The notes beneath the pieces were generated by a model. The model did not search any database. It was not told the origin of the DNA and saw only the letters and a list, made by a program, of their open reading frames with translations. A stretch of 64,000 bases of DNA, taken from Nemertoderma westbladi. Its lineage: Eukaryota > Animalia > Xenacoelomorpha. The stretch spans positions 1-64,000 of the forward strand of contig JAUCBJ010005260.1 in NCBI GenBank assembly GCA_032718475.1, read 5' to 3'. The translations under genes were made by a program, and so were the position numbers. Positions 1 to 64,000 of the stretch are shown here, piece by piece (position 1 is the stretch's first letter; each line of letters opens with the position of its first letter).

Positions 1-2065
1 GGTCCGTTACAGGTCGCATTATTTCGGCGAGTCTGTTGGTGCTGATCGCTTCCGCAGGTTGCAACGTGGGTTTCTGTTGGGGTGTTTCTCGTGGAGGATT
101 ATCAATATAGGGGTTCGTCGATCGTTCCTCCCGTTTGTAATCCGCTGCCGCTGCCGCTCCAGTACGGAATATTTCCCGTTCCGTCGACTCCGAGTCACTG
201 GATGAATCGCTGTCGTCCGGATAAGGTGGTTGGCGGGTTCGCGTCCGGCGTATTATTCTTGGTCGAGTTCGTCGTGGTCTGGGATCTACGGCTCCTCGTT
301 GTTCGGTAGGCTCGCAAGCCTTCCACGAAGTCGTAGGTCTCGTTAAACATTGGGTGAGAGGTCTAGTAAAAACATCTGAGTTAAGGTCTACTGTAGGTTT
401 ATAAATGACTGGGTTCGCGCAGCACGTCACAGGTTTAACTTGCAATGGTTTACTCACCTGTTTTACTGTCATAAACGCAGGTTCGTCTCTCTCCACAAGT
501 AAACTACGACTTACTGTAGGTGGACTAGTTATGTTACCTGCTAAAATTGGCGATGAAGTCGCCCTAGGTTGCGGTATTTCCGTCACAACAAACCTGCTAC
601 CTTGCGTCGGGCGCACAGGCGTTATTTCCTTAGGTTTCGTAACAAAGACCGGTTTTATCGGAGTCGTGGGTTTGAGCATAGGAATAACTTGGGGAAAACG
701 TTTACAGTAATCCTCGACGAACTCCTCTCCTCGATCTATCGCTCCCACGCTTCCTTCCTCGATCCGCTTCTGTATTCCGCGATATCGAGCTTCCATACGA
801 TCCAGGGCAGACAAGTCGTGTCCAGTTCGCGATCTCATAGATCTATCTCTCGCGTCGAGTTCGAGGTCCGCTTGCGCGTTCGCTGTCTCGCGCGATCTAC
901 GATTCAATTCGAACTGTAGTTGCATCTCCCTTTCGCGTCGATCTGCGTCCTGTTGTTGTGCCGCTAATTCCGCTTCCTGTATAGCTAATCGAGCGTTTAT
1001 TTGCCGCGCCTCCAACTTGGCACGAACGTCGGATGCTGCTTTCTGCCGTGCTAAGTCCTCCTCCAGTCTGCGCATTTCTGATGCTTCGAATTCAGCTTGC
1101 GCCTTGAGTTGTGCAATTCTTGCCTCGTCTTCTCTACGTTGTTTCTCTCCTTCGATGGCGATCTGTGCCATCTGGTGTCGCGCTTCTTCCTCGGCGACTT
1201 GTTGTCGGCGTGCAACCTCCTGTTGTTGTCGAGTAATTCCAGACGCTGTTCTACTAACGTCGCCAACGTTGCCAACGTCGCTCCGTACGCTAACGAACGA
1301 TCTATCCAGTGGTGGATGTTGGTAGGCTCGCGAGCCTTCCGTAGTGAGAACTTCCGTCGTCCCTCGCGGTTCGACTTCCGGTTCGTCGATCGGTACGCCG
1401 CATCTACGAAGAAAATTGGTCAGCGTTTCCAACCTTCCGTCCAGGCAGTAGAGTTCTTCTTCCTCTTCGGGTTGTAACAACGCGTCCGAAACTGACTCAC
1501 CTAGCAGTTGGTCGAACTGCTCCTGTTGAGCCAAGCTTATTACCGACTTAAACTGAATAAGGCTTTCTCTCGCACTTACCAATTTATCTACTATCTTTAC
1601 CTGAGTAAAGTTGTCGCCACGCAACTCTGCAAGTTCGTGCAAACCTTTAAGTTTATCTACGGAGGCATGTACCCTACTTTCTATCCTTACCTGTAAGGTG
1701 TAGAACTCGTATCTCGACATCGGGGCGGTTAACTCGCGTAAAACGCGAAAACCTTCTCCGAGGTTCCGAGTAATCTGGGCCATGTGTCCTCCTATACTTC
1801 TAATAACGTTCTCCTGGCTTCCAGTCGAACTTACCATGTCCGGTTCCCGCGATCTAGTCTGCGGGACGGTAAGGAAATCTTCGATTCTGCCGTCGCCACG
1901 CGTTGCGGTTTCCGGTATTTCCGTTCGGGGTACCGGCGACGCAAGCGGTGTGACATCGGTGGAATCTCGGGTTCTCCTTCTCGGTTCGTCTACTGTCGAT
2001 CTGTCCGGGTCGCACGAGTCATAGTCGGTAGGTGGGTATCTCGTCGAATGGGGTGTGTCACTCAT
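1..2065 (-). CDS. gag: Gag(-pol) N-terminal part of element C, 3'-partial
   Basis: ATG at 2065; MSDTPHSTRYPPTDYDSCD...DGRIEDFLTVPQ...LTAPMSRYEFYTLQVR...QLLGESVSDALLQPEEEEELY aligns with the start of ORF 21145. Translated by hand for the first ~700 nt only; absent from the ORF track, probably because there is no in-window stop. Confidence 0.8.
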   Translation of the reverse strand, partial: MSDTPHSTRYPPTDYDSCDPDRSTVDEPRRRTRDSTDVTPLASPVPRTEIPETATRGDGRIEDFLTVPQTRSREPDMVSSTGSQENVIRSIGGHMAQITRNLGEGFRVLRELTAPMSRYEFYTLQVRIESRVHASVDKLKGLHELAELRGDNFTQVKIVDKLVSARESLIQFKSVISLAQQEQFDQLLGESVSDALLQPEEEEELYCLDGRLETLTNFLRRCGVPIDEPEVEPRGTTEVLTTEGSRAYQHPPLDRSFVSVRSDVGNVGDVSRTASGITRQQQEVARRQQVAEEEARHQMAQIAIEGEKQRREDEARIAQLKAQAEFEASEMRRLEEDLARQKAASDVRAKLEARQINARLAIQEAELAAQQQDADRREREMQLQFELNRRSRETANAQADLELDARDRSMRSRTGHDLSALDRMEARYRGIQKRIEEGSVGAIDRGEEFVEDYCKRFPQVIPMLKPTTPIKPVFVTKPKEITPVRPTQGSRFVVTEIPQPRATSSPILAGNITSPPTVSRSLLVERDEPAFMTVKQVSKPLQVKPVTCCANPVIYKPTVDLNSDVFTRPLTQCLTRPTTSWKACEPTEQRGAVDPRPRRTRPRIIRRTRTRQPPYPDDSDSSSDSESTEREIFRTGAAAAADYKREERSTNPYIDNPPRETPQQKPTLQPAEAISTNRLAEIMRPVTD

Positions 2066-3008
2066 GTCTTATTATATACGTCAAGTACGGGTAATAAAAT
2101 GTCAAAGTGTCTGAATGTTGAAGTGTCAAACTTACCTAACCGGTACAAATAAATCAACAAGTCAGAATGTCGAAATGTCAAAATGTCGAAATGTACAAAT
2201 GTCAAACTTACCTTGATATATATATATATCATATATATACCCTAACCGGTACAAATAAACTAACAAGGTATATAATAAAATAAGTAGTAATCTAGCCTAC
2301 CGGCTAAATTTGTACGAATAAGTGAGATAACGGTATACGTTAACAAAATATAGATCAACAAGTATAAACAATAGGCCAAACAGCAACGTCTAAAGGGAAA
2401 ATATGTACCAACAACACTACTAATAGACAGTGAAACCCACAAATTTTGAGTACTACTGTGCTTTCTTAAGTTTGAACGACGCGAGTCGTAAAACTTACGT
2501 TCCTTTGATCTTCCAGTCGTACAAATTCCCAAATACAAACCGGACGTGGGTCTTTCCGTTTTTCGGCGGCGCGGACGAATTTATTGTCTCCCAAACTTTG
2601 CGAAAAGCGGTCTAATCCTCGAAGCGGTCCAGAAATGAGTCCTTGAGTCCTGAAAAGGTCGAAGGTGAGAGTTTTACTTCTACGCTTACGAAAAATCTTC
2701 CTAGGTACCGATACAAATTGGTCTTTAAACCCTATGTACCTTTTCAAGTACCGAAAAGTAACACCGCACACACACGGCGTAAAACAAAGTGCTACAAACT
2801 AACTGTTAGCTAGTCAAAGATTAAATACGAAAGTACTAGCTACCCTAAAAGCCTACTGAAGCAGGGGACGTTCTAAATTACTAAATTTACTAACCTTAAT
2901 TTTTAAATATCTCCTACTTTCAATAGCTAACAATTCTAAACTAAAGGAAATAATACTATACACTATGATAGAAGCACTATATACTAATTTATATAAAATA
3001 CTTCCTAC

Positions 3009-5214
3009 TGTAAGGGTCCAGTAGTATACCGCTTACCAGATCCTAGTAACGATGTATCTTACTATGAGACTCTAGTAATGTATACGGGCTTGTACAGTAT
3101 CTGACAACAAATCCCAGTCCAGGATATCTAAACAAACAGATACAGTACACAAACGACTACTGGCGAGGAACAGAGCCTTGTATCTATTCTATGTACGTGA
3201 GCGGGTCGAATGCCTACGTACTAGACAGAAGGATACCTGTCCTCTAACCGGTGAGGCAGATGTACAGTTACAGTAACAGACCAAACTCACGGGAAAACAA
3301 TCCCCGCGCAGCGAATCCTAACTATCACTGACAGTCCTAAATACAGTAACTTGCCGCGGTGTGATTTATATGGTTTATATACGAACTAGTGGGTTAACAG
3401 ACCTAGCGTAACAACACTGACAGTCCTAAATCAGTCGAAAAAAATACAATAACAATACCGTAACAATACCGTTGTCCAGACAAACAACAGTTTAATAACG
3501 AAAGTGAAATACTCCTTATCTTGCCGCAACTAAATCAGATCCTAATTTTACAAATACAGACAATTTCCACCTAAAGTAATGTATAGTACGCTATAGCTAG
3601 TAGAACTTTAAGGGCAATATGTTTTAGGGCGTGTGTGTGTGGGTGTGTTACAAATAAAACAATTTCGTGTAATTCCTTTTACTAGGTTTTAGTGATTTTC
3701 TGACTAAAATGATACCGTGCGCTAGCTACTAAAATAAACTAGTCGCGTTTGTAGAACTTTATACTCACGAATGACGTCAAAGCTCTCTCCTTCCTATCCA
3801 CAACCCAATGGGCAACCACAGTGTTAGTAACTACACCCGTGATCGGCACTAATACCAGATTCTGGTTGTAAGATAAGAATAGGGGTTAATCGCTACCGTA
3901 CGTTAGCTGATCTGGTATACTAATTTAATTCTAGAACTTTGTTGCTGCGGTAGTTAGCAGCAATACCTATCAGTACGTGGCAAGGCGCGGTAGGATATTA
4001 ATAAACCTCCCTAGGCCAAGCAGTGTGCCGGTAGCAGAAATGCTCCTTGCCTGATCAAATAGCTAACTCCAGACAAGGGGGGGGGGGGTACTAATGTACG
4101 TTCTACAAAGCGAACCGGTACCAAACAGTCAGTGCTATGAATCACTAAATTATGGAACGTATGCTGTCCGTACCTAATATGTACTCGCGTACTGACGAAT
4201 GGCAATAGTTCTCACCTGTAGGAAGTACAGGTTAACCCAGGGGTTCGTAGGACTGACAAAGGGGGGGGGGGTTGTCTGGGTATAATTATTTGATCCTAAA
4301 TTTGCGGCGTCCAGTACGATGTCACGCTTACCCTGATCTATAGGTCTTACGGCGGGCAAGGGCGTCGAACAAAGTCTTACCTTCTCACAAAGCGGGCGCT
4401 GCATAGCAAGTGGAGTATTTCGAAGGGGCAAAGGGGGTGCGCGGTCAATCCAATGTGGGCGCTAGCGTGTTGTGGACATCCCTTCCCTGCGTTGCTTACG
4501 GCCTAACGATCTAGGCTGCCATCTCCCTGGTGTTCGGCTGTCCCGAAGTCGGACCAAAAGAAAACATGTCAGGAAATTGCAGTATATTTACAGTTTTACA
4601 AAGAATTATCAAACGAAGTTTCAACAAGAAACCGAATAAACTAATTTTAAAATAATATCAGGGTGGTTTACAAGGGAAGGGAAGTGATAACCGAAGGCAA
4701 ACCGGCCTTTTTATACTAGAAATTGCACATGGAAACTAAACAGAATTTTCCACAGCTTCACCATTGAGCAATGAAGTGCTTCGTGCTCTATGATTGGCCC
4801 AGCTCATCGTTCAACGCAGTCCGGCCCTTACACTAAATCTGGGACATGGAATCCTAACAGAATTTTCCACTGCCTCACATTTGAGCAATAAGATAATTTA
4901 TGCCCTATGATTGGCCTGGCTCATTATTCGCTACGCTGTACGCTTCTCATTGGCCTACCAATTAGCACCACACGAAAATAAATGGCCCCAAAATACAAAT
5001 TTCCCGACTGGGATTCGAACTCGTAACCTACGTAATGTAACCAACGCCTTAACCATCTGACCACTACGCCACGAGAGTACCTAAGGGTTTTATGTGTACA
5101 AATATGAATAGGCATATTACATTACTGTAACTTAATCAAAATACGTCGGATTTTCAAAAGTTTTTACGTTAAAGTTAAACTACAAATGCTACCTTATAGT
5201 GAAATAATTCATCA
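3009..5214 (-). repeat. Predicted 5' LTR of element C (~2.2 kb, TG...CA)
   Basis: Second LTR is outside the window. The end is inferred from ...CCCTTACA followed by GTAGGAAGTA, which is complementary to an LTR-internal 10-mer as in A and B, at a position homologous to the B LTR end. Confidence 0.55.
4990..5070 (-). ncRNA. tRNA-derived Pol III unit in LTR of C (not a functional tRNA)
   Basis: A-box TGGTCAGATGG, B-box GAGTTCGAATCC, downstream TTTT; homologous to the unit in B LTRs; no clean acceptor stem. Confidence 0.6.
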
Positions 5215-7790
5215 ATCTGCATGATTACTTTCTACAGTAGTTGTCGAAATACCAATGGGTGTAATTTTGGTTAGGGTCACCATAGCCACAGATGTTACAT
5301 TCGGCTTAGAGGGATTTATTAATATACGGGGAACAATATTTGAAGCCGTAAGAGGGGTGTTTATTGGTCTGAAAAAATCACTATCAGAGTCAGTTCTAAG
5401 ATCTTTAGTATTTTTAACGGAATTAGCATGATGTTGAGGCGACAGTTCTGGTAGACGATGACGTTCAGCCCGTTCCAAACGTCTTCCGCTTCTAGAGGTT
5501 CGAGATTTAACCGACGATTTATCGAACTCATCGGAGGATGTATAGCAACTAACTTCCTTGGTCTACCCTTGGGTACTTGGTCTACCCTACTTCCTTGGGC
5601 TACGCTTCTCTTCCAACTGGGAATCTGACAGTTGTTTTTCCAGCGATTTAATCTCCTCCACTATATTCTCTTGCTGCTTTTAATCTGCATTCTCTTTTGC
5701 TGAGCCTGAAACTGGATTTCACGTTCCTCTGCTTCCAGGTTCTGTTCAAGTTGATGTTCCTCCGCTTCCAGTTTATGTTTATGTTCCTCCGCTTCCGCTT
5801 CCTGTTTGCATTTTTGTTCCTCTGCTTCCCATTTGCGTTTTTGTTTCTCTGCTTCCAGTTTGTGTTTGCATTCCTCAGCTTCATGTTCGCATTGCAAGCG
5901 TCCGTCCTCTCCCTGGTCTTGTAATTGTTTCAATTTATTTTTATTTTTCTCTAGATCCATCAATAATCTCCACTGATGTTCCATCTCCCGTTGGATATCG
6001 ATATCCTTTAGGAGCCTTATAGTCTTGGGGCTGGATGGAGGGTGGCCATGAAGTCTTCTTATTAGTTCTTCTTCACCTACTTGTTTTATATAACCTCCGA
6101 GGTGTTTACAGATTGCGTTTTCTTGTACCTTTTGAGTCTCGGGTTCAGTCTGTGTGTACCCTTCGACATCTCGGGTATCAATTTGGGATGGATGGATGGA
6201 ATCCAGAACCTCAGGGTGAGGGGGTTCGCCTTGGAAGGAATGGCAGGCGCGTGCCTATTGAGCTAATTTTATTATGTTGTTGTTAGCTGCAGTTTCTATT
6301 ACTGCGGCTCCATTCCTGATGGCAGACTGATGGAAAGGCTGATAGAATTATCCTGATGCGGATTATTCTCTCATTTATGTCGTAAAAGAGAGACGGAAGA
6401 TGATCGGTATTTGGATCCCGTAAGGTAGTTTCAAAATTGGCTATTTGCTTAGCAAAGCCAGTTTGAAATCCCCTTAGGGTCTTCCCCACCTTACTAAGGT
6501 CGGTGGGATCGGCCGGTGCCTTTAATGCTCTCAATTCATCAGGGGTGGCAGAATGCAAGGGGAAAAACTTATCCAAAGATGGATAGTTGTAGTATCGCAA
6601 TACTGATTGTTGCATTTCTGGGACTGACATGGACAGTATTTGGACCTTAGTCCCTTTCTCAGAGGCCCAGTATTGGTCAATGACCTTTAGCAGGCTGATT
6701 AATAAACCTGGGGAAGGGGCCATGAGTGGGTCCATTCCCGGTGGCAGGCTTAAACCTGTGGCTGTATCGACTTCCGTCCGGTTTAAGTCGGAGGTCGCAG
6801 CCACTTGCGGTCGCTCAGATTGTAATTCGAGGCCAGTAGTGGGTTGGTTTGTTCTGGTGACTGTGGGTGGTTGATTTAATTTTGACGGCATAATGGGGTT
6901 TCCTGCTTGATTCGAACTGGAATATTCTGGCTCGGGTAATTCTCTAGTCGGAGATTTGTCTGGGTCGGAATGAGCTGGTATCGCAGTCACGTCAATCGCT
7001 GTCAATCACGTCAATCAGGTGCAATCGCTGTGGGAATTGTCTGAGGCGCTCTTGTTGATATTTGAACGATAAGACATTTTGTTAGATTTAATTTTGGAGA
7101 AATTTATTTTATATTAACCCTTTAAATAATTAGGCCTCCTTATGTTATGTTTATTATTGTTGTTTATTATAACGATATTAAGATGTTACAAATAATTATT
7201 ACAATGCCCAAATAAATAGCACGGAATTAAATTAAATTGATTCGGTCTACAATTTAATTACCAGTAAGCGATTAGTATAAAGCCGGTAATTTATTTGTAA
7301 AAATATTCCATGATAAATATTCAAATTCACCACTTCACCACTTGGAGGATACTATTCCGCTCTTATCACTACAAGCAATACTAATTACCAATAGAGTAAT
7401 GAATTACCTCTTATTGGGTTCTGTGTAAGACAGCCCAACACCCAACAACAGGAGAAGGCTGTATCTGCAGGGTAGTTAACTAAGCTGTAGAATCTATGCA
7501 GTAAGCAACCTTCCTTGTAAGGCGCAAAATCAGTAGGATGGGCAGAGGGTATGTAAGCTGTACAATGTTTTCCTATGGAGGGTAATACAGCCTACCTGAT
7601 TGCAGCAGCCAACTGAGTGGGGGTAATAAGCCTAAGCTGTAGTCAATGGTTACACAGAGGTAGGACAAGTCATGTGACACAATATTGCTTGCAGAGACAA
7701 CAAATAATTCCTCTCAAGTAATATATTGGTTTTGTAATATTACGCTGTCAGAGGTCCAAGTTGTAAATAATGAGTCTGAGGGTGAATACT
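5215..7790 (-). mobile_element. Decayed BEL-related element D, copy 1 (gag-like remnant)
   Basis: Near-identical to 45709-48126. ORF 6283-7005 contains LFYDINERIIRIRIILSAF, similar to A gag LLYQVRERVLRIRLILSAF. Followed by coiled-coil E/K/Q repeat fragments with frameshifts. Confidence 0.7.
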
Positions 7791-8004
7791 ACTACTACTA
7801 GGTCGAGCGAACTCGGACAGTGGAAATGAGATCCTTCCAGGCTTCCCGATTCTCCATAGTTGTCGCAATTTCGTTTCTCCCAAGTTCAGTGTCCCTTTCA
7901 AGTTGATCTATATATGTTATGGCCGGTCGCCCACGACTACGCTCTCCATGAGTTGGTTGCCAGAGAAGTAGATCTGGTATGATCTCGTCTTTACTTCGCC
8001 AGCA
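7788..8004 (-). mobile_element. 3' fragment of RTE-like LINE with (TAG)n tail
   Basis: Minus strand reads WRSKDEIIPDLLLWQPTHGERSRGRPAITYIDQLERDT...MENREAWK*, the typical RTE-type C-terminus, followed by TAG repeats. Confidence 0.75.
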
Positions 8005-8649
8005 TAAATAAAGCTAAAAATATGCCGCATAAATCTCCGGCCCCGAGTCACGTAATAAATCGAATGAACAAATTAAAAATAATTTAACTTTATGTAGTTT
8101 AAGAATTCGCTATCTCTATAAGCTCCAGTCGCGACAGCTACCCAAGGGTAGGGGTGGGCGCTACTCCTTGCTGCCTGCTTTCCCCCTGCTGCTAGCCTTT
8201 ACTAGCTATGTTCTCCCTCCGAGGTGGTTTGACCTCTCACCTCTCTCTGTGGCTTTAGGGCTTGTGCCCCCCCCCCCCCCCTCTCAAAGTTGGTTATGAG
8301 GCGAGATTATTATTGGTAATCTCGTATCGCCAACTATATTGGTAAAATGCCACTGGTCCCATTTTCGAGTGGATAATGCAATGGAATTGAATCCACTTAC
8401 AAGTGGCACTTATTCAAATTTTGAAAAAGTACCATGCCCTAATTTTGGTGTTCCAATAATGATGTACCACTAAGACTTGAGGCTTCAATATTACTTTCAA
8501 TGGACTCAGCGGTCCAGATAACTTATAAAAATGTGTTGAAATGAAAACCTTGTGGTATTTTCTGATTATCATAATTTTGAAAATTTGAAGTAAGCCTACA
8601 TGCCACGCCCTAATTGTGGTGCACCAAAAATGTTGTACCAATAAGAATT

Positions 8650-9720
8650 GAGAAATGGCTCACCGCACTATGTCGTTCAACATAGAGTGACGTGCCATCC
8701 TCCCAGCGCTTCTCTGACATGACAGACCATGGAGGCCGTCTGATCGTACGTTAGTGGTTCTGCACCAGGAGCACCTGTATGGTTCTGTTACCTTGCAACT
8801 GAGGCATGGGTAGTAGCTAAAACTCGGAACTGGGTGTCAGTGAGTTTCAGTCCCAATGAACTGATAGGAATGGCTTCGAGCCAGCAACTAGAGACTGGAT
8901 CATCAACCACATTGAGGCGGGCAATCCCAGGTGCGTTGTGGTGGTGGCCCGAAGAGCCACATGGTTTGCATCATGCAGTGGCTTCATCCATGCATGCTGT
9001 CTCACTGCGTCTGGGTCTGTTAGAGTTTGGGTTATGGTTGGGAGGGTGTCCTTCCACTCCTCATGGGCGTGGGGAAATAGAGGGTTGAGGACCCGATGGT
9101 TCATGGAGGCAGCCCGAGAGAGCAGTGCACGCAGCAGCTGAGGTCGAATAGGCAGAAGGTGCTAGCTGCAATGCGGAGCTCAACCCGAGTCCACCCATCC
9201 GTGCTGGGAGGCTCACCTGAGTCCAAGCCGAGTTCATGATCACTGAGTTGGCAATCTCCTGGAGGGCGTCACGTTGATTTTGGTCATATTCCTCCAGGAG
9301 TTCCGGGTGTTGGAAACACGGAGTGGCACAGAGAAAGTAGGTGAGCTGGGGGATGGCAAAGGAATTGCGGAGGAGAATGAACACATGGTGGGAGTCAAGG
9401 AGGGGCAACTGGTTGGCAAGAATGGCGAAGTCCCCTGCCTTCTCCCAAAGGCAGGATACGGTGGCAGTGCCCCCAATGGGAGCACCAAGCATCGTTAGGT
9501 TCTCTAGTGGGAGAACCTGAATTCCCGCACAGACCTCGTCAAATGTGGCATGGATATGCTCACGGGACTCGTTGGACTTGGCTCCTAGGAATATTTGTTC
9601 GCTTTTCGCTGGGTTTATTGTGAGTCCGCACTTTCTTCCCTCCTTGGTCATGGTTTGAAAATCCTCCAGACAAACTAAGTAGTCACCAGCGAAGTTCATG
9701 TCTTCTGGCGTCTTCCGGGG
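8650..9720 (-). pseudogene. Degenerate CRE-like (RLE-type) non-LTR retrotransposon, RT C-terminus
   Basis: GLTINPAKSE, LGAPIG, LLRNSFAIP and AWTQVSLPARMGGLGL motifs, broken by frameshifts. Confidence 0.7.
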
Positions 9721-10211
9721 TGTCTAGTGGACTATCCTGTAACCATTGATGTGGGGCGTGAGGGATCAAGTTTTCCACCTGCCCCCGCGTTTCAGTGTTG
9801 GAATACAGCGGTGGCAGAGCAGAAGGAGTTTGAACCACAACTCGACGCAGGTGGGATTGTCTGTGATGATGAGTCTTGGAGAGGACTTCAGAGAGGATGT
9901 CCGCGAGGTTTAACCGCGCTGCCCCAGCTGCTTCACGCGGGAGTTTTGGAGCAGCTTCAGCACGTCCTCCACTGAGTAGGTCGTCGGGCCAGAAGGTGGT
10001 CGATGTTGGGTGGGAGTGGAGTTGGTGTTGTTGACATTATAACAAATTATAATTATTGATAATATAAAACTGTTAGATATTAGTATACAATACTGTAATC
10101 TTTTTATTTATCTATTAAGTTCTAGATAGTTATATTAGTTATAAAGTGTATAATATAGCAGATACATAATTGTCTGACAAATAAATCATATGTAAGCATC
10201 ATATCTAGTTG

Positions 10212-10789
10212 ATGTATTCAACAATGGGATATTGTCATACCAGGAGGTCCATCTGTGCTCTTTTCATTGCGGTAAACATTAACGCTAGTTACAGTATAAC
10301 ATGTTATAATGAAGTTAGAGTAAATTTTACTTCTACTAATAAGGATTTAAAACAAGAGATGCTTGGCAAATTGGAAAATCTGCGAAACAGCAATCAAGGA
10401 GTATCTGACTTCATTGGGTTCACTACATCTTGGCATGAGAAAGGAATTCGTCATCATTGCGAAGAATGCGGTGAAGCTTTATATCGAAGTATCGGTTTTC
10501 ATGAAGGTAGTGGTGATGAGATCATGATTGATCTATCTGGTGAGAGATGTATTAATAACGGAAGTAGTAACTTGGAAGAACAGTTTTGCTTGGCTCTTGA
10601 TGAAAAGAGTTGCCGACTCCTTGAGGAAAAATTTCGGCAAGACATCACCCTCTCTGGGGATAGTGTCATAGATCACGATCAGGTTCGTACTTTTCGTCAG
10701 TTAAATTCTCTAAGGGAACATATGCTATTCGGGTTATCGATCACTTACGAATCTTGTCAGACGATGTGCTGTGCTGGTGTCTGTCCCCG
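10212..10789 (+). pseudogene. Host gene, 5' part: secreted Cys-rich protein interrupted by element A
   Basis: Signal-peptide-like SICALFIAVNINASYS, then ITCY...CEECG...CCAGVCP; ORF runs into LTR A at 10790. Confidence 0.75.
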
Positions 10790-11981
10790 TGTAAAAGCTT
10801 TTGTGGGATAACTGATTCGTTTGCCTTGTTGGCCAGTTCCCCCCCAGTCGCTAAGAATACTCTCAAAGTGATCTACAGCTAAAAATAGTGCAAGTTACCA
10901 GCTTATTGGCTGATTTGCTGTACGCAGGCATCTGGGCTCTGTTTAATCGGCCAACAAGCCTAGGGAGGTTGCGTCATAGCCTTGTTTTGTATCTCCCAAT
11001 AGAATTTGAGTTATCCTTGATGTTGACCTATCACAGAGTACTGAACTGAAAATTTCCTATCTCACTGCTCTTTCTCTGTGTTGAACGGGAGCTTCGTGGA
11101 ATAAGGGAGTTGGTATCCTCGTATAGAGCAGTAGTCACGAGTTTTTCAAAGCCACGAAAGAACGGCTTTTTAGTGTTTTGTGCTTTCTGCTTTTTAGCTC
11201 AACACTAGTAGGTTTAATCATAAGGACATATATCCTTTAACTGACCAAATGCACCTGATTACTGACTGATTGTCTTAACTCAAAACAAACTGGCACGATT
11301 GATCTGTCAATACTGTGTACTGCTATTTGTTGTCGGTTATTCATTATATTTGTTGATGAATTATTATATTGGAATAACGAGAAATAACCCCGACACCCAA
11401 TATTCTTGATATACCGAAGGTAAGAGAGAAAGGTTACCAATAACGATTGTGACTTATGTTAAAGTGGTTTGAAGTGAATCTAATGTTATTTGATAGACCC
11501 TACATGAGTCAGTCTGTGTTCCTTTTATATGTGACTAAAATCAGTAAAGATTGGCAGATTAGTGTGCAGTATTGTGCAGCATTGTGTGCGAGTGAGTCTG
11601 TTAAAGAAGCATTCCTAAAGAATGCGCCATATATGTGAATTATAATTAAGCCATATCGTTGTGAGTAGTTTAAGTCATAACTCTGTTTATGTAGATAAAG
11701 TGCCACGTCCTAAAGGAACTGTTAATATTCCCGAAGGTAAATAATATTGTCAGAGATTATATAATACTGTCAGTCGAATAATACATTAGGCTTACATAGC
11801 AATAAAATTAAACCGTCGAACCCAATCTCCCTGGAATATCCAGCGGGTGAATGGTCGCGCACGGATTGGTTTCGACTAGTGTAGTGAATCAAATACTTGT
11901 CATAGGCTAAAAAGCGATTTAATATCTAGAAGACATCTTAATTTGGCGGGTTAAACTGCCAAAGGTCTGAAAGCGCGAACA
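10790..11981 (+). repeat. 5' LTR of element A
   Basis: Matches 41828-43019; only two substitutions noticed by eye (about 11250 and 11832). Confidence 0.95.
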
Positions 11982-11993
11982 TTAAAGGATATA
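11982..11993 (+). promoter_or_regulatory. Non-tRNA primer-binding site of A (TTAAAGGATATA)
   Basis: Exact reverse complement of LTR-internal 11229-11240 (TATATCCTTTAA); starts at the first base after the LTR. Confidence 0.7.
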
Positions 11994-12299
11994 GCTTCTT
12001 TGTTGCAGTAAGCAATAAAGTTGAAAGTACCGGTCAACCGGTAAACCTGAACGGTACACCTGTAGGTCAGTAGGCCTAACTGTTCTAACCGGTACTGCCG
12101 TATAAGTACACTAGTATTATTCGATTTGATTGTTGTATACCGGTAGGCTGTTTAGGGGATTAGGGATTGATCACCCCTTATACCTTTATATGGTTTACTT
12201 ATTTCTGTCAAGTTTTATTTATTTGTAGGCCAGTATTGAACAGAAGGCGTGTAAGCCTGATCAGATTGTACAGACGATTTGTAGGCTGAGCTGTTGTCT

Positions 12300-12850
12300 G
12301 ATTGCTGTTAAGTCCGAACGAATTGCAGTGTGTGTAGATCACCTGTCCGATTAAGTACGATTAGGCAGTAGGGGCAGCGAACGCTGTAAGGTAAACCCCC
12401 AACTAAAGAATAAGTCGCACTACTGGGTTAGAGCGCATACTCCCTAATCATTTCGGAGTCTGCATGTCCTGTAGTTTATTTAGGCTTGAGAGTAGTCTGC
12501 CATCGTTTGGTCTGTACTTTGTTTGTGTAAGTCTGTACGGGTAGCGTATAATTTTATTTAAATAATTTGTAGGCTGGATAGTTGTCTGGCTGTTATTAGG
12601 TCTGAACGGATTGCCGCGTGTGTAGATCATCTGTCCGATTAAGTACGGTTAGGCAGTAGGGGCAGCGAACGCTGTAAGGTAAACCCCCAACTAAAGAATA
12701 AGTCGCACTACTGGGTTAGAGCGCATACTCCCTAATCATTTCGGAGTCTGCATATACCGTAGTTTGTTTAGGCTTGATAGTAGTCTGTCAGTGTTCGGTC
12801 TGTATTTTGTTTGAGTGGTTTGTACGCGTAGCGTAATATTTATTATTCAG
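12300..12850 (+). repeat. Tandem ~288-bp duplication in the 5' leader of A
   Basis: Core tgtgtagatc...ggagtctgca is nearly identical at 12331 and 12619. Confidence 0.9.
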
Positions 12851-14161
12851 AGTTTATGCGATTATCCGCAACATTCATTCCCCAAGTTTGTTCCTACAGT
12901 AATTGTGTTTGTTATACATATCGCTATAGTTAAATTAACCCCGGTACTACACGGGCTGCTCGGCGTAGGTAAAGACTGGTGATTTTGTGCATCGGTCACT
13001 CCAGCAGATGCCGTGGTTCTTTTAGCTGTTCAAGTATATTTAACTACTGATTATCTGTTGTACAAGTACTCGTACCTAATTTAGGGTTTAGTGTACAGTA
13101 CTTTCCGAAGTAATTATTGTAGACATTATATCTGTGTTGTAAAGTGGTTGATAGGCACATTCGATTAGCTTTATTAACTTCTAGGTAGGAACACTCCGTG
13201 ATACATAACGTAGAACCTATAGCGATACGGCTATAGGTCGTCAGGCGGTGGTATTTTCCTATCTAGACAACGCAGTGTATTTACTACTACTTATTATTTC
13301 AAATACCGTAGTACCCTGTCCGTTGTAATAACCGGTTTTCTAACCCTTTGTTAGGCTGGTTTGTAGACTTCTTGTAAAAATACCCTAAAAATTCGTATTT
13401 GTGTTTTTGTAAATTTTTGTGTTTATTTAGAGATTGTAATCTCAACCCGAATTGTATGTAATTTGTAGTATTAAGTAACTTAGGTAAATTAGAATTATTT
13501 GTTTTAGTGTCCTATACGTAACACTTCACTGAAAGCGCACCGCTTTGTGTAGTGATTACCCCAGAAATAATAACATTTATTTCAAACATAGACAAAACCC
13601 ATTAAAACGGGTATATATATTATAAATCAAATCTAACGATTTATAAATAGTAGGCCTACCATACAACCATTAGGTCTCAATATCAGTTGGATTACTGCTT
13701 AAATAACGGTAATAAAGTAAGTTAAAGTAACCAAGTAAACCTAAAGTAACAGAAATTCAATTATTTGAAATAATTGACATACCGGTATTTACGATAGGCC
13801 TATTATCTTTATTTCTATAAATCTAGGCTGAAATTATACCGGTACTTGTAATTAATTCTATTTCAGAATTATATATCCTACAAACTGTAAGCTGTATACC
13901 GGTATTCCAGATAGGCCTATTATATATTTGTATATATTTGTGCTAAAATTATACCGGTATTCGGAGATAAACCTAGTCTGTAATAATACTTATATAGTTA
14001 TATATACTATAAGTATACCGGTATTCTAATATATTATATATATATCACGCTACATTGAGTAGCAGTACCGGTAATTAATTATTAGGCTAGCGGTTAATAC
14101 TGAGTTACTAGACTTGCTCGGACTGTAATACAGCAGTAGACATTCAACGGTATACATAGTC

Positions 14162-17100
14162 ATGTCTGATACTAAGCAGAACCTGTCAGACAGTATATTA
14201 GATGTAACTATTTGCGACTCAGATAGAGACGCACAACCGTCTGGTCGTAAATCCAGTTCACCTCCCACTGTGAGGAAGGTCATCCCTCCAGTAGTAATAA
14301 CAGAACCTAGGCTAGTCCAACATCGTAGGTCTATCATAGGCACTCGAGCTCAGGTCAAGCGGGACCAACAAGCAACGGAACAGCAACAACCCGCTAGTCA
14401 AGAACTTATTCCTCAGCGGCCCAGCAGCTCCAGTAGTGAGGATACTGTAGAGCTGACACCCGAGCGCGGAGCGGAGATGACGGATGCGGTTTATACGGAT
14501 CCCCTTCTCATCCTTCCTGCAGCCGTACTCAGCGGGTTATTGATCGCGGTGGAAGAACACCAGATCGATTGGGCGAGGAGTCAACGATCCACTAGAGATA
14601 GTTATGCGGGGTACACGAGGGAAGAATTGAAGTCTATTGTCGAGTCGCAATGGAACTTCCCCGGACCCGGACTCCCGTTTGATTTATCAGAAGCTACCTG
14701 GGAAGACATACACCGGATGGGAGTAGCCAAGGAAACTATCGATCCAGCTGTATGGAAGAGGTCCGCAGCCGGATACGCACAGGGATTCTTCAGCTCTATG
14801 GAGCGAGTAGAAAGACAACTATTTAAACAACCTCAAGGACCTCAAGAGCAGGAACAGCTGCTTTATCAAGTTAGAGAAAGAGTTCTGCGAATTAGGCTAA
14901 TCTTATCCGCCTTTGAGGAGGCTTCTAAAAGAAGACAAGACACGTTGTTGCAAGTTGCCGTAAAGACTTGGCTTCAAAGGGTGAGACGCCAGGTTCAAGG
15001 AGCAGCTCAGTGGAAAGTTCAGTTGGAGGAGCGCTCAACACAAGGAGAATCGACAGACGCTACTTTCTCCCAAGTGGAAGGTGAAGCGACGGCAGAGAAA
15101 CCGCATAAGAAGGATGCCATTGATATCTATCTGTCAGACTATCAGCGTTTTGTGGGAGATGAAGAGTTGAGGAGAAGGCTAGAGGGACTTAGCCCTAATA
15201 GCGAAGGAGCCAAACTTGTGTTAGATGCGATTGATGTGGATAGGTTAGCGGCGAACCAAGCTAAATTCGATGAACAACTCCGCATCGCTAGAGAAAAGGA
15301 AGAACAAGTAAGGAAAAAGCGTATAGAAGACAGAAAGATAGCAGCAGTGGCAGAGGCAGAAAGAAAAGCGGCAGCGGCAGAGGCAAAAGCGGCAGCGGCA
15401 GCGGCAAAAGCGGCAGCAGTGGCGGAAGCAGAACGAAAAGTGGCGGAAGCAGAACGAAAAGCGGCAGCGGCAGAGGCAAAAGCGGCAGCAGCAGAGGCAA
15501 AAGCGGCAGCAGTGGCGGAAGTAGAACGAAAAGCGGCTGAAGAGATCATCCAACTGGAGTTGGAAAATCTTCAAGAGAAGCAAGACGACTTCAGTAAACA
15601 GTTAGCAGCTAGTAATATGCAGATGATGAGTCGATCTACTCCCAAAAGACAAGGGTATACCTCATCTGAGGAAGGTGATACCACCGACACTGAAGGCGGA
15701 AGAAATCGATCTCGCCTAAGCAGACGTAAAAGAACATTCCACCGGCAGAAATTGCCTGATTTGCCTCCAGCTGTTAGAAGGCAACTAAATAACACCAAAG
15801 TAGGTAGTACAGAACCCACAGACCAAATGATTACAATAGAAAGACTCCCTACTATAGTAGATGAGCCTGAAATAAGTAGGCCTGTTTTTGAAATCACCCC
15901 TTCGGTAATGGATACGCCTGTGCTCCCTGAAGCTACCTATAAATTCCCTCTGCATAGCACTAAGCTACCTGTGCCCCGTAGAACTGCCCAGGAGACAGTT
16001 CAGGTCCTGGACCCCGAGCGAAATATTCCAATTTTGTCGCCCGTTGTCCCTCGTCGGCCCGCTACGACGTTGGCGGATCCCGTTTCGGCGGTTGATTGGG
16101 TAGACGAGAGACGGCGGGGGATGGATATTCTCCTCGGAGAGATGAAGGAGAATCGGAGACTCTCCTCCCAACAGGTCCGAGAGTTGGAAGGGACTGTCCA
16201 ACATTTAAAGGGAACAGTGAGGGAAAGTAAGTTAGAGTTGCAAGAAGTGCAGCAAAATATCGCGCTAGAGCGCGATAAATTAGTAAATTTACAAAAGGGT
16301 ATACCACCACCCCCTGTAACAATGTGTCAACCCGTTAGGTCTGAAGTATCTCATGCGCAAGGTGTGGAGCCTACACGCATTTATACTGCTAGCGAAGTAG
16401 AGACTCCTATAGTGAACACTATTAAGGGTAATTATAGACCTGTTGATAATGATATTCCCTATAGAACTGATCATAATCCGAGAAATTTATATACCGATAA
16501 CTCGATATTAAATAGCACGATGGCCCAAGAAAGTTTTACGCGTCAAATGGCTAGAACCGAAGCCCGGCAAGCGGTAAAGGTTGGAGAGATCGTCAAGTTC
16601 AATGGAGATGAGATGAAATGGTTACCTTTTAATGAATATTACAAAGATAACATACAGAACTCTGTACTATCTAATGGAGAAAAACTTAGATACCTCATCG
16701 AGTGCTTGGAAGGATCTCCCAAGTTAATGGCGTTAAAGTTTATTGGACATCCAGACGGATTAAGACAAGTTTGGGATACACTAAACATCAGGTATGGTAA
16801 TAGGAATAATATCGCTGGGTACTTGTATGCCAAGTTAGTAGCGCCCCGAAAGTTTATTAGTAGCGGAATTATCGAGTTTTCCGATGAGATCCAGGAGATC
16901 TGCAGACAATTAGACTGGCTAGGTAAGTCTCATGAGTATCAGAACACTATGGTTATTAGAGCAGTGGCTTCTACTTTACCGAAAGGTGGAGTAGGTACAC
17001 GCTGGGATAAGAAAGTACTATATATGATGGAACAACAACGACGAGACCCTACCATGGCTGATCTCATGTCATTCTTGGATGGTGGTTATTAGAGCAGTGG

Positions 17101-18414
17101 CTTCTACTTTACCGAAAGGTGGAGTAGGTACACGCTGGGATAAGAAAGTACTATATATGATGGAACAACAACGACGAGACCCTACCATGGCTGATCTCAT
17201 GTCATTCCTAGATGGAGAAGTGAAATTGCAACTCCTCAAGCAGTCTCGAGAGAAGACACCGGAAAACAAGGTAAGTGAAAAACCAGTCTCTAGGAGAAAG
17301 GTAACACCAGTGTGTTATACAGACGACGGCGAAAGCCAGACTTCTCAAGGAGAAGATAGCGGGAAGGACACTAATAGATCTTATTATGTCAATAAAATGC
17401 CTAAAGATCAGGTAAGTAAATTCAAGTCTCGAACAAATGACAGGAGGGAACAGGTAAGAAAAACTCCTCCCACGTCTCCCAAGAGAATTCAGGTGAGAAA
17501 ACCCGAAGAAAAGGCAAGTGTACACAATGTGACTCAAAACAAGGTAAGTAACATCAAACCAAAATGTGCGCTGTGCGACGGGACCCACTATTTGAATAGG
17601 TGTGATGAATTTCTAAAGAAATCATTAACGGAGAGACGCGAAGTCATGTGGGATAAGCGGTTATGTTATAATTGCCTCAGACAAGGACACCAACGGCGAA
17701 CCTGTTTCTCTGACATAAGGTGTGCAAAGTGTGGTGCGAAACATCATATCTTGTTGCACGCTGAATTCGATCGAAATAGTCCGAATCAGGTAAGTGATTC
17801 CGAGCTACATGTCCAATTCAGTGATGTGAACGACACTGATCAATCTGAGATGGAAGGATTCTATACAGACGAGTTCTCTGACGAAAACGAATCCTGTTAC
17901 ATGATAAATACCGCAGTGTATCGAGCACTCACATATGAAAGAGATACAGAGAACGACTTTACTCTAACTACTTCTGAACGACAACCACCTTGGAAAGAGA
18001 CATCCTCCAATGTAGGGATCCGAGAGTTTCCTGTGGTGCAGGTAAGGGTTCACGGACCTAAGAGGAGTTATGTAGTGAACGCCCTCCTGGACTCCGGCAG
18101 CACAGGAACATTCATCGATAAAGAGTTAGCCGAAGATATATTTGCTGGACAACCCAAGTTCCAAACTAAGCTCAATATGTCGGGCATTATGCAAGTTTGG
18201 AAATCTACAATAACAGCTGATTATTATGTCGGAGCGTTGTCCACCCCCCAGGACGAATTAGGAGAACACAGCATAAGGTCAGTGAAAATGGTGGCTATAA
18301 AGAACTTCGCTACTACTCAAGCAGACCTTTATGATTGGGACGAGGATGAGAGCATCCAGCATCTTAACATACCTCGATTCCAGACTGATTATCCTGGAGT
18401 GCAAATACTCATCG
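14162..18414 (+). pseudogene. gag: Gag-protease of element A, frameshifted and interrupted
   Basis: ORFs 14162-17092 and 17079-18419: BEL capsid-like KFNGDEMKWLPF...KLRYLIECLEG, three BEL CCHC fingers, protease ALLDSGS. A 133-bp tandem duplication (16951/17084) shifts the frame; element B inserts at ILI|G. Confidence 0.9.
15340..15540 (+). repeat. Coding minisatellite (AEAERKAAAAEAK)n in gag A
   Basis: gcagcggcagaggcaaaa-type repeats. Confidence 0.85.
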
Positions 18415-20337
18415 TATAGAATTATATTCCCTAAATGCCGTGGATTTTCAAAATTTTTATTTTATTCGAATTAACTTTGTAAAGATTGCTTTGAGTTCTC
18501 ATTAGTATTGGTTCTATCTATTGTGTATCTATCGGTCAAGTGGTTCAGTAGCTCAGTTGGTAGAGCGTTGGAAATTATATGTGTAGTAGGTATCGAGTTC
18601 GAATCCTAGTAAGTGCGAATTATTTTTTGTGCAGAATTTCAACTCATTTAAATTAACCGCTACAAATTAATTGCATTTGTCTGTACCAATAAGGCTGTAG
18701 TTATTTGATTGTAACCAATGTCGTGCAAGTTATATATTAGCTGGACCAATAAGCTATCTTTAAAACCTTGTTAGAACCCATAGAACAATCGAGAATTTTC
18801 TCGATTGATTGCAGCACAAATTTAGTATATAAAGGTGCGATTCGTTCATTAGTTATCAATCTCTCAATCTTGTATTTCAATCTATACTTCTCAGATTTAT
18901 TCTGTCGTGCTTAGTTTATTCTCAGATTACATTGTATTATAATTGTATCTTCTGTAATAAAGTCAGAATATTCTCTCAGTTTTTCTGTTTTACTATGAAT
19001 TCACTACGGTGAACAAACTCGGGGACAGGATGGCCAGCTAGAGATCGGGCCGCAGCAATGAACGGGAACATCACGGGAATGTAGACGAGAGACAACCCGC
19101 AATACCATCTAGTGTTATTCGCCCATCGCCTGAAAGGTTAGACAGCGTTCGATCCTTGCTACCTAAGTATAAGACCAAAAGATCAAAAGGTAGACGCAGT
19201 GACACGCTGTAAGCCCAAAATTACATCATAGGGACTGTACTGTCTTGATTCAGGAAAAAACCGCAGTAGACCTTCATATTCCTACGGGGGGAGGGAAAGC
19301 GCAGGCAGATACTAGTACGCAGATAGGACGTAGGCACACCGGTACAAGGCATACACATTGGTTAGGGTGCAGCAAACTGTACGCTTAACTCTTGCTAAGT
19401 ACAGGTGTGTGTGCGACTATTTGCCGTACAACGGTGTCCAGTGCATTAGAACTTGTAGGCTAGGGGGGTTGCTGTGTTTTCACCTGAATTGGGATTGTAC
19501 CGTTCAGGCGGTAGGGCAGTTTACGCTAGGCGCAAAATAAATTGAGGCTATCAGGGATATACTAACATCTACCGTGTCCCCGCCAACGCCCTAATAGGAA
19601 GTTACCCGGACTACCTGGGTGACTAAAATTCTAGATAGGAGCCAGGATAGCTATTAGTACCCGTACGCCTACAGTAGTAAACTAACACATCTCTTCTTAG
19701 TATCAGGGACCTGGTACCTAAAATTGCCGAATTCTGGGCGTAGTATTAACCTTATGCCTGAATTTGAGTCCTGGAAATACGCAAGAGGGGAAGGAACCTT
19801 ACCATTCGTGAGTATTGGACCTACAAGTTACAAATTAGAATATTCGTAAAATGCACACCGTACCCAGTAATTATATATGTGAAGGAGCAAAACTGCTTTT
19901 GACCGTTCAGAATTAACACACGCGCGTTAGAAATTATTTACACCTCAAAATATATAAAATTAACTTAGTCCGTACTGTGCTTTGCCCGCTAGTTAGACAT
20001 CTCCAAATCTGCTCTGTACCTAGCTAGCGTCCTTTCGCCCAACCATATAAATCACACCGCGGCAAAGTATACGAGCCTCTTAGTCCGTCAGTGAGTCAGC
20101 CTGATTTTAGGATTCGCTGCGCGGGATTTTGTTTTATCGAAGTTTGTCCGCTCGTAGACTGTTTTCTGCCTCACCGGTTAAAAGAGATAGATACTGCAAT
20201 ATATTCGCTTACTTAGGGTTTACTGTTTTGGTGAGAAGGTCGGATTTATGATTTGATTTACAAACTTTACAGTAGGATATTGCAGGTATTGTTACCGTCT
20301 CTTCCGATAGTAGGAATAGGCGTATCTCTCCAATTTA
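18415..20337 (+). repeat. 5' LTR of element B (TA...TA termini)
   Basis: Matches 33034-34956; one substitution noticed (about 18980 T vs 33599 C). Confidence 0.93.
18542..18628 (+). ncRNA. tRNA-derived Pol III unit in 5' LTR of B
   Basis: A-box TAGCTCAGTTGG(TAGAGC) 18549-18560, B-box GAGTTCGAATCC 18595-18606, T6 at 18623-18628; acceptor and anticodon stems do not pair. Confidence 0.65.
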
Positions 20338-20348
20338 GTAGGAATATG
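20338..20348 (+). promoter_or_regulatory. Non-tRNA primer-binding site of B (GTAGGAATATG)
   Basis: Exact reverse complement of LTR-internal 19275-19285 (CATATTCCTAC); starts at the first base after the LTR. Confidence 0.7.
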
Positions 20349-21144
20349 TTTTACTGAACTACGGTTTGGTAGGACTAAAGTTATTTGAAAATTTTGTATT
20401 TTGAGGTAAAAAATTTATATTTGATTAGCTAAGTGCTAATTTTTTGAAATAAAATTTGATTTGAACCGCGTGTAAAATATTTTGGAATTGAATACCGGTG
20501 TTTAAAAAGGGTTTAAATACCATATTGTACCGGTACAAAATTTCGTAAAGTAAAACCTAACTCTTTTGTTTTTCAGGATTCAGAACTCATTTCTAGACTG
20601 TAACGGGAGCAAGACCGTGTTTAGCAAGTTTGGGAGATAGATAACCCAACAACTTTGGTTGGGAAAATCGCGTTTCGTCCGCAACGTTAAAAACGGAAAG
20701 GTTCACGTTCGGTTTGTATCTGGGAATCTGTTTTTCTGGAGAATTATTGGAGTGGGTGAGTTCGAAAAGTTGCATAAATAAGTTAGGCATTACCGTATTA
20801 GTTAAAATTATTGTGGGTTCCACTGTCTCAAGTATTTATGCATTCCGTATGATTTCTTTGTTCATTGCTGAATTAGTCCGTATTATTGTATTTAATTTAC
20901 CTTTTGATAACGCATATCGTTATCCGATTTATTTGTTATAAAATTGGCCGCTAGGCTAATTTTATTATATACTTATTCCGTGACATTTATTTGCTGTAAA
21001 ATTGGCCGTTTAGGCTAATTTTATCCATCTGCTATAAAATCGGCCGGTAGGCTAATTTTATAAGACTGTAATTAGTACCGTTTTATACAAATACGGTAAA
21101 CTCGATACTTTGACACTCACTTCACTTGACTTACAACTACCGAA

Positions 21145-24100
21145 ATGAGTGACAAACAAGACTATACGAAGAATACACAAACCGACTATGACTCATGTGA
21201 CGCGGATAAGTCAGCAGCGGAAGAACAACAGGGGAAGACTCGCGAGCCTACCGAACCTACACCGTGTGCGTCACCAGTACATCCAACGGGAGTACCGGAT
21301 GCCGTAGTACGAGGCGACGGCAGGACCGAGGACTTTCTAACTGTTCCGCAACCTAGATACAGGGAAACGGAAATGGTAAGTTCAGCAGGAAGCACAGAGA
21401 GCGTGGTTAGAAGCGTCGGAGGTTACATGGCGCATATAACCAGGAGTATTGGAGAAGACCAACGCATATTAGACGGGTTGACCGCTCCGATGTCTCGATT
21501 CGAGTTCTACACCCTCCAGGTTAGAGTACAGAGTAAAGTATATAAGTCCGTAGATAATCTAGTTGGCCTACAAGATCTAGCTAGACAGAGACAGGACATG
21601 GATACTCAACTTAGAATCCTCGAGAAACTAATGATCACTAGAGAGAAACTGATTCAGTTTAAGTCGACGATTAGACAGATACAACAGGAACAAGCGGACC
21701 AGTTGTTAGGTGAGTCAGTTTCGGACGAATTATTACAGCCCGAGGAAGAACAGGAACTGTACCGACTGGATGGACAATTGAAACACCTGACGGACCACTT
21801 ACGCATGTGCGGCGAAGACGTCGGCGATTTAGAAACCGTGCCGGAATACACGAGGGAAACTCCATTCGCACAAATCGAATCGGCACCGGGAATACTAAAT
21901 CAATCGCTGGTAAGTATTCGTAGCGAAATCTGCGAGGGAAGTATGGTCACGTCAGAAGTTGCTCGACAACAGCAACAGTTCTACAGACAGCAACACGAGA
22001 TGGAAGAACAAGCTCAACTTCTAATGATACAAACAGCAGTAGAGGAAGAGAAAATACGTGTTGCGAATGTAGCGAGAATCTCTCATCTGCAGGAACAAGC
22101 CGAACTCGAAGCGGCCGAAATGGAAAGGTTAGAGTTGGACATTGCCCAACAAGCGGCAGCGGCCGAGTTAGCGCAACGAACGGCAACAGCCGAGTTAGAG
22201 CGACAAACGGCAGCGGCAGCCGCAGCGGCAGAGTTAGAGCGACAGACGGCAGCGGCCGAGTTAGAGCGACAAACGGCTGCGGCAGAGTTAGAGCGACAAA
22301 CGGCTGCGGCAGAGTTAGAGCGACAAAGATTAGTTTCGGAAGCCAGAGTCGAGATGAAGACACGGCAAATAAAAGCCCAACAAGCGATACGACAAGCAGA
22401 GTTCGAGGCGCAACAACAACAAACGGAACAACGAGAAAAGGAAGTTAAACTTCGTTTCGAACTTGAGAAAAGGGCGAGAGAATTAGCCGAAACTAAGGAA
22501 AATCTGGATCTTCTAGCCCGCGATCGATCGATGAGATCTCGTGACGGACATGATTTGGACCAGTTAGAGGTAAGACATCGCCAAATTCAGGAACGGAAGA
22601 AGGAAGGAAGCATAGGAGCACCCGGACGGGAACGACAATTAGTAAAGGACGTGTGTCAACGATTCCCACAGGTAACTCATATGTTTGCACCGGTTACGAC
22701 TAAGGAACCTGTTTCGATTGCGGGTAGTAGTGATATTTCTCCTATCCATGGTGCGACGGAACACAGGTTTGTTATTCCGAACGAGTTTATACCGCCAAGA
22801 GCAACGTCGTCGCCCATTCCGAAAGTCAAGGTAAGTAACCCACCGATTACAGATCGTAGTAGTTTATTAGTCAGACCTGCACTACTGACGACAAAACAGG
22901 TGAGTCCACCTTTGACACCTAAACCCGTTACGCACTACGATTACCCAATGACATTTCGGCCTACAAGGCCTTTGGATTCAAACGCGGTCGTCCGACCACC
23001 ATTCAATCAGTTTACGTCGCAATCTACGACTTCGAGGAAGACTTGTGAGCCTACCGAACAATGGAGAACAGTGGATACGCGACCGGTTCAGTTTACGTCG
23101 CAATCTACGACTTCGAGGAAGACTTGTGAGCCTACCGAACAACGAAGAACAGTGGACGATGTTCCGAAACGAGCCGTTAGAATTCGAACGACGCAACGGA
23201 CGCGAGCACGTCGACCACCATATCCAGATGATAGTAGTACTTCGAGCGAATCGGATTACCCGAAACGCGAGGTATTTAGAACAGGGGCGGCCGATGAATA
23301 TAAACGCGAGCGTTCAGACAACTCCTTTGCAGACAATCCTCCACAGAATACACCAACACAGAAGGCGTTACAACCAACGGACGCAATTAGTACACAACAG
23401 TTCGCCGACATTCTGCGACCAGTTGTCAACAAGTTGGCTCAGATTGAGGAGCGTCTGGAGGAAGTTCAAACCGATAGTTCGAGGAACACCGAATTCGAAC
23501 ACAATAGACACCCGAAGGCACCACAAAGACCGGTACCTTCAAACCCCACATCGTATCAGGGAAAAGCGCCTAGAAGGGAGAACATCAACCAGGTTACCAA
23601 CCAAGGACGCGAAACTCTGAACGTTGCAGAGGAGATAGCGAAATTCGCAGCCAGACAGGGATTGCCGGTACAACAACCACCGAAGTTTTCCGGTAGCTCA
23701 AAACACTGGCATACCTTCGTAGACTATATCGAATCCCAGATCGCCGTGTGCGCCTTTACATCACGGGAGAAGTTCAATTACCTGCTCCAAACGTTGTCAG
23801 GAGAACCTAAACGTTTGGCGGAGACTTTCGTTGGTGTACCGGACGCTTTCGAACTAGCGTACGATCGTTTGACTTCGATATACGGAGGTACAGTGAGTAT
23901 GGCCAGGTCAGTAATAGAGGAACTCTGTAAGGGAGGGGCTATCACTAAACCCGTCGACTTACTAAAACTGGCTGACGAGATTAAGAACGCTATCACTACC
24001 TTAAGATCAATTGGACAACTTGATTACGGGAATACCCCTACAGTTCTATTAAAGATAATAGGACGACTCCACCATCGACTTCGTCGGGGGTGGAGGAAGG

Positions 24101-27100
24101 TCGAATACCAGCGAGAGGAGCGAGGAGGATTCCTAAAATTAGAAGATGTGTACCTTTTAATATCCAGGGAGGCGGTAGTAGAAACTCGATCTAACTATAC
24201 CGACCAGCACATCGTGGCAGAAGGAATCACACTGCCATCCTCCAGCCGACAAAAACCCCAGACAACATCCACAAAGACGGCCACTTATGCCACACCGACG
24301 GAATCACGACAATTCTCAGACGGGAATAGAGTATCTGCGCCCATTGGAACGAAACAGACGAGACAGCAACTCAGCGCCGACTTCAACGGCTGCCAATACT
24401 GCGAACATTTAGGTAAGCGGTATATTGGTCACAAGTTACGAGGTTGTCGACAATTTCGCGAGTTGAACTCAGAAGAACGACGGCTGCAGATACGGCCACT
24501 GGACTCTTGTTGGCGGTGTACGCGACACGGACACGTCCGTAAGGATTGCCCAAATACCGACACTTGTCCATCCTGTGGACGCAACCACGACGGTCTGCTC
24601 CACACAGACAGCCACACGCCGACGAAACGCTTCGCCAGGGAACACCCGGAAGCAGCAGCGAGATGTGATGCGGCTTACCGAAAACGAGAATCGAAAACGA
24701 CTCCGACTTTCGTGACCCATATAGAGGATTGCTTTTCAGAACAATCCGGATCGTCGGACGAAGAATCAGAAGACGACGAATATTCAAATGGAGACGAACA
24801 ACCGTCAATCGCGCTTCTAACCACTGACCAACTGAAGGGATTCAGTGTAATCCCGATTAAGATCACTGGCACGAAGGGGAGTAAGAGGATCTACGCGATT
24901 CTAGATTCAGCCTCATCTCACAGTTACGTGGATGAAAAGATAGCTGACGTCGTAACGGATCTAAGACAAGGTAAACACATCAGTTATACAGTAAGTAGTA
25001 TGCACGGCCAGCGTGCAATACCAGTGACACGAGTTAAGTTGGACTTAGACTCTCTTCTTCCAAAATCGCAACACAGCGAGAGGGAGAGGTCTTTGTTGCC
25101 CTTTAGAGATCTAACCTTTGCTGCCACGAAGGACTTTAGTAACCTACTAGGTCCAGTGCCGGAACAATCTCTGGAGGACCGTAAGTATTTCAGACACCTT
25201 GGTGTACCCGAATGTCCTGTCAATTATAGATCGGTAGCAATGCTGATCGGGACGGACCAATTCAACCTACATCAGGTGTGGGAAACCAGACCATCGGCAG
25301 TTGTAGCGGGAAACGCATACGCCTGCAGAACGCCGATAGGGTGGTATACTCGAGCGCCTGTGCGCACACTAGACGTAAGTGACGAGGAAGACGATGTACA
25401 GAGTACATGTAGTTTATTAACTACAAATTCAATTCATTCCTTTTCACACGACGTGAACCATACTACACTACAGTCGACAAAACATGACAGACGTGTAACT
25501 AGTATGATAAGTCACAAGGAGCAGCTAACCCACCAGGTGAGTTTAGAACTTGGGGAGAAGACGAATCAGCTAGAGATTCCATCGACGACAGATGATAGGC
25601 TTGCGAGTCTACCTACCCCAATAACCTCAACAGTGCCCGTCGACATCGACGATGACGCGTTGAAAATTCATCAGTTGGAACAAGCCGCCTTGGACAAAGA
25701 ATTAACGGAGAAGACTATCAGGTGGTTAGAACAAGATACAGCTGAACCTGGTAGCTACGAACCTTGTATGTCGGAACAGGAGAAACAATCTCTGAAGATC
25801 ATGGAAGAGACTATCCGACAGACGGAGGACGGACATTACGAGGTGGGGATGTTATGGCGTAGCCAAAGTCCTAAACTTATAAATAACTACCCACTGGCTT
25901 TGAGACGTCTACACTCAATACGACAACGTCTATTAAAGGACGAGAAAGCCCATCTGCAGTACAACACTCAGATGGAGACGTATTTGACTGAAGGATACGC
26001 TATCCGAATGACTAACCCGGAGCGAGTGACCGACCAGACATACTACCTGCCACATCACTATGTGAGACATCCCGACAAACCAGATAAGGTACGCGTAGTC
26101 AATGACTGTGCGGCTCTGTTTGAGGGAATGTCCCTCAATAGTGAGTTGATGGATGGACCGAACATGAATAATTATCTTATGGGGGTGATTATGCGCTTCC
26201 GTCAGCGTCAAGTAGCCTTTACTTGCGACGTTGAAGCGATGTTTCACCAAGTAAAAGCGTTAGAGCGAGACAGAGACAGTTTGCGGTTTCTCTGGTATCC
26301 GGAAGGGGACTTAAGTCTACCACCAGCGACTTACCAAATGCAAGTTCGCGTTTTCGGTGCCAGAGACAGCCCAAATTGTACGATGTACGCCTTGAAGCAA
26401 GCCGCTAGAGATCAGAAACATCTGTATGACCCAGAGATAATTAGAATTGTAGAACGTGACTTTTACGTTGACGACGGATTACAGAGTTGCGACACAGTAG
26501 AACGTGCTACAACAGTAGCACATCAATTACGGGACTGCTTGGCGGGCGGAGGTTTTAACCTCACCAAATTCGCCTCAAACAGTGCCGAATTAGTTGACTC
26601 ATTCGGAACTACTGAGCGTGGAGGTGGTGACATAGACCTAGAGTTCGAACCACTACCGACGACTAAGGTGTTGGGGCTCTTTTGGGACCCAAACACAGAC
26701 AACTTTCGAGTGAAGGTGAGACTGGACAGTCAAGGAGACACACTGACCAAGAGATCATGCTTGTCAAAGTTGAGCCGATTGTTCGATCCGTTAGGATTCA
26801 TCAGTCCAGTAATACTGCAAGCTCGCATTTATATGCGCAGTATATGGAAGGATGGACTAACGTGGGACGAGCCGATCTCATCAGACCAAGTGGACTTATG
26901 GAAGACCTGGGAGGCGGAATTGTCTTCGCTAGAGGATTATTTCATACCCAGGGTTTACTTTCCATTACAGAGTACATTTCCTGACAACTTGGAACTACAC
27001 TGTTTTTCTGACGCCAGTGACAACGGTTTTGGTGTGGCAGCGTATTTGCGCAGACAAGTAGAATCGGACGAGTTCGATGTTTCGCTCATTACTTCTAAGG

Positions 27101-29856
27101 CTAAGACCATGCCCACTAAGTATATGACGACACCACGAGCCGAGCTACAAGCCGCGACCCTGTCAACCACCATCGTGAACCTCATACAGACAGAACTACA
27201 GTCGAGTTTACAGATATTTTATTGGACTGACGCGACGTTGGTTTTATTTTACATAAACAACGACACACTCGAATTCAAGACATTCGTAGCTAACCGTCGC
27301 GCAGAGATTCTAGACCGTTCGATAAAAGAGGATTGGCGACATTGTCCAGGACCACAAAACCCAGCTGATATTGCGTCGCGAGGAATGATGCCTGAGGAAT
27401 TCTGTAAACCGGAGAACAAAGAGTTTTGGCAACACGGACCCCAGTTCTTGCAGAAATCGACACAAGATTGGCCTCCGTTATACGACAACAAATCCAACAC
27501 CATTCCTAAGGACGCCGAAATCAAGAAACCAAAAAAGGGGAAGACAAAGAAAAAGACGACGGCGGCAAAACTCAAGAAAAAACCGAAGGCGAAATGGAAA
27601 GATATAACTTCAAAGGTCAAGAGAGGAAGACTTGCGAGCCTTTCTACACCAGACATATCGCCAGACGGTCAACCAGACATATCGCCAGACGGTCAACCAG
27701 ACACGTTACTAGACAGTCAACCAGACATTTTGCCAGACATATCACAAAATGTTCCACCAGACGCTAGTAACACACTGACAAACAGTAAAGCCGCAGTTTC
27801 TCTATTGGAGCGGCCTTCTATTGACAAACAACTAGATACGTTACCAGACGTATCGCCAGACACATTACTAGACAGTCGACTAGACACTAGTAATGTATTG
27901 ACTAACGATAAAGCCGCAGTTTCCCTATTGGAGCAGCCTTGTATTGACAAACTACCGATTTTGACACACTTGAGCAACCATAAGCACGGTGAAACCTCAT
28001 GTATTACAGATGTGGGTAGTACCTACGCTAATGTAAATACAGGTGTTACTTTGCGCTCAAGAGACATACCGAACTTACAACCTACGGTGAGACCTGGGAT
28101 TAATGTCGGCAGGAAAATAAGTTTACCGAAACCTGCTGACCCCATAGAGTTCAAACCACCATTAACGATCGACTTACAAAGTACCGACAATCAAGGTAAG
28201 AGGACAAAGGGGGACAAATTACTTGTAGACCCGGACGGATCAACAGTCAACAAGGGAATACCTACCGGCGGACCCGTGGGCCCTTCTAGTAATTTAAAAC
28301 CTTCCAAATTCTCCATTGACTTACCTGATGACGTCACAAATACTTACGTCGACCGAATTGTAAACTTAACAGACTCTTGGTCAAACGCTTGCCGAAAATT
28401 AGCGTGGATTGTACGTTTCGTACAATACGTTAAAGGCAAACGTGACTTTACACGTCGACTTACATTGGCTGAGATTGACAGGTGTGAGATTCAATTAATT
28501 CGCCATTATCAACTGCGATATTTCGCGCGCGAATTCACATCTATAAATCAAGGTCAACCAATCAAGTCGTCACCAATACTGAGTTGGAGTCCGATTATTT
28601 ATAATGGCTTAATTTGTCACAAATCTCGGCTTCAAAACATTGACTTTAACACAAACTTTAGGTACCCAATAATAATACCGCAACATCACGAACTACAACG
28701 TGCAATGATACTGGACGCACATTTACATCTGAAACACGCTGGAAGACACCACTGTCTTTCCTACTTACGTACTAGATTTGTATTAATTAGACCCAGTAAA
28801 GCATTAAGTTCAGTGACACGTACGTGTATTATTTGTAAAAAGGTACATTCTAGAATAGGTACCCAAGAAATGAGTGAACTACCACAAGCACGACTTCAAG
28901 CATTCAGACCACCTTTTACAGAGACTGGAATTGATTGCTTTGGTCCCATACATACGAAACGTGGACGTATACTAGTAAAACGCTGGGGACTGATTTTCAC
29001 ATGTATGTCCAGTAGGGCAGTCCACATTGAACGTGTGATGGATCTTTCCACCAACGCGTTTATACTAGCACTGCGGCGATTTATCGCTAGACGCGGACTA
29101 GTAAAATGCTTGTACTCAGACCAAGGGACAAACTTTGTTGGTGCTCGGAATGAGATTGCTAGAGCCTTTAAGAAATTAGATCATGATCAAATCTCGAACG
29201 AACTGCAACCTCACAAGATTGTTTGGAAGTTTAATCCTCCAGATAGTCCTTGGAGAGGCGGAGTCTGGGAGAGATTGATTAGATCTATCAAGACAGCCAT
29301 GGCAAAGGTCATTCCAGTAAACCACATACTAACAGACGACCAACTGACAACATTGTTTGTTGAAATCGAGGCAATACTAAATACTAGACCAATAGTATTA
29401 GTACCCGATAACAAACAATCTCAGTTTGCTTTGACACCGGCACACCTGCTTATGCAGGCACCGACCACATTGACGCCGATTTCCATTCCAATGGAAAGCG
29501 ATAGTTACGGTAGAAAAGCTTGGAAAATCACGCAACTACTGGCTAACAAATTCTGGGAAATATGGCAAAACCATTATTTGCCCTCTATTTCTGCCAGAAC
29601 AACTTGGTATAATAACACCCGCGCATTAAAGCCGGGAGATCACGTGCTGTTGGCAGAAGTGAATCTAAAAAGACGCTTCTGGATAACAGGTGTAATTTTA
29701 GCCACACATCCATCTATGGATGGAGTGACAAGGACTGTGACGGTACGGACAATTGACGGTCGTACAGTAGACAGACCGACTCAACGTCTCGTACTTCTTG
29801 AAGAGACTCGTAACGAGTCTGGAGACTACAAATCTCCACCTAATACTAGTAAATAA
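21145..29856 (+). CDS. gag-pol: BEL/Pao Gag-Pol polyprotein (Gag, 3 CCHC, PR, RT, RNase H, IN)
   Basis: PPKFSGSSKHW; CWRCTRHGHVRKDC; AILDSAS; YYLPHH...KVRVVNDC; FYVDD; LFDPLG; CFSDAS; NPADIASRG; HLHLKH...CIIC; GIDCFGP, SDQGTNF, GGVWERLI. Single ORF in PR-RT-RH-IN order, typical of BEL/Pao. Confidence 0.97.
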   Translation: MSDKQDYTKNTQTDYDSCDADKSAAEEQQGKTREPTEPTPCASPVHPTGVPDAVVRGDGRTEDFLTVPQPRYRETEMVSSAGSTESVVRSVGGYMAHITRSIGEDQRILDGLTAPMSRFEFYTLQVRVQSKVYKSVDNLVGLQDLARQRQDMDTQLRILEKLMITREKLIQFKSTIRQIQQEQADQLLGESVSDELLQPEEEQELYRLDGQLKHLTDHLRMCGEDVGDLETVPEYTRETPFAQIESAPGILNQSLVSIRSEICEGSMVTSEVARQQQQFYRQQHEMEEQAQLLMIQTAVEEEKIRVANVARISHLQEQAELEAAEMERLELDIAQQAAAAELAQRTATAELERQTAAAAAAAELERQTAAAELERQTAAAELERQTAAAELERQRLVSEARVEMKTRQIKAQQAIRQAEFEAQQQQTEQREKEVKLRFELEKRARELAETKENLDLLARDRSMRSRDGHDLDQLEVRHRQIQERKKEGSIGAPGRERQLVKDVCQRFPQVTHMFAPVTTKEPVSIAGSSDISPIHGATEHRFVIPNEFIPPRATSSPIPKVKVSNPPITDRSSLLVRPALLTTKQVSPPLTPKPVTHYDYPMTFRPTRPLDSNAVVRPPFNQFTSQSTTSRKTCEPTEQWRTVDTRPVQFTSQSTTSRKTCEPTEQRRTVDDVPKRAVRIRTTQRTRARRPPYPDDSSTSSESDYPKREVFRTGAADEYKRERSDNSFADNPPQNTPTQKALQPTDAISTQQFADILRPVVNKLAQIEERLEEVQTDSSRNTEFEHNRHPKAPQRPVPSNPTSYQGKAPRRENINQVTNQGRETLNVAEEIAKFAARQGLPVQQPPKFSGSSKHWHTFVDYIESQIAVCAFTSREKFNYLLQTLSGEPKRLAETFVGVPDAFELAYDRLTSIYGGTVSMARSVIEELCKGGAITKPVDLLKLADEIKNAITTLRSIGQLDYGNTPTVLLKIIGRLHHRLRRGWRKVEYQREERGGFLKLEDVYLLISREAVVETRSNYTDQHIVAEGITLPSSSRQKPQTTSTKTATYATPTESRQFSDGNRVSAPIGTKQTRQQLSADFNGCQYCEHLGKRYIGHKLRGCRQFRELNSEERRLQIRPLDSCWRCTRHGHVRKDCPNTDTCPSCGRNHDGLLHTDSHTPTKRFAREHPEAAARCDAAYRKRESKTTPTFVTHIEDCFSEQSGSSDEESEDDEYSNGDEQPSIALLTTDQLKGFSVIPIKITGTKGSKRIYAILDSASSHSYVDEKIADVVTDLRQGKHISYTVSSMHGQRAIPVTRVKLDLDSLLPKSQHSERERSLLPFRDLTFAATKDFSNLLGPVPEQSLEDRKYFRHLGVPECPVNYRSVAMLIGTDQFNLHQVWETRPSAVVAGNAYACRTPIGWYTRAPVRTLDVSDEEDDVQSTCSLLTTNSIHSFSHDVNHTTLQSTKHDRRVTSMISHKEQLTHQVSLELGEKTNQLEIPSTTDDRLASLPTPITSTVPVDIDDDALKIHQLEQAALDKELTEKTIRWLEQDTAEPGSYEPCMSEQEKQSLKIMEETIRQTEDGHYEVGMLWRSQSPKLINNYPLALRRLHSIRQRLLKDEKAHLQYNTQMETYLTEGYAIRMTNPERVTDQTYYLPHHYVRHPDKPDKVRVVNDCAALFEGMSLNSELMDGPNMNNYLMGVIMRFRQRQVAFTCDVEAMFHQVKALERDRDSLRFLWYPEGDLSLPPATYQMQVRVFGARDSPNCTMYALKQAARDQKHLYDPEIIRIVERDFYVDDGLQSCDTVERATTVAHQLRDCLAGGGFNLTKFASNSAELVDSFGTTERGGGDIDLEFEPLPTTKVLGLFWDPNTDNFRVKVRLDSQGDTLTKRSCLSKLSRLFDPLGFISPVILQARIYMRSIWKDGLTWDEPISSDQVDLWKTWEAELSSLEDYFIPRVYFPLQSTFPDNLELHCFSDASDNGFGVAAYLRRQVESDEFDVSLITSKAKTMPTKYMTTPRAELQAATLSTTIVNLIQTELQSSLQIFYWTDATLVLFYINNDTLEFKTFVANRRAEILDRSIKEDWRHCPGPQNPADIASRGMMPEEFCKPENKEFWQHGPQFLQKSTQDWPPLYDNKSNTIPKDAEIKKPKKGKTKKKTTAAKLKKKPKAKWKDITSKVKRGRLASLSTPDISPDGQPDISPDGQPDTLLDSQPDILPDISQNVPPDASNTLTNSKAAVSLLERPSIDKQLDTLPDVSPDTLLDSRLDTSNVLTNDKAAVSLLEQPCIDKLPILTHLSNHKHGETSCITDVGSTYANVNTGVTLRSRDIPNLQPTVRPGINVGRKISLPKPADPIEFKPPLTIDLQSTDNQGKRTKGDKLLVDPDGSTVNKGIPTGGPVGPSSNLKPSKFSIDLPDDVTNTYVDRIVNLTDSWSNACRKLAWIVRFVQYVKGKRDFTRRLTLAEIDRCEIQLIRHYQLRYFAREFTSINQGQPIKSSPILSWSPIIYNGLICHKSRLQNIDFNTNFRYPIIIPQHHELQRAMILDAHLHLKHAGRHHCLSYLRTRFVLIRPSKALSSVTRTCIICKKVHSRIGTQEMSELPQARLQAFRPPFTETGIDCFGPIHTKRGRILVKRWGLIFTCMSSRAVHIERVMDLSTNAFILALRRFIARRGLVKCLYSDQGTNFVGARNEIARAFKKLDHDQISNELQPHKIVWKFNPPDSPWRGGVWERLIRSIKTAMAKVIPVNHILTDDQLTTLFVEIEAILNTRPIVLVPDNKQSQFALTPAHLLMQAPTTLTPISIPMESDSYGRKAWKITQLLANKFWEIWQNHYLPSISARTTWYNNTRALKPGDHVLLAEVNLKRRFWITGVILATHPSMDGVTRTVTVRTIDGRTVDRPTQRLVLLEETRNESGDYKSPPNTSK

Positions 29857-30512
29857 TTAGGAGTTTACAAATAGATTCCACGTACCTGTACACCGTAGTA
29901 AGGACAGCGGTAGAATTCCATTGTCTTTATATGTGAACATTGAGGGTAGTACCCTTATGTGTCACATAGGAGCGGGATTTGTAGGTATAAGAAATGGAAT
30001 TCTACTTGGAACTCACAATATTGAGACATTTTCGAAATTTTAGACAATCCATTTGGATTTGAAAAATTTTTAAAATTTTCTCCAGTGAATAGATTCCAGG
30101 GTACAGTCGGGTGGAACTTAAAATTAGAGAAACAAGAGAGGAAGACTTGCGAGCCTTTCTTAAAATTTTAATTAAATTTTACACGGTCTTGTTTCAATAA
30201 GTTACGTCAAAATAGACTCCCCTATATTTATTACTAATTCTTGACTGCTTATTTTCTGATAATAGTTTGGGATCAAAAAGTGAGTATTTTAGACTCACGG
30301 CCAGTTTAGCCCAAATTCGTTTTTATTTCGGCAAAAATTTTAGATAAGAAGCAGCGTGTCATTAAAGAAACCCTAGATCTTAGGCTATGGGTAGGAGGTT
30401 AGAGCGTTGTCGAGCCCAAAGGGCAGACGAAACTCTCACGTCTCCTCACAACTAACTACAAACTCTGTTGTATTCCCTCTAGTAGTAATGATTATGTAAC
30501 TACACCCTAATT

Positions 30513-32215
30513 ATGGAGAAAGGGATACAAGGAGAGCCGAGATGGGGATATGATATCCAAGAGGAGGCAGCAGCGCCATTCGAAAGATTTGGAGCCAAGG
30601 ATTACACTATATTTGGTATAAAGGAATTATCAGAAAGTACAGCGAAGCTCGCAAAGACAGCAATGCCTTTACTCGAGCAGGATTTAGCATATTTCGAGAC
30701 GTGTATCTTCGCTGTGCGGGATCTCTTATCGAAAGACCATCTATGTTTACATTGTTACCCTATGAAGGAGAACGTATCGTGGAGATTATGGATGAATCAC
30801 GGCAGACGCGCGCGCCTATCGGTCACCTTGGTGATGAATTCGAAGTAACTACTACGATCGCCGACGATCCTTTAGAGGAACTTCTTGAGATAGAAAGGAA
30901 CCTCCCGAAGAAATCTCAGACGGAGATTCGACAACTTGAAGCAACAGATGCTATAGTTTGTATACAACCTTCAGAAACCTACCAACCCATAGACCCAGAT
31001 GATTACGATTATAGTATGGGAGGAAGCGCTCGACCGATTGGAGATCTTATATACGAACGAGTGTGGTACCCTGCCAATACGATGTGTAATAAATGTGGCG
31101 TCGCTGGACATCATATGGCAAAGTGCAGTGGAAAGCACATTACTACGACTCAGCTAATCTGTGGATGGTGTGGGGATCAAGGGTCTCATACCTTTTATAC
31201 TTGCTGGAGATTTATGGCTCAATGTACTTACTGCAATATAAAGGGACATCGAGCATCTGAATGCCAACTAAGGGACATACCTTATGAACACGAATCTGTA
31301 AAACTCGTGAGGAAGTTATTTGATGAGTGGGAAGATTTAGCCGACGAACATGTATCGGCACAAAGAAGACGGTTTCCGATGAGAGCGCATCTCGGATTTT
31401 GGGCGGTAAATCCTCAAACGATGATGTCGGAAGGATACATCTCCGCTATGCCTCAGTACGACGAACTTATCGAGGTTGTCGATATTTTGCCCCACGACAG
31501 CGGATTCCGAGTGGTGCGCGAGTATCTGTTACAGATTCACCCGGATAACAAAAACATGTGGAATTTTCAGAAAGTCGTAAATCGTATCACGTATGGTGAA
31601 TTTGATCGTTTCCGAACCGAAAAGCGGAATAAAGGAGCTTGGTTAACCGTCGCATGGGCGTACCGAGCCGCGTTTTACCATAAACGTATACGAGCGAGCG
31701 TATTCGAGGAAGAAGAGGTCCTAGAGGCGACGAATATATCAGCCACTCCGGTTGCGCCGTCTGCACGTCACCCTCGGGAGGACGGGCAGGGTAGGATCAT
31801 ACGGGTCCAGAAGGTGGGCCAACAATTGAAGAAAATTATTAATGTAGAAGAACGCAAGGGAGTTGAGCCGACTATTCGAGTTACTCGGGATACGGTATCA
31901 CTTCCAAGAGAACCGGTAGGAGGATCGGGACATACACCAGCTGATCAACAGGGGGCGCAAGCTACTCTTGGGTCTGCGTCGTCCGCTTCTCACGCGTTCC
32001 CAGACGTTCTACCAACTGTAGCGACGACTGATCGGTCACGAGGAATTGGTCGAGGTTTTGGGATGCCAAATAGACGAATTTGCGAGGAAATAGTTGCACC
32101 GTCTCTCAACGTCCCAAGTAAACCAGTGACTCGCCCCATTAGTCCCATATCGCGAGCAAAGTCACCTGTGCGCAGTTTTCGAGGACGCGGCAGGGCTCGA
32201 TCTACTAAGCGATAA
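30513..32215 (+). CDS. Accessory ORF of B after pol: triple Zn-knuckle protein with basic tail (two overlapping frames, 30513-30848 and 30701-32215)
   Basis: CNKCGVAGHHMAKC, CGWCGDQGSHTFYTC, CTYCNIKGHRASEC; homologous to the C-terminal part of ORF 39860-41749; branch-like ACTAAC (30451) and pyrimidine-rich AG (30481-30482) upstream. Confidence 0.75.
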
Positions 32216-32329
32216 AAGGGAGGGCAAGGGTGGACGGAAGACTCGTGGGCCTTTCTTATGATTTGTGATTTATTTTGAATTATATGTTTTATATTTAGAA
32301 AATTTAGTAAACTTATATTTTATATTTGT

Positions 32330-32800
32330 GCTTATTTCGAACTTATGCAATTTGTATTGTTCCGAATTTATGAAATTTAGAAATAAGAACTCATATTTAG
32401 TAAACTTATATTTAGTAAGAATTTATATTTTATATTTACGTGATTATTTCGAACTTATGCAATTTATATTATTCTGAACTTATGCAATTTATATTATTCC
32501 AAACTTATGCAATTTGTATTGTTCCGAATATTATGCAATTTATATCTTATAAGCAGTATTTGTATTTACAGTAAAAGAGAAAGTTTTATAGACAGAAAAT
32601 TTGTGCTCAGAAAGACTCATATTTGTAATTATTCCAAACTTATGCAATCTACATTTAGGTACGAAAGTATTTGTAATTACTTGAATTTATGCAATATTTG
32701 GGATGCAATAGTAGATGGAAGACTCGCGAGCCTTTCTTATTGTTTTCATTTATTTGTATTTGTAATTGTTTGAATTTATGCAATATCTGAGATGCAATAG
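32330..32800 (+). repeat. AT-rich degenerate tandem repeats in the 3' UTR of B
   Basis: Recurring aacttatgcaattt(a/g)tatt units. Confidence 0.75.
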
Positions 32801-33033
32801 ATTTATATTGGTGAATTTAATTTAGATTTATATTGTACTTACTTAGTAAAGCCTTAAATACGTAAAGTTTGAATTTGTAATTATTTTTGTATCGAATCAT
32901 TACGTAGAAAGGAAGTATTGTTTGAAATTTAATTGTAAATATGTAAGTACGCCCTAAGTATTCTATAGTTTGATTGATTATTGGTGAAAACCGTATATTT
33001 TAAGCACGATAATATCCTGTTTTCATGGAGCGG

Positions 33034-34956
33034 TATAGAATTATATTCCCTAAATGCCGTGGATTTTCAAAATTTTTATTTTATTCGAATTAACTTTGTA
33101 AAGATTGCTTTGAGTTCTCATTAGTATTGGTTCTATCTATTGTGTATCTATCGGTCAAGTGGTTCAGTAGCTCAGTTGGTAGAGCGTTGGAAATTATATG
33201 TGTAGTAGGTATCGAGTTCGAATCCTAGTAAGTGCGAATTATTTTTTGTGCAGAATTTCAACTCATTTAAATTAACCGCTACAAATTAATTGCATTTGTC
33301 TGTACCAATAAGGCTGTAGTTATTTGATTGTAACCAATGTCGTGCAAGTTATATATTAGCTGGACCAATAAGCTATCTTTAAAACCTTGTTAGAACCCAT
33401 AGAACAATCGAGAATTTTCTCGATTGATTGCAGCACAAATTTAGTATATAAAGGTGCGATTCGTTCATTAGTTATCAATCTCTCAATCTTGTATTTCAAT
33501 CTATACTTCTCAGATTTATTCTGTCGTGCTTAGTTTATTCTCAGATTACATTGTATTATAATTGTATCTTCTGTAATAAAGTCAGAATATTCTCTCAGCT
33601 TTTCTGTTTTACTATGAATTCACTACGGTGAACAAACTCGGGGACAGGATGGCCAGCTAGAGATCGGGCCGCAGCAATGAACGGGAACATCACGGGAATG
33701 TAGACGAGAGACAACCCGCAATACCATCTAGTGTTATTCGCCCATCGCCTGAAAGGTTAGACAGCGTTCGATCCTTGCTACCTAAGTATAAGACCAAAAG
33801 ATCAAAAGGTAGACGCAGTGACACGCTGTAAGCCCAAAATTACATCATAGGGACTGTACTGTCTTGATTCAGGAAAAAACCGCAGTAGACCTTCATATTC
33901 CTACGGGGGGAGGGAAAGCGCAGGCAGATACTAGTACGCAGATAGGACGTAGGCACACCGGTACAAGGCATACACATTGGTTAGGGTGCAGCAAACTGTA
34001 CGCTTAACTCTTGCTAAGTACAGGTGTGTGTGCGACTATTTGCCGTACAACGGTGTCCAGTGCATTAGAACTTGTAGGCTAGGGGGGTTGCTGTGTTTTC
34101 ACCTGAATTGGGATTGTACCGTTCAGGCGGTAGGGCAGTTTACGCTAGGCGCAAAATAAATTGAGGCTATCAGGGATATACTAACATCTACCGTGTCCCC
34201 GCCAACGCCCTAATAGGAAGTTACCCGGACTACCTGGGTGACTAAAATTCTAGATAGGAGCCAGGATAGCTATTAGTACCCGTACGCCTACAGTAGTAAA
34301 CTAACACATCTCTTCTTAGTATCAGGGACCTGGTACCTAAAATTGCCGAATTCTGGGCGTAGTATTAACCTTATGCCTGAATTTGAGTCCTGGAAATACG
34401 CAAGAGGGGAAGGAACCTTACCATTCGTGAGTATTGGACCTACAAGTTACAAATTAGAATATTCGTAAAATGCACACCGTACCCAGTAATTATATATGTG
34501 AAGGAGCAAAACTGCTTTTGACCGTTCAGAATTAACACACGCGCGTTAGAAATTATTTACACCTCAAAATATATAAAATTAACTTAGTCCGTACTGTGCT
34601 TTGCCCGCTAGTTAGACATCTCCAAATCTGCTCTGTACCTAGCTAGCGTCCTTTCGCCCAACCATATAAATCACACCGCGGCAAAGTATACGAGCCTCTT
34701 AGTCCGTCAGTGAGTCAGCCTGATTTTAGGATTCGCTGCGCGGGATTTTGTTTTATCGAAGTTTGTCCGCTCGTAGACTGTTTTCTGCCTCACCGGTTAA
34801 AAGAGATAGATACTGCAATATATTCGCTTACTTAGGGTTTACTGTTTTGGTGAGAAGGTCGGATTTATGATTTGATTTACAAACTTTACAGTAGGATATT
34901 GCAGGTATTGTTACCGTCTCTTCCGATAGTAGGAATAGGCGTATCTCTCCAATTTA
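33034..34956 (+). repeat. 3' LTR of element B
   Basis: Direct repeat of 18415-20337, preceded by GGAGCGG, followed by TSD CATCG. Confidence 0.93.
33161..33247 (+). ncRNA. tRNA-derived Pol III unit in 3' LTR of B
   Basis: Copy of 18542-18628. Confidence 0.65.
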
Positions 34957-34961
34957 CATCG

Positions 34962-35848
34962 GCCAAAACGCGCATGAGGCGCTGGAGACATTAGAGAAAC
35001 GACCTACTCAACCGCAACCACTTCAGACCTATGCGGTAAGAACTAGAGTAGGTTGGTACCTTACTGGACCTTCCCGTAGAACGCTCAGGGAAAGACTGCT
35101 TCAAGATCGCGTCTGCCAGGTGAGTGAATGGGAAGATGATACTAGTGAGGGAGACGACCCAACTGAGGGAACACCACACTCCTCAGATAATGACAATCTT
35201 AGCTCCAATGTAGATCAATGGAGATATTGCCCCAAGAAGTTTAATCCAACGGACATCGCTTCCAGAGGAGCAACTCCTCAAGAACTGACAGATACTATAG
35301 ACCGGTTAGGTGAACCCGACTTCCTGAGTAAGGAGAATGAATGGCCTCCCCATCTTACTCCGACTGAGATTAGACCAGCCAAGGGAGCGGAGAAAGTCGA
35401 ACCTGAAACCCGGACGGGTGGATCGGAGTTATTTGAACCCGGGATAGATCTGTCGGTATTACATGTTGCCAGGGACGACGCCGTGGATCTGAGCCTCCCC
35501 TCCGCGAGTGGATCCTTCATGAAGATCAGAGAGAGCGATTGGAGCTCTGGAACATCAGACGTCTCGCAGGGACTCTCACCTCTCCTGCAGAGAGCGACGG
35601 ACCACTATAGCTCCTGGAATCGGCTTTGTGACGCCGTCATATACTTTGAGCGATGTTTCTATCGTCACTATTCCAGGACGAAGAGGAAACCTGGAATTGT
35701 ATTCAGGATGCAGCGACTCAATCACCCAGTCGGTCGTTTGTGTTTATCGGAAGGGAATGGAGGACTCTCAGGAAACTATGGAAGGCAAGAAACTCTTCCC
35801 ACGACCACTTCCCTAATCCAACCGACATCTAGGGACTCCCCAACTTAA
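34962..35848 (+). pseudogene. pol: Remainder of pol of A: protease end fused in frame to RNase H end; RT and integrase core absent
   Basis: ...RTRVGWYLTGP...DQWRYCPKKFNPTDIASRG...YSSWNRL; no YVDD or integrase motifs seen. Confidence 0.85.
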
Positions 35849-37495
35849 TATCGTTCGGAGTGGGCGTGTGACTCTATTATTTTATATTATTTTATTATTT
35901 TTATATTTATGTATGTATTACTATGTAATTTTATTATAATCGTTTTATTTAATTTAGTAGAATATTATTTAGCGATTATTTTGTAGAATAGTGCAATATA
36001 TTCGTGTTTATTACGTACATACTTACTTATATTATATTTAGTGCGACGGCGAAGAAATAATTATTTTTCTCTTTCCTTACTGTCCGTATTATATTATAAA
36101 TACGTAACTACAGTAAGATGAAATGTCCGTACTTATTAAAGTACAATAAAGCCACTACTATATTTAAGTATTATTGGTAGGCAGAGTATTAGGAATGCAA
36201 AGTTCAGATCCTCGTGTCTCGGCTAAACCAAGCTCTGGGTAGACCTTGGAAACGACTTGCCTCTTCACACTGACATTGCTTCGTGCGATATTGCTCTCAT
36301 ACCGTATATTAAATAATACATATAGTAGCGTGATGTCCCTTTAACAGTAGCGTATAACGCAAAATAAATCTGTTAAACCCTTTGACCATCTGTAATTCTA
36401 GTCGATTAAGATATCGCGGCACCCACCGATATACTTGAAAGACAAATTCTAGAATCAGTGGTTAACGTCCCCAGACAAGTTCTGGAATAAATCGGTGCCC
36501 ATCTCAAATATTAATTAGTTAATATTTACAAATCAAATAAGTCAAAATCTGTAAAATTCAGATCCTTCAACGATTCTAGTCAATTAAGATATCGTAGCAT
36601 TTACCGATATTCTTAAAGAGACAATTTTCTTAGAATTAAGGATCTTGTGTTCCTAGACATGTTCTAGAATCAAAATATGCCCATTTAATTATCAAATAAT
36701 AAAATTTCAGGGAATAAATTTAAATTCATGTCTTTTAATGAATTTAATAAATTGCCATTTTACGCAATTTATAAAGTTCCCAAAATTCCATTAATTAATA
36801 GATCAAGGGAGCGGAGATTTATATTATTATGCGTGTGCGTGTACGAAAGTCTCCCAAACATAGTTAATAGCCGATAAAATTCTTAAAGTCATGTATAAAA
36901 CAGAACATTGACTATTAAAGAATACTATTAAATAACATCCCAGATCTGTATGCATTGGAATCACCCTAATTCTACCGCTAGCTTTGCATAATGTCACCAT
37001 AGCAACAACCACGCTAGAATTAGAATTGAGTTAACGAACAATAGAAAGCTTGTCCCATAGAATAGCATAGGGAATAAATAGCGCACTGCTAGTATCCAAG
37101 GATACATAATAATACAGTGACATTCTGGAAGGCATTGACTAACGGACAAATGGCCCGAATGTGCGTAGTTGTGACCAGTTGTGTGGTATTTGTGAGTTTA
37201 TAGGTGAATGTTACTGCTAAAGTGTGTTTACAGTAGCTAGTCGCAATCGTAAAATAACCTAACTCTCCAAGGAATACCTGAAGTACATCTAAGCCTTTGG
37301 GACGGACAGTGGAGTGACTTGTGTCGGTTATCGTTGTAGTTGTACGGCTACGTCGTTGGCGAAAGTACAGCTACAGCGGTACATCGGCGCTGAAAATCTC
37401 TTACTGTCCGGGGGCAAGGGAGAAATAGGCAGCGACGCCCGCTCGCCTAACGATATATAAACTCATTATAATATTGGTGAACTTGTATAGCAGAT

Positions 37496-40400
37496 ATGAC
37501 TGAATTAATAGAAGATGATCTTGGTATCAGGGAGAGATATACTCTACCTTTACAAGCGTTTGTCGATAGCTTGATACGCGGCGACGCTGATCCAACTATT
37601 ACGGAGGACGATGGTCGTTATATCGAACCGCCAATGTCCCAGGAGCAACTTACGCGTGAATTGGATTATAGAAAGTTCACTGCTCGCTACATGCATCGTA
37701 ATGGTACGTATATGGACTTCTTGACCACTGGTCATCCTATTGATTTACACGACACCGACGATGTAGACACCGAAAGGGAAATGGTTTTGTTTAAATATCA
37801 TGCCCAGCGGAGTCGAAACGATAAATCGAGAATAGAACACGAGAACTCTATTCGAAACAAACTCGAAATAGAAGACGTTGAAGAACCTGATAAACGTAAC
37901 GGTTTCAACGATTATCTAGAATTCTTACGAGAGACCTATCTCAATGTTGCCAGTCAACAAAACCTCGAAACTCGATATCCCCAAGGTATACATCCAGATC
38001 CTATAATGGAACTCAAACGGCTCTATTTTACGATGATGTATCTTACCGCCGATCGACCGCTACCTGTCGTTCCAGATAGCTTCGAACAGATGGAGGAATA
38101 TTGTAAAACTGGAGAGCGATCACCCGCGTTTCCCCTTCAAGACGTGCGTCTTTGGTATTACTGTGACGAATGCCCTAGACCTAACCAGCAAATCGAAAGG
38201 CATAAACATCCTCGGAGACGTTGCGCTAAACACAGTTTTACGCGATATACTTATGGGAGTTTCGAGCGTAACCTTTTCGACGTATCACCTACGGTCGCGC
38301 GCCTTAAGCGATCATTGAATAAACCCATGATCAGAGTTCCGGAATACTCGGTCAGACCTCCCCATTCACCAGTGATACCTCAAACTCTAGATCCTAATAG
38401 TATTATGGATCCTCCCGAACTGTACTCACTGTTCAAAGACCTAGTGTTACCTGAACAGTTGATTGGTGGCACTCCGGTAGTGGGTTCGTTGGATATTCGC
38501 CAACCTTACCTCGCTGGACTAGGACGCGGTCATTTAATATCACCGTTTAATCCCTACAACCGTCCTGGCCTTCCTCCGATCCAACCTGTTACAGAAGTTG
38601 AAGAGAGCGTGATACGAAATGCATTGGACGCTATTCGGCAGAAAATCGGAAAAGGAACTTACGATTGCTTGGAGAAACGTAAATTGCAACAACAAGTCCA
38701 AGCGGTGAAAGAACTAGCTTTACCCCAGTTCGATAGAGAAATACAAAATCTAGAGGAAGACATCGAACGTGGACGAACCTACTCTTTACAGGAATTCCTG
38801 GACGAGCGCTTGCAGCAACAAGCGGAGGAAAATCAGCTCAAGGAGAGACATATAGAGCTGACGGAGAGGGAAGAAGCAGCTTTAGCCCAACCAGAAGCTC
38901 AAATTCTCGTGACGGACCTCTATTCCAAAACGATTCTCCACCCCTCGATGGTTCCTCATTTTAAAGACAAGCTCTTTGCTACGGTACAGCCTCAACCGGT
39001 TAATACCGATCTCAGATCTCACGAGCTCGTTGCTGACGCTCCTATGCTACAACGTCCACCCGTAGAGGCTGCCCGTGTCGATGGCGTACTTGTTGAGCTT
39101 CCGGACAATAGAGCGGATCTTGTCCGTCGCATGGTGCACGATGTTAACATACGCGCTAGACCTTTGCCGGACTCATTTTATGGAATTAAAGATCATCCTT
39201 ATTACGTTAATTTAAAGCAATATTACATGGTGAAACCAGAAGATCCTACGCATAGTCTGAAGTTTCTACCATTGATCAATCCTCTCGACCTTGTCGAACT
39301 CGAACAACTACAAAAACACCTAGATCAGCTAGTTAAACTAAACTCATTTAGAAAACCGTATAATATTTCTAGAATAGAGAAAGAAATATCACCTCCGTAT
39401 AATCTTGATGGCTTTATTAAAACTCGATTAGTGCACTGGAATCTCGACGTGTTATTCGAGGAAGAAAGAATAAAACGATATGGCGATGTGGAAACCTATA
39501 CTACACAATGCTTAAAGTATAGAGATTTACCCAATGCTAACGAGTGCGCTACTTTGTGGCATCCAGTGGGAATGACTCTCGAAAACGCCACTAAAGAATG
39601 GAACGAGACTCTTAACGTTATCGAGATGTATGGCGTTGTTACTTACGACAACGAAGGTAGCGTTCCGGTGGGAGAATTAGGAACTACGCGAATGATACAT
39701 ATACGAGGACTCGCTGGTTCTACCCACGTATTCACACGAGCGTGTTCTGACGTGATTGATTATTCTTTTGAAACTCTTACGGAGATACAAAAGAAACTTT
39801 GACATGGACAATTCGAACTCGCGCAGCGTTACGTCACCGACACCGAACGCAAACCGGCCATGGGTATCGATGGATCAATGTTACCCCAACCTGTACTCGC
39901 AATGTTGTTTAACGAAAGAATTCTAAAAATCGGCTCAGCTGTTTATGGAGATCTCCAAAACGACTTCCGGAATATGGAGAACATTCCATACCCTTTCGTT
40001 GATACTCAGCTGATTGCTCCTTGGGCCGAAGGCCGAGGTTTCTTTCGCACTATGTATGCCAATACACCCAGCAGCATTACTAAAGTACAACGGACATCCA
40101 TCGGACATCTTGCCTTTCAAGAATATGGTTGGAATTTCAAAGTTGGAAATCCTATAAATTACCAGCAAGTATATGGAGATCATTACTCCCGTTTATATTT
40201 TGACGGACCATTAACTGCGCCTGGTGCCGTATATAGCTTTATGAGTGTTCCACTTCGCCCTTCCTTAGCTATATACACGATCTTTGAAAACGCAGCACTT
40301 GCCGGTTGGCTAGCCGATGTGTGCAGTCGTACCATACGCGCTCACCCGTTAATACTTGGAACTAAACTCGCCAAGTTAGACGAACACAATAAGTTCATAC

Positions 40401-41749
40401 GTTTCGAATGTTTCCGGCGCTTTCTGACTCCGTTCCTTAACATCGACAGTCAGTTCAAAGATCGCGCGCTGACCAAGCTCAGTCTTAGAGACTCAGCTGC
40501 GGAGAAACTGAGTAGCGCTGGATTTGCCGTGTTTCAAGACGTTTGTATACAGAACTCACATTCATCTGTTATACAAAGACCCCGAATACCTACAGGTTAT
40601 TCTGTCGTGGAAATACAGACAGTGGGTCCACTTACGGAAACCGACGCACCAACTTCGTCTATGCAGCTGGAGGATGAACCAGTATGCTTGGAATCCGAAG
40701 CGATTCAACCTACGGCTTCTCGGAGCAGTGACAATGATTATGTCATAGAGTGGTATCAAGGTCCACAGCGTCTCACAGCGTACGATTATCGACACGCCAA
40801 CCACGTTTACCGAAAACGTTGTCGATTATGCGCATCGAGAGACCACTTCACTCCTCTCGACTCGAGCGTACCTTGTTCCTATTTCCTCGAACAACCGATG
40901 ATGGAAATATATTGTGCTTATTGCCGGCTTAATAACTCTCATATATTTGCCGTCTGCCCACAGTTTATGACTCAATGTCACTACTGCCAACTTAAAGGAC
41001 ACGAAAGTTACAATTGTCCCTTTAATCGCGATTTAGAGAGCGTAGACGAGATGATCACCCTGCGATACATCCGAGCTTGGGAAGCGAACGCAGATTTACA
41101 TTGCGAATCCAGACATCGCTATTACCCTGGACGAGCTTACGAGGGAGTTTACGCGTTCCATCCTTATCTATTCGCGTCGATTGAACAGAAAACACGCGTA
41201 CCAAGTTACGAGTTAATGAAGCGTGTTGGTGAGTGTATTTCCACCAAGTTTGTCAGGAAATACCTGAGAAACGTTAATCCTAATGATATAACCACATATC
41301 ACCTGATCAATTATATCCGTCAGGACCCTGAGTATGGCGACATTTTCGTGAACTCGCATCCTGAACTCCAGGAAGTATCTCGGCGCCCATATGAATACCG
41401 AACCCGAGAACGCGAGCTGGAGAGAACCATTAAACCGAGAAAGTTCCTCACCACTCACGGTCCACCCACCGCTAGTGTCCAGACGACCCGTCAAGGACCC
41501 GTAGGAGCTGCTGTCCTGAGACGCGCTCTAAAGGCCGTTAGACCTCACTCCACTGAGGTTGATATTAATCAACCAGGTACCTCGACCGGCGGGTATACCG
41601 ATCGTAACCCTGCACCTTCTGATGCAATTATATTGCACCCTTCGCCTAGGAGCTACAGCCCACCTCGTAAAGTGGCTCGCCCCAAAGAGAAAAGGACTCT
41701 TGCTAGCCTCCAGAAACTGCGTAAACGCCGTCCGCGCAAGAAAGACTAA
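37496..41749 (+). CDS. Large accessory ORF of A (~1417 codons, one in-frame TGA at 39800-39802): unknown N-terminus, DEDDy-like 3'-5' exonuclease, Zn-knuckle domain, basic tail
   Basis: ORFs 37496-39802 and 39860-41749 are in the same frame with 19 sense codons between them. Exonuclease-like motifs VVTYDNE, LPQPVLAMLFNERILKIGSAVYGD, FVDTQ, PLRPSLAIYTIFENA straddle the stop. Confidence 0.75.
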
Positions 41750-41827
41750 CTGTTTAGAGTATTTTTATATTTTAGAAACTGTGATTTTGTATATTTTATA
41801 GACTTAAATCCCATTTTCTGGGAGCGG

Positions 41828-43019
41828 TGTAAAAGCTTTTGTGGGATAACTGATTCGTTTGCCTTGTTGGCCAGTTCCCCCCCAGTCGCTAAGAATACTC
41901 TCAAAGTGATCTACAGCTAAAAATAGTGCAAGTTACCAGCTTATTGGCTGATTTGCTGTACGCAGGCATCTGGGCTCTGTTTAATCGGCCAACAAGCCTA
42001 GGGAGGTTGCGTCATAGCCTTGTTTTGTATCTCCCAATAGAATTTGAGTTATCCTTGATGTTGACCTATCACAGAGTACTGAACTGAAAATTTCCTATCT
42101 CACTGCTCTTTCTCTGTGTTGAACGGGAGCTTCGTGGAATAAGGGAGTTGGTATCCTCGTATAGAGCAGTAGTCACGAGTTTTTCAAAGCCACGAAAGAA
42201 CGGCTTTTTAGTGTTTTGTGCTTTCTGCTTTTTAGCTCAACACTAGTAGGTTTAATCATAAGGACATATATCCTTTAACTGACCAAACGCACCTGATTAC
42301 TGACTGATTGTCTTAACTCAAAACAAACTGGCACGATTGATCTGTCAATACTGTGTACTGCTATTTGTTGTCGGTTATTCATTATATTTGTTGATGAATT
42401 ATTATATTGGAATAACGAGAAATAACCCCGACACCCAATATTCTTGATATACCGAAGGTAAGAGAGAAAGGTTACCAATAACGATTGTGACTTATGTTAA
42501 AGTGGTTTGAAGTGAATCTAATGTTATTTGATAGACCCTACATGAGTCAGTCTGTGTTCCTTTTATATGTGACTAAAATCAGTAAAGATTGGCAGATTAG
42601 TGTGCAGTATTGTGCAGCATTGTGTGCGAGTGAGTCTGTTAAAGAAGCATTCCTAAAGAATGCGCCATATATGTGAATTATAATTAAGCCATATCGTTGT
42701 GAGTAGTTTAAGTCATAACTCTGTTTATGTAGATAAAGTGCCACGTCCTAAAGGAACTGTTAATATTCCCGAAGGTAAATAATATTGTCAGAGATTATAT
42801 AATACTGTCAGTCGAATAATACATTAGGCTTACATAGCAATAAAATTAAACCGTCGAACCCAATCTCCCGGGAATATCCAGCGGGTGAATGGTCGCGCAC
42901 GGATTGGTTTCGACTAGTGTAGTGAATCAAATACTTGTCATAGGCTAAAAAGCGATTTAATATCTAGAAGACATCTTAATTTGGCGGGTTAAACTGCCAA
43001 AGGTCTGAAAGCGCGAACA
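41828..43019 (+). repeat. 3' LTR of element A
   Basis: Direct repeat of 10790-11981, preceded by GGGAGCGG, followed by the TSD. Confidence 0.95.
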
Positions 43020-43024
43020 CCCCG

Positions 43025-43178
43025 ACCCACCTGGGAAGTTGGTTTAGCTACAACAACAACTACAACCAGGCCAAGCATTGAAACAACAGCGGTTGACCAC
43101 ACCACAAAAAGCAGTTCAGTGGTTGCTATTCCGCTATTTTGGATGGTTTTGGTGTTGGTTTCATTAAGTGTAATTTAG
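43025..43178 (+). pseudogene. Host gene, 3' part: Thr/Ser-rich stalk and hydrophobic (GPI-signal-like) C-terminus
   Basis: After removing A and one CCCCG copy the frame continues RPTWEVGLATTTTTTRPSIETTAVDHTTKSSSVVAIPLFWMVLVLVSLSVI*. Confidence 0.75.
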
Positions 43179-43395
43179 ATAGAAAAATATTTATTGCACA
43201 ATGTGGAAAGTTTTAATCTACTTCAATATAATGTAATAGTTTGCGAAGTGACTATTTCTGAAATGATCTGTACCTCATAAAACTTTCCAAACATGAAAGT
43301 TAATTTAATAATGCTAGACAGGAGCAGAGGCATCTGTGTTACTGCAACTTGAATGTTTCGACCCTTCATTAAACTCGTTGGTGAAATACGTACTG

Positions 43396-43462
43396 TACAA
43401 TACATAACATTAAATACAATACAATACATAACAATACATACAATTAATACAATACAATACAT
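43396..43462. repeat. (TACAA)n-like microsatellite
   Basis: tacaatacataacat...tacaatacaatac. Confidence 0.8.
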
Positions 43463-43839
43463 AAAATGACTGAGAATAGTGAAAAATTTCTACATTTTCC
43501 CAAATGAAATAATTACATTGGAGAAAGTAGAACTTTGTCCTCTTATTTTTCCATCTACCTTTCAACCTTTGGAAATATAATAGGATTTTTATTGAACCAA
43601 AGTATATCAGTAACAAAATACAGAAATTCACCAAAGCAACAGAGTTCACGCAAAAACCAGTATTAAAAAGAACTGTCAGACATAGGCCAGAATGTCTAGG
43701 TAGCAGTAAATACCCCGTTACTGGGCAACCATGCAATACAATGATGCTTTTATTAGGCAGTTGGGCTGTTTATGTCATGATACCAGTACAGGTATCAGCA
43801 TTTGATAATACGATTGAGGTCTCCACTATAGCATGGTGG

Positions 43840-44110
43840 ACTGGACGCCTCGAAGCAGAGCGGTTCCCACGAAGGCACATTAGGGAAAATTTCAACAGTG
43901 AGAAATTTAACTGCCTCCGTGTCCATGAAACGCAATTGGAATAGCGCATCCCGCGCTTGTCAGCTATTTTTAATGATAAACGTTTTACAAACTGCTGGGT
44001 TATTGGCACTATTCCCCTGAAGGCCAAGAAGATGATGAGTGTAAAAATGGATAGCTCTACTTCTCGGACACGCACCTCATACTTCAACTACTTCTTTCGT
44101 TCATGGTATG
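43840..44110 (-). pseudogene. 3' fragment of CRE-like non-LTR retrotransposon (RLE C-terminus)
   Basis: HERKK*LKYEVRVREVE...KRLSLKIADKRG...WTRRQLNFSLLK...MCLRGNRS resembles the CRE-clade terminal motif. Confidence 0.7.
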
Positions 44111-44929
44111 TTAGAATAAATTGATTTGATAAAAAAGATCTACTTTCAATCTCAATTTTCATATATTGTGACTTCTTCCTGTCACTTAATAAACCATGCA
44201 ATAATGAAGCAAAATGTCCGGTCTGATACACCAAGTGGGAATGGCGCTAGTGTACCTTCAACGAAGGCCGCTCTAGTATATCTGTTTATTTCCCCTTTCT
44301 CCATTCGATGTATTGATTTGCTCTATATTTCGCTTAGTCTAATACGGTATTTGATCATCTATTATATTTAACTAGTATACAGTACCGGGAGGGTGTGGCA
44401 ACACAGTATAACAAGCAAATGTCTGACTAATTAATTATGTAAGGACTCAAGTCTGGTGACTGTGTTTCTCTTTAGAGGAAACGTATTGTGACAAGTCTCA
44501 CATGTATTTGATGCAATTGTCCAGATTATCACTAATGCTCAGCTATAGTGACCTACCTGGTTGTGGCGCTTGTAAAACTTCCTTGATTCCGTAATATCGG
44601 TGATATATCAAGCAAATAACAATAACAAATTGAGTTTATCAGTAGAATATCAAATATAACGATAAATAACTTTAATTCAATTATTAACACTTTTACTTTA
44701 GACCTTAGGCCTGTAATAATCACCAGTCATTTAAACCTGACCAGAGATCAATGCCTCTGCATGGGCAATGTGACTTCTTCTGTCCAACAATAACAAAAGA
44801 AGAGTGAGTAAACCATAGAACTAATCGTACTTATATATCAGCTTATCAGTAAGGAGCATAGCCAATAAGGCAATAATACAAGTTGGATATGCAGATAATG
44901 GCACTAGATGGCGTCAAACCTTTGATAAT

Positions 44930-47900
44930 GCTTAAATCGATTGAAAGATAACCGATATTATAACGCAACCAACTTTATCAATAAGAATGGTGTAAAAAAT
45001 AAAAATGGTCAACTCCGTTTTAGAGGCTCTCTTTAAGATTTGATACTCAGAAGATTCCGGGTTCCTGATCACAGCAGCGTTGTTTGAGGCCAAGAGGCCC
45101 AGCTTTTGGTGTAGCTCCTCCAAAACCTTGGTGGCTTGCACAGATTCACCCTGCAACTCCTGCAAATGTCGTCGCTGCATAATCCGTGATTGCTTGTTGT
45201 TGGTGGCTTCGTCATGCAGTTGCTTTAAATGCTGCTGTATTTGTTGCCACTGCTGTAGCTGCTTTTCTAATGCACGCTGATTTTGTTCGCTCACTATCTC
45301 TCATTGTTTATTTAATCGATTTAATTCAAAATCAATATTATTTAATTGTTTCATTTTATTATTTACTGCCTCCTGCTTGGCTTGCAGATTTAATAAAGAT
45401 TCATTCAATCTCTCCCTATAAAGGGAATCCTCATTCGCCCGGGCGACTTTGTCTATCACCCTGGTGGGCCTGCTATCCCTCACCGACTCAACCAAGCTGA
45501 TGGACACAACCAGCCTGGAGGCAGCATAATGTCCTTCACGGGAGTCAATGATTTGGGACAGGCTTGGACCCAGGGTATGAGTGTTCAATGGGTGGGCATA
45601 GGCTGTGCTGGACATTCTATCGGCCAGTATTGGGATTGGTCACGCCTGTTTAGGGCGTACTGTAAGCGTAACTATTCTATATACTATAGAAGTTTTAGGA
45701 TGTAAACAATCTGCCTGATTACTTTCTACAGTAGTTGTCGAAATACCAATGGGTGTTGGTTTGGGTCACCATAGCCACAGATGTTACATTCGGCTTAGAG
45801 GGATTTATTAATATACGGGGAACAATATTTGAAGCCGTAAGAGCGGTGTTTATTGTTCTGAAAACATCACTATCAGAGTCAGTTCTAAGATCTTTAGTGT
45901 TTTTAACGGGATTAGCATGATGTTGAGGCGGCAGTTCTGGTAGACGATGACGTTCAGCCCGTTCCAAATGTCTTCCGCTTCTAGAGGTTCGAGATTTAAC
46001 CGACGATTTATCGAACTCATCGGAGGATGTATAGCAACTAACTTCCTTGGTCTACCCTTGGGTACTTGGTCTACCCTACTTCCTTGGGCTACGGTTCTCT
46101 TCCAACTGGGAATCTGACTGTTGTTTTTCCAGCGATTTCATCTCCTCCACTATATTATCTTGCTGCTTTTAATCTGCATTCTCTTTTGCTGAGCCTGAAA
46201 CTGGATTTCACATTCCTCTGCTTCCAGGTTCTGTTCAAGTTGATGTTCCTCCGCTTCCAGTTTATGATTATGTTCCTCCGCTTCCGCTTCCTGTTTGCAT
46301 TTTTGTTCCTCTGCTTCTGCTTCCCATTTGCGTTTTTGTTTCTCTGCTTCCAGTTTGTGTTTGTGTTCCTCAGCTTCATGTTCGCGTTGCAAGCGTCCGT
46401 CCTCTCCCTGGTCTTGTAATTGTTTCAATTTATTTTTATTTTTCTCTAGATCCCGATCCATCAATAATCTCCAGTGATGTTCCATCTCCCGTTAGATATC
46501 GATATCCTTTAGGAGCCTTATAGTCTTGGGGCTGGATGGAGGGTGGCCACGAAGTCTTCTTATTAGTTCTTCTTCACCTACTTGTTTTATATTAACAATA
46601 TAGTTATATACAATAGTTATTGGTTTTATATAACCTCCGAGGTGTTTACAGATTGCGTTTTCTTGTACCTTTTGAGTCTCGGGTTCAGTCTGTGTGTACC
46701 CTTCGACATCTCGGGTATCGATTAGGGATGGATGGACGGAATCCAGAACCTCAGGGTGAGGGGGTTTGCCTTAGAAGGAGTGGCAGGCGCGTGCCTATTG
46801 AGCTAATTTTATTATGTTGTTGTTAGCTGCAGTTTCTATTACTGCGGCTCCATTCCTGATGGCAGACTGATGGAAAGGCTGATAGAATTTTCCTGATGCG
46901 GATTATTCTCTCATTTATGTCGTAAAAGAGAGACGGAAGATGATCCCCTCAGGGTCTTCCCCACCTTACTAAGGTCGGTGGGATCGGCCTGTACCTTTAA
47001 TGCTCTCAATTCATCAGGGGTGGCAGAATGCAAGGGGAAAAACTTATCCAAAGATGAATTAGTTGTAGTATCGCAATACTGATTGTTGCATTTCTGGGAC
47101 TGACATGGACAGTATTTGGACCTTAGTCCCTTTCTCAGAGGCCCAGTATTGGTCAATGACCTTTAGCAGGCTGATTAATAAACCTGGGGAAGGGGCCATG
47201 AGTGGGTCCATTCCCGGTGGCAGGCTTAAACCTGTGGCTGTATCGACTTCCGTCCGGTTTAAGTCGGAGGTCGCAGCCACTTGCGGTCGGTCAGATTGTA
47301 ATTCGAGGCCAGTAGTGGGTTGGTTTGTTCTGGTGACTGTGGGTGGTTGATTTAATTTTGACGGCATAATGGGGTTTCCTGCTTGATTCGAACTGGAATA
47401 TTCGGGCTCGGGTAATTCTCTAGTCGGAGATTTGTCTGGGTCGGAATGAGCTGGTATCGCAGTCACGTCAAGGTTAGAGGTGCAATCGCTGTGGGAATTG
47501 TCTGAGGCGCTCTTGTTGATATTTGAACGATAAGACATTTAGTTAGATTTAATTTTGGAGAAATTTATTTTATATTAACCCTTTAAATAATTAGGCCTCC
47601 TTATGTTATGTTTATTATTGTTGTTTATTATAACAATATTAAGATGTTAGAAATAATTATTACGATGTCCAAATAAATAGCACGGAATTAAATTAAATTG
47701 ATTCGGTCTACAATTTAATTACCAGTAAGCGATTAGTAAAAAGCCGGTAATTTATTTGTAAGAATATTCCATGATAAATATTCAAATTCACCACTTCACC
47801 ACTTGGAGGATACTATTCCGCTCTTATCACTACATGCAATACTACTTACCAATAGAGTAATGAATTACCTCTTATTGGGTTCTATGTAAGCTGTACAATG

Positions 47901-48126
47901 TTTTCCTATGGAGGGTAATACAGCCTACCTGATTGCAGCAGCCAACTGAGTGGGGGTAATAAGCCTAAGCTGTAGTCAATGGTTACACAGAGGTAGGACA
48001 AGACATGTGACACAATATTGCTTGCAGAGACGACAAATAATTCCTCTCAAGAAATATATTGGTTTTGTAATATTACGCTGTCAGAGGTCCAAGTTGTAAA
48101 TAATGGATCTGAGGGTGAATACTACT
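44930..48126 (-). mobile_element. Decayed BEL-related element D, copy 2
   Basis: 45709-48126 is near-identical to 5215-7790 with indels; continues into further coiled-coil ORF fragments (44932-45615); left boundary uncertain. Confidence 0.7.
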
Positions 48127-48129
48127 GGT

Positions 48130-50412
48130 ATTTGCAACGAGAGCTGACTCGGCAAAAAAGCACCCCCGAACCCCCCACTATGGATTACATTAGTAATGCG
48201 GAGGTCCGGCCACTAGAGGCCAGTGGAATTACCGGACACAATCGGCCTCACAGGCGTCAGTTATCTCCTGACCGGCTGCTTGTCTCACCCCCTACTGGAG
48301 AGAGAGAAGCCAACAATTCTTTGAGTCCCTTTCCTGATGACCTTTCTGGCCCAAACCCCAGGTCACCAGGGAGGCCAGATTGTGAGGGGGAGAGGGATTC
48401 TGGAGTTTGGGGCTACTCTCATGTTCCACCCCGACCAACAAAGCCATTGGTGAATCTGAGGCAAGTCACTAGACTAGCCTCAGTAAACACCCTAACACTC
48501 GGGTCCCCAATGCGACAAGGTGAGCTGACTACCTTGGCAGATAAGCTTTCACTTAGCGCAGTGGGTGTTCAAGAGCACACTGGATGCAGACTGGACAGAC
48601 TGATGAGGTTCTGATTAAGGACATGGGGGGCGGTTGGCGACTCGTCATCGCGTCAGCAGATGATAGTGGCAATGGTGGTATTGGTCTAATTGATGAATCC
48701 AACTGCACATGCAGCATTGGACAAAATAGACCAAATCTCTAACTGCATCATCCGTTGCCACTTCTCATGTTCTAGAAGACTGGCTAAGAAGTTTCCTAAG
48801 GTTGTTCTGATTGTGTGCTACTCTCCAACTAGTGTTGCCCCTGTAGAGGAGGTGGAAAATTTCTACCACAATCTACAAGCAGCTACTGATGAAGTGGATC
48901 AGCATGCATTCTTAACATTCCTGGGAAACTTTAATTCAAGTCTGCATCAATCACCTACATCGCCCTGGGTCTATAGCAATAGTGTCAACCGAAATTCCGT
49001 CCATCTTCAGGATTTTATCTCTGGAAATTGATTGTTTTCGGCTGGAACCCAGTTCAAGAAGCAAACTGGAAAGCTATGGACTCATAGTGGACCCAGTGGT
49101 CACAAGTCCCAGATAGACCATATTCTGTTTCGTAGGAAGTACAGGAGCTCTATACAAGACTGTAATGAATTTACACTTCGACCCTTCTCCAGTGATCACC
49201 GCCTTATTGTGGCCAAGGTAAGACTTAGTCTGCGTGCTAGCAGAACAACGAAATCTGCCTTGCCGCAGCATGACTGGTCCTCTCTGTTGCAACAGCCAAG
49301 TGTGAAATCCAGCTTCACACTACAGCTGAGCAACAGGTATGAGGTTCTTGCCTCTGAGGTGGCAGATCACTGTGAGGGCTATACTGCCTTCACAGAAGCA
49401 GTTAAGTCAGCAGCTGCAGAAACAGTTCCTGTATACCCTCGAAACAGGAAAAGGACCCCCTGGACTGACAACAAAATCCAGAAGTGCCGAAATGACCTAT
49501 ATAAGGCGCAGAAAGAGTCCCAACTCAAACAGACTACAGCGGCCAAGAATGCAGTTAAGGCTGCATCTAGGTCCCTGAACAGGCAGTACTCTGTTAATCT
49601 ACAGGAGCTAATAAACCAACAGGTTGATGCCATCAATGATGCTGACGACAGCAGGCAATCATCCCAGGCATGGAAATCGATCAACTTGCTTACTGGGCGG
49701 AAAAGCCAACCAACCACCAAGGTTAAGGCTGAATCACCAGCCGATCGCCTCAATGGTTGGAAGGCCCACTTTGAAAAGCTCCTCAATAATGACAGAGTAT
49801 TGCCTGATAACTTTATAGAAGTAAAAGTGTCTGAGTCTGTACTCCCAGATATTCCCATTGGCGATATCTCCTTTGCAGAAGTGAAGGCTGCTGCAAAGAG
49901 CATTAAGACCAATCGTGCCAGTGGAGTAAATGGTGTTCCCCCTGAGGTCTTTAAAATACCTGAGTGTTTAAAGCTCATCTATCCCATCATAGTAGACATG
50001 TACCGTACAACAAGAGTCCCACAAGAAATGAAAACAAATAAGTTGGTGCCAGTTCCCAAGAAGGGCAACCTAACACTCTATGGTTCTTTTCGGGAAATCT
50101 CATTGATCTCGATTTCTGCAAAGCTATACAATAGAATTCTATTAAATCGCATCAGGGATCCCATTGAGAGACTGCTCCGTGGAAATCAGAATGGGTTCCG
50201 TAAAGGTCGTGGGACCATGGAGCCCATTTTGGCACTTAGAAGGATAATTGAAGAGTTATCAAAAAAGAAAGACAGGCATCTGGCTGTTATCTTTGTTGAC
50301 TTCTTCAAGGCCTTTGATTCAGTCTCTCGCTCACGTATGTTCAGCATACTTTCATTATATGGGATTCCTGATGAAATTATTGCAGCAATCAGATCAGTAT
50401 ACGATGGAGTAC
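48130..50412 (+). mobile_element. RTE-like LINE (APE endonuclease and RT N-half), disrupted and 3'-truncated by a Gypsy LTR
   Basis: RLASVNTLTL...VGVQEH, CYSPT, IDHILF, SDHRLI; PVPKKGNL, QNGFRKGRGT, FVDFFKAFDSV; contains a frameshift and a stop. Confidence 0.88.
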
Positions 50413-51041
50413 TGTCAGAATCACTGGCTCCTCAGCTCATTAGAACATGCTGCTTCTAGTGTTGGTCTTTTTATTAACTCCAGCGCCAGAGTGGAAGTGT
50501 ATCTGAGGCGGTATAAAACGATATATATATAGTTCTGTTACATAGGCTTACTATATACTGATATATATGATTCAAGCAAGGGCATATCAGTTCACAACAC
50601 AACGATAAGAATATATAGATATATATGTATATATATAACACAAAGCAGGTAAAGTGTACCGGTACGTCAGTATATAGGTAGGGCAATGTATTGGCGGACG
50701 CCCGGCCAGGTAGGTAGGCTGGGTAGGCAGGTAATGAATACGTAGCGATACCGGTTGGTAGATACTGGCTAGATACTGGTACTACACGGCCAGGTAGATA
50801 GGCCGGGTTGCCGGGGAGACTGTCAGCGCGAGGTACGGTATCTGTACCTGACAGCCCGACGAGTACCGGCACTACTGTACTGCTGGAAGTGCAGACAGGC
50901 AGATAGCTGGACAGAATGGAGTCGGATACAGAGTCCTTTATCTCTAAGCCAGAATGAATAAGCATCCCGACTACTGACCGGTTCATCCTTCACCCCATAT
51001 ATCCACAGGCCATGCTAGACACCCATAGGGGGTCTGTCGCA
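50413..51041 (-). repeat. 3' LTR of the minus-strand Gypsy element
   Basis: TG...CA ends, begins where LINE homology stops; adjacent minus-strand polypurine tract (plus-strand tctctttctttccc, 51043-51056). Partner LTR not in the window. Confidence 0.65.
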
Positions 51042-51061
51042 ATCTCTTTCTTTCCCTTTAT

Positions 51062-51270
51062 AGTCTGTAAATGTATCACCATACGCATTCTACGAAATGG
51101 ATATTATATCTATTATATCAATCTTTCAGTTTTCAAGGTGAGATACAATATATAACAAACAAAACGACAGTCTGTAAATGTATCACCATACGCATTCTAC
51201 AAAATGGATATTATATCTATTATATCAATCTTTCAGTTTCCAAGGTGAGACACAATAATATAAAAAACAA
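51062..51270. repeat. ~107-bp tandem duplication in the Gypsy 3' UTR
   Basis: agtctgtaaatgtatcaccatacgcattctac... occurs twice. Confidence 0.85.
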
Positions 51271-51381
51271 ACGTTGACTATACGGCCGGCTTCATGCAGA
51301 GAGTTATATACTTCGCGTGTTAGTTTAGAAAGATACAAAAGGGCCTTCAGGTACACAATTAACCGCTGGTGCATTAGTGTC

Positions 51382-53907
51382 CTAGTAGCCATAATAATCC
51401 GGTGGTTTACGCTGTCGCTGGGGTCGAGTCACAGCCTCTGGTGTATTTGGCAGATCTGCCTGTTTACTTGGGCTGATTAACAGAGGATCACCATAATTAC
51501 GAATGGGCACTGTGGGTTCTGGTACTGGCTCATCAACATGGGTCATGTTCTGGGTTGGTGACTTGGAAGGTGGAACCTCTACAGTGATGCCTGGACTGAG
51601 TTCAACCTCATCATCGGATGAATGTGTAGCATGGTTATAGGCATGCTCGTGTGGGACACGATGTGGGACAAGGACGCACTCCGTAAGTGGCACGCGGTAG
51701 GCTTGTGCCCATAATTGAGAACCAGTAAACTTTCGCACACTAAGCCAATCAATGTCTGCGGTAGACACGATATAACATGGGCGAGTATGTAGGTTAGGAG
51801 GGTCTCTGTACAAATATACAAGGTCACCAACAGAAATTGGTGGAGATTGATTTGGTTTCTTAGGACGAGGCACCTTAGATTGTGCACTGGACAAGTGGTT
51901 TGCCAAGCGTGACTGGTGTTGATTGGCGATTAACTGGCTGTCGACAATCGGAAGTTGCTCACCAGTGTATTGGTCTCATTGATGGAACATTTCACGTGCA
52001 GATATGCCAGGAGACCTGATACGGGCATTTAAACGGGATACAGCTAGGGCGATAGACACGGCTGAATAGGGTCCACCGGATGGGTGGAGCTTTACAAGTT
52101 CTTCTTCTAACTCACGGATGGCATGCTCAGCCACTGGGTTTTTATTGATGTTTTTCGGTCTCCCTAATTCAATGCGTAAATTATGGGATGTGAGTACATT
52201 TTCGTTTACATGGGCTCTAAATCCTGGTGCTGGATCAGTCCGAATAATCGTATGTGGGGCAGCTAAAGGACATAACCCGACACATAAAGCAAGGAGAGCA
52301 TTGCGTATTGTAGTGTGACGTTCGTCGGGTATAATAGATGCTGTCGTATAGGATGAAATAGTTTCTTGTACAATTAGTATCAATTGGCGGTGACGCTTGA
52401 TAATGTCAGCAGCGAGAGAGATGCCTATGACAGCAGGAGGATCCTCAGATGTCTGTGGCAAAATACGAGGTGGGGCCGATTGAAGGGCAGTTCATTGGGT
52501 ACAGCCAGTGGTAGTTGCCTCTATGGCACGGTCCATGTCAAGGGCGTGGAAATAACGCATTACTGACAGTCGGAGTTGTGACTTAGATGGGTGTCCTAAC
52601 TCAAGGTGCAAAGACATGATTAGGCCGGCTAAAGCATGACGTGGGACAATAATGAGTTCCCGGGGGGCAGAGAAGTCAATGGAGCGGCGAACAACAAGTA
52701 AGCCATCAGAAGCAATAGTTGCACAACCCAAATAGCGCTTAATATCGTGGATTGTCGTCTCTTTCTTGGATGGACGGGTTCCCTGTGACAGGTGCGCCTT
52801 TGTACGGCGGAGGTTGGTGCACTCCTGTTGCATGAGCAACCATGTAGAACGAGTTGTATATAATGGTCGTGGATTCTGTTTCTCGGTTGGGGTATCAGTC
52901 GACATTATTGCACGTACAACAGGTTCATTAGACAAATCAACAACAAAGTTGCAAATCTGGCAGCAACAGTCAGTGCAAGTAGGCGCATTTCGGCTCTGGA
53001 AATCGGCAGGTAAGTTGCGGGAACCTGTAATATGGACAACGGTGAGATGGTGCTGACTGAGGGTAGACAAGAATGTCGTGAGACGAGGGCTAGCAGAGTA
53101 GGCTCCACGAACCAACTTGGCATATGCCTCCACACACGGCTTACTATCCGTTACCACATGTGATAATGTTAAAGACTGGGTCAGGTAAGGTGCAAAGTGG
53201 TGAACAGAGGATGCAATGACGAGTGCCTCTAACTCACATGGAAGCCAGATATGCTGGTGGACTCATAGTTTGGCTGAATAAAACCCACCCAGAAGAAGAC
53301 GCGAGCCACGGCGAGCATATAATACTGCTCCAAGACCGTCAGTGCTAGATGCTGCGTCGGTCACGATAAAGATTTCGTCACTGGGATGAGGGATGGTGAT
53401 GGTGCGGCAATTTTTCAATGATGCCTGGGCACATCGAAAGGCTGCAGACGTGGATTCAGTCCATGCCACAGGGTCAAGTGGTTGGCCATAAACGAGTTCG
53501 TCAAGTGGAACGATGAGTGCAGAACATCGAGGGAGTACCTTGGAAAGAACCTTATATGAGCCTATGAAGGATCGTAATGAGCGGATGTTGTCAGGTGCTT
53601 CACATGTCGCAAGGGTTGAAACTATGTGAGGGGATGCAGAGAGTGCTCCTTGGGTCCAACACCAACCAAGTATGGTTGTAGAGTTGGGACAAATGACGGT
53701 TTTATGAGGTGCTAGACGGAGGTTACATCGATCCAGGGCAGCGAGCATGGCAGCGAAGTTTACTGCTAATTCAGCAACTGACTCTCCCCCACAGTAGATG
53801 TCATCTGCGATTTTGGTAATGACCCCTTCCTTCAAGAGATCACTAAAAACTCGGCACTTCTAATGCGGTCTCAGACCCCGGCATGCCCATGGCACATCGG
53901 TTGTATA
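51382..53907 (-). pseudogene. pol: Gypsy-like pol remnant (RT C-half, RNase H, integrase)
   Basis: AMGMPGSETAL, KIADDIY, LRSFIG, IVTDAAS, VTDSKP, PADFQSR, HLELGHPS, RTDPAPGF, KNPVAE; several stops and frameshifts. Confidence 0.88.
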
Positions 53908-54984
53908 AGTAGTATAAGAAGCTATGACACTGCGCCATGGTCACCCGTAGCCCATCATTACCATCCATTTCTACTCCTTCCTCCAATCAGAAGCCACCAT
54001 TTCAACCATTAGCTGTGGTCATTATTATTTCAACCAATCAGATGTCAGCATTTCATCCGTAATCATGGTAACTTCTCAAGTTCCCGCTTATTCCGCTAGA
54101 GGCGTTATTAGCCACCCATCGCTACTCCTTCCTCCAATCACCAACCTTTATTTTACAGGTGTTCGGGTGTCTACACTTAGCATCAGGTAACTTCTACTAT
54201 TTTTCAAATCGCTATTTTTCACCAACCATTGCATAATCATCTTCACATAGCCTAACCTCACGATGCAAGGCTAGCCCCCAACCTATCGCTACTCCTTCCT
54301 CCAATCACCAACCTTTATTTTACAGGTGATCGGGTGTCTACACTTAGCATCAGGTAACTTCTACTATTTTTCAAATCGCAATTTTTCACCAACCTTTATT
54401 TTACAGACGCTAGAGGTGTCTACAGGTAACTTCTACTATTTTTCACCAGTAACTAAATTTAATTTTGCAATTTTTCAGATAACAAAATATTCAACAGGGT
54501 TCGAACTCGGGACCATTATAACTCCCCACATTTCTCCACTCACTCTCCCATCCAACCACAAGAGAAAAAGGCGATAAATATCCGAGTTATACCATACCCA
54601 ATTCATCAACACTGGTAGCTGATGTTTATAAATAGCTTCTAGTTCCTTATCATAATTACTATAGCATAGAATACATTAATTCGACTATTAATAATAATCG
54701 ATTTCTTTTATCGATGTGACTGCTCGGACAACTAAGTTGAATAAGTTAGAATGACAGGGCTAGCATTGATCACGTTGCATCTGTTACATGTTACTGCTAT
54801 TTCACTCTCTAACTCACGCTAATGTAATAAATTTAGCTGTACACGTTGCATCTGTTACACGAAGCTACTATATTCCTCACTGTAAGTCACTATGTTGTAT
54901 TAAAGCAACCATATAAACAGAAGTTTTATATTTTAATAATCATTTATTTAGTTTTTATTTTTCAAAATAGTTGTCATTCTAATT

Positions 54985-56028
54985 ATGGATTTATTTAAAA
55001 AAACTTCAAGCAATACTTGGAAATTTACATGTAATAAATATACCTGTAGTATTGTTTATGGCAAGTACTTTATATTACACTCAAGCGATAGCAATGTAAC
55101 AACGTGCTTCTCTTACCTGGATACACTCTATCTTCTAGACGTCTTAGAAATATTAATCAACCGACAAAAGGAATCACCAGTTTCAAGAGGTAATATTTAT
55201 CCTAATATAGAATTTACAAGAGGAAAGTTAAATATTTCCACCTGTGTTATTACTGAAAACGTATATATTCAGAAGCAAGGCAAATGTCAAATTCTAAACA
55301 AATCACTCATTAATTTATTGCTTCAGAGTAAGACAGAAATATTAGAATTGTTATCACCACCACTCGAAATAATAAATCAGTGTTCTGTTGTTAATTTAAC
55401 CAACCCATCTTTTGTTGGTTTTGTAAGCAAATATAAAGGAACGACTTATATGGGACTATGGGAGATTTCAGCTAGATATTCTGATGCTATTGGTCTTAGG
55501 TATTATAATGGGTTTAACTTAACAGCATCGGAAGTAAATTCATTGTGGTATGAATGGAATTATGAAATTAGTAACGAAGGTGTCTTTTCAGAGCTAGATA
55601 CGGGCGATAAAGCTTTATCTGACCTACTTAAAGTAAAAATAAATGTACAAGAAAAAAAAGTAATTATTACAAACAAGGAAAACAAATATTTACAGTTACA
55701 TTACGATAAAGACATACCACATATAGAGTTTCTCTACGATATGATGTTAAAGGTTTCATCAACTGATATAGCAGACGGTTTCGCGATTCTATATCAACCA
55801 ACTTGGAAGTTTAAGGTTAATAAGTCATTTCCAGAAGTAGTTTCATCCACATTTAATCCAAAGACATACATCGAAGAGACATCGAGTGATAGAAAGCGCA
55901 GATCTACATCTCAAACATCTTCCATTCCCAACAATGATTCTATACCTACAAAGAAAATAAAAGTTACAAAAGCAAGTGAAGAGGTAGCAGATTACAATAA
56001 GGAACATATAAAAACAGTATCAGATTGA
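54985..56028 (+). CDS. Polinton-associated protein with PC4-like ssDNA-binding motif
   Basis: FVSKYKGTTYMGLWE...GFNLTASEVNSL resembles the PC4 pattern V..fkG..y..ir...GisLt..e...L. Confidence 0.5.
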   Translation: MDLFKKTSSNTWKFTCNKYTCSIVYGKYFILHSSDSNVTTCFSYLDTLYLLDVLEILINRQKESPVSRGNIYPNIEFTRGKLNISTCVITENVYIQKQGKCQILNKSLINLLLQSKTEILELLSPPLEIINQCSVVNLTNPSFVGFVSKYKGTTYMGLWEISARYSDAIGLRYYNGFNLTASEVNSLWYEWNYEISNEGVFSELDTGDKALSDLLKVKINVQEKKVIITNKENKYLQLHYDKDIPHIEFLYDMMLKVSSTDIADGFAILYQPTWKFKVNKSFPEVVSSTFNPKTYIEETSSDRKRRSTSQTSSIPNNDSIPTKKIKVTKASEEVADYNKEHIKTVSD

Positions 56029-56568
56029 TTTATTATTAACTAGAGACTTTTCTTTTTCAGTTTCACATTGACTTGTAAAGGTAACTTTTTATCACAAAGC
56101 GTGATTATTATAAAGTATTTACATGTAAAGGTGACTTTATTGAGTAAATATTGGTGATAGTTTATATTTAGGTATAAAACATTCGTATGTAAATGCGTGA
56201 GTTTACACCACCTTAATAAAACATTAGCATGTAAAACCTACTTTATCAATGAAAATTAAAAACGCATTATGCACATCTTGACAGACTTGATTTTATTATA
56301 AAGAATTCAGTTGTAAAAGCAACTTTATTTATGATATTAGTTCCCAATGTAACTGTTATTTATGATTGGTTGGTATAAATAGAAACTTGAAATATACATA
56401 TAAAGAGCTCAACTGATTCAATCGAGCTCATTCTGAAAATATTAAATTAATTAAAGTTTAGATATTATATTTTATTTGTGTTGAGTAGCTTATGAATTTT
56501 TTTTGATTAAATATATATATATAACAATATTCATATTAATTTTAAATTGTTTTTAGGATAATAAAGAG

Positions 56569-59500
56569 ATGGATAAACAATTGAAATGTCCATTTTGTCC
56601 TCTTCAAATTTCTAAACATAACTATTTATCTCATCTAAAGTCGCATTTCCATGGTTATTCTTGTTTTAAGTGTCACGTTTTTACACCTAAAGAAGAAATT
56701 TGTAAACGACATGAATCAACTACGGGATGCAAAGAAATGAAGTTTTGCGTGTATGAAAAAACTTGCCCTACTTGTAATAAAGAGTATTTATATGAGAATT
56801 ATTTACGTCACGACTGTCACCAACATTATTATCATGTTAGACCACCACGATGGAACCAAAACAATACTGTCGCATCTAGAAAAAGACTGAAATCTGGTCA
56901 AGGTCCATCAATTTTTAGCATCGAACGAGCCGCACACAATAACCGTTTAGAAATCTATGTTTACAATCTTCCGAATGATGAAGATTTTCCTGATATTCAT
57001 GCGTCGATACTAAAAATTCTGCCACACATTAAAAACTTATTATTAGGAAAACTTAGCGAAATGAATGTACTTAGACCCTGGCTAGGTGTTAATATACTCA
57101 TGTATCGATCACATTTTTCAGAGGGAGACCAAGAAGAAACTTTCTATTTTAGTTCTTCAGGTGGTGCAGTTAATACCGTAGATTCACATGAAAGTTTTGA
57201 CACATGGTTTGAGTATGTACTAGAAAAATTAATGCAAAAAATAGCCATATTTAACACTCGTGGCTCAGGATGGCGTGTTAAATCTTTATTAAGAGTGGAA
57301 ATTAAAGTAGCTGAATCTAAGTGTAGGTCAGTGGAATATAAAGGTCACGGTTATATGGAGTTACCTAAGGCTCTATCAGTTAAAAAATGTGTTATAAATA
57401 TACAAACGGCTGATAATGACTGTTTCAAATGGGCTATTATAGCCACAAAATTTAGTAGCAAAGTGAAAGATCACAAAAACCGTACTTCATCGTACAAAAA
57501 TTATATGAATCATTTTATTTTTGACAACGGGAACAAAGATTATCCAACAGAATGGCTGCTTGCAATTAAACTTTTTGAAAAACAGAATTCAGCATATATA
57601 ATTAATTTATTACTCTACGACAACAATCGAGTATCTATATTAAGACAGGCACCATTTAGTAAAATCACTCCAGATAAAGAGTTATTGAATATATTACTTG
57701 TAAAAAATAAGAATAAATCAAAACAATCACATTATGTTTGCATAACTAACTTAAATCATTTGTTGAATACAAGAGGTAAGCATATTGGATGTAGGAAATA
57801 TTGTGAACGGTGTTTGTCGCATTTCTACAGCAAGGATGTTCTAGAACGTCACCGTCTTGCTTGTTATCGAGGAAAAAGTCAAGTTGAGAAGCTACCATCT
57901 GAAAAAAGAACTCACATTAGCTTTAGAAATTTAGACAGAACATTACCAGCATTGTTTGTAATATATTTTGACATAGAATCTATTTTGGAGCCATCCAGCA
58001 ACAGTAAATTTATTCAGAATCATATTCCATGCGCTGTAAGTTATTTAATTGTCCCTAGTACCGAATTAATCAATCCACCAAAATTTTATTTGAAGACCTT
58101 TACAAAAACAATCGACAACAACTGTATTCAAGACTTTTTAGACTCTGTATATAATGACATCACCCAATTATATAAGTGGTCAGAAGACCACACACACGAA
58201 ATAATGATACTTAATGATGTAGATAAGTTAAGTTTTTGGAAAGCTAAAACTTGCTTTTATTGCAATGTTTTATTTAAGGATAAATCTGAGAAAAACAAAC
58301 ATCACTCACATATTACTGGTAACTATATAGCGGCCGCTTGTAACGCATGTAACCGCTCTTTATCGTTGAAACGACACATGTATATACTCGCTGCACACAA
58401 CTGCAATCACTATGATTTGCATTTTCTTTTACAAGTTGGTTTTACCAACAATAAATATTCCGATTGGGATATAAAAGTGATCCCTAAAAATTCTGAAAGG
58501 TATATTTCACTAAGCATGCATATACCGGTGAAAGACTCAAAAACAAAGATTGAGCTACGTGTCTTAGACACATATCAATTTTTATCCTTTTCCCTAAGTA
58601 CTTTAGTTGATTGTTCAACAAAGGATATAGACAGCGAGGATATAACATCAGTTCTACCAATTACTGAACAGCAAATGAAATATTTTTATCCGAATTTAAA
58701 TAATGCAACAATTAAACGAAAAGGTATATTTCCCTACGAGTATCTGACAGATTTAAATAAATTCAATGATTCGAAATTACCATCAATAGACAAATTTTAT
58801 AGTAAATTAACACAAAATACCTGTACTCCCGAGGAATATAGTTTTGCCAACGCATCATGGAGTCAGTTTGAGTGTACAAATCTCAAGGATTATCTTTTAG
58901 CATACTTAAAACTCGATGTTTGTCTCCTCGCTGATATATTTGAGAACTTTAGGAGAGTATGTAGACAAAACTACGAATTAGAAGTAGTTTATTATTGCAG
59001 TATCGCAGCTTTCACTTATGATTGCGCTCTGAAATACAATAAATGTAAGTTAGCATTAATAAAAGATTACCAAACATATAGAGATTTTGAAGCATCTATT
59101 AGAGGAGGGGTTTCATTCTGTCGAAAGCATTACATAGAATCAAATATACCAGATAGTGATAATTATGATCCAAGCAAGGAAGAGTGTCATATTTTCAATA
59201 TAGATTTTAATTCCTTGTATTCGGGTAATTTAAGTAAAAAGCTACCTGTTTCAGGTTTTGAACAAGTCAACGTTACATATTTAGAGAATGCCGCTCCAGA
59301 AGAACTAATAAACTATTTAACAAATCTTGATACTGAAGGGGATATTGGGTTTTTCTTAATTTGCGATTTGAAATATCCCAAAGATATTCATGATCGTACA
59401 TTAGAACTACCCTTAGCCCCAGAACATTTAAGTATAAATGAGACAATGCTTTCACCATATATGAGGGAACAATATAATCATGTATGTAAACAAAGAGGTA

Positions 59501-60584
59501 CTAATAGCAAGTATAAGATGTGTGCTCCAAAACTTATGCTGACACAATTCGATAAAGAATTCTATCATGTAAATTTGAAACTATTAAAATTTTATATAAA
59601 ACAAGGTTTAATTGTTACTAAACTACATAAATTGTATTCTTTCCATCAAGACTTTGTATTTAAACCCTATATAGATTTTAATATTAATCAAAGGCGAGTA
59701 GCAAAAAGTTACATTGAAACAGCTGTTGCAAAGCTTCTAAATAATTCATTATTTGGAAAAACAATAGAGAAGATAAGAGATCGATGTAACTTTCGTATCG
59801 CTAATAGCAATGAGAAATGTGATTTATTGGTAAAACGTATAAATCACGAAAATTTCATGATTTATAACGATTCCTTATCGGGTCACTTATTAGTAAAAGA
59901 CTCTGTAACTCTCGATAAGCCGGTCTATATAGGTAGTACTGTGTTGGACTTGGCTAAATTGGATATGTATGAGTTGACTATAATAAATTACTACCTATTG
60001 AGAAAGAATTAAACTGTCGTATTGAAATTGTAGCATCAGATACGGACTCTTTAATAGGTTGTTACTATAATACATCGCAGAATAATTTTTTAAAAGCATT
60101 AATTAAAAATAATATTCTAGATACATCCAATTACCCCAAGGATCACCCTCTCTACAGCGATAAAAATAAATCCAGGCTCTATTACTGTAAAGACGAGTTG
60201 TGCTCGAGAGAGATTAAACAAGCAGTATTTTTAAGACCAAAATTATATTCAATTTTGGAATGGAATGAATCAAATATACGACGGGCGAAAGGAATAACAA
60301 GAGCTGTCGTGGATAAAAATATTTGCCACGAAGATTATTTAAGAGCATATAACTCAAACGAGGAAATTTCCAAGGAAACGCATCAATTTCAGAGCCAATT
60401 ACACAAAATGTACACTGTAGCACGAGATAAGTTTGCTCTCAGTGCATTTGACGATAAACTTTATTGGGTTAATAAAAATCATTCACTTCCCTGGGGTCAC
60501 TATCAAACAAAGGTTGAAAAACCGATAAAGAAAAACAATATACCTATTTATCGGGAACCAAACAATGAACTATCAGATAGTTAA
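56569..60584 (+). pseudogene. polB: Protein-primed DNA polymerase B (Polinton type), one frameshift near 59975
   Basis: N-terminal Zn fingers, GSGW, ExoI YFDIES, HNH/EndoVII-like CFYC...HSHITG...CNACN, ExoII HNCNHYD, KGIFPYEY, ExoIII YLKLDV, DFNSLY, KLLNNSLFGK; SDTDS at about 60036-60050 lies in the frame of ORF 60198-60584. Confidence 0.9.
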
Positions 60585-60620
60585 TAAGAATGTAAGTTGC
60601 CAGCAAGTGTCAGCGATTAA

Positions 60621-62232
60621 GGGGGGGGGGGGTACACCCCCCTATGGACCTTTTTTGCAAATGGCTATAATTTCTGCTTGTGTGTAATTTTGTATATTTT
60701 ATACCTTTCGGGGGATCAACATATGGCCAAAGATTGGGTTCAAAATAAAATTTTCAAATTTGCGTCGCCCTCTAGCGGCCACCAGCGAAATTGTTAATTT
60801 CACTAAAAACACTACTAGTCTCACAATTTTGGGCGAAAATTTTCGAAACTTGGTTTTTCTGAATCAGCATCCTCGGCTCCACAAAACTTATCGGTTACAT
60901 TTTTTATTTAGGTCTTAAATATTTTTTAAATATTATTAACTAATATTAATTATTACTTAATAGATATTAACTAATTTCAAGAAATTAATATGGCACAATT
61001 CAAAATTCTAACCGATAACTTTTGATCAAAACCCGAAAAGAAATCAAACAAAAAAAAAATTTCGAAAATTAGTTAAGAAATGGCTGAGTAGTAGTATTTT
61101 GAATGTGAAAAATACAATTCCGAGATAAACGCATTTAAAGTTTAAGAACAATATATTTCAAATGTTCCCGCTATTTTCAGTACTGGTATCTCCTTTTCTT
61201 TTCCCATTGGTTATCCCCTATCCATATTTTGTGATTTCTCAATGGATTTCATGAAATTTGGTTCAAAAAAACCCCTACCCACTTTTAACAACCTGTTAAA
61301 ATAATTTTAGAGTGCTTGCCAAAAAACACTTCGCGCAGCACGTGAACAAATTACATTTTGGCGTATTGATTTGATCGCATACTATTTCGTCATTTAATAA
61401 TAAATAGTCATGGAATAATGAGATAACCTTAAGAAACATTCAAAATTATATAAAAATTTCCACATAATTTTATAATAAGCCTTTACACAGAACATTAAGC
61501 TTTGCGCAGCACGTGAAACCTTCGCGCAGCACGTGAGACATTTGCGCAGCAGGTGAAGGTTTCACGTAGCACTTAAATTCTTCTTAAAGCACGTTAATTA
61601 ATCGAGCACCTCGGAAAGCTTTTTGATCAGAATGAGAAGCCTTCACGCGGCACATGAAAAGTTCATGCTGCACATGAAGACTTCGCGCAGCACGTGAATT
61701 ATTCTCAGAGCCTGCGGAATTAAAAAAAAATAAGTTTATGGTTGTTTCCCAGAAAAAATATTACTAGCTATTGTTATATGATGGTTCACATTTGTTATTA
61801 CTAGTAGACAACTAGTCCATTAGACAACTGTTCAATATGTAATACAAAACTCACAAATATCTATTAAATATATATTAATTAAAATTTGACGGACATGTTG
61901 ACAGACAGACAGACATACAAACAGACAGACAAACTGAGAGACAGACTGAGATACAGACATAGTGATTAGATAATTCCAAATATTAAAACAGACATCGACA
62001 TTAAGAAAAATCGTAACAGTAAACATTTCAGATTGCTTATTTTATGCCCTTTTTAATATTTCGATGGATAGACAGACAGACATACAGACGGAAAACCAGC
62101 CATTACTCGAGAAGTAAAAGAGATCTCGCTAAGCCGTTTCCAGATTTGAAATCCGCATTAAATTCTACTCTAGATGAAATAAAAAAACAAAAAATGAAAA
62201 TTTTGACCTGAGGGGGGGTGTACCCCCCCCCC
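60621..62232. mobile_element. Non-autonomous Kolobok-like DNA transposon (TTAA TSD, GG...CC TIRs)
   Basis: TTAA|GGGGGGGGGGGGTACACCCCCC ... GGGGGGGTGTACCCCCCCCCC|TTAA; no ORF; internal ttcgcgcagcacgtgaa repeats and GACA microsatellite. Confidence 0.8.
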
Positions 62233-62964
62233 TTAATTTTAAAGAATTAAAAAATCAATTATCTGGTAAACACATACTCAAACCAAATCAGTTTATATAT
62301 AAGATATTTGGTGCCACATTATTAATATTTAAAAATGGTCGTATTACATTATTAGGCAGTAAGTACAATTTCCAAAAAGTAAAAAAGCATATATTTGATA
62401 AAACTAGTATTAATTTGATTTTAAAATCTGTTAATTTATGTACTTATATTTTTAGTATTAAGTCTGTAGTCTACAGGTTATTGATAAACAATACCGGGTT
62501 TTATGTTGTCTTTGATAATGTGCAACTTCAAGTTATATATGAACCTGAAATTTTTAATAATTGCAAAATAAGAATAAATAATACCGTAGTCATTTGCTGC
62601 TTTCATACCGGTAAATGTACTTTAATGTGTTCACCTAGCAAATTTCACATTTATTACCCTATATTTAGTAAACTTGTTAATTATTTATTAATGTTTGGTG
62701 TTGTGACTTTAGGTGTAGAATATATTGGTGATTAGAAGGTGAAAATTAAACATTATTATTTTTCATTCGATCTATCGGTAGTTAGGGAAAACTAACCTCG
62801 TTTGAATAAGTATGACTCTCACGGGCTGACTGCGTGCCTAGCTGCGTGGCTGACTGCATGACCGACCGCGAGGCTAACTGCGTGCCGCGAGGCTGGCTGC
62901 GAGGCTGGCAGCGATGCTGCTCGCAAGGGTGGCTGGGCGGCTGCGAGGTGGACCACATCCCAGC

Positions 62965-63605
62965 AACATGGCTGACTGCGCACACATCCGATTGTAACTG
63001 GCTCACGATATTGTATACAATGGTTTAGTTTGTTACTGCGGGTACTGTTACATTAATACTGTAGTAGCGGTACTGCGGTACAATGCTAATTAAAGGAAAT
63101 CAGCATGCTGTATCTGACTATACTGTTACAACAACAACAGTGACAGTACTGCAGTACTGTATTGTTTGGGTAGGGGATCTAATCCCTATATGTGAGAGCC
63201 ACGCATACCTTCTAGGTTATGACAGCAGTATGCTAATCAAGGTTCGGGTAGACAGCAGTATCCTTATAGGTGAAAAAAAACAAATGCTATTGCATCAGAT
63301 TACTGCTGTACTGATAAAGTGGATGACAGTTGTGGATAGGAGCTGCGTGGTTGACAGCATCTCCGCAGTGTGGCTGACTGCGTACACATCTGATTGTAAC
63401 TGGCTCACGATATTGTATACATTGGCTTAGTTTGTTACTGCAGGTACTGTTACATTAATACTGTAGTACTGGTACTGCAGTACAATGCTAATCAAAGGAA
63501 ATCAGTATGCTGTATCTGACTATGCTGTTACAACAACAACGACAGTACTGCAGTACTGTATTGTTTGGGTAGGTGATCTAATCCCTGTATGTGAGACCCC
63601 TGCGT
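62965..63605. repeat. ~400-bp spaced direct duplication, unclassified
   Basis: tggctgactgcg..cacatc.gattgtaactggctcacgatattgtatac... at about 62969 and 63371. Confidence 0.8.
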
Positions 63606-63612
63606 GTAATAA

Positions 63613-64000
63613 ATTGGCGATATCTCCTTTGCAGAAGTGAAGGCTGCTGCAAAGAGCATTAAGACCAATCGTGCCAGTGGAGTAGATGGTGTTCCCCCTG
63701 AGGTCTTTAAAATACCTGAGTGTTTAAAGCTCATCTATCCCATCATAGTAGACATGTACCGTACAACAAAAGTCCCACAAGAAATGAAAACAAATAAGTT
63801 GGTGCCAGTTCCCAAGAAGGGCAACCTAACACTCTATGGTTCTTTTCGGGGAATCTCATTGATCTCGATTGCTGCAAAACTATACAATAGAATTCTATTA
63901 AATCGCATCAGGGATCCCATTGAGAGACTGCTACGTGGAAATCAGAATGGGTTCCGTAAAGGTCGTGGGACCATGGAGCCCATTTTGGCACTTAGAAGGA
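63613..64000 (+). mobile_element. Second, 5'-truncated copy of the RTE-like LINE
   Basis: Near-identical to 49857-50244; runs off the right edge. Confidence 0.9.

Follow-up and report, generated by a model that had tools for sequence, protein, structure and literature searches.

A BEL/Pao retrotransposon of Nemertoderma westbladi with a putative self-primer in its own long terminal repeat

Organization of the locus

The window analysed here is a stretch of 64,000 nucleotides from Nemertoderma westbladi (contig JAUCBJ010005260.1, positions 1 to 64,000 of the forward strand). It contains three BEL/Pao elements with long terminal repeats (LTRs): A, B, which is nested in A, and C, which lies on the minus strand. 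The main features, including the primer-binding site (PBS) of each element, are as follows.

10790–43019, plus strand: element A, BEL/Pao, with B nested inside
10790–11981 and 41828–43019, plus strand: LTRs of A, 1192 bp, 2 mismatches, TG...CA, duplication CCCCG
11229–11240, plus strand: 12-nt complement of A's own PBS
11982–11993, plus strand: PBS position of A, TTAAAGGATATA
18415–34956, plus strand: element B, BEL/Pao, a single 2908-codon frame plus a further frame rich in Cys/His
18415–20337 and 33034–34956, plus strand: LTRs of B, 1923 bp, 1 mismatch, TA...TA, duplication CATCG
19275–19285, plus strand: 11-nt complement of B's own PBS, CATATTCCTAC
20338–20348, plus strand: PBS position of B, GTAGGAATATG
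2–2065, minus strand: gag of C, clipped by the window edge
2999–3008, minus strand: PBS position of C, sense GTAGGAAGTA, without a TGG start
3009–5214, minus strand: 5' LTR of C, 2206 bp, TG...CA
5215–5219, plus strand: ATCTG in the flank, the target-site duplication predicted for C, with the partner copy outside the window

The polyprotein of B carries the BEL/Pao domains DUF1759, Peptidase_A17, integrase and DUF5641 (PF03564, PF05380, PF17921, which scored below the cut-off, and PF18701), and the best matches of its reverse transcriptase (RT) region bear the same families. At least 120 relatives of this region were found at 37–43% identity, and those named to species are all animal. The gag of C shares 46% identity with the N-terminal part of the B polyprotein, and the LTRs of the two elements can also be aligned; the pol of C lies to the left of the window, beyond its edge. 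TG...CA ends and a 5-bp duplication are both present in A, and TG...CA ends are supported for C. B has the duplication but TA...TA termini, though it is young (1 mismatch) and its 5-bp duplication is clean.

No RT region was found in A, whose frame past B passes directly from protease-like to RNase H-like sequence. A has an additional 773-codon frame with no Pfam match, and a 133-bp tandem duplication at 16950–17215 interrupts its gag frame. An extra frame follows pol in both A (39803–41749) and B (30554–32215); the two are 26% identical, match no Pfam family and contain several Cys-x2-Cys-x4-His-x4-Cys-like motifs.

Elsewhere in the window, fragments of RT and RNase H from a different element type lie at 49032–53859, and an AT-rich block with a TBP-like frame (PF00352) occupies 54952–62735. 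The frames of this block hold what we take to be B-family DNA polymerase-like motifs, which had no Pfam match, and the block is possibly a Polinton-like or viral insertion. Element C sits in a repeat at 5213–7793, a second copy of which (45707–48126) is found 40 kb away with 93–98% identity.

LTR ends of element C

Public contigs from four studies were mapped on the region of C; one of them (X1) is possibly where the window itself came from, which leaves three further studies. At the 5' end of the LTR, flank contigs begin at 5215, which places the LTR start at 5214. Depth drops beyond bin 5124–5247, and the start aligns with that of the B LTR. At the 3' end, depth rises between bins 2892–3015 and 3016–3139 in all four runs. 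Among the matches listed, loose contig ends at 3016 have TGAAAA in common next to the LTR and diverge beyond it (X1, 10 contigs, agreement 0.62; X2, 7 contigs, 0.56; X4, 4 contigs, 0.67). These belong to a sister subfamily that is one base shorter, with its CA at the equivalent of 3009–3010 and many different flanks. In addition, record 14 of X2 and record 23 of X6, a contig set that may derive from RNA, both terminate at 3009, and record 17 of X4 turns into unlike sequence two bases past 3009. The original prediction had placed the LTR end of C at a canonical CA at 3009, to be checked in other copies of C. In the contigs of the four studies these copies stop at 3009 or, directly beyond the corresponding CA, pass into flanks that differ from one another, in agreement with the prediction. 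An alternative end near 4565 was rejected, as X1–X3 show no depth step there; the TGGTCC motif associated with it, near 4555, falls within the LTR.

The X4 contigs are about ten times deeper over 4380–5247 than over 3016–4379; the front of the LTR alone may therefore be common to a related repeat. Minor contigs of X1 and X2 jump from 3012–3015 to 2952 with TAGG or GTAGG in between and a PBS-like hairpin at the joint; these contigs may be tandem variants or side products of reverse transcription.

Pairing between the PBS and the LTR

On the sense strand of C, GTAGGAAGTA follows immediately after ...CCCTTACA (plus strand, TACTTCCTAC at 2999–3008). Its complement is located inside the LTR.

4218–4227, minus strand: contiguous 10-nt complement of the PBS of C and candidate self-primer, with a G-U pair at 4228 as the 11th position

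Here the plus strand reads GTAGGAAGTA and the sense strand TACTTCCTAC. Both 10-mers were verified in place, so the exact complement that had been claimed is present. Complements of the PBS start at offset 0 in all three elements, with lengths of 12 nt in A, 11 nt in B and 10 nt in C, and a tRNA-type PBS (TGG) is absent from the first 8 nt past the LTR in each of them. No substitution at or above 1% was listed among the contigs for 2999–3008, which is not proof of sameness.

As long as the LTR end is left unfixed, the LTR and leader of C (3.1 kb) contain 12 ten-mer starts in inverted pairs, compared to a shuffle mean of 6.5. The 4218–4227 pair is the sole CA-anchored one in C, and 23% of 300 shuffles contain such a pair, so that the 10-nt match is weak when taken alone. 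Fixing the LTR end and permitting offsets 0–3, the observed length was reached in 28 of 3000 shuffles for C (10 nt), 2 of 3000 for B (11 nt) and 3 of 3000 for A (12 nt).

Relatives of the window elements

A metagenome scan yielded 78 loci, the best 78 of 574 confirmed stretches. A long-range direct repeat was present in 30 of the 78, and the LTR end was visible in both copies in 11, which form the relative set; four of these eleven LTR ends lack CA and are possibly miscalled. On the tree, B forms a long branch, and it shares at most 42% identity with the relatives. With a spacer of 0–3, seven of the eleven have a PBS complement of 11–15 nt. Extending the spacer to 0–5, after two cases had been spotted by eye, gave nine of eleven with 10–15 nt, versus 2 of 178 cross pairs; no PBS match was found in the remaining two.

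Four of the nine positive relatives have a contiguous complement, and in five it is built across GT-AG introns of 76–186 nt, with 6–7 nt in the second exon. Five of the eleven relatives have intron-built complements of at least 11 nt, joined over a GT-AG intron in the LTR. In C this arrangement would yield 9 nt, and A and B need no intron. Contiguous and spliced primers do not cluster on the tree. Two loci that are 75% alike (L031 and L037) were counted as one lineage. Five further loci show an LTR start alone. Two of them are positive (L007, 0 of 60 shuffles; L069, 1 of 60), one duplicates L022 and two are negative. The paired stretch begins 0–4 nt from the LTR end and stops at 10–15 nt in all 12 positive elements. 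Its letters differ among A, B and the nine relatives, and both sides change together across families. Judged from these sequences, the PBS/LTR pairing is a family-wide trait.

The 21-nt LTR motif common to B and C matched no stretch in the metagenome contigs, and scans of viral contigs returned zero loci.

Covariation and a second site in C

A second candidate site lies upstream of the 10-mer in the LTR of C.

4247–4270, minus strand: poly-C tract and CAG, resembling a 3' splice site, and then TCCTAC, which makes up the final 6 nt of the primer
4586–4594, minus strand: donor-like ACT/GTAAAT, which joined to 4252 would give a 9-nt complement across a predicted 339-nt intron

The two TCCTAC sites of C are 29 nt apart, the upstream one being 4252–4247. 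Anchor distances are 62/56 nt for the primer of B, 50/54 nt for the upstream site of C and 79/25 nt for the 10-mer at 4218–4227. Global alignment likewise pairs the B primer with the upstream site, and local alignments paired it with one site each in two settings and with neither in three. The CAG/TCCTAC site is thus likely the positional homologue of the B primer, as judged by alignment and spacing.

These comparisons bear on the proposal that the flanks of the shared core had changed in a matched, base-for-base manner between B and C and that the pairing is under selection. The matched change of both sides holds across families. Between B and C themselves, the anchors and the global alignment favour the upstream site, and the flank changes first named may therefore compare non-homologous sites. 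As for selection, either route to matched sides points to use as a primer, but templated copying would yield matched changes without it. In Tf1, reverse transcription transfers the primer sequence to the PBS, of which the cDNA retains a reverse-transcribed copy, according to the portion of PMC11042837 consulted, so matched changes need not mean selection on each pair.

Proposed priming mechanism and alternative explanations

We propose that C is a BEL/Pao LTR retrotransposon that probably uses a stretch of its own LTR, independently of tRNA, as the primer of reverse transcription. A, B and most of the sampled relatives appear to be self-primed too. In Tf1-type priming, an RNase H step sets the primer free. 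By analogy with Tf1, the LTR-derived RNA would fold onto the PBS. Cleavage by the element's RNase H immediately 3' of the duplex would leave a 3'-OH, from which RT would copy the remainder of the LTR. During plus-strand synthesis the primer sequence would then be returned to the PBS, which would thereby take on any change that the primer had acquired. A scan of 2900–21000 against Rfam gave three matches, all at chance level; thus no known ribozyme accounts for the cut.

Where the primer begins was approached by folding and by motif scans.

4680–4715, minus strand: TATA box and initiator-like sequence of C, common to B (18826–18860), about 490 nt upstream of the complement in C

The sharp limit of the match at 10–15 nt in the 12 positive elements suggests that the 5' end of the primer lies there, as an RNA start or a processed end. 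Folded from the first base of the primer, the mean pair probability is 0.95 for A, 0.92 for B and 0.15 for C; upon the addition of 60 upstream bases, the predicted pairing of A and C drops to 0.00. The TATA box of B and C lies about 450–490 nt upstream of the primer, and the motif scan found no TATA at -31 from the primer in A, B or C. Among the nine relatives, it is at -31 in one and at -124 and -133 in two. The first of these (L010:6626–6745), in which a splice-spanning 12-nt primer starts exactly 31 nt past the TATA box, is the clearest Tf1-like case of the set. The primer would have to lie upstream of the poly(A) site, as LTR sequence would otherwise be lost; an internal primer would still be workable with the poly(A) site downstream of it. 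The next poly(A) signal is found 36–228 nt past the primer start in seven of the nine relatives, and two have no downstream signal. An AATAAA occurs upstream of the primer in B.

The positions of these signals bear on a reading in which the 3' end of the RNA, formed at the poly(A) site, folds back onto the PBS and primes. The match of A ends in AA and its PBS begins with TT, which speaks for this reading, but neither AATAAA nor ATTAAA lies a short way ahead of the primer in any of the three window elements, and the downstream signals of the relatives are likewise at odds with it; we regard this as the least credible of the explanations. Hardly more probable is that the match in C arose by chance or as a by-product of short repeats. 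The C LTR does contain three TCCTAC and the B LTR two additional GTAGGA, and such pairs are common while the LTR end is unfixed. The LTR end was confirmed independently of the pairing, however, and the pattern recurs in A and B as well as in nine of the eleven relatives. It is also rather unlikely that the pairing is a conserved leader structure, serving packaging, dimerization or a translation switch that hides the LTR-adjacent site, while a host RNA or protein primes. The distance of the match from the TATA box common to B and C would suit such a structure, as would additional flanking stems, of 7 bp with one G-U in B and of 5 bp up to the LTR end in C. Against it stand the constant 0–4 nt spacing from the LTR end and the missing tRNA-type PBS; a single host primer is disallowed by the variation of the paired sequence between families.

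A further explanation, which we consider unlikely though less so than the leader structure, keeps self-priming and shifts the location of the primer. The working or ancestral primer of C would be built by splicing at CAG/TCCTAC, the 10-mer 29 nt downstream would be a later duplicate or replacement, and B would have lost the acceptor and retained an unspliced version at the same place. The C LTR has just two strong acceptor-like sites, and this is one of them. What comes after it corresponds precisely to the final 6 nt of the primer, a phase that fits the five spliced relatives, and the anchors place the B primer there. Moreover, joining to a donor at LTR position 624 would yield 9 nt of exact complement, or 15 pairs with a 2-nt bulge. 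This length is inside the control range, as 13 of 178 reach at least 9, and a donor 78 nt upstream, which would give an intron size typical of the relatives, contributes no pairing. No joint skipping the intron stretch is present among the 15 of 24 contig joints listed. A broader possibility, which we advance tentatively, is that one wide BEL/Pao branch primes itself from internal LTR RNA and that its families switch between splice-built and contiguous primers, because reverse transcription would rewrite the PBS from whichever primer was used. C would then be in the middle of a switch, with CAG/TCCTAC decaying and a contiguous site newly arisen at a distance of 29 nt.

The LTRs of B and C also contain a tRNA-like stretch.

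5000–5077, minus strand (C), and about 18540–18610 and 33159–33229, plus strand (B): tRNA-like A-box/B-box stretch near the LTR start, with a T run behind it

It was rejected as a primer source, since it holds no complement of the PBS. ARAGORN did not call it at the default score, and a relaxed run gave 42 sites, which is noise. Besides the B and C LTRs, it has no occurrence in the window.

Comparison with known self-priming systems

Tf1 and Tf2 of S. pombe, Tj1 of S. japonicus and the Tf1/sushi and Tcn1 groups, all Ty3/gypsy, have a short PBS complementary to their own LTR RNA and no tRNA PBS, according to the parts of the reports consulted (PMC4600332, PMC5341516, PMC6317226). The self-primer of Tf2 lies in R, base-pairs with the PBS and is released through a cut made by RT, as described in the consulted portion of PMC5341516; the RNase H step of Tf1-type priming is treated in the consulted parts of PMC5341516 and PMC4600332. 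Similar to the PBS of about 11 nt that matches an LTR stretch in Tf1/sushi elements, A, B and C have matches of 10–12 nt, and 9 of 11 relatives share the arrangement. Unlike Tf1/sushi elements, which encode a Ty3/gypsy chromovirus polyprotein, the window elements are BEL/Pao; they would work like this group without being members of it. Their LTRs measure 1.2–2.2 kb, the primer lies 0.75–1.2 kb from the PBS, and in five relatives its complement spans an intron. In Tf1/sushi elements, the RNA begins with the primer. For the elements studied here, the motif scan placed a TATA box at -31 in one of nine relatives and in none of A, B and C.

In Ty1/copia, a superfamily that is mostly tRNA-primed, self-priming has been predicted for the plant TAR lineage (Houba, Osr-1) from sequence alone, according to the consulted portion of PMC6317226. 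Our proposal is likewise a prediction from sequence, in another superfamily and another kingdom. The tRNA-primed BEL/Pao element Achilles belongs to the same superfamily and has TG...CA LTRs. Such elements have a PBS that begins with TGG and is complementary to a tRNA 3' end, which is not the case in A, B and C. No report of BEL/Pao self-priming was found in a literature search that covered titles and the beginnings of abstracts, mainly of open-access papers. In the main text consulted, PMC3118150 and PMC6238403 contain neither 'primer' nor 'PBS', and PMC554778 mentions PCR primers only.

In practice, the pairing called the LTR end of C correctly and gave candidate ends in two more loci. If our proposal is true, it would explain the missing PBS in tRNA-based annotation of such elements, and splice-spanning primers would link host splicing to the onset of reverse transcription. 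Self-priming has been described for Tf1-type Ty3/gypsy elements and predicted for one plant copia lineage; BEL/Pao would then be the third, animal-wide superfamily, and tRNA-free priming would arise or persist widely.

Follow-up and report, generated by a model that had tools for sequence, protein, structure and literature searches.

The question raised by this locus is whether its BEL/Pao retrotransposons start reverse transcription from a piece of their own RNA. According to the ICTV profile, Belpaoviridae are primed by host tRNA(Arg/Gly) at an 18-nt primer-binding site (PBS), have LTRs of 0.2-1.2 kb and genomes of 4.2-10 kb, and their replication is called poorly understood (PMC8742986). 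The cited sections of other articles describe tRNA-free priming, with a complement of the element's own LTR as PBS, for Tf1 and Tf2 of S. pombe, Tj1 of S. japonicus and the Tf1/sushi and Tcn1 groups of Ty3/gypsy (PMC4600332, PMC5341516, PMC6317226), and set out the cut-and-prime steps of Tf elements (PMC5341516, PMC4600332). The contrast between self-priming Tf1/sushi elements and tRNA-primed BEL/Pao elements, from which a preliminary description of this DNA had started, agrees with the ICTV profile (PMC8742986) and with the relevant part of PMC4600332. To it we add the plant Ty1/copia TAR lineage (Houba, Osr-1), for which the section consulted of PMC6317226 predicts self-priming from at least 10 nt of LTR complementarity at the PBS. 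No description of BEL/Pao self-priming was found in the literature searched, a scope that leaves aside Repbase and older C. elegans papers.

The window, the whole 64-kb stretch analysed, contains three elements. Element A has LTRs with TG..CA ends at 10790-11981 and 41828-43019 (plus strand), which differ at 2 positions in 1192 nt and are flanked by the target site duplication (TSD) CCCCG (10785-10789 and 43020-43024). Element B, likewise on the plus strand, is inserted within A and interrupts its gag and protease frames. The B LTRs, with TA..TA ends, lie at 18415-20337 and 33034-34956 with 1 difference in 1923 nt, flanked by the TSD CATCG (18410-18414 and 34957-34961). Its polypurine tract GGAGCGG (33027-33033) is identical to the 7 nt before the 3′ LTR of A (41821-41827), so that direct LTRs, TSD and polypurine tract are all present in both elements. 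The LTR ends of A and B, originally fixed by LTR-pair identity and TSDs, were reproduced here. A third element, C, on the minus strand, had been overlooked. Its 5′ LTR (3009-5184, TG..CA) was delimited at the 3′ end by likeness to B and by a contig of run X5 ending at 3009, and at the 5′ end from TG alone; its 3′ LTR falls outside the window. As relatives, B and C are not independent cases, and the C boundary was chosen partly by likeness to B.

The coding content points to BEL/Pao. Element B carries an uninterrupted Gag-PR-RT-RNase H-integrase frame with a YVDD motif (21145-29856), and this order of Pol domains downstream of Gag is that of BEL/Pao. Peptidase_A17, DUF1759 and DUF5641 were matched with E values of 9.5e-42, 1.9e-10 and 4.2e-20, respectively, and PF05380 occurred in 120 of the 120 matches listed. 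The best protein matches were BEL/Pao polyproteins with at most 43% identity, the named sources being molluscs, echinoderms, corals, a hemichordate and a lancelet. An alignment with relatives revealed that the acidic residues D-E-D-D of the B RNase H are kept. Element A retains gag (DUF1759, three CCHC-type knuckles) and protease frames (14129-18419) and a remnant of the RNase H C-terminal motif (35204-35350). No match to RT or integrase was found anywhere in A, which leaves copying in trans as its only route. Within the window C contributes gag only, a frame open to the window edge (1-2065, minus strand) with 45% identity to B.

In all these domains and in its YVDD motif B resembles Belpaoviridae (Semotivirus); it differs from the ICTV profile in the absence of a tRNA-type PBS, in its 1.9-kb LTRs with TA..TA ends, in its length of 16.5 kb and in an extra CCHC frame. 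This accessory frame (30554-32215) has 26% identity to 39803-41749 of A, where two accessory frames in the same reading frame are separated by a stop (37481-41749). As candidates for a cutting enzyme these frames gained no support: B residues 30-360 had no homologue among proteins of 304-968 aa, and Atlas matches stayed below 0.9 and went to CCHC proteins, with two weak matches for the A frame. Judged by their predicted proteins, A, B and C belong to BEL/Pao, but they depart from the ICTV profile in priming. As domains and nearest proteins are those of BEL/Pao and not of the Ty3/gypsy chromovirus type, the elements lie outside the Tf1/sushi group, although they may work in a Tf1-like manner. 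A search for relatives in DNA context gave 0 loci in viral contigs, both by protein and by a 27-base motif common to B and C, and in metagenome contigs one locus (1276 nt, 29% identity) that was left out.

The evidence for self-priming lies at the LTR boundary. The first 12 nt after the A LTR (11982-11993) are the exact reverse complement of 11229-11240 (3′ LTR copy 42267-42278), and the first 11 nt after the B LTR (20338-20348) that of 19275-19285 (3′ LTR copy 33894-33904), as had been reported. The same arrangement is present in C: its PBS at 2999-3008 pairs with 4218-4227 (both minus strand) over 10 nt plus one G-U pair. In each case pairing stops exactly at the boundary, with a mismatch between the base 3′ of the oligo and the final LTR base (C/A in A, G/A in B, A/A in C). 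At the boundary all three lack TGG, where the ICTV profile would call for a PBS matching the 3′ terminus of host tRNA(Arg) or tRNA(Gly); within 60 nt of the LTR end there is none in A or C and one at +30 in B. ARAGORN found 0 tRNA genes in the 64-kb window. The distance of 0.7-1.2 kb between primer and PBS can be refined to an oligo lying 741 (A), 1052 (B) and 1209 nt (C) before the LTR end. Moreover, the A sites have no sequence in common with those of B or C, and geometry is what A and B share.

The pairing is also specific. In the 64 kb the A and B oligos are each confined to their element's two LTRs, and a query extended by one base has no match. A complement at least as long as the real one arose at 0 of 6383 mock sites placed at internal positions for A, 6 of 12646 for B and 2 of 2958 for C, and in 4, 2 and 8 of 5000 Markov-2 shuffled LTRs, respectively, which amounts to a chance rate of about 1 in 1,000 or less per element. 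Complement searches begun 1-8 nt inside the LTR gave only 4-8 nt, and each PBS paired with the LTRs of the other elements over 5-7 nt only.

Changes on both sides of the helix lend it further support. B and C have the 7 boundary-adjacent pairs in common; pairs 8-10 differ on both sides and pairing is kept. The oligo end and the bases beyond it are not conserved. Within family B, run X3 contains a T>C variant at 19277 in the oligo (29373 of 116114 summed depth, 25%, in 23 contigs) and an A>G variant at its partner 20346 in the PBS (11182 of 47779, 23%, in 5 contigs). Together they turn a U-A pair into C-G, on different contigs and thus unphased, and they are the sole variants inside both 11-mers among the 40/45 variant places listed for X3. 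In run X4 the shares of the two variants disagree (775/775 vs 19.6/63.2). With the geometry of C, the two-sided changes and the variant pair of family B as new support, the self-priming reading is strengthened, and we assign self-priming in some form in A, B and C a probability of roughly 0.85.

How such a primer might arise is suggested by the signals around the oligo. Element B has a putative TATA box (18826-18833) below three CCAAT boxes (18686, 18715, 18746), and the layout in C is alike. This conserved block and two splice donors stand above the oligo in B and C, with 450-490 nt between TATA box and oligo; upstream of the A oligo a TATA box is missing. In B a GT..AG intron of 1440 nt (19137-20576), with a second donor-like GT at 19190, contains both oligo and PBS. 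One contig of run X4 carries the joint 19134→20575 (19136 to 20577 when placed at GT..AG), which connects donor to pre-gag acceptor. The seven runs, none of them listed as RNA, were available as contigs, which cannot show RNA starts or ends; X4 is recorded as 'DNA?' and is read as RNA because of its GT..AG joint. Contig depth in X4, a hint only since it cannot rank gene parts, falls from about 5,500 to 900-1,600 past donor 19137, is about 900 over the larger part of the LTR downstream of the oligo, where one bin is uncovered, is 46-82 from PBS to acceptor and 360-500 beyond the acceptor.

Because the oligo lies below a TATA box and donors in B and C, and one B donor is joined to the pre-gag acceptor, the primer is probably cut internally, unlike in Tf1. 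We see an even chance that the 10-12-nt LTR stretch primes in this way, after a predicted cut inside the transcript. The spliced gag-pol mRNA of B, deduced from the single joint, would start above the oligo and lack oligo and PBS, while a PBS-retaining RNA from the same promoter would fold back over 0.75-1.2 kb. A cut where pairing ends (predicted at 11240/11241, 19285/19286 and, on the minus strand, 4218/4217), probably by the element's own RNase H, would release the primer and, as in Tf1, yield a 3′-OH 3′ of the oligo. The B and C primers would retain some 430-470 nt of 5′ tail. There were 0 Rfam matches in 1-22000, and thus no known ribozyme lies near the predicted cut. By analogy with Tf1, minus-strand DNA would run from LTR end to cut and then jump to the copy in the 3′ LTR, which requires an RNA whose end lies downstream of the oligo in that LTR. 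In A the sole AATAAA of the LTR (11801-11806), downstream of the oligo, is a candidate poly(A) signal; below the C oligo there are two ATTAAA and no AATAAA, and no loose poly(A) end was seen among the 12 of 80 listed. Plus-strand synthesis would recopy the PBS from the primer, keeping oligo and PBS in step. Element A, lacking RT, would borrow the enzyme.

A further proposal, which we put forward tentatively, combines an internal primer hundreds of nucleotides from the cap with alternative splicing in the LTR that sorts PBS-less mRNA from self-primable genome, the donors either skipping to the pre-gag acceptor or using an acceptor just above the primer. If true, this would be a mode distinct both from tRNA priming and from the 5′-end fold-back of Tf1. 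As in the parts of the Tf1, Tf2 and Tj1 literature cited above, the PBS directly past the 5′ LTR pairs with a short stretch of the own LTR. There, however, the primer is the 5′ segment of the mRNA and the cut is demonstrated in Tf1, whereas here the oligo lies far inside the LTR and, in B and C, below TATA box and donors, and the cut is predicted. Tf1 moreover belongs to the Ty3/gypsy superfamily, and the LTRs of the BEL/Pao elements described here are 1.2-2.2 kb long. The TAR lineage, as portrayed in the section cited, is likewise a predicted case outside Tf1/sushi, but has copia domain order and resides in plants. Self-priming in BEL/Pao would make this the third LTR superfamily with tRNA-free priming and might let elements escape control via tRNAs and tRNA fragments. 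Priming from an internal site would depend on cleavage within a long stretch of RNA duplex and would shift the positions of U3, R and U5. Annotation software that relies on finding a tRNA PBS would overlook these elements or place them wrongly, and the exact predicted cut points make tests by RNA and cDNA sequencing possible.

Self-priming exactly as in Tf1 is a possible but rather unlikely alternative. The genomic RNA would then begin at the oligo or within about 30 nt of it, through a second start or through trans-splicing at an acceptor-like site 21-31 nt upstream, and the TATA promoter would serve the spliced mRNA only. The precedent of Tf1 and Tj1 (PMC4600332) and the alternative starts used by Tf2 (PMC5341516), both as given in the cited sections, speak in its favour. 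So do the acceptor-like sites: the best of 35 YAG sites in the A LTR, a pyrimidine tract with TAG (11181-11197), lies 31 nt before the oligo, and the best of 87 in C (4247-4269, minus strand, AG ending at 4253) 25 nt above it, although the B site, 21 nt above, is middling. However, a TATA-like word about 30 nt above the oligo is absent in A, B and C, and none of the 6 joints listed leads into the B site at 19254.

Folding bears on the same point. In nested folds the primer-PBS helix is kept only with a near start and is lost when the fold takes in 19 nt (A), 45 nt (B) or 25 nt (C) of upstream sequence, whereas seven decoy helices kept P of 0.37-1.0 at −45. A crossing 10-bp helix, which nested folds cannot combine, may explain the loss in A. 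In whole-leader folds a P close to 1 with a 5′ start proved generic, 6 of 7 decoys reaching at least 0.9 and C only 0.29, and such folding did not separate the priming models. Extension of the helix on the 5′ side of the primer was not significant against shuffled flanks (668, 512 and 1369 of 2000 in A, B and C). U5-type stems were viewed in local folds only.

It is improbable that a host RNA, such as a tRNA fragment or small RNA, primes and that the LTR-PBS helix is a regulatory or packaging switch covering the PBS. The family is described as primed by tRNA(Arg) or tRNA(Gly) (PMC8742986), and half-tRNA priming without TGG is known in Ty1/copia from the section cited of PMC6317226. Yet this calls for three different host RNAs, or four if the B variant is counted, and for an exact counterpart of each in the element's own LTR that reaches to the boundary. 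Priming by a host RNA would also return the PBS to a single sequence in every cycle.

Splicing itself might build or free the primer, with an exon junction, a splicing intermediate or a 2′-OH branch giving the priming hydroxyl, which we consider quite doubtful. In C the six letters directly past the best acceptor, TCCTAC, are those at the 3′ end of the primer, and joined to a GC donor-like site at 4580 this acceptor would give 11 exact pairs (rank 1 of 107 donor-like positions). Over all positions, however, this junction, found post hoc, ranks 3 of 867, and the consensus donors at 4380 and 4331 add no pairs to the six. A junction-built primer was rejected for A and B, where no more than 7 and 6 pairs span a junction, compared with 12 and 11 in the contiguous oligo; it is a weak lead in C. 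In addition, the B covariation falls in the contiguous oligo, and conservation is missing at and past the oligo end.

Very unlikely is a genomic RNA that ends without poly(A) tail at the 3′ LTR oligo and primes with its own 3′ end. Such priming would require no duplex cut and the geometry permits it, but the three oligos have no 3′-end signal in common, the sole A AATAAA lies 560 nt further downstream, and an X4 contig (19217-19407) crosses the oligo end, although contigs cannot show ends. Chance complementarity might be invoked for short AT-rich words in long LTRs, the window containing 20 perfect pairs of at least 10 nt at 650-1000 nt spacing with that of A among them, but it is close to refuted by boundary anchoring in three of three elements, the null rates of each and the partner variants.

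Self-comparison of the window placed the LTRs of the plus-strand BEL/Pao-type element A at 10790-11981 and 41828-43019, enclosing those of the nested element B at 18415-20337 and 33034-34956. The paired LTRs are nearly identical (2 differences in 1192 positions in A, 1 in 1923 in B) and both elements are flanked by 5-bp target-site duplications. Thus, the insertions are recent and the element ends are fixed. As claimed in the preliminary description, the first 12 nt after the A LTR (11982-11993) are the exact reverse complement of 11229-11240, and the first 11 nt after the B LTR (20338-20348) that of 19275-19285; in both, pairing ends exactly at the last LTR base and TGG is absent at the boundary. 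Extending either complement by one base gave no match anywhere in the 64-kb window. The observed length was reached by 0 of 6383 (A) and 6 of 12646 (B) mock primer-binding sites (PBSs) from the element's own interior, and by 4 and 2 of 5000 shuffled LTRs, respectively. The complementarity of LTR oligo and PBS is a real feature, a chance origin being very unlikely. Two contigs from sequencing run X3 depart from the A LTR at 11239, one base short of the predicted cut, and resume at 11318 or 11326; a short ACTG repeat could account for the first of these.

The minus strand of 1-5184 carries the 5′ part of a B relative, element C, whose gag is 45% identical to that of B. Its LTR terminates in CA, with the last base at 3009, a position that also marks the end of an X5 contig, and the following 10 nt (2999-3008) base-pair with positions 4227-4218 within that LTR (nulls: 2 of 2958 mock PBSs, 8 of 5000 shuffled LTRs). 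As this boundary was chosen in part because it resembles that of B, and the two elements are related, C provides one further comparison rather than an independent origin. The seven boundary-proximal pairs are identical in B and C, and pairs 8, 9 and 10 are changed on both sides. In 2950-3015, X1 and X3 contigs have joints just below the C PBS, which suggests copies with another PBS tail and an inverted repeat at this place. Stretches at 18549-18605 (+) in B and 5071-5012 (−) in C are possibly a captured Pol III promoter.

A survey of three runs over 18700-20700 yielded 45 variable places. Among the 40 listed, the B oligo holds a single one, 19277 T>C, and the B PBS another, 20346 A>G. These are pairing partners, and both changes together convert U-A to C-G. 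Their shares were 25% (23 contigs) and 23% (5 contigs) in X3, and 100% and 31% (one contig each) in X4; X6 contained 19277 T>C and had no coverage at 20346. The two variants sit on different contigs and are hence unphased. By rough odds, a partner position with a fitting letter would arise by chance once in 20-30 cases. According to PMC11042837, every cycle regenerates the PBS of Tf1 cDNA as a copy of the primer; if the same holds here, linked changes at 19277 and 20346 are expected.

B encodes DUF1759, Peptidase_A17, integrase zinc finger and DUF5641 domains in a single frame of some 2,900 codons, and its RNase H acidic residues are present. Its RT-RNase H matched 557 proteins; among those listed, Peptidase_A17 occurred in 120 of 120, identity was at most 43%, and named matches were mostly from marine invertebrates. 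A retains gag and protease together with a short remnant of RNase H, and ten relatives used as queries found no RT or integrase in it. Accessory frames after pol (B 30554-32215, A 37481-41749) are 26% identical over 319 aa (E ~1e-21) and both contain CCHC knuckles, and almost no relatives were found for either; we can only guess at a role in exporting or packaging unspliced RNA. The B LTR ends are TA..TA despite the clean 5-bp duplication, and its 3′ part (region 20264-20348) holds two extra PBS-like words, at 20272, after a TTTACA resembling the C boundary, and at 20310, matching 9 of 11. The LTR end may have shifted 66 nt downstream from an older CA end. X1 and X3 contigs match up to 10789 and then continue in different letters, suggesting that A is absent at 10789/10790 in these samples.

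The directly observed pairing, boundary stop, two-sided changes and RNase H acidic residues of B point to self-priming of A, B and C, to which we assign a probability of about 85%. By analogy with the self-priming Ty3/gypsy elements Tf1 and Tf2, the transcript would fold back to place the oligo onto the PBS, a cut would occur at the duplex end, and the new 3′-OH would be extended before transfer to the 3′ LTR copy. For Tf1/Tf2, these steps are described in the sections consulted of PMC5341516 and PMC4600332, and the RNase H requirement in a reference title of the latter. The self-priming reading of these BEL elements is supported, best as a Tf1-type variant in a superfamily other than that of Tf1 and with a primer that is probably internal.

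Taken separately, the internal position of the primer is about an even bet, and a primer near the RNA 5′ end is a possible but doubtful alternative. B and C have in common three CCAAT boxes and a TATA box (B 18826, C 4715), two donor-like sites each (B 19137, 19190; C 4380, 4331) and an acceptor ahead of gag (B 20576, C 2650). In one X4 contig, 19136 is followed directly by 20577, a GT..AG joint that was not seen in X1, X3, X5 or X6. X4, recorded as 'DNA?', is read as RNA because of this joint, which removes oligo and PBS, so that the spliced B RNA cannot serve as template. This RNA begins above the oligo. Most simply, PBS-retaining RNA would come from the same promoter, and the primer would then lie 430-470 nt downstream of the cap. 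A second start located at the oligo may nevertheless exist. No TATA box was found above the A oligo. In A and C, the acceptor-like site that scores best in the LTR is 31 nt (1st of 35) and 25 nt (1st of 87) upstream of the oligo, respectively, and B has a middling one at 21 nt. These sites were picked out post hoc; no joint into them was among those listed. In folding predictions, the oligo-PBS helix had a probability near 1 in A and B and 0.29 in C when the RNA started at the oligo, and 0 once 19-45 nt more upstream were included. Decoy helices also reached at least 0.9 at a 5′ start (6 of 7), so the near-1 value is generic; they retained 0.37-1.0 at −45. The predicted helix loss counts mildly against a long 5′ tail. 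This point is weakened by the nested folding used, in which helices that cross, for example A 11189-11198 with 11906-11915, cannot form together. Extension of the duplex did not exceed chance.

For Cer7, a BEL-like element of C. elegans, a tRNA-like primer encoded by the element itself has reportedly been proposed. According to ICTV, Belpaoviridae are primed by tRNA(Arg/Gly) (PMC8742986); a host primer here, with the oligo-PBS helix being regulatory, is improbable. According to PMC6317226, self-priming has been reported in Tf1/sushi elements, and Tcn1 and the copia TAR lineage are predicted to use it. In the text available, a metazoan BEL/Pao survey (PMC3118150) lacks the words primer, PBS, tRNA and self, the Sinbad paper (PMC554778) has no PBS discussion, and PMC3601003, PMC5443660, PMC13524379 and PMC8220671 contain nothing on BEL priming. 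In the literature searched, which takes in few subscription journals and not Repbase, self-priming was not found assigned to BEL/Pao.

A primer made by splicing is less probable than an internal or a near-5′ one. In C, the last six letters of the primer come right after the best acceptor, and its junction with the GC donor-like position 4580 would yield 11 exact pairs, ranking first among 107 donor-like positions but only third among all 867. Junctions give 7 (A) and 6 (B) pairs against 12 and 11 contiguous ones, hence no gain, and the junction-built C primer via 4580 is a lead only. An RNA 3′ end acting as primer is hardly credible.

An X4 contig exits the B LTR at donor 19137 and continues in sequence matching 54479, directly after a pyrimidine tract and CAG and 20.7 kb downstream of the donor in the 3′ LTR (33756); spliced transcripts started in the B LTR may extend into adjacent DNA. 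A 1151-aa frame at 56557-60012 has no Pfam match and adjoins frames at 54952-56028 and 59973-60584; from its motifs, we take it to resemble the protein-primed DNA polymerase B of Polinton-like elements. A LINE-type RT frame lies at 49032-50459 and recurs, incomplete, where the window ends (63613-64000); minus-strand frames at 51382-53859 have an RT_RNaseH_2 match. An AT-rich frame at 62178-62735 weakly matches the Pfam domain TBP (E 3.7e-08). A 2.5-kb repeat of 93-98% identity occurs at 5213-7793, adjoining the C 5′ end, and at 45707-48126, beyond the A 3′ end.

Follow-up and report, generated by a model that had tools for sequence, protein, structure and literature searches.

A zinc-knuckle gene at the env position of two nested BEL/Pao retrotransposons, with evidence of splicing in one of them

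Third genes and priming in described LTR elements

The ICTV profile of Belpaoviridae/Semotivirus knows only gag, pol and env genes plus tRNA priming from an 18-nt tRNA-Arg/Gly site, in elements of 4.2-10 kb with LTRs of 0.2-1.2 kb (PMC8742986). The elements described here, A and B, have in common with these the PR-RT-RH-IN order, the Peptidase_A17 and DUF5641 domains, LTRs and a third gene after pol (PMC8742986). Common to both sides is also a Gag with DUF1759 and three knuckles; the family includes members that do bear env (Tas, Roo, mosquito elements). On the other hand, their third gene is not env-like, their PBS is self-complementary, and B, at 16.5 kb and with TA..TA LTRs of 1.9 kb, is larger than the profile allows.

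Non-env accessory proteins are on record from other LTR elements. In the portion of the Cer1 study that we draw on (Gypsy/Ty3, C. elegans; PMC10309623), CERV resembles HIV-1 Rev, and the present gene, in being made from a spliced mRNA while the genomic RNA stays unspliced, and it likewise has a Cys-rich, putative RNA-binding part. Unlike the A/B proteins, CERV has a leucine zipper at its N-terminus in common with Gag, besides H, M and G domains with a C4-type loop, whereas the A/B gene lies after pol and encodes CCHC knuckles, CERV being compared by its description only. Bdelloid LTR elements carry a non-env ORF3 (GDSL, DEDDy, CC, TM) after pol that is typically spliced, as here, and the non-autonomous TelKA2n has kept ORF3 with most of pol missing, as in A; yet these are other lineages with other proteins, and the cited part of that survey contains no zinc-knuckle ORF3 (PMC5408684). 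As for priming, the PBS of Tf1, Tj1 and sushi can pair with part of their own 5' LTR; the published rule, in the section cited, asks for 10 bp or more of complementarity, beginning 0-5 bp past the LTR (PMC6317226). Those elements are Gypsy chromoviruses (plus Copia TAR in plants), unlike the BEL/Pao elements considered here. A conserved non-env accessory family with a spliced RNA of its own, together with self-priming signatures in three elements, broadens the repertoire of the little-studied Belpaoviridae. Neither a zinc-knuckle third ORF nor self-priming in BEL/Pao was found in the literature searched, which left most subscription journals, Repbase entries and supplements outside and is no proof of novelty.

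Two nested elements share a gene downstream of pol

Within the 64,000-nucleotide stretch of DNA analysed (the window), B is an intact BEL/Pao retrotransposon (18415-34956) nested inside A (10790-43019), whose gag and protease region it interrupts (Table 1). LTRs and target-site duplications are present as in Belpaoviridae, with TA..TA termini in B, and the B LTR pair differs by 1 mismatch. In B, all three Gag-Pol domains exceed the Pfam cut-off in the correct order (Peptidase_A17, E 9.5e-42; DUF5641, E 4.2e-20; DUF1759, E 1.9e-10), while in A DUF1759 does so (E 6.5e-12) and the remnants align with B pol. A and B are distantly related BEL/Pao retrotransposons, with Gags only 23-27% identical; judged by their predicted pol domains, both belong to Belpaoviridae, as a variant. 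A third element, C, is a relative of B whose 3' end lies beyond the window. Of seven metagenome_contigs loci that matched B RT-RH (29-40% identity), none extends far past pol and none matches the A/B 3' ORFs.

Table 1. Features of elements A, B and C in the window.
Feature	Position	Strand	Remarks
A 5' LTR	10790..11981	+	TG..CA, 1192 bp, 5-bp target duplication
A putative self-primer	11229..11240	+	12 nt complementary to PBS
A PBS	11982..11993	+	directly after LTR; not a tRNA-type TGG site
A gag + protease	14162..18414	+	two frames, split at 133-bp tandem duplication (16950-17215)
A pol remnant	34957..35848	+	single open frame over two large deletions
A upstream 3' ORF	37496..39802	+	768 codons
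A zinc-knuckle ORF	39803..41749	+	648 aa; own strong-context ATG 39860, giving 629 aa
A zinc-knuckle ORF, parts	knuckles 40820-41017; conserved domain 41078-41287	+	basic tail after
A 3' LTR	41828..43019	+	
B 5' LTR	18415..20337	+	TA..TA, 1923 bp, 5-bp target duplication
B 5' LTR signals	TATA 18826; AATAAA 18956, 19536; splice donor after 19136	+	
B putative self-primer	19275..19285	+	11 nt complementary to PBS; inside intron 1
B PBS	20338..20348	+	lost in first splice
B leader exon, non-coding	20577..20755	+	179 nt without ATG, between canonical splice sites
B gag-pol	21145..29856	+	single open frame; Peptidase_A17, DUF5641, DUF1759
B acceptor for 3' gene	30440..30482	+	branch point, pyrimidine tract, AG; joint 20755 to 30483
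B 111-aa ORF	30513..30848	+	first strong-context ATG of spliced RNA
B zinc-knuckle ORF	30554..32215	+	553 aa stop to stop; first ATGs 30743, 30788
B candidate slippery heptamer	30680..30686	+	sole one in overlap; register suits -1 ribosomal shift
B zinc-knuckle ORF, parts	knuckles 31085-31264; conserved domain 31328-31549	+	basic tail after
B 3' LTR	33034..34956	+	
C	1..5100	-	B relative, Gag 45% identical; runs off window
C parts	LTR donor near 4380; self-primer 4227-4218; PBS from 3008; leader exon about 2650-2498	-	

Downstream of pol, both elements encode three tandem zinc knuckles (of CxxC type, three per protein and not two), then a conserved domain of ~75 aa and a basic tail. An initial sequence-only reading had proposed a shared, non-env accessory protein with Arg/Lys-rich tails at this position, and the motifs that it quoted are present in both ORFs, which align at 84/319 identical residues (26%; BLASTP E 1e-21). 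When alignment scores were judged against 300 shuffles each, homology was seen in the knuckle block (106; shuffles 25.6+-4.9, maximum 46), in the post-knuckle part alone (89; 28.9+-4.6, maximum 47) and in a further motif upstream of the knuckles (60; 31.2+-4.4, maximum 51). These three blocks, together with the splice joints of B, bear out the shared gene. The tails are indeed basic (11 and 15 K+R in the last 40 residues of B and A, respectively) and unalignable (27 vs 33.5+-5.7), and the H-to-C spacer of the first knuckle is longer in A than in B. AlphaFold models of the proteins were poor (mean pLDDT 35.8 and 40.8).

The same reading had named a match to ordinary Gag fragments as one of two findings that would speak against its proposal. 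Each Gag does have a three-knuckle NC of its own; however, the knuckles of the 3' ORFs scored 35 and 44 against it, inside the shuffle range (maxima 47 and 51), as compared with 106 between the ORFs, and tblastn of the 3' ORFs against both gags within the window returned no match. An origin as a Gag nucleocapsid fragment was therefore rejected. That A had kept the gene while losing RT and integrase was likewise confirmed: in the pol remnant a single frame connects the protease end with the RNase H end across the first deletion, and the pre-integrase linker with the final integrase residues across the second. RT, integrase and most of RNase H have thus been lost, and gag, protease and the zinc-knuckle gene remain. 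The chance of both deletions keeping the frame is 1 in 9.

Codon usage in the B zinc-knuckle frame is coding-like (LLR +15.9 vs -10.6 and -15.0), and in the A knuckle region the own frame is not favoured (-0.2 vs -10.8 and -2.3). Besides, only 2 of 1192 positions differ between the A LTRs, and the openness of the ORF in this single copy is therefore no proof of selection. Synonymous changes made up 13/21 of the classed variants in gag-pol and 1/3 in the 3' ORF, too few to use (24 classed among 40 listed, with 631 further; two adjacent changes and non-coding ones excluded). We consider it highly probable that the zinc-knuckle ORF is a real, maintained accessory gene.

Relatives are scarce. P0001, a 148-aa fragment without genomic context, was the sole one among 1.84 billion representatives, and it has 19 invariant columns with A and B, including the knuckle Cys/His and A-D, R, P and P-x-Y of the second domain. 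A three-sequence profile recovered P0001 alone among 108 candidates of a limited length range, and 0/74 candidates were homologous to B residues 165-385 in a word-indexed search over a limited length range. In Pfam, zf-CCHC stayed below its cut-off (17.3 vs 20.8 bits) and no other host family appeared; PHROGs gave one weak match of 4 proteins, and the viral_contigs search gave nothing. Weak PDB matches were to retroviral NC knuckles (E 0.17-0.32), and a PDB profile search had no Rev-like match. The B domain reached 0.88 at best in the Atlas, where CCHC/DUF8363 clusters from fungi scored 0.84-0.88 and the top one shared 171/256 features; scores below 0.9 are leads only.

In A, a further ORF precedes the knuckle ORF in the same frame, separated from it by a single TGA (39800-39802). 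Its codon usage is coding-like (LLR +65.6), and its ATG follows AG dinucleotides at 2-5 nt and a branch-like motif, a candidate acceptor. A word-indexed search over a limited length range identified homologues among 0/7996 candidates, and the Atlas held no usable match.

Splicing of B and a PBS complementary to the LTR

In B, canonical splice sites connect the leader with the zinc-knuckle gene, a new observation for this element. Two joints in contigs, 19136>20577 and 20755>30483, are both GT..AG, lie at sites that have a branch point and a pyrimidine tract, and are linked via one exon; each is supported by one contig with a short side of 25 or 29 letters, from run X1 only (1/4 runs), whose listed type, DNA, is a guess, the remaining three runs having depth 0. 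Self-primer and PBS are lost with the first intron, between LTR and leader, and the whole of gag-pol with the second, of 9.7 kb. The 3' gene is thus expressed in the manner of env, from a spliced RNA devoid of gag-pol and PBS. Reverse transcription from the PBS is thereby impossible for the fully spliced RNA. Conversely, genomic RNA and gag-pol mRNA must retain an intron with consensus sites. The leader exon and both flanking splice sites are retained in C at 66-69% nucleotide identity.

A fully spliced source RNA, as for Rev and CERV, was hence found in one run and for B only. With respect to env, the gene shares the position after pol and the spliced subgenomic RNA (splicing for B only), but signal peptide, TM anchor and homology to fusion proteins in Pfam or PDB are absent. 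In line with the sequence-only reading, which saw no obvious signal peptide or TM helix, the highest 19-residue hydropathy is too low for a membrane helix in B (0.78) and in the two ORFs of A (1.19 and 1.07).

In all three elements (3/3), the PBS pairs with the element's own LTR, over 12 nt in A, 11 nt in B and 10 nt in C, so the self-complementary PBS assumed earlier is real and extends to a further element. The complementarity in A was reached by 0/5000 shuffles and 0/2000 leader positions, that in B by 5/5000 and 3/2000, and a compensatory change in the pairing distinguishes B from C. In contrast to the tRNA-Arg/Gly site of the ICTV profile, none of them has a TGG-type site, an internal tRNA match being possible; a tRNA-like LTR stretch was called by neither Rfam nor ARAGORN. 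A, B and C thus conform to the published rule on the length and position of the complementarity and carry the signature of Tf1-type self-priming. B and C differ from Tf1, Tj1 and sushi in that both the TATA box and the first donor precede the putative primer, which would therefore require another start site or internal cleavage. A 25-nt LTR motif common to B and C had 0 matches in metagenome_contigs.

Possible roles of the zinc-knuckle protein

From the knuckles and the basic tail we infer that the protein may bind RNA. Our leading, though tentative, explanation is that, by analogy with Rev and CERV, it attaches to unspliced RNA of its own element and helps this RNA to leave the nucleus or to persist. 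In this model, the soluble, basic-tailed triple-zinc-knuckle protein that A and B encode at the env position would contact RNA with its knuckles and be directed by its tail to the nucleus, where it might license intron-retaining element RNA. The non-autonomous A would keep the gene since its own RNA needs it, and would borrow RT and integrase. There is precedent in CERV, which, in the portion of the Cer1 study used here, is a nuclear, Cys-dependent product of a spliced mRNA and is needed for export of unspliced RNA (PMC10309623). It was the one retrotransposon export protein found in our literature search, and the A/B gene offers a system for asking how unspliced RNA leaves the nucleus when an LTR element has strong splice sites. 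Yet many LTR elements achieve this export without such a protein. A leucine-rich export signal common to A and B was not found, nor was a compact basic cluster in B by the pattern used. Splicing itself is no specific pointer to export, since, according to the cited part of the bdelloid survey, the same kind of splicing serves env genes and enzyme ORF3s (PMC5408684).

Less likely, the protein could shield element RNA from silencing or decay, as a piRNA/siRNA suppressor or a mimic of a host zinc-knuckle tailing or exosome adaptor. Such host adaptors are similar in outline, with tandem knuckles and a small helical domain. The fungal Atlas clusters hint in this direction and gene retention in non-autonomous A would suit a selfish benefit, but those scores remain below 0.9 and no host family emerged from Pfam or the 1.84 billion representatives.

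The sequence-only reading had itself suggested a possible link to primer annealing or processing, that is a second nucleocapsid-like chaperone acting on the self-primer, which we regard as rather improbable. The LTR-complementary PBS of A, B and C, the compensatory change and the PDB matches to retroviral NC would fit this idea. However, what ties gene and PBS together is co-occurrence in the 2/2 elements with a visible 3' end, without independent lineages and with that of C beyond the window, and nothing further; both Gags already have three knuckles of their own. The cited part of PMC4600332, moreover, depicts Tj1, an element described as self-priming, with no more than Gag, PR, RT and IN.

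That the protein, although not an env, takes over the role of env in the trafficking of particles or their spread between cells is more improbable still: position and splicing are those of env and the cited part of a Drosophila study presents elements with non-env spread proteins (10.1101/2025.03.14.642691), but the protein has neither signal peptide nor membrane segment, and knuckles and basic tail indicate nucleic acid. Equally improbable is a captured piece of a host gene carried without benefit, for which the in-frame stop in the A region, the frame discontinuity at the B start, the chance that P0001 is a host gene and the often heterogeneous extra ORFs of LTR elements (in the section cited of PMC6317226) could speak, against conservation at the protein level despite the divergent Gags, a dedicated splice acceptor and the failure of the above searches to find a host family.

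Returning to the export reading, it is somewhat unlikely, if conceivable, that these elements represent a 'complex' BEL/Pao lineage that primes from its own RNA in place of a tRNA and in which alternative splicing and a new zinc-knuckle protein family, translated in B via a programmed -1 frameshift, act as a Rev-like switch between spliced and genomic RNA, so that a circuit known from complex retroviruses would have arisen independently in Belpaoviridae. No frameshift-stimulating structure follows the B heptamer (z +0.1 to +1.2). The same hexamer recurs in A, where a Gly-Phe pair accounts for it, given the stops just upstream in the other frame. In B, the 111-aa ORF overlaps the knuckle ORF in a different frame, the earliest ATG in the knuckle frame is at 30743, and codon usage favours the 111-aa frame until about 30680.

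The knuckle gene shared by two nested BEL/Pao elements

B, the inner of two nested BEL/Pao retrotransposons, lies within the protease of the outer element A, and each is flanked by a 5-bp target duplication. The gag-pol of B forms a single open frame of 2908 codons with DUF1759, Peptidase_A17 and DUF5641. In A, a 133-bp duplication splits gag and protease, and the pol remnant matches the protease end, RNase H end, pre-integrase linker and last integrase residues of B (the linker and integrase-end blocks being weak, scores 30 and 33). As the sequence-only reading had it, A has lost reverse transcriptase and integrase yet kept the knuckle ORF. The two Gags are 23-27% identical across their aligned parts, and each carries independent Ala/Glu-rich tandem repeats in a coiled-coil-like region (15325-15552 and 22122-22339; 21-nt and 27-nt units). 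The LTRs of B end in TA..TA (18415-18416, 20336-20337) rather than TG..CA; the 5-bp target duplication beside them is clean.

Downstream of pol, the ORFs of A and B share 26% identity over 319 residues (E 1e-21). The three-knuckle array (score 106; maximum of 300 shuffles 46), the post-knuckle domain (89; 47) and, upstream, a short motif (60; 51) all exceeded every shuffle, which bears out the proposed shared, non-env accessory gene. Basic C-terminal tails were likewise confirmed in both ORFs, albeit without alignment, and so was the absence of a transmembrane helix, no segment reaching membrane strength in a hydropathy check. Descent from Gag fragments, the objection raised in advance, did not hold: the knuckle arrays scored 35 and 44 against their own Gag knuckles, within shuffle maxima of 47 and 51, and the Gag arrays of A and B scored 105 against each other. 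A conserved, soluble third gene with knuckles is real.

The HMMER profile suggested earlier, built from the two sequences of A and B and run against 1.84 billion representatives, did yield a relative, albeit a single 148-aa protein from a 724-nt contig (E 1.7e-4). This protein spans the second domain together with knuckles 2-3, and 19 columns are invariant across it, A and B. Word-indexed searches over limited length ranges gave no further relatives, and Atlas leads were fungal DUF8363/CCHC clusters scoring under 0.9. Pfam matched zf-CCHC alone, under cut-off; PDB matches (E 0.08-0.3) were confined to an unrelated repeat protein and the NC knuckles of retroviruses, and structure models were too poor for use. 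Their pol domains place both elements in BEL/Pao, but they depart from the Belpaoviridae profile in the type of PBS, in size and in their third gene. The BEL/Pao third genes named in PMC8742986, PMC3118150 and PMC13524379 are env-like. Literature searches of incomplete coverage turned up neither a description of this knuckle family nor a BEL/Pao case of self-priming.

Coordinates of repeats, open reading frames and candidate signals
Feature	Position	Strand	Remarks
Element C	1-5100	-	extends beyond window; Gag 45% vs B; closer B relative
A LTRs	10790-11981; 41828-43019		2 mismatches in 1192 bp
B LTRs	18415-20337; 33034-34956		1 mismatch in 1923 bp
A candidate splice donor	11419		consensus match, sequence alone
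A candidate acceptor AGs	2-5 nt before ATG 37496		branch-like motif nearby, sequence alone
B 111-aa ORF	first strong-context ATG 30513		frame other than knuckle frame
B knuckle ORF	30554-32215		knuckle-frame ATGs 30743 and 30788
A pol remnant	34957-35848		one open frame aligned to B pol
A 768-codon upstream 3' ORF	37496-39802		CxxC..H motif; coiled-coil-like stretch; strong coding-like codon usage
A knuckle ORF	39803-41749
2.5-kb unclassified repeat	5213-7793; 45707-48126		two copies, 93-98% identity
Non-LTR RT fragment	49032-50459		RVT_1 E 1.2e-13
Its second copy	63613-64000		98%
Gypsy-like pol	50474-53859	-	decayed
AT-rich block	54952-60584		protein-primed DNA polymerase-like ORF 56557-60012, continued 59973-60584; 358-aa ORF upstream
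TBP-domain match	62178-62735		E 3.7e-8

Splicing and translation start

When contigs from four public runs (X1, X2, X3, X5) were aligned to B, two GT..AG joints appeared among 15 of 57 joints listed, 19136 to 20577 and 20755 to 30483, linked via one 179-nt exon. Each is supported by one X1 contig (depth 250 and 211; short side 25 and 29 letters), with depth 0 in X2, X3 and X5. As X1 is by guess a DNA run in its listing, the joined form is mRNA or else a spliced copy made by reverse transcription; either one requires splicing. Both donors have GT-(T/G)-AG cores, and the acceptors a branch motif and pyrimidine tract. Besides, C keeps the exon, both flanking sites and the LTR donor (66-69% nucleotide identity), a conservation that, at the sequence level, is support independent of the reads. 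The third gene of B is spliced in an env-like manner; intron 1 takes out the PBS and putative self-primer, intron 2 the whole gag-pol.

No open ATG is supplied to the spliced RNA by either upstream exon. A codon usage model trained on gag-pol regions prefers the 111-aa frame as far as 30680 (+10.4 vs -1.9); past 30687 it prefers the knuckle frame (+5.6 vs -1.2). Homology to A in that frame starts upstream of ATG 30743. The sole slippery-type heptamer of the overlap, at 30680, is in register for a -1 shift; no stimulatory structure was found 3' of it, and no indels in the overlap among 12 of 58 listed. The two-frame start may reflect programmed frameshifting or reinitiation, or it may be a lesion that only this copy carries. 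A has a separate strong-context ATG (39860) for its knuckle ORF, beyond the single TGA ending the 768-codon ORF, for which no search returned homologues; this arrangement may represent two successive genes, readthrough or a recent lesion.

Possible roles of the knuckle protein

Given env-like splicing, genomic RNA and gag-pol mRNA of B must keep a 9.7-kb intron whose splice sites match the consensus. The nearest worked-out parallel is CERV of Cer1, described in PMC10309623 as a nuclear, Cys-rich product of spliced mRNA needed for unspliced RNA export. By this analogy, the knuckle protein might export intron-retaining element RNA, a reading we hold tentatively, at somewhat below even chances. 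Against it, the codon signal is flat across the A knuckle region, third ORFs of every kind are commonly spliced, and no export signal common to both proteins was found. The gag, protease and knuckle gene kept by A, its two frame-keeping pol deletions and its near-identical LTRs suggest a non-autonomous user, whose lineage would still make use of the knuckle gene; TelKA2n offers a comparison case (PMC5408684). An anti-silencing function of the knuckle protein is unlikely.

The sequence-only reading also raised a possible link to primer annealing or processing. Directly 3' of the 5' LTR, the PBS could pair with a stretch of the same LTR in all three elements, over 12 nt in A (reached in 0/5000 shuffles), 11 nt in B (5/5000) and 10 nt in C. 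Here, B and C differ by a compensatory change. The three elements fit the rule by which self-priming is predicted in plant elements (PMC6317226), whereas the ICTV profile (PMC8742986) gives a tRNA-Arg/Gly PBS. However, the link to priming is unsupported, because both Gags carry knuckles of their own and only two elements combine the knuckle gene with a self-complementary PBS; a primer chaperone is quite improbable. A spread factor and a passenger gene are each very improbable.

Further motifs and repeats

A tRNA-like stretch with A-box and B-box, for which ARAGORN and Rfam gave no call, lies in U3 of the B (18540-18610, +) and C (about 5075-5010, -) LTRs and recalls Helenus-type LTRs, as portrayed in PMC10886601. 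A 25-nt motif identical in the B and C LTRs, within a 74% conserved U5 block (20041-20180; 3375-3245), had no match in metagenome contigs. A 7-nt purine-rich motif adjoins each 3' LTR (33027 in B, 41821 in A) and recurs between pol and 3' gene (29969, 36808), resembling a central polypurine tract, with four further plus-strand sites in the window.

Pfam gave no match for the polymerase-like ORF of the AT-rich block, which, judged by its motifs, is likely part of a Maverick/Polinton. The 2.5-kb repeat contains minus-strand ORFs with a weak match to the coiled-coil part of A Gag.

Follow-up and report, generated by a model that had tools for sequence, protein, structure and literature searches.

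A predicted DEDDy-type exonuclease domain in an extra open reading frame of a BEL/Pao retroelement

A BEL/Pao retroelement of Nemertoderma westbladi (element A) carries, in an extra open reading frame (ORF), a region that is very probably a DEDDy-type exonuclease domain with the residues D-E-D-E. The element lies within a 64,000-nt stretch of contig JAUCBJ010005260.1, which was analyzed as a whole and is referred to here as the window. An earlier annotation made from the letters of the DNA (the sequence-only reading) had proposed a DEDDy-like exonuclease domain as an extra ORF of a BEL element; this proposal is borne out by profile scores, by a reciprocal profile, and by the motifs of a homolog, P0002. 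Among the DEDDy relatives, Mut-7, Nibbler, and EXD1 promote silencing.

Results

Two nested LTR elements, A and B, were recognized by self-comparison of the window (Table 1). The LTR pair of element A differs at 2 of 1,192 positions, and both elements are young members of BEL/Pao. The DUF1759 gag of element A is a Pfam match, which supports the BEL/Pao context, and A has Cys knuckles in its gag, LTRs, and a 5-bp target-site duplication (TSD), as expected of the group; the BEL/Pao pol domains Peptidase_A17 and DUF5641 are present in the nested element B. Carriage of the exonuclease ORF by a BEL element thus holds on the strength of the DUF1759 gag in A and of Peptidase_A17 and DUF5641 in B. The description of the carrier itself had to be corrected, in that its BEL identity stands but reverse transcriptase (RT) and integrase are gone, together with most of RNase H. 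No RT motif was found ahead of the extra ORF of A, integrase was also absent, and the PR-RT-RH-IN pol with Peptidase_A17 and DUF5641 that characterizes BEL/Pao is lacking in A, although its pol frame is still open across the loss. Three lesions mark this copy of A: a duplication in gag, the insertion of element B, and a TGA stop codon in the extra ORF. The first of these, a 133-nt tandem duplication (98%) at 16950-17215, frameshifts gag and may be a genuine lesion or an assembly artefact. This copy of element A is a deleted, nonautonomous BEL/Pao member. The extra ORF sits 3' of the residual pol frame and upstream of the 3' LTR.

TABLE 1 Features of elements A, B, and C in the window
Feature	Position	Strand	Remarks
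TSD of A (5 bp)	10785-10789 and 43020-43024		
5' LTR of A	10790-11981	+	TG...CA ends
Candidate self-primer of A	11229-11240	+	12 nt, exact reverse complement of primer-binding site; second copy at 42267-42278
Primer-binding site of A	11982-11993	+	Flush with LTR end
Gag-protease of A	14129-18414	+	DUF1759, knuckles, aspartyl protease; interrupted by element B
Nested BEL element B	18415-34956	+	Inserted in protease of A; 5-bp TSD
LTRs of B	18415-20337 and 33034-34956	+	TA...TA ends; 1 difference in 1,923
Self-primer signature of B	19275-19285 / 20338-20348	+	11 nt
Gag-pol of B	21130-29856	+	Open, 2,908 codons: DUF1759, YVDD, Peptidase_A17, integrase, DUF5641
Extra ORF of B	30554-32215	+	Three knuckles
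Residual pol frame of A	34957-35848	+	Protease end fused to short post-RNase H pieces
Extra ORF of A	37496-41749	+	1,417 codons: 668 unassigned N-terminal residues, then exonuclease, linker, and knuckle module, with a basic tail
DEDDy-type exonuclease domain (predicted)	39575-40345	+	D-E-D-E plus Tyr
Premature stop	39800-39802	+	This copy only; inside insertion between strand 3 and ExoII helix
Knuckles and conserved W..G.Y/F domain	40820-41365	+	Three Cys/His knuckles at 40820-41017
Polypurine-tract-like end GGGAGCGG	41815-41827	+	Common to A and B
3' LTR of A	41828-43019	+	
Self-primer signature of partial element C	4227-4218 / 3008-2999	-	10 nt; LTR end inferred

Elsewhere in the window, a degenerate gag fragment akin to the gag of A occurs in two copies (93 to 98%) on the minus strand (5213-7793 and 45707-48126). 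A LINE-type RT fragment and a degenerate pol of the gypsy type, interrupted by several stops, were seen at 49032-50459 and 51382-53859 (minus strand), respectively. An AT-rich block at 54952-62735 contains, along with its neighbors, an ORF (56557-60584) that resembles a protein-primed DNA polymerase B; Pfam searches of this block gave no clear match, and we take it to be Polinton/adintovirus-like.

Next, the catalytic motifs of the extra ORF were examined, with the stop codon translated as X for the joined reading. All of the motifs named in the sequence-only reading were found in frame where that reading had put them. ExoI is TYDNE (D718 at 39647 and E720 at 39653), ExoII is LPQPVLAMLFNERILKIGSAVYGD (D819 at 39950), FVDTQ (D836 at 40001) and SIGHLA lie in the same frame as ExoI and ExoII, and ExoIII is PLRPSLAIYTIFEN (Y927 at 40274 and E931 at 40286), with Glu at the usual Asp position. 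D718 and E720 align with the D-T-E of bacterial enzymes and with P0002, which gives the D-x-E of ExoI, and D819 aligns on the helix after strand 4. The ExoIII motif departs from Y-x3-D and reads Y-x3-E in both the window and P0002; that is, the Tyr is kept and the Asp is replaced by Glu, so that the unusual Glu remarked on earlier recurs in a homolog.

Direct searches with the window domain found no match in Pfam and none among PDB sequences. A HMMER search of 1.84 billion protein representatives recovered two homologs, P0002 (E 1.3e-7, 30%) and P0003 (E 1.1e-4), both of them singletons without a name. P0002 has the motifs SIDVE, KVGSNIKADL, LDTQ, and WTKPLCHDQLYYIYCEN; it shares the ExoIII Glu with the window domain, its ExoIII context is near-canonical (W..PL...QLYYIYCE), and D-E-D-Y-E is kept in it at 30% identity. 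In P0003 the exonuclease has decayed, with ExoI Glu and ExoIII lost and the knuckles kept. In Pfam, P0002 scored 11.9 bits with PF01612, below the gathering score of 23.6. Word-based protein searches returned nothing or, in the one where the best 7,989 candidates were scored, P0002 only, and scans of viral contigs and a first scan of metagenomes gave no domain match or weak ones only. When P0002 was compared in the Atlas, PF01612 clusters were nearest, the first being PF01612 plus zf-CCHC; with a score of 0.86 and 163 shared features, below the Atlas's own bars, this is a lead only.

To compare the domain with bacterial exonucleases, a profile was built from 77 of 80 bacterial loci retrieved by their ExoIII pattern, of which all 40 tested were PF01612. 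This profile scored the window domain at 12.2 bits, a level reached by none of 1,000 shuffles (best, 5.2), and P0002 at 10.3 bits, again reached by 0 of 1,000 shuffles; with P0003 the score was not significant (93 of 1,000). A profile-profile comparison gave a probability of 80.6% (E 1.3e-5) over a span that includes ExoI and ExoII, and the reciprocal profile, made from the window domain and P0002, matched 50 of the 77 bacterial exonucleases at E<0.01. The ExoIII part was compared between the window and P0002, with an alignment score of 79 that none of 2,000 shuffles equaled. In MAFFT alignments with the bacterial enzymes, the registers of ExoI and ExoIII varied; an alternative ExoI register (DYSFET) and an alternative ExoIII register (INYQQVY) were not accepted, since the acidic residues are missing from both and P0002 disagrees with them.

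To gain further insight into the fold, the domain was modeled. Folding of the single sequence failed (pLDDT 29.5). A second fold was made from an alignment, chosen after local trials, of the window domain, P0002, P0003, and eight bacterial exonucleases cut before ExoIII, and it reached a pLDDT of 40 overall and 60 to 67 in the ExoII core. With this weak model, Foldseek gave no hit at E≤0.001, and DEDD enzymes ranked first. A wider structural search with the same model listed 50 entries (best Z, 8.5; model range, 29-280), all of which we take, judging by title, to be DnaQ-type. Because the alignment contained bacterial exonucleases, the DnaQ outcome is partly built in. The top entry was 1vk0 (RICE1/At5g06450; Z 8.5, tied with the entries that follow; 7% identity); 7c42 (TbRND) gave a Z of 7.1 (rmsd, 4.8; 146 aligned), and WRN, Klenow, and diDNases ranked high. 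Summing from the range ends with the last helix taken as ungapped, E931 would fall on RNase D 155, Rrp6 365, epsilon 167, and phi29 169, the catalytic positions of these enzymes, and would be one off for Klenow and WRN and three off for Asp230 of TbRND. The range ends also place E931 on residue 154 of ISG20 if the last helix, for which there was no bacterial guide, is ungapped; residue 154 is the ExoIII Asp of ISG20 (PMC9157404, excerpt). A DnaQ fold, with E931 in place of the ExoIII Asp, is predicted.

The sequence-only reading had also noted a single in-frame TGA, followed by C, with the frame open on both sides, and here the TGA was again seen, splitting an otherwise open frame of 1,417 codons. 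Copies of the family were surveyed in contigs from the runs of four studies (X1, X3, X4, and X5), with 20,186 contigs in X1, a set that may be the window's own source. The contigs show a diverse multicopy family. The stop was absent from 99.92% of the depth in X1 (49 contigs), from 99.90% in X3 (29 contigs), and from all of the depth in X4 (one contig) and X5 (three contigs), the last being possibly an RNA data set. The TGA is a nonsense mutation private to this copy; of the two explanations offered earlier, nonsense mutation was upheld and readthrough was not, since codon 39800 carries no stop in sister copies.

Between 39620 and 40330, 41 variants were present at 20% or more, a threshold that favors old variants. 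Forty of the 41 were listed and 39 were classed (the stop was omitted), of which 34 were synonymous and 5 were nonsynonymous (pN/pS, 0.043). Among the 40 listed, none at 20% or more fell in the six motif codons, and there were no indels. Over the whole extra ORF, 29 of the 40 variants listed (of 702) were at third codon positions. The exonuclease domain is under strong purifying selection in the family. The ExoIII Glu is a family trait and not a sign of decay, because P0002 shares it and no listed variant at 20% or more affects its codon.

The rest of the extra ORF was then compared with other proteins. Residues 1 to 668 had no match in searches of Pfam and of PDB sequences. About 160 aa separate the exonuclease domain from three knuckles, after which comes a W..G.Y/F domain that resembles DUF8363; an Atlas match to fungal DUF8363 is a lead only. 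No transmembrane segment was found in the ORF (highest 19-residue hydropathy, 1.19), and an env-like ORF3 was rejected for want of such an anchor. The knuckle and W..G module is common to the extra ORF of B, P0002, and P0003 (twice), and it was present in 4 metagenomic loci among 154 candidates. In locus L003 the module (5423-8209) follows a BEL pol (2-3727); it was also seen in L004 (615-3326) and in L002 (1747-2238), the latter near a gypsy-type RNase H remnant, and no exonuclease was detectable in L002, L003, or L004.

The extra ORF of B shows homology (27%, E 5e-19) to that portion of the extra ORF of A which lies beyond the exonuclease. No exonuclease was found in this ORF, nor was a remnant of one found in the spacer of B, where 82, 235, and 265 of 300 shuffles scored equally well; because the homology starts ahead of the first ATG, the extra ORF of B is possibly truncated. 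Judged by these sequence comparisons, the knuckle module is what the members of the ORF family have in common and the exonuclease appears to be optional, since B and L003 have BEL pol and knuckles without an exonuclease and the copy in P0003 has decayed. The knuckle and W..G module seems to represent a mobile ORF3 family that is as yet undescribed.

Several other features of element B were observed. Its LTR ends are TA...TA rather than TG...CA despite the 5-bp TSD, and words resembling the primer-binding site (GTAGGA) also occur at ∼20274 and ∼20309, which gives the impression of a displaced LTR end. Its pol contains a 123-nt repeat at 27708-27953. A tRNA-like A-box and B-box lie in U3 (∼18545-18615) and in the matching part of the element C LTR; they recall the LTRs of Helenus (PMC10886601, excerpt), and ARAGORN and Rfam gave no match for the region.

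Belpaoviridae are described as primed by a host tRNA in the ICTV profile (PMC8742986). No tRNA-type TGG was found after the LTRs of A, B, or C, and in place of a primer-binding site (PBS) complementary to a host tRNA, each has a site complementary to its own LTR. Self-priming is recognized by at least 10 nt, within 0 to 5 nt of the LTR end, that are complementary to the LTR (PMC6317226, excerpt); by that rule the elements have 12 nt (A), 11 nt (B), and 10 nt (C). The sites are exact complements, each with different letters, and the pairing ends precisely at the LTR end, with 741 nt (A), 1,052 nt (B), and 1,209 nt (C) of LTR after the primer. Of 20,000 simulated LTRs, 7 held such a site for A and 22 for B. 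A TATA box lies ∼450 to 490 nt ahead of the primer in B and C, which suggests that the primer, unlike that of Tf1, may not be at the 5' end of the transcript. The predicted probability of the primer helix was near 1 if the RNA begins at the primer, as in the Tf1 geometry, and fell to 0 when a start farther upstream was assumed, both being weak results of long-range folding. Two bases after the primer site in element C is a splice-donor-like AG/GTGAG (4217-4211, minus strand). This self-primer signature in three BEL elements contradicts the description of the family as tRNA primed.

Discussion

For intact copies, we tentatively favor the view that the extra 3' ORF supplies an optional DEDDy-type exonuclease that would trim single-stranded RNA and dampen the host's RNA silencing of the element, the anti-silencing role being suggested by analogy. 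The ORF could be expressed from a spliced RNA (a branch-point-like CTAAC is at 37447 and a CAG at 37491) or, alternatively, from an RNA that starts internally (TATA at 37453). As in trypanosome RNase D, the knuckles would hold RNA and guide its 3' end into the active site; the targets might be small RNAs, their precursors, or tailed RNAs of the element. Because carrier A has no RT, the protein may act in trans. RICE1 is an active enzyme with Glu at the position of the last Asp (PMC5451212, excerpt), a loose precedent, since other residues are changed there as well and metal is not needed. It counts against an anti-silencing role that the host DEDDy relatives Mut-7, Nibbler, and EXD1 promote silencing rather than block it (PMC5408684).

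The self-primer signatures raise the alternative of primer maturation, in which the exonuclease would trim PBS-paired element RNA to the edge of the duplex and leave a 3'-OH, with neither a tRNA nor a Tf1-type RNase H cut. A candidate substrate exists in the signatures of A, B, and C, flush with the LTR end and with long stretches of LTR (741, 1,052, and 1,209 nt) beyond the primer; moreover, the upstream TATA of B and C suggests a primer possibly off the transcript 5' end, and DEDDy enzymes trim the 3' ends of structured RNAs (PMC5408684). We nonetheless judge this role unlikely: in element B, whose pol is intact, the signature is present although neither the extra ORF nor the spacer contains an exonuclease, a point softened by the possible truncation of that ORF; the helix is predicted with near certainty in the Tf1 geometry and not from the guessed upstream starts, although these predictions are weak; and Tf1 relies on RNase H (from a title cited in PMC4600332, excerpt). 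A broader scenario, to which we give little credence, is that a BEL lineage dropped tRNA priming and captured a D-E-D-E exoribonuclease with knuckles to trim fold-back RNA into a primer, such that RT-less A-type families would supply the trimmer and pol-bearing B-type families would supply RT and integrase. It is also improbable that the domain has little or no catalytic activity and acts as a scaffold for RNA or a host partner, in the manner of EXD1, Egalitarian, and Maelstrom, with the Glu marking lost two-metal chemistry. The fourth carboxylate is noncanonical in both full homologs, P0003 has kept its knuckles without ExoI Glu and ExoIII, and inactive DEDD derivatives are known in piRNA pathways (PMC5408684); against this, the four acidic positions and the Tyr are kept at only 30% identity and across the family variants, and a dead domain would seldom keep such residues.

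The remaining alternatives are further from the evidence. A role as a 3'-5' exonuclease on DNA, in proofreading or in cleaning up the ends of cDNA ahead of integration, would fit the high structural ranks of WRN, Klenow, and diDNases and the DEDDy domains of Dada DNA transposons, which have been proposed to process 3' ends (PMC3706591, excerpt), but we consider it very unlikely for a domain that is joined, in an ORF of its own, to knuckles of the RNA type, that sits in an element without RT or integrase, and that is absent from the pol-bearing B and L003. Highly improbable, too, are chance motifs in a diverged non-DnaQ protein: the blank Pfam and PDB sequence searches, the failed single-sequence fold, and the unstable MAFFT registers of ExoI and ExoIII would be expected of such a protein, but the 12.2-bit profile score, the profile-profile match (80.6%), the reciprocal profile, and the alignment of ExoIII with that of P0002 would not. 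Scarcely credible is a TGA-C that serves as a programmed readthrough site to dose the exonuclease, for which only the leaky-looking context and the open frames on both sides speak, since the stop is missing from ∼99.9% of the depth in X1 and X3 and from the whole depth in X4 and X5 and this copy has other lesions, provided that no large subfamily bearing the stop was filtered from the contigs.

As cargo of retroelements, DEDDy domains have so far been a rotifer oddity without a functional test. The present domain indicates that capture of an exonuclease happened in another superfamily, BEL/Pao, and that it is maintained by selection even though the copy studied here has no RT. It also offers a concrete protein with which to ask whether such enzymes serve evasion of small-RNA silencing or the making of primers. 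In literature searches of incomplete journal coverage and without Repbase, no report of a DEDDy ORF in BEL/Pao was found and none of self-priming in BEL, and the excerpts of PMC3118150, PMC554778, PMC3601003, and PMC12440569 contained nothing further on DEDDy ORFs or self-priming in BEL. Thus, DEDDy cargo is known from rotifers, and the BEL/Pao case with D-E-D-E and knuckles is one for which we found no report, although its absence from print is not certain.

The rotifer precedent named in the sequence-only reading is a real one: DEDDy ORF3s with the motif DEED occur in the bdelloid gypsy-like Juno/Vesta LTR elements and in Athena/Terminon Penelope-like elements, with their function untested (Rodriguez et al. 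2017, PMC5408684); rotifer DEDDy elements also appear in PMC6431247 (excerpt), and PMC6338049 (excerpt) is a further source on DEDDy cargo. Like the extra ORF of A, the rotifer ORF3s lie after pol and before the 3' LTR, have an RNase D-like domain, and lack a transmembrane segment (PMC5408684). Their carriers are the Juno/Vesta clades and Penelope-like elements, whereas A is BEL/Pao, and their motif is DEED versus D-E-D-E in A (PMC5408684). In A, unlike the rotifer cases, the domain forms part of a protein of 1,417 aa that also has three knuckles, in an element without RT.

The self-primer signature also has counterparts outside BEL. In Tf1/Tf2/Tj1, Tf1/sushi, Tcn1, and TAR, the PBS is likewise flush with the LTR end, 10 to 12 nt are complementary to the LTR, and there is no tRNA site (PMC4600332 and PMC6317226, excerpts). 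Tf1-type elements are gypsy or copia, with a primer cleaved from the RNA 5' end, whereas A, B, and C are BEL (PMC4600332 and PMC6317226, excerpts).

Among cellular enzymes, the domain of A is like the PF01612 exonucleases (WRN, EXD2, Mut-7, Nibbler, and RNase D) in its ExoI DxE, in an ExoII helix-strand-helix with KxG...D, in the D after strand 5, and in the ExoIII Yxxx(acid); it is unlike them in an insertion of ∼30 aa after strand 3, in a long insertion before ExoIII, and in the Glu for the last Asp. Arabidopsis RICE1/At5g06450 (5v5f and 1vk0) has the DnaQ fold that is predicted for A and shares the Glu for the last Asp with A but has no ExoI Glu and no Tyr, is metal independent, and is hexameric (PMC5451212, excerpt). 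TbRND (PDB 7c42) has a comparable layout, with several CCHC fingers behind a DEDD(y) exonuclease, although it is a cellular protein with a canonical DEDD and has four fingers after a 28-aa linker (PMC7797062, excerpt). With ∼160 aa leading to three knuckles and a further domain beyond them, the protein of A can be likened to TbRND by analogy of design.
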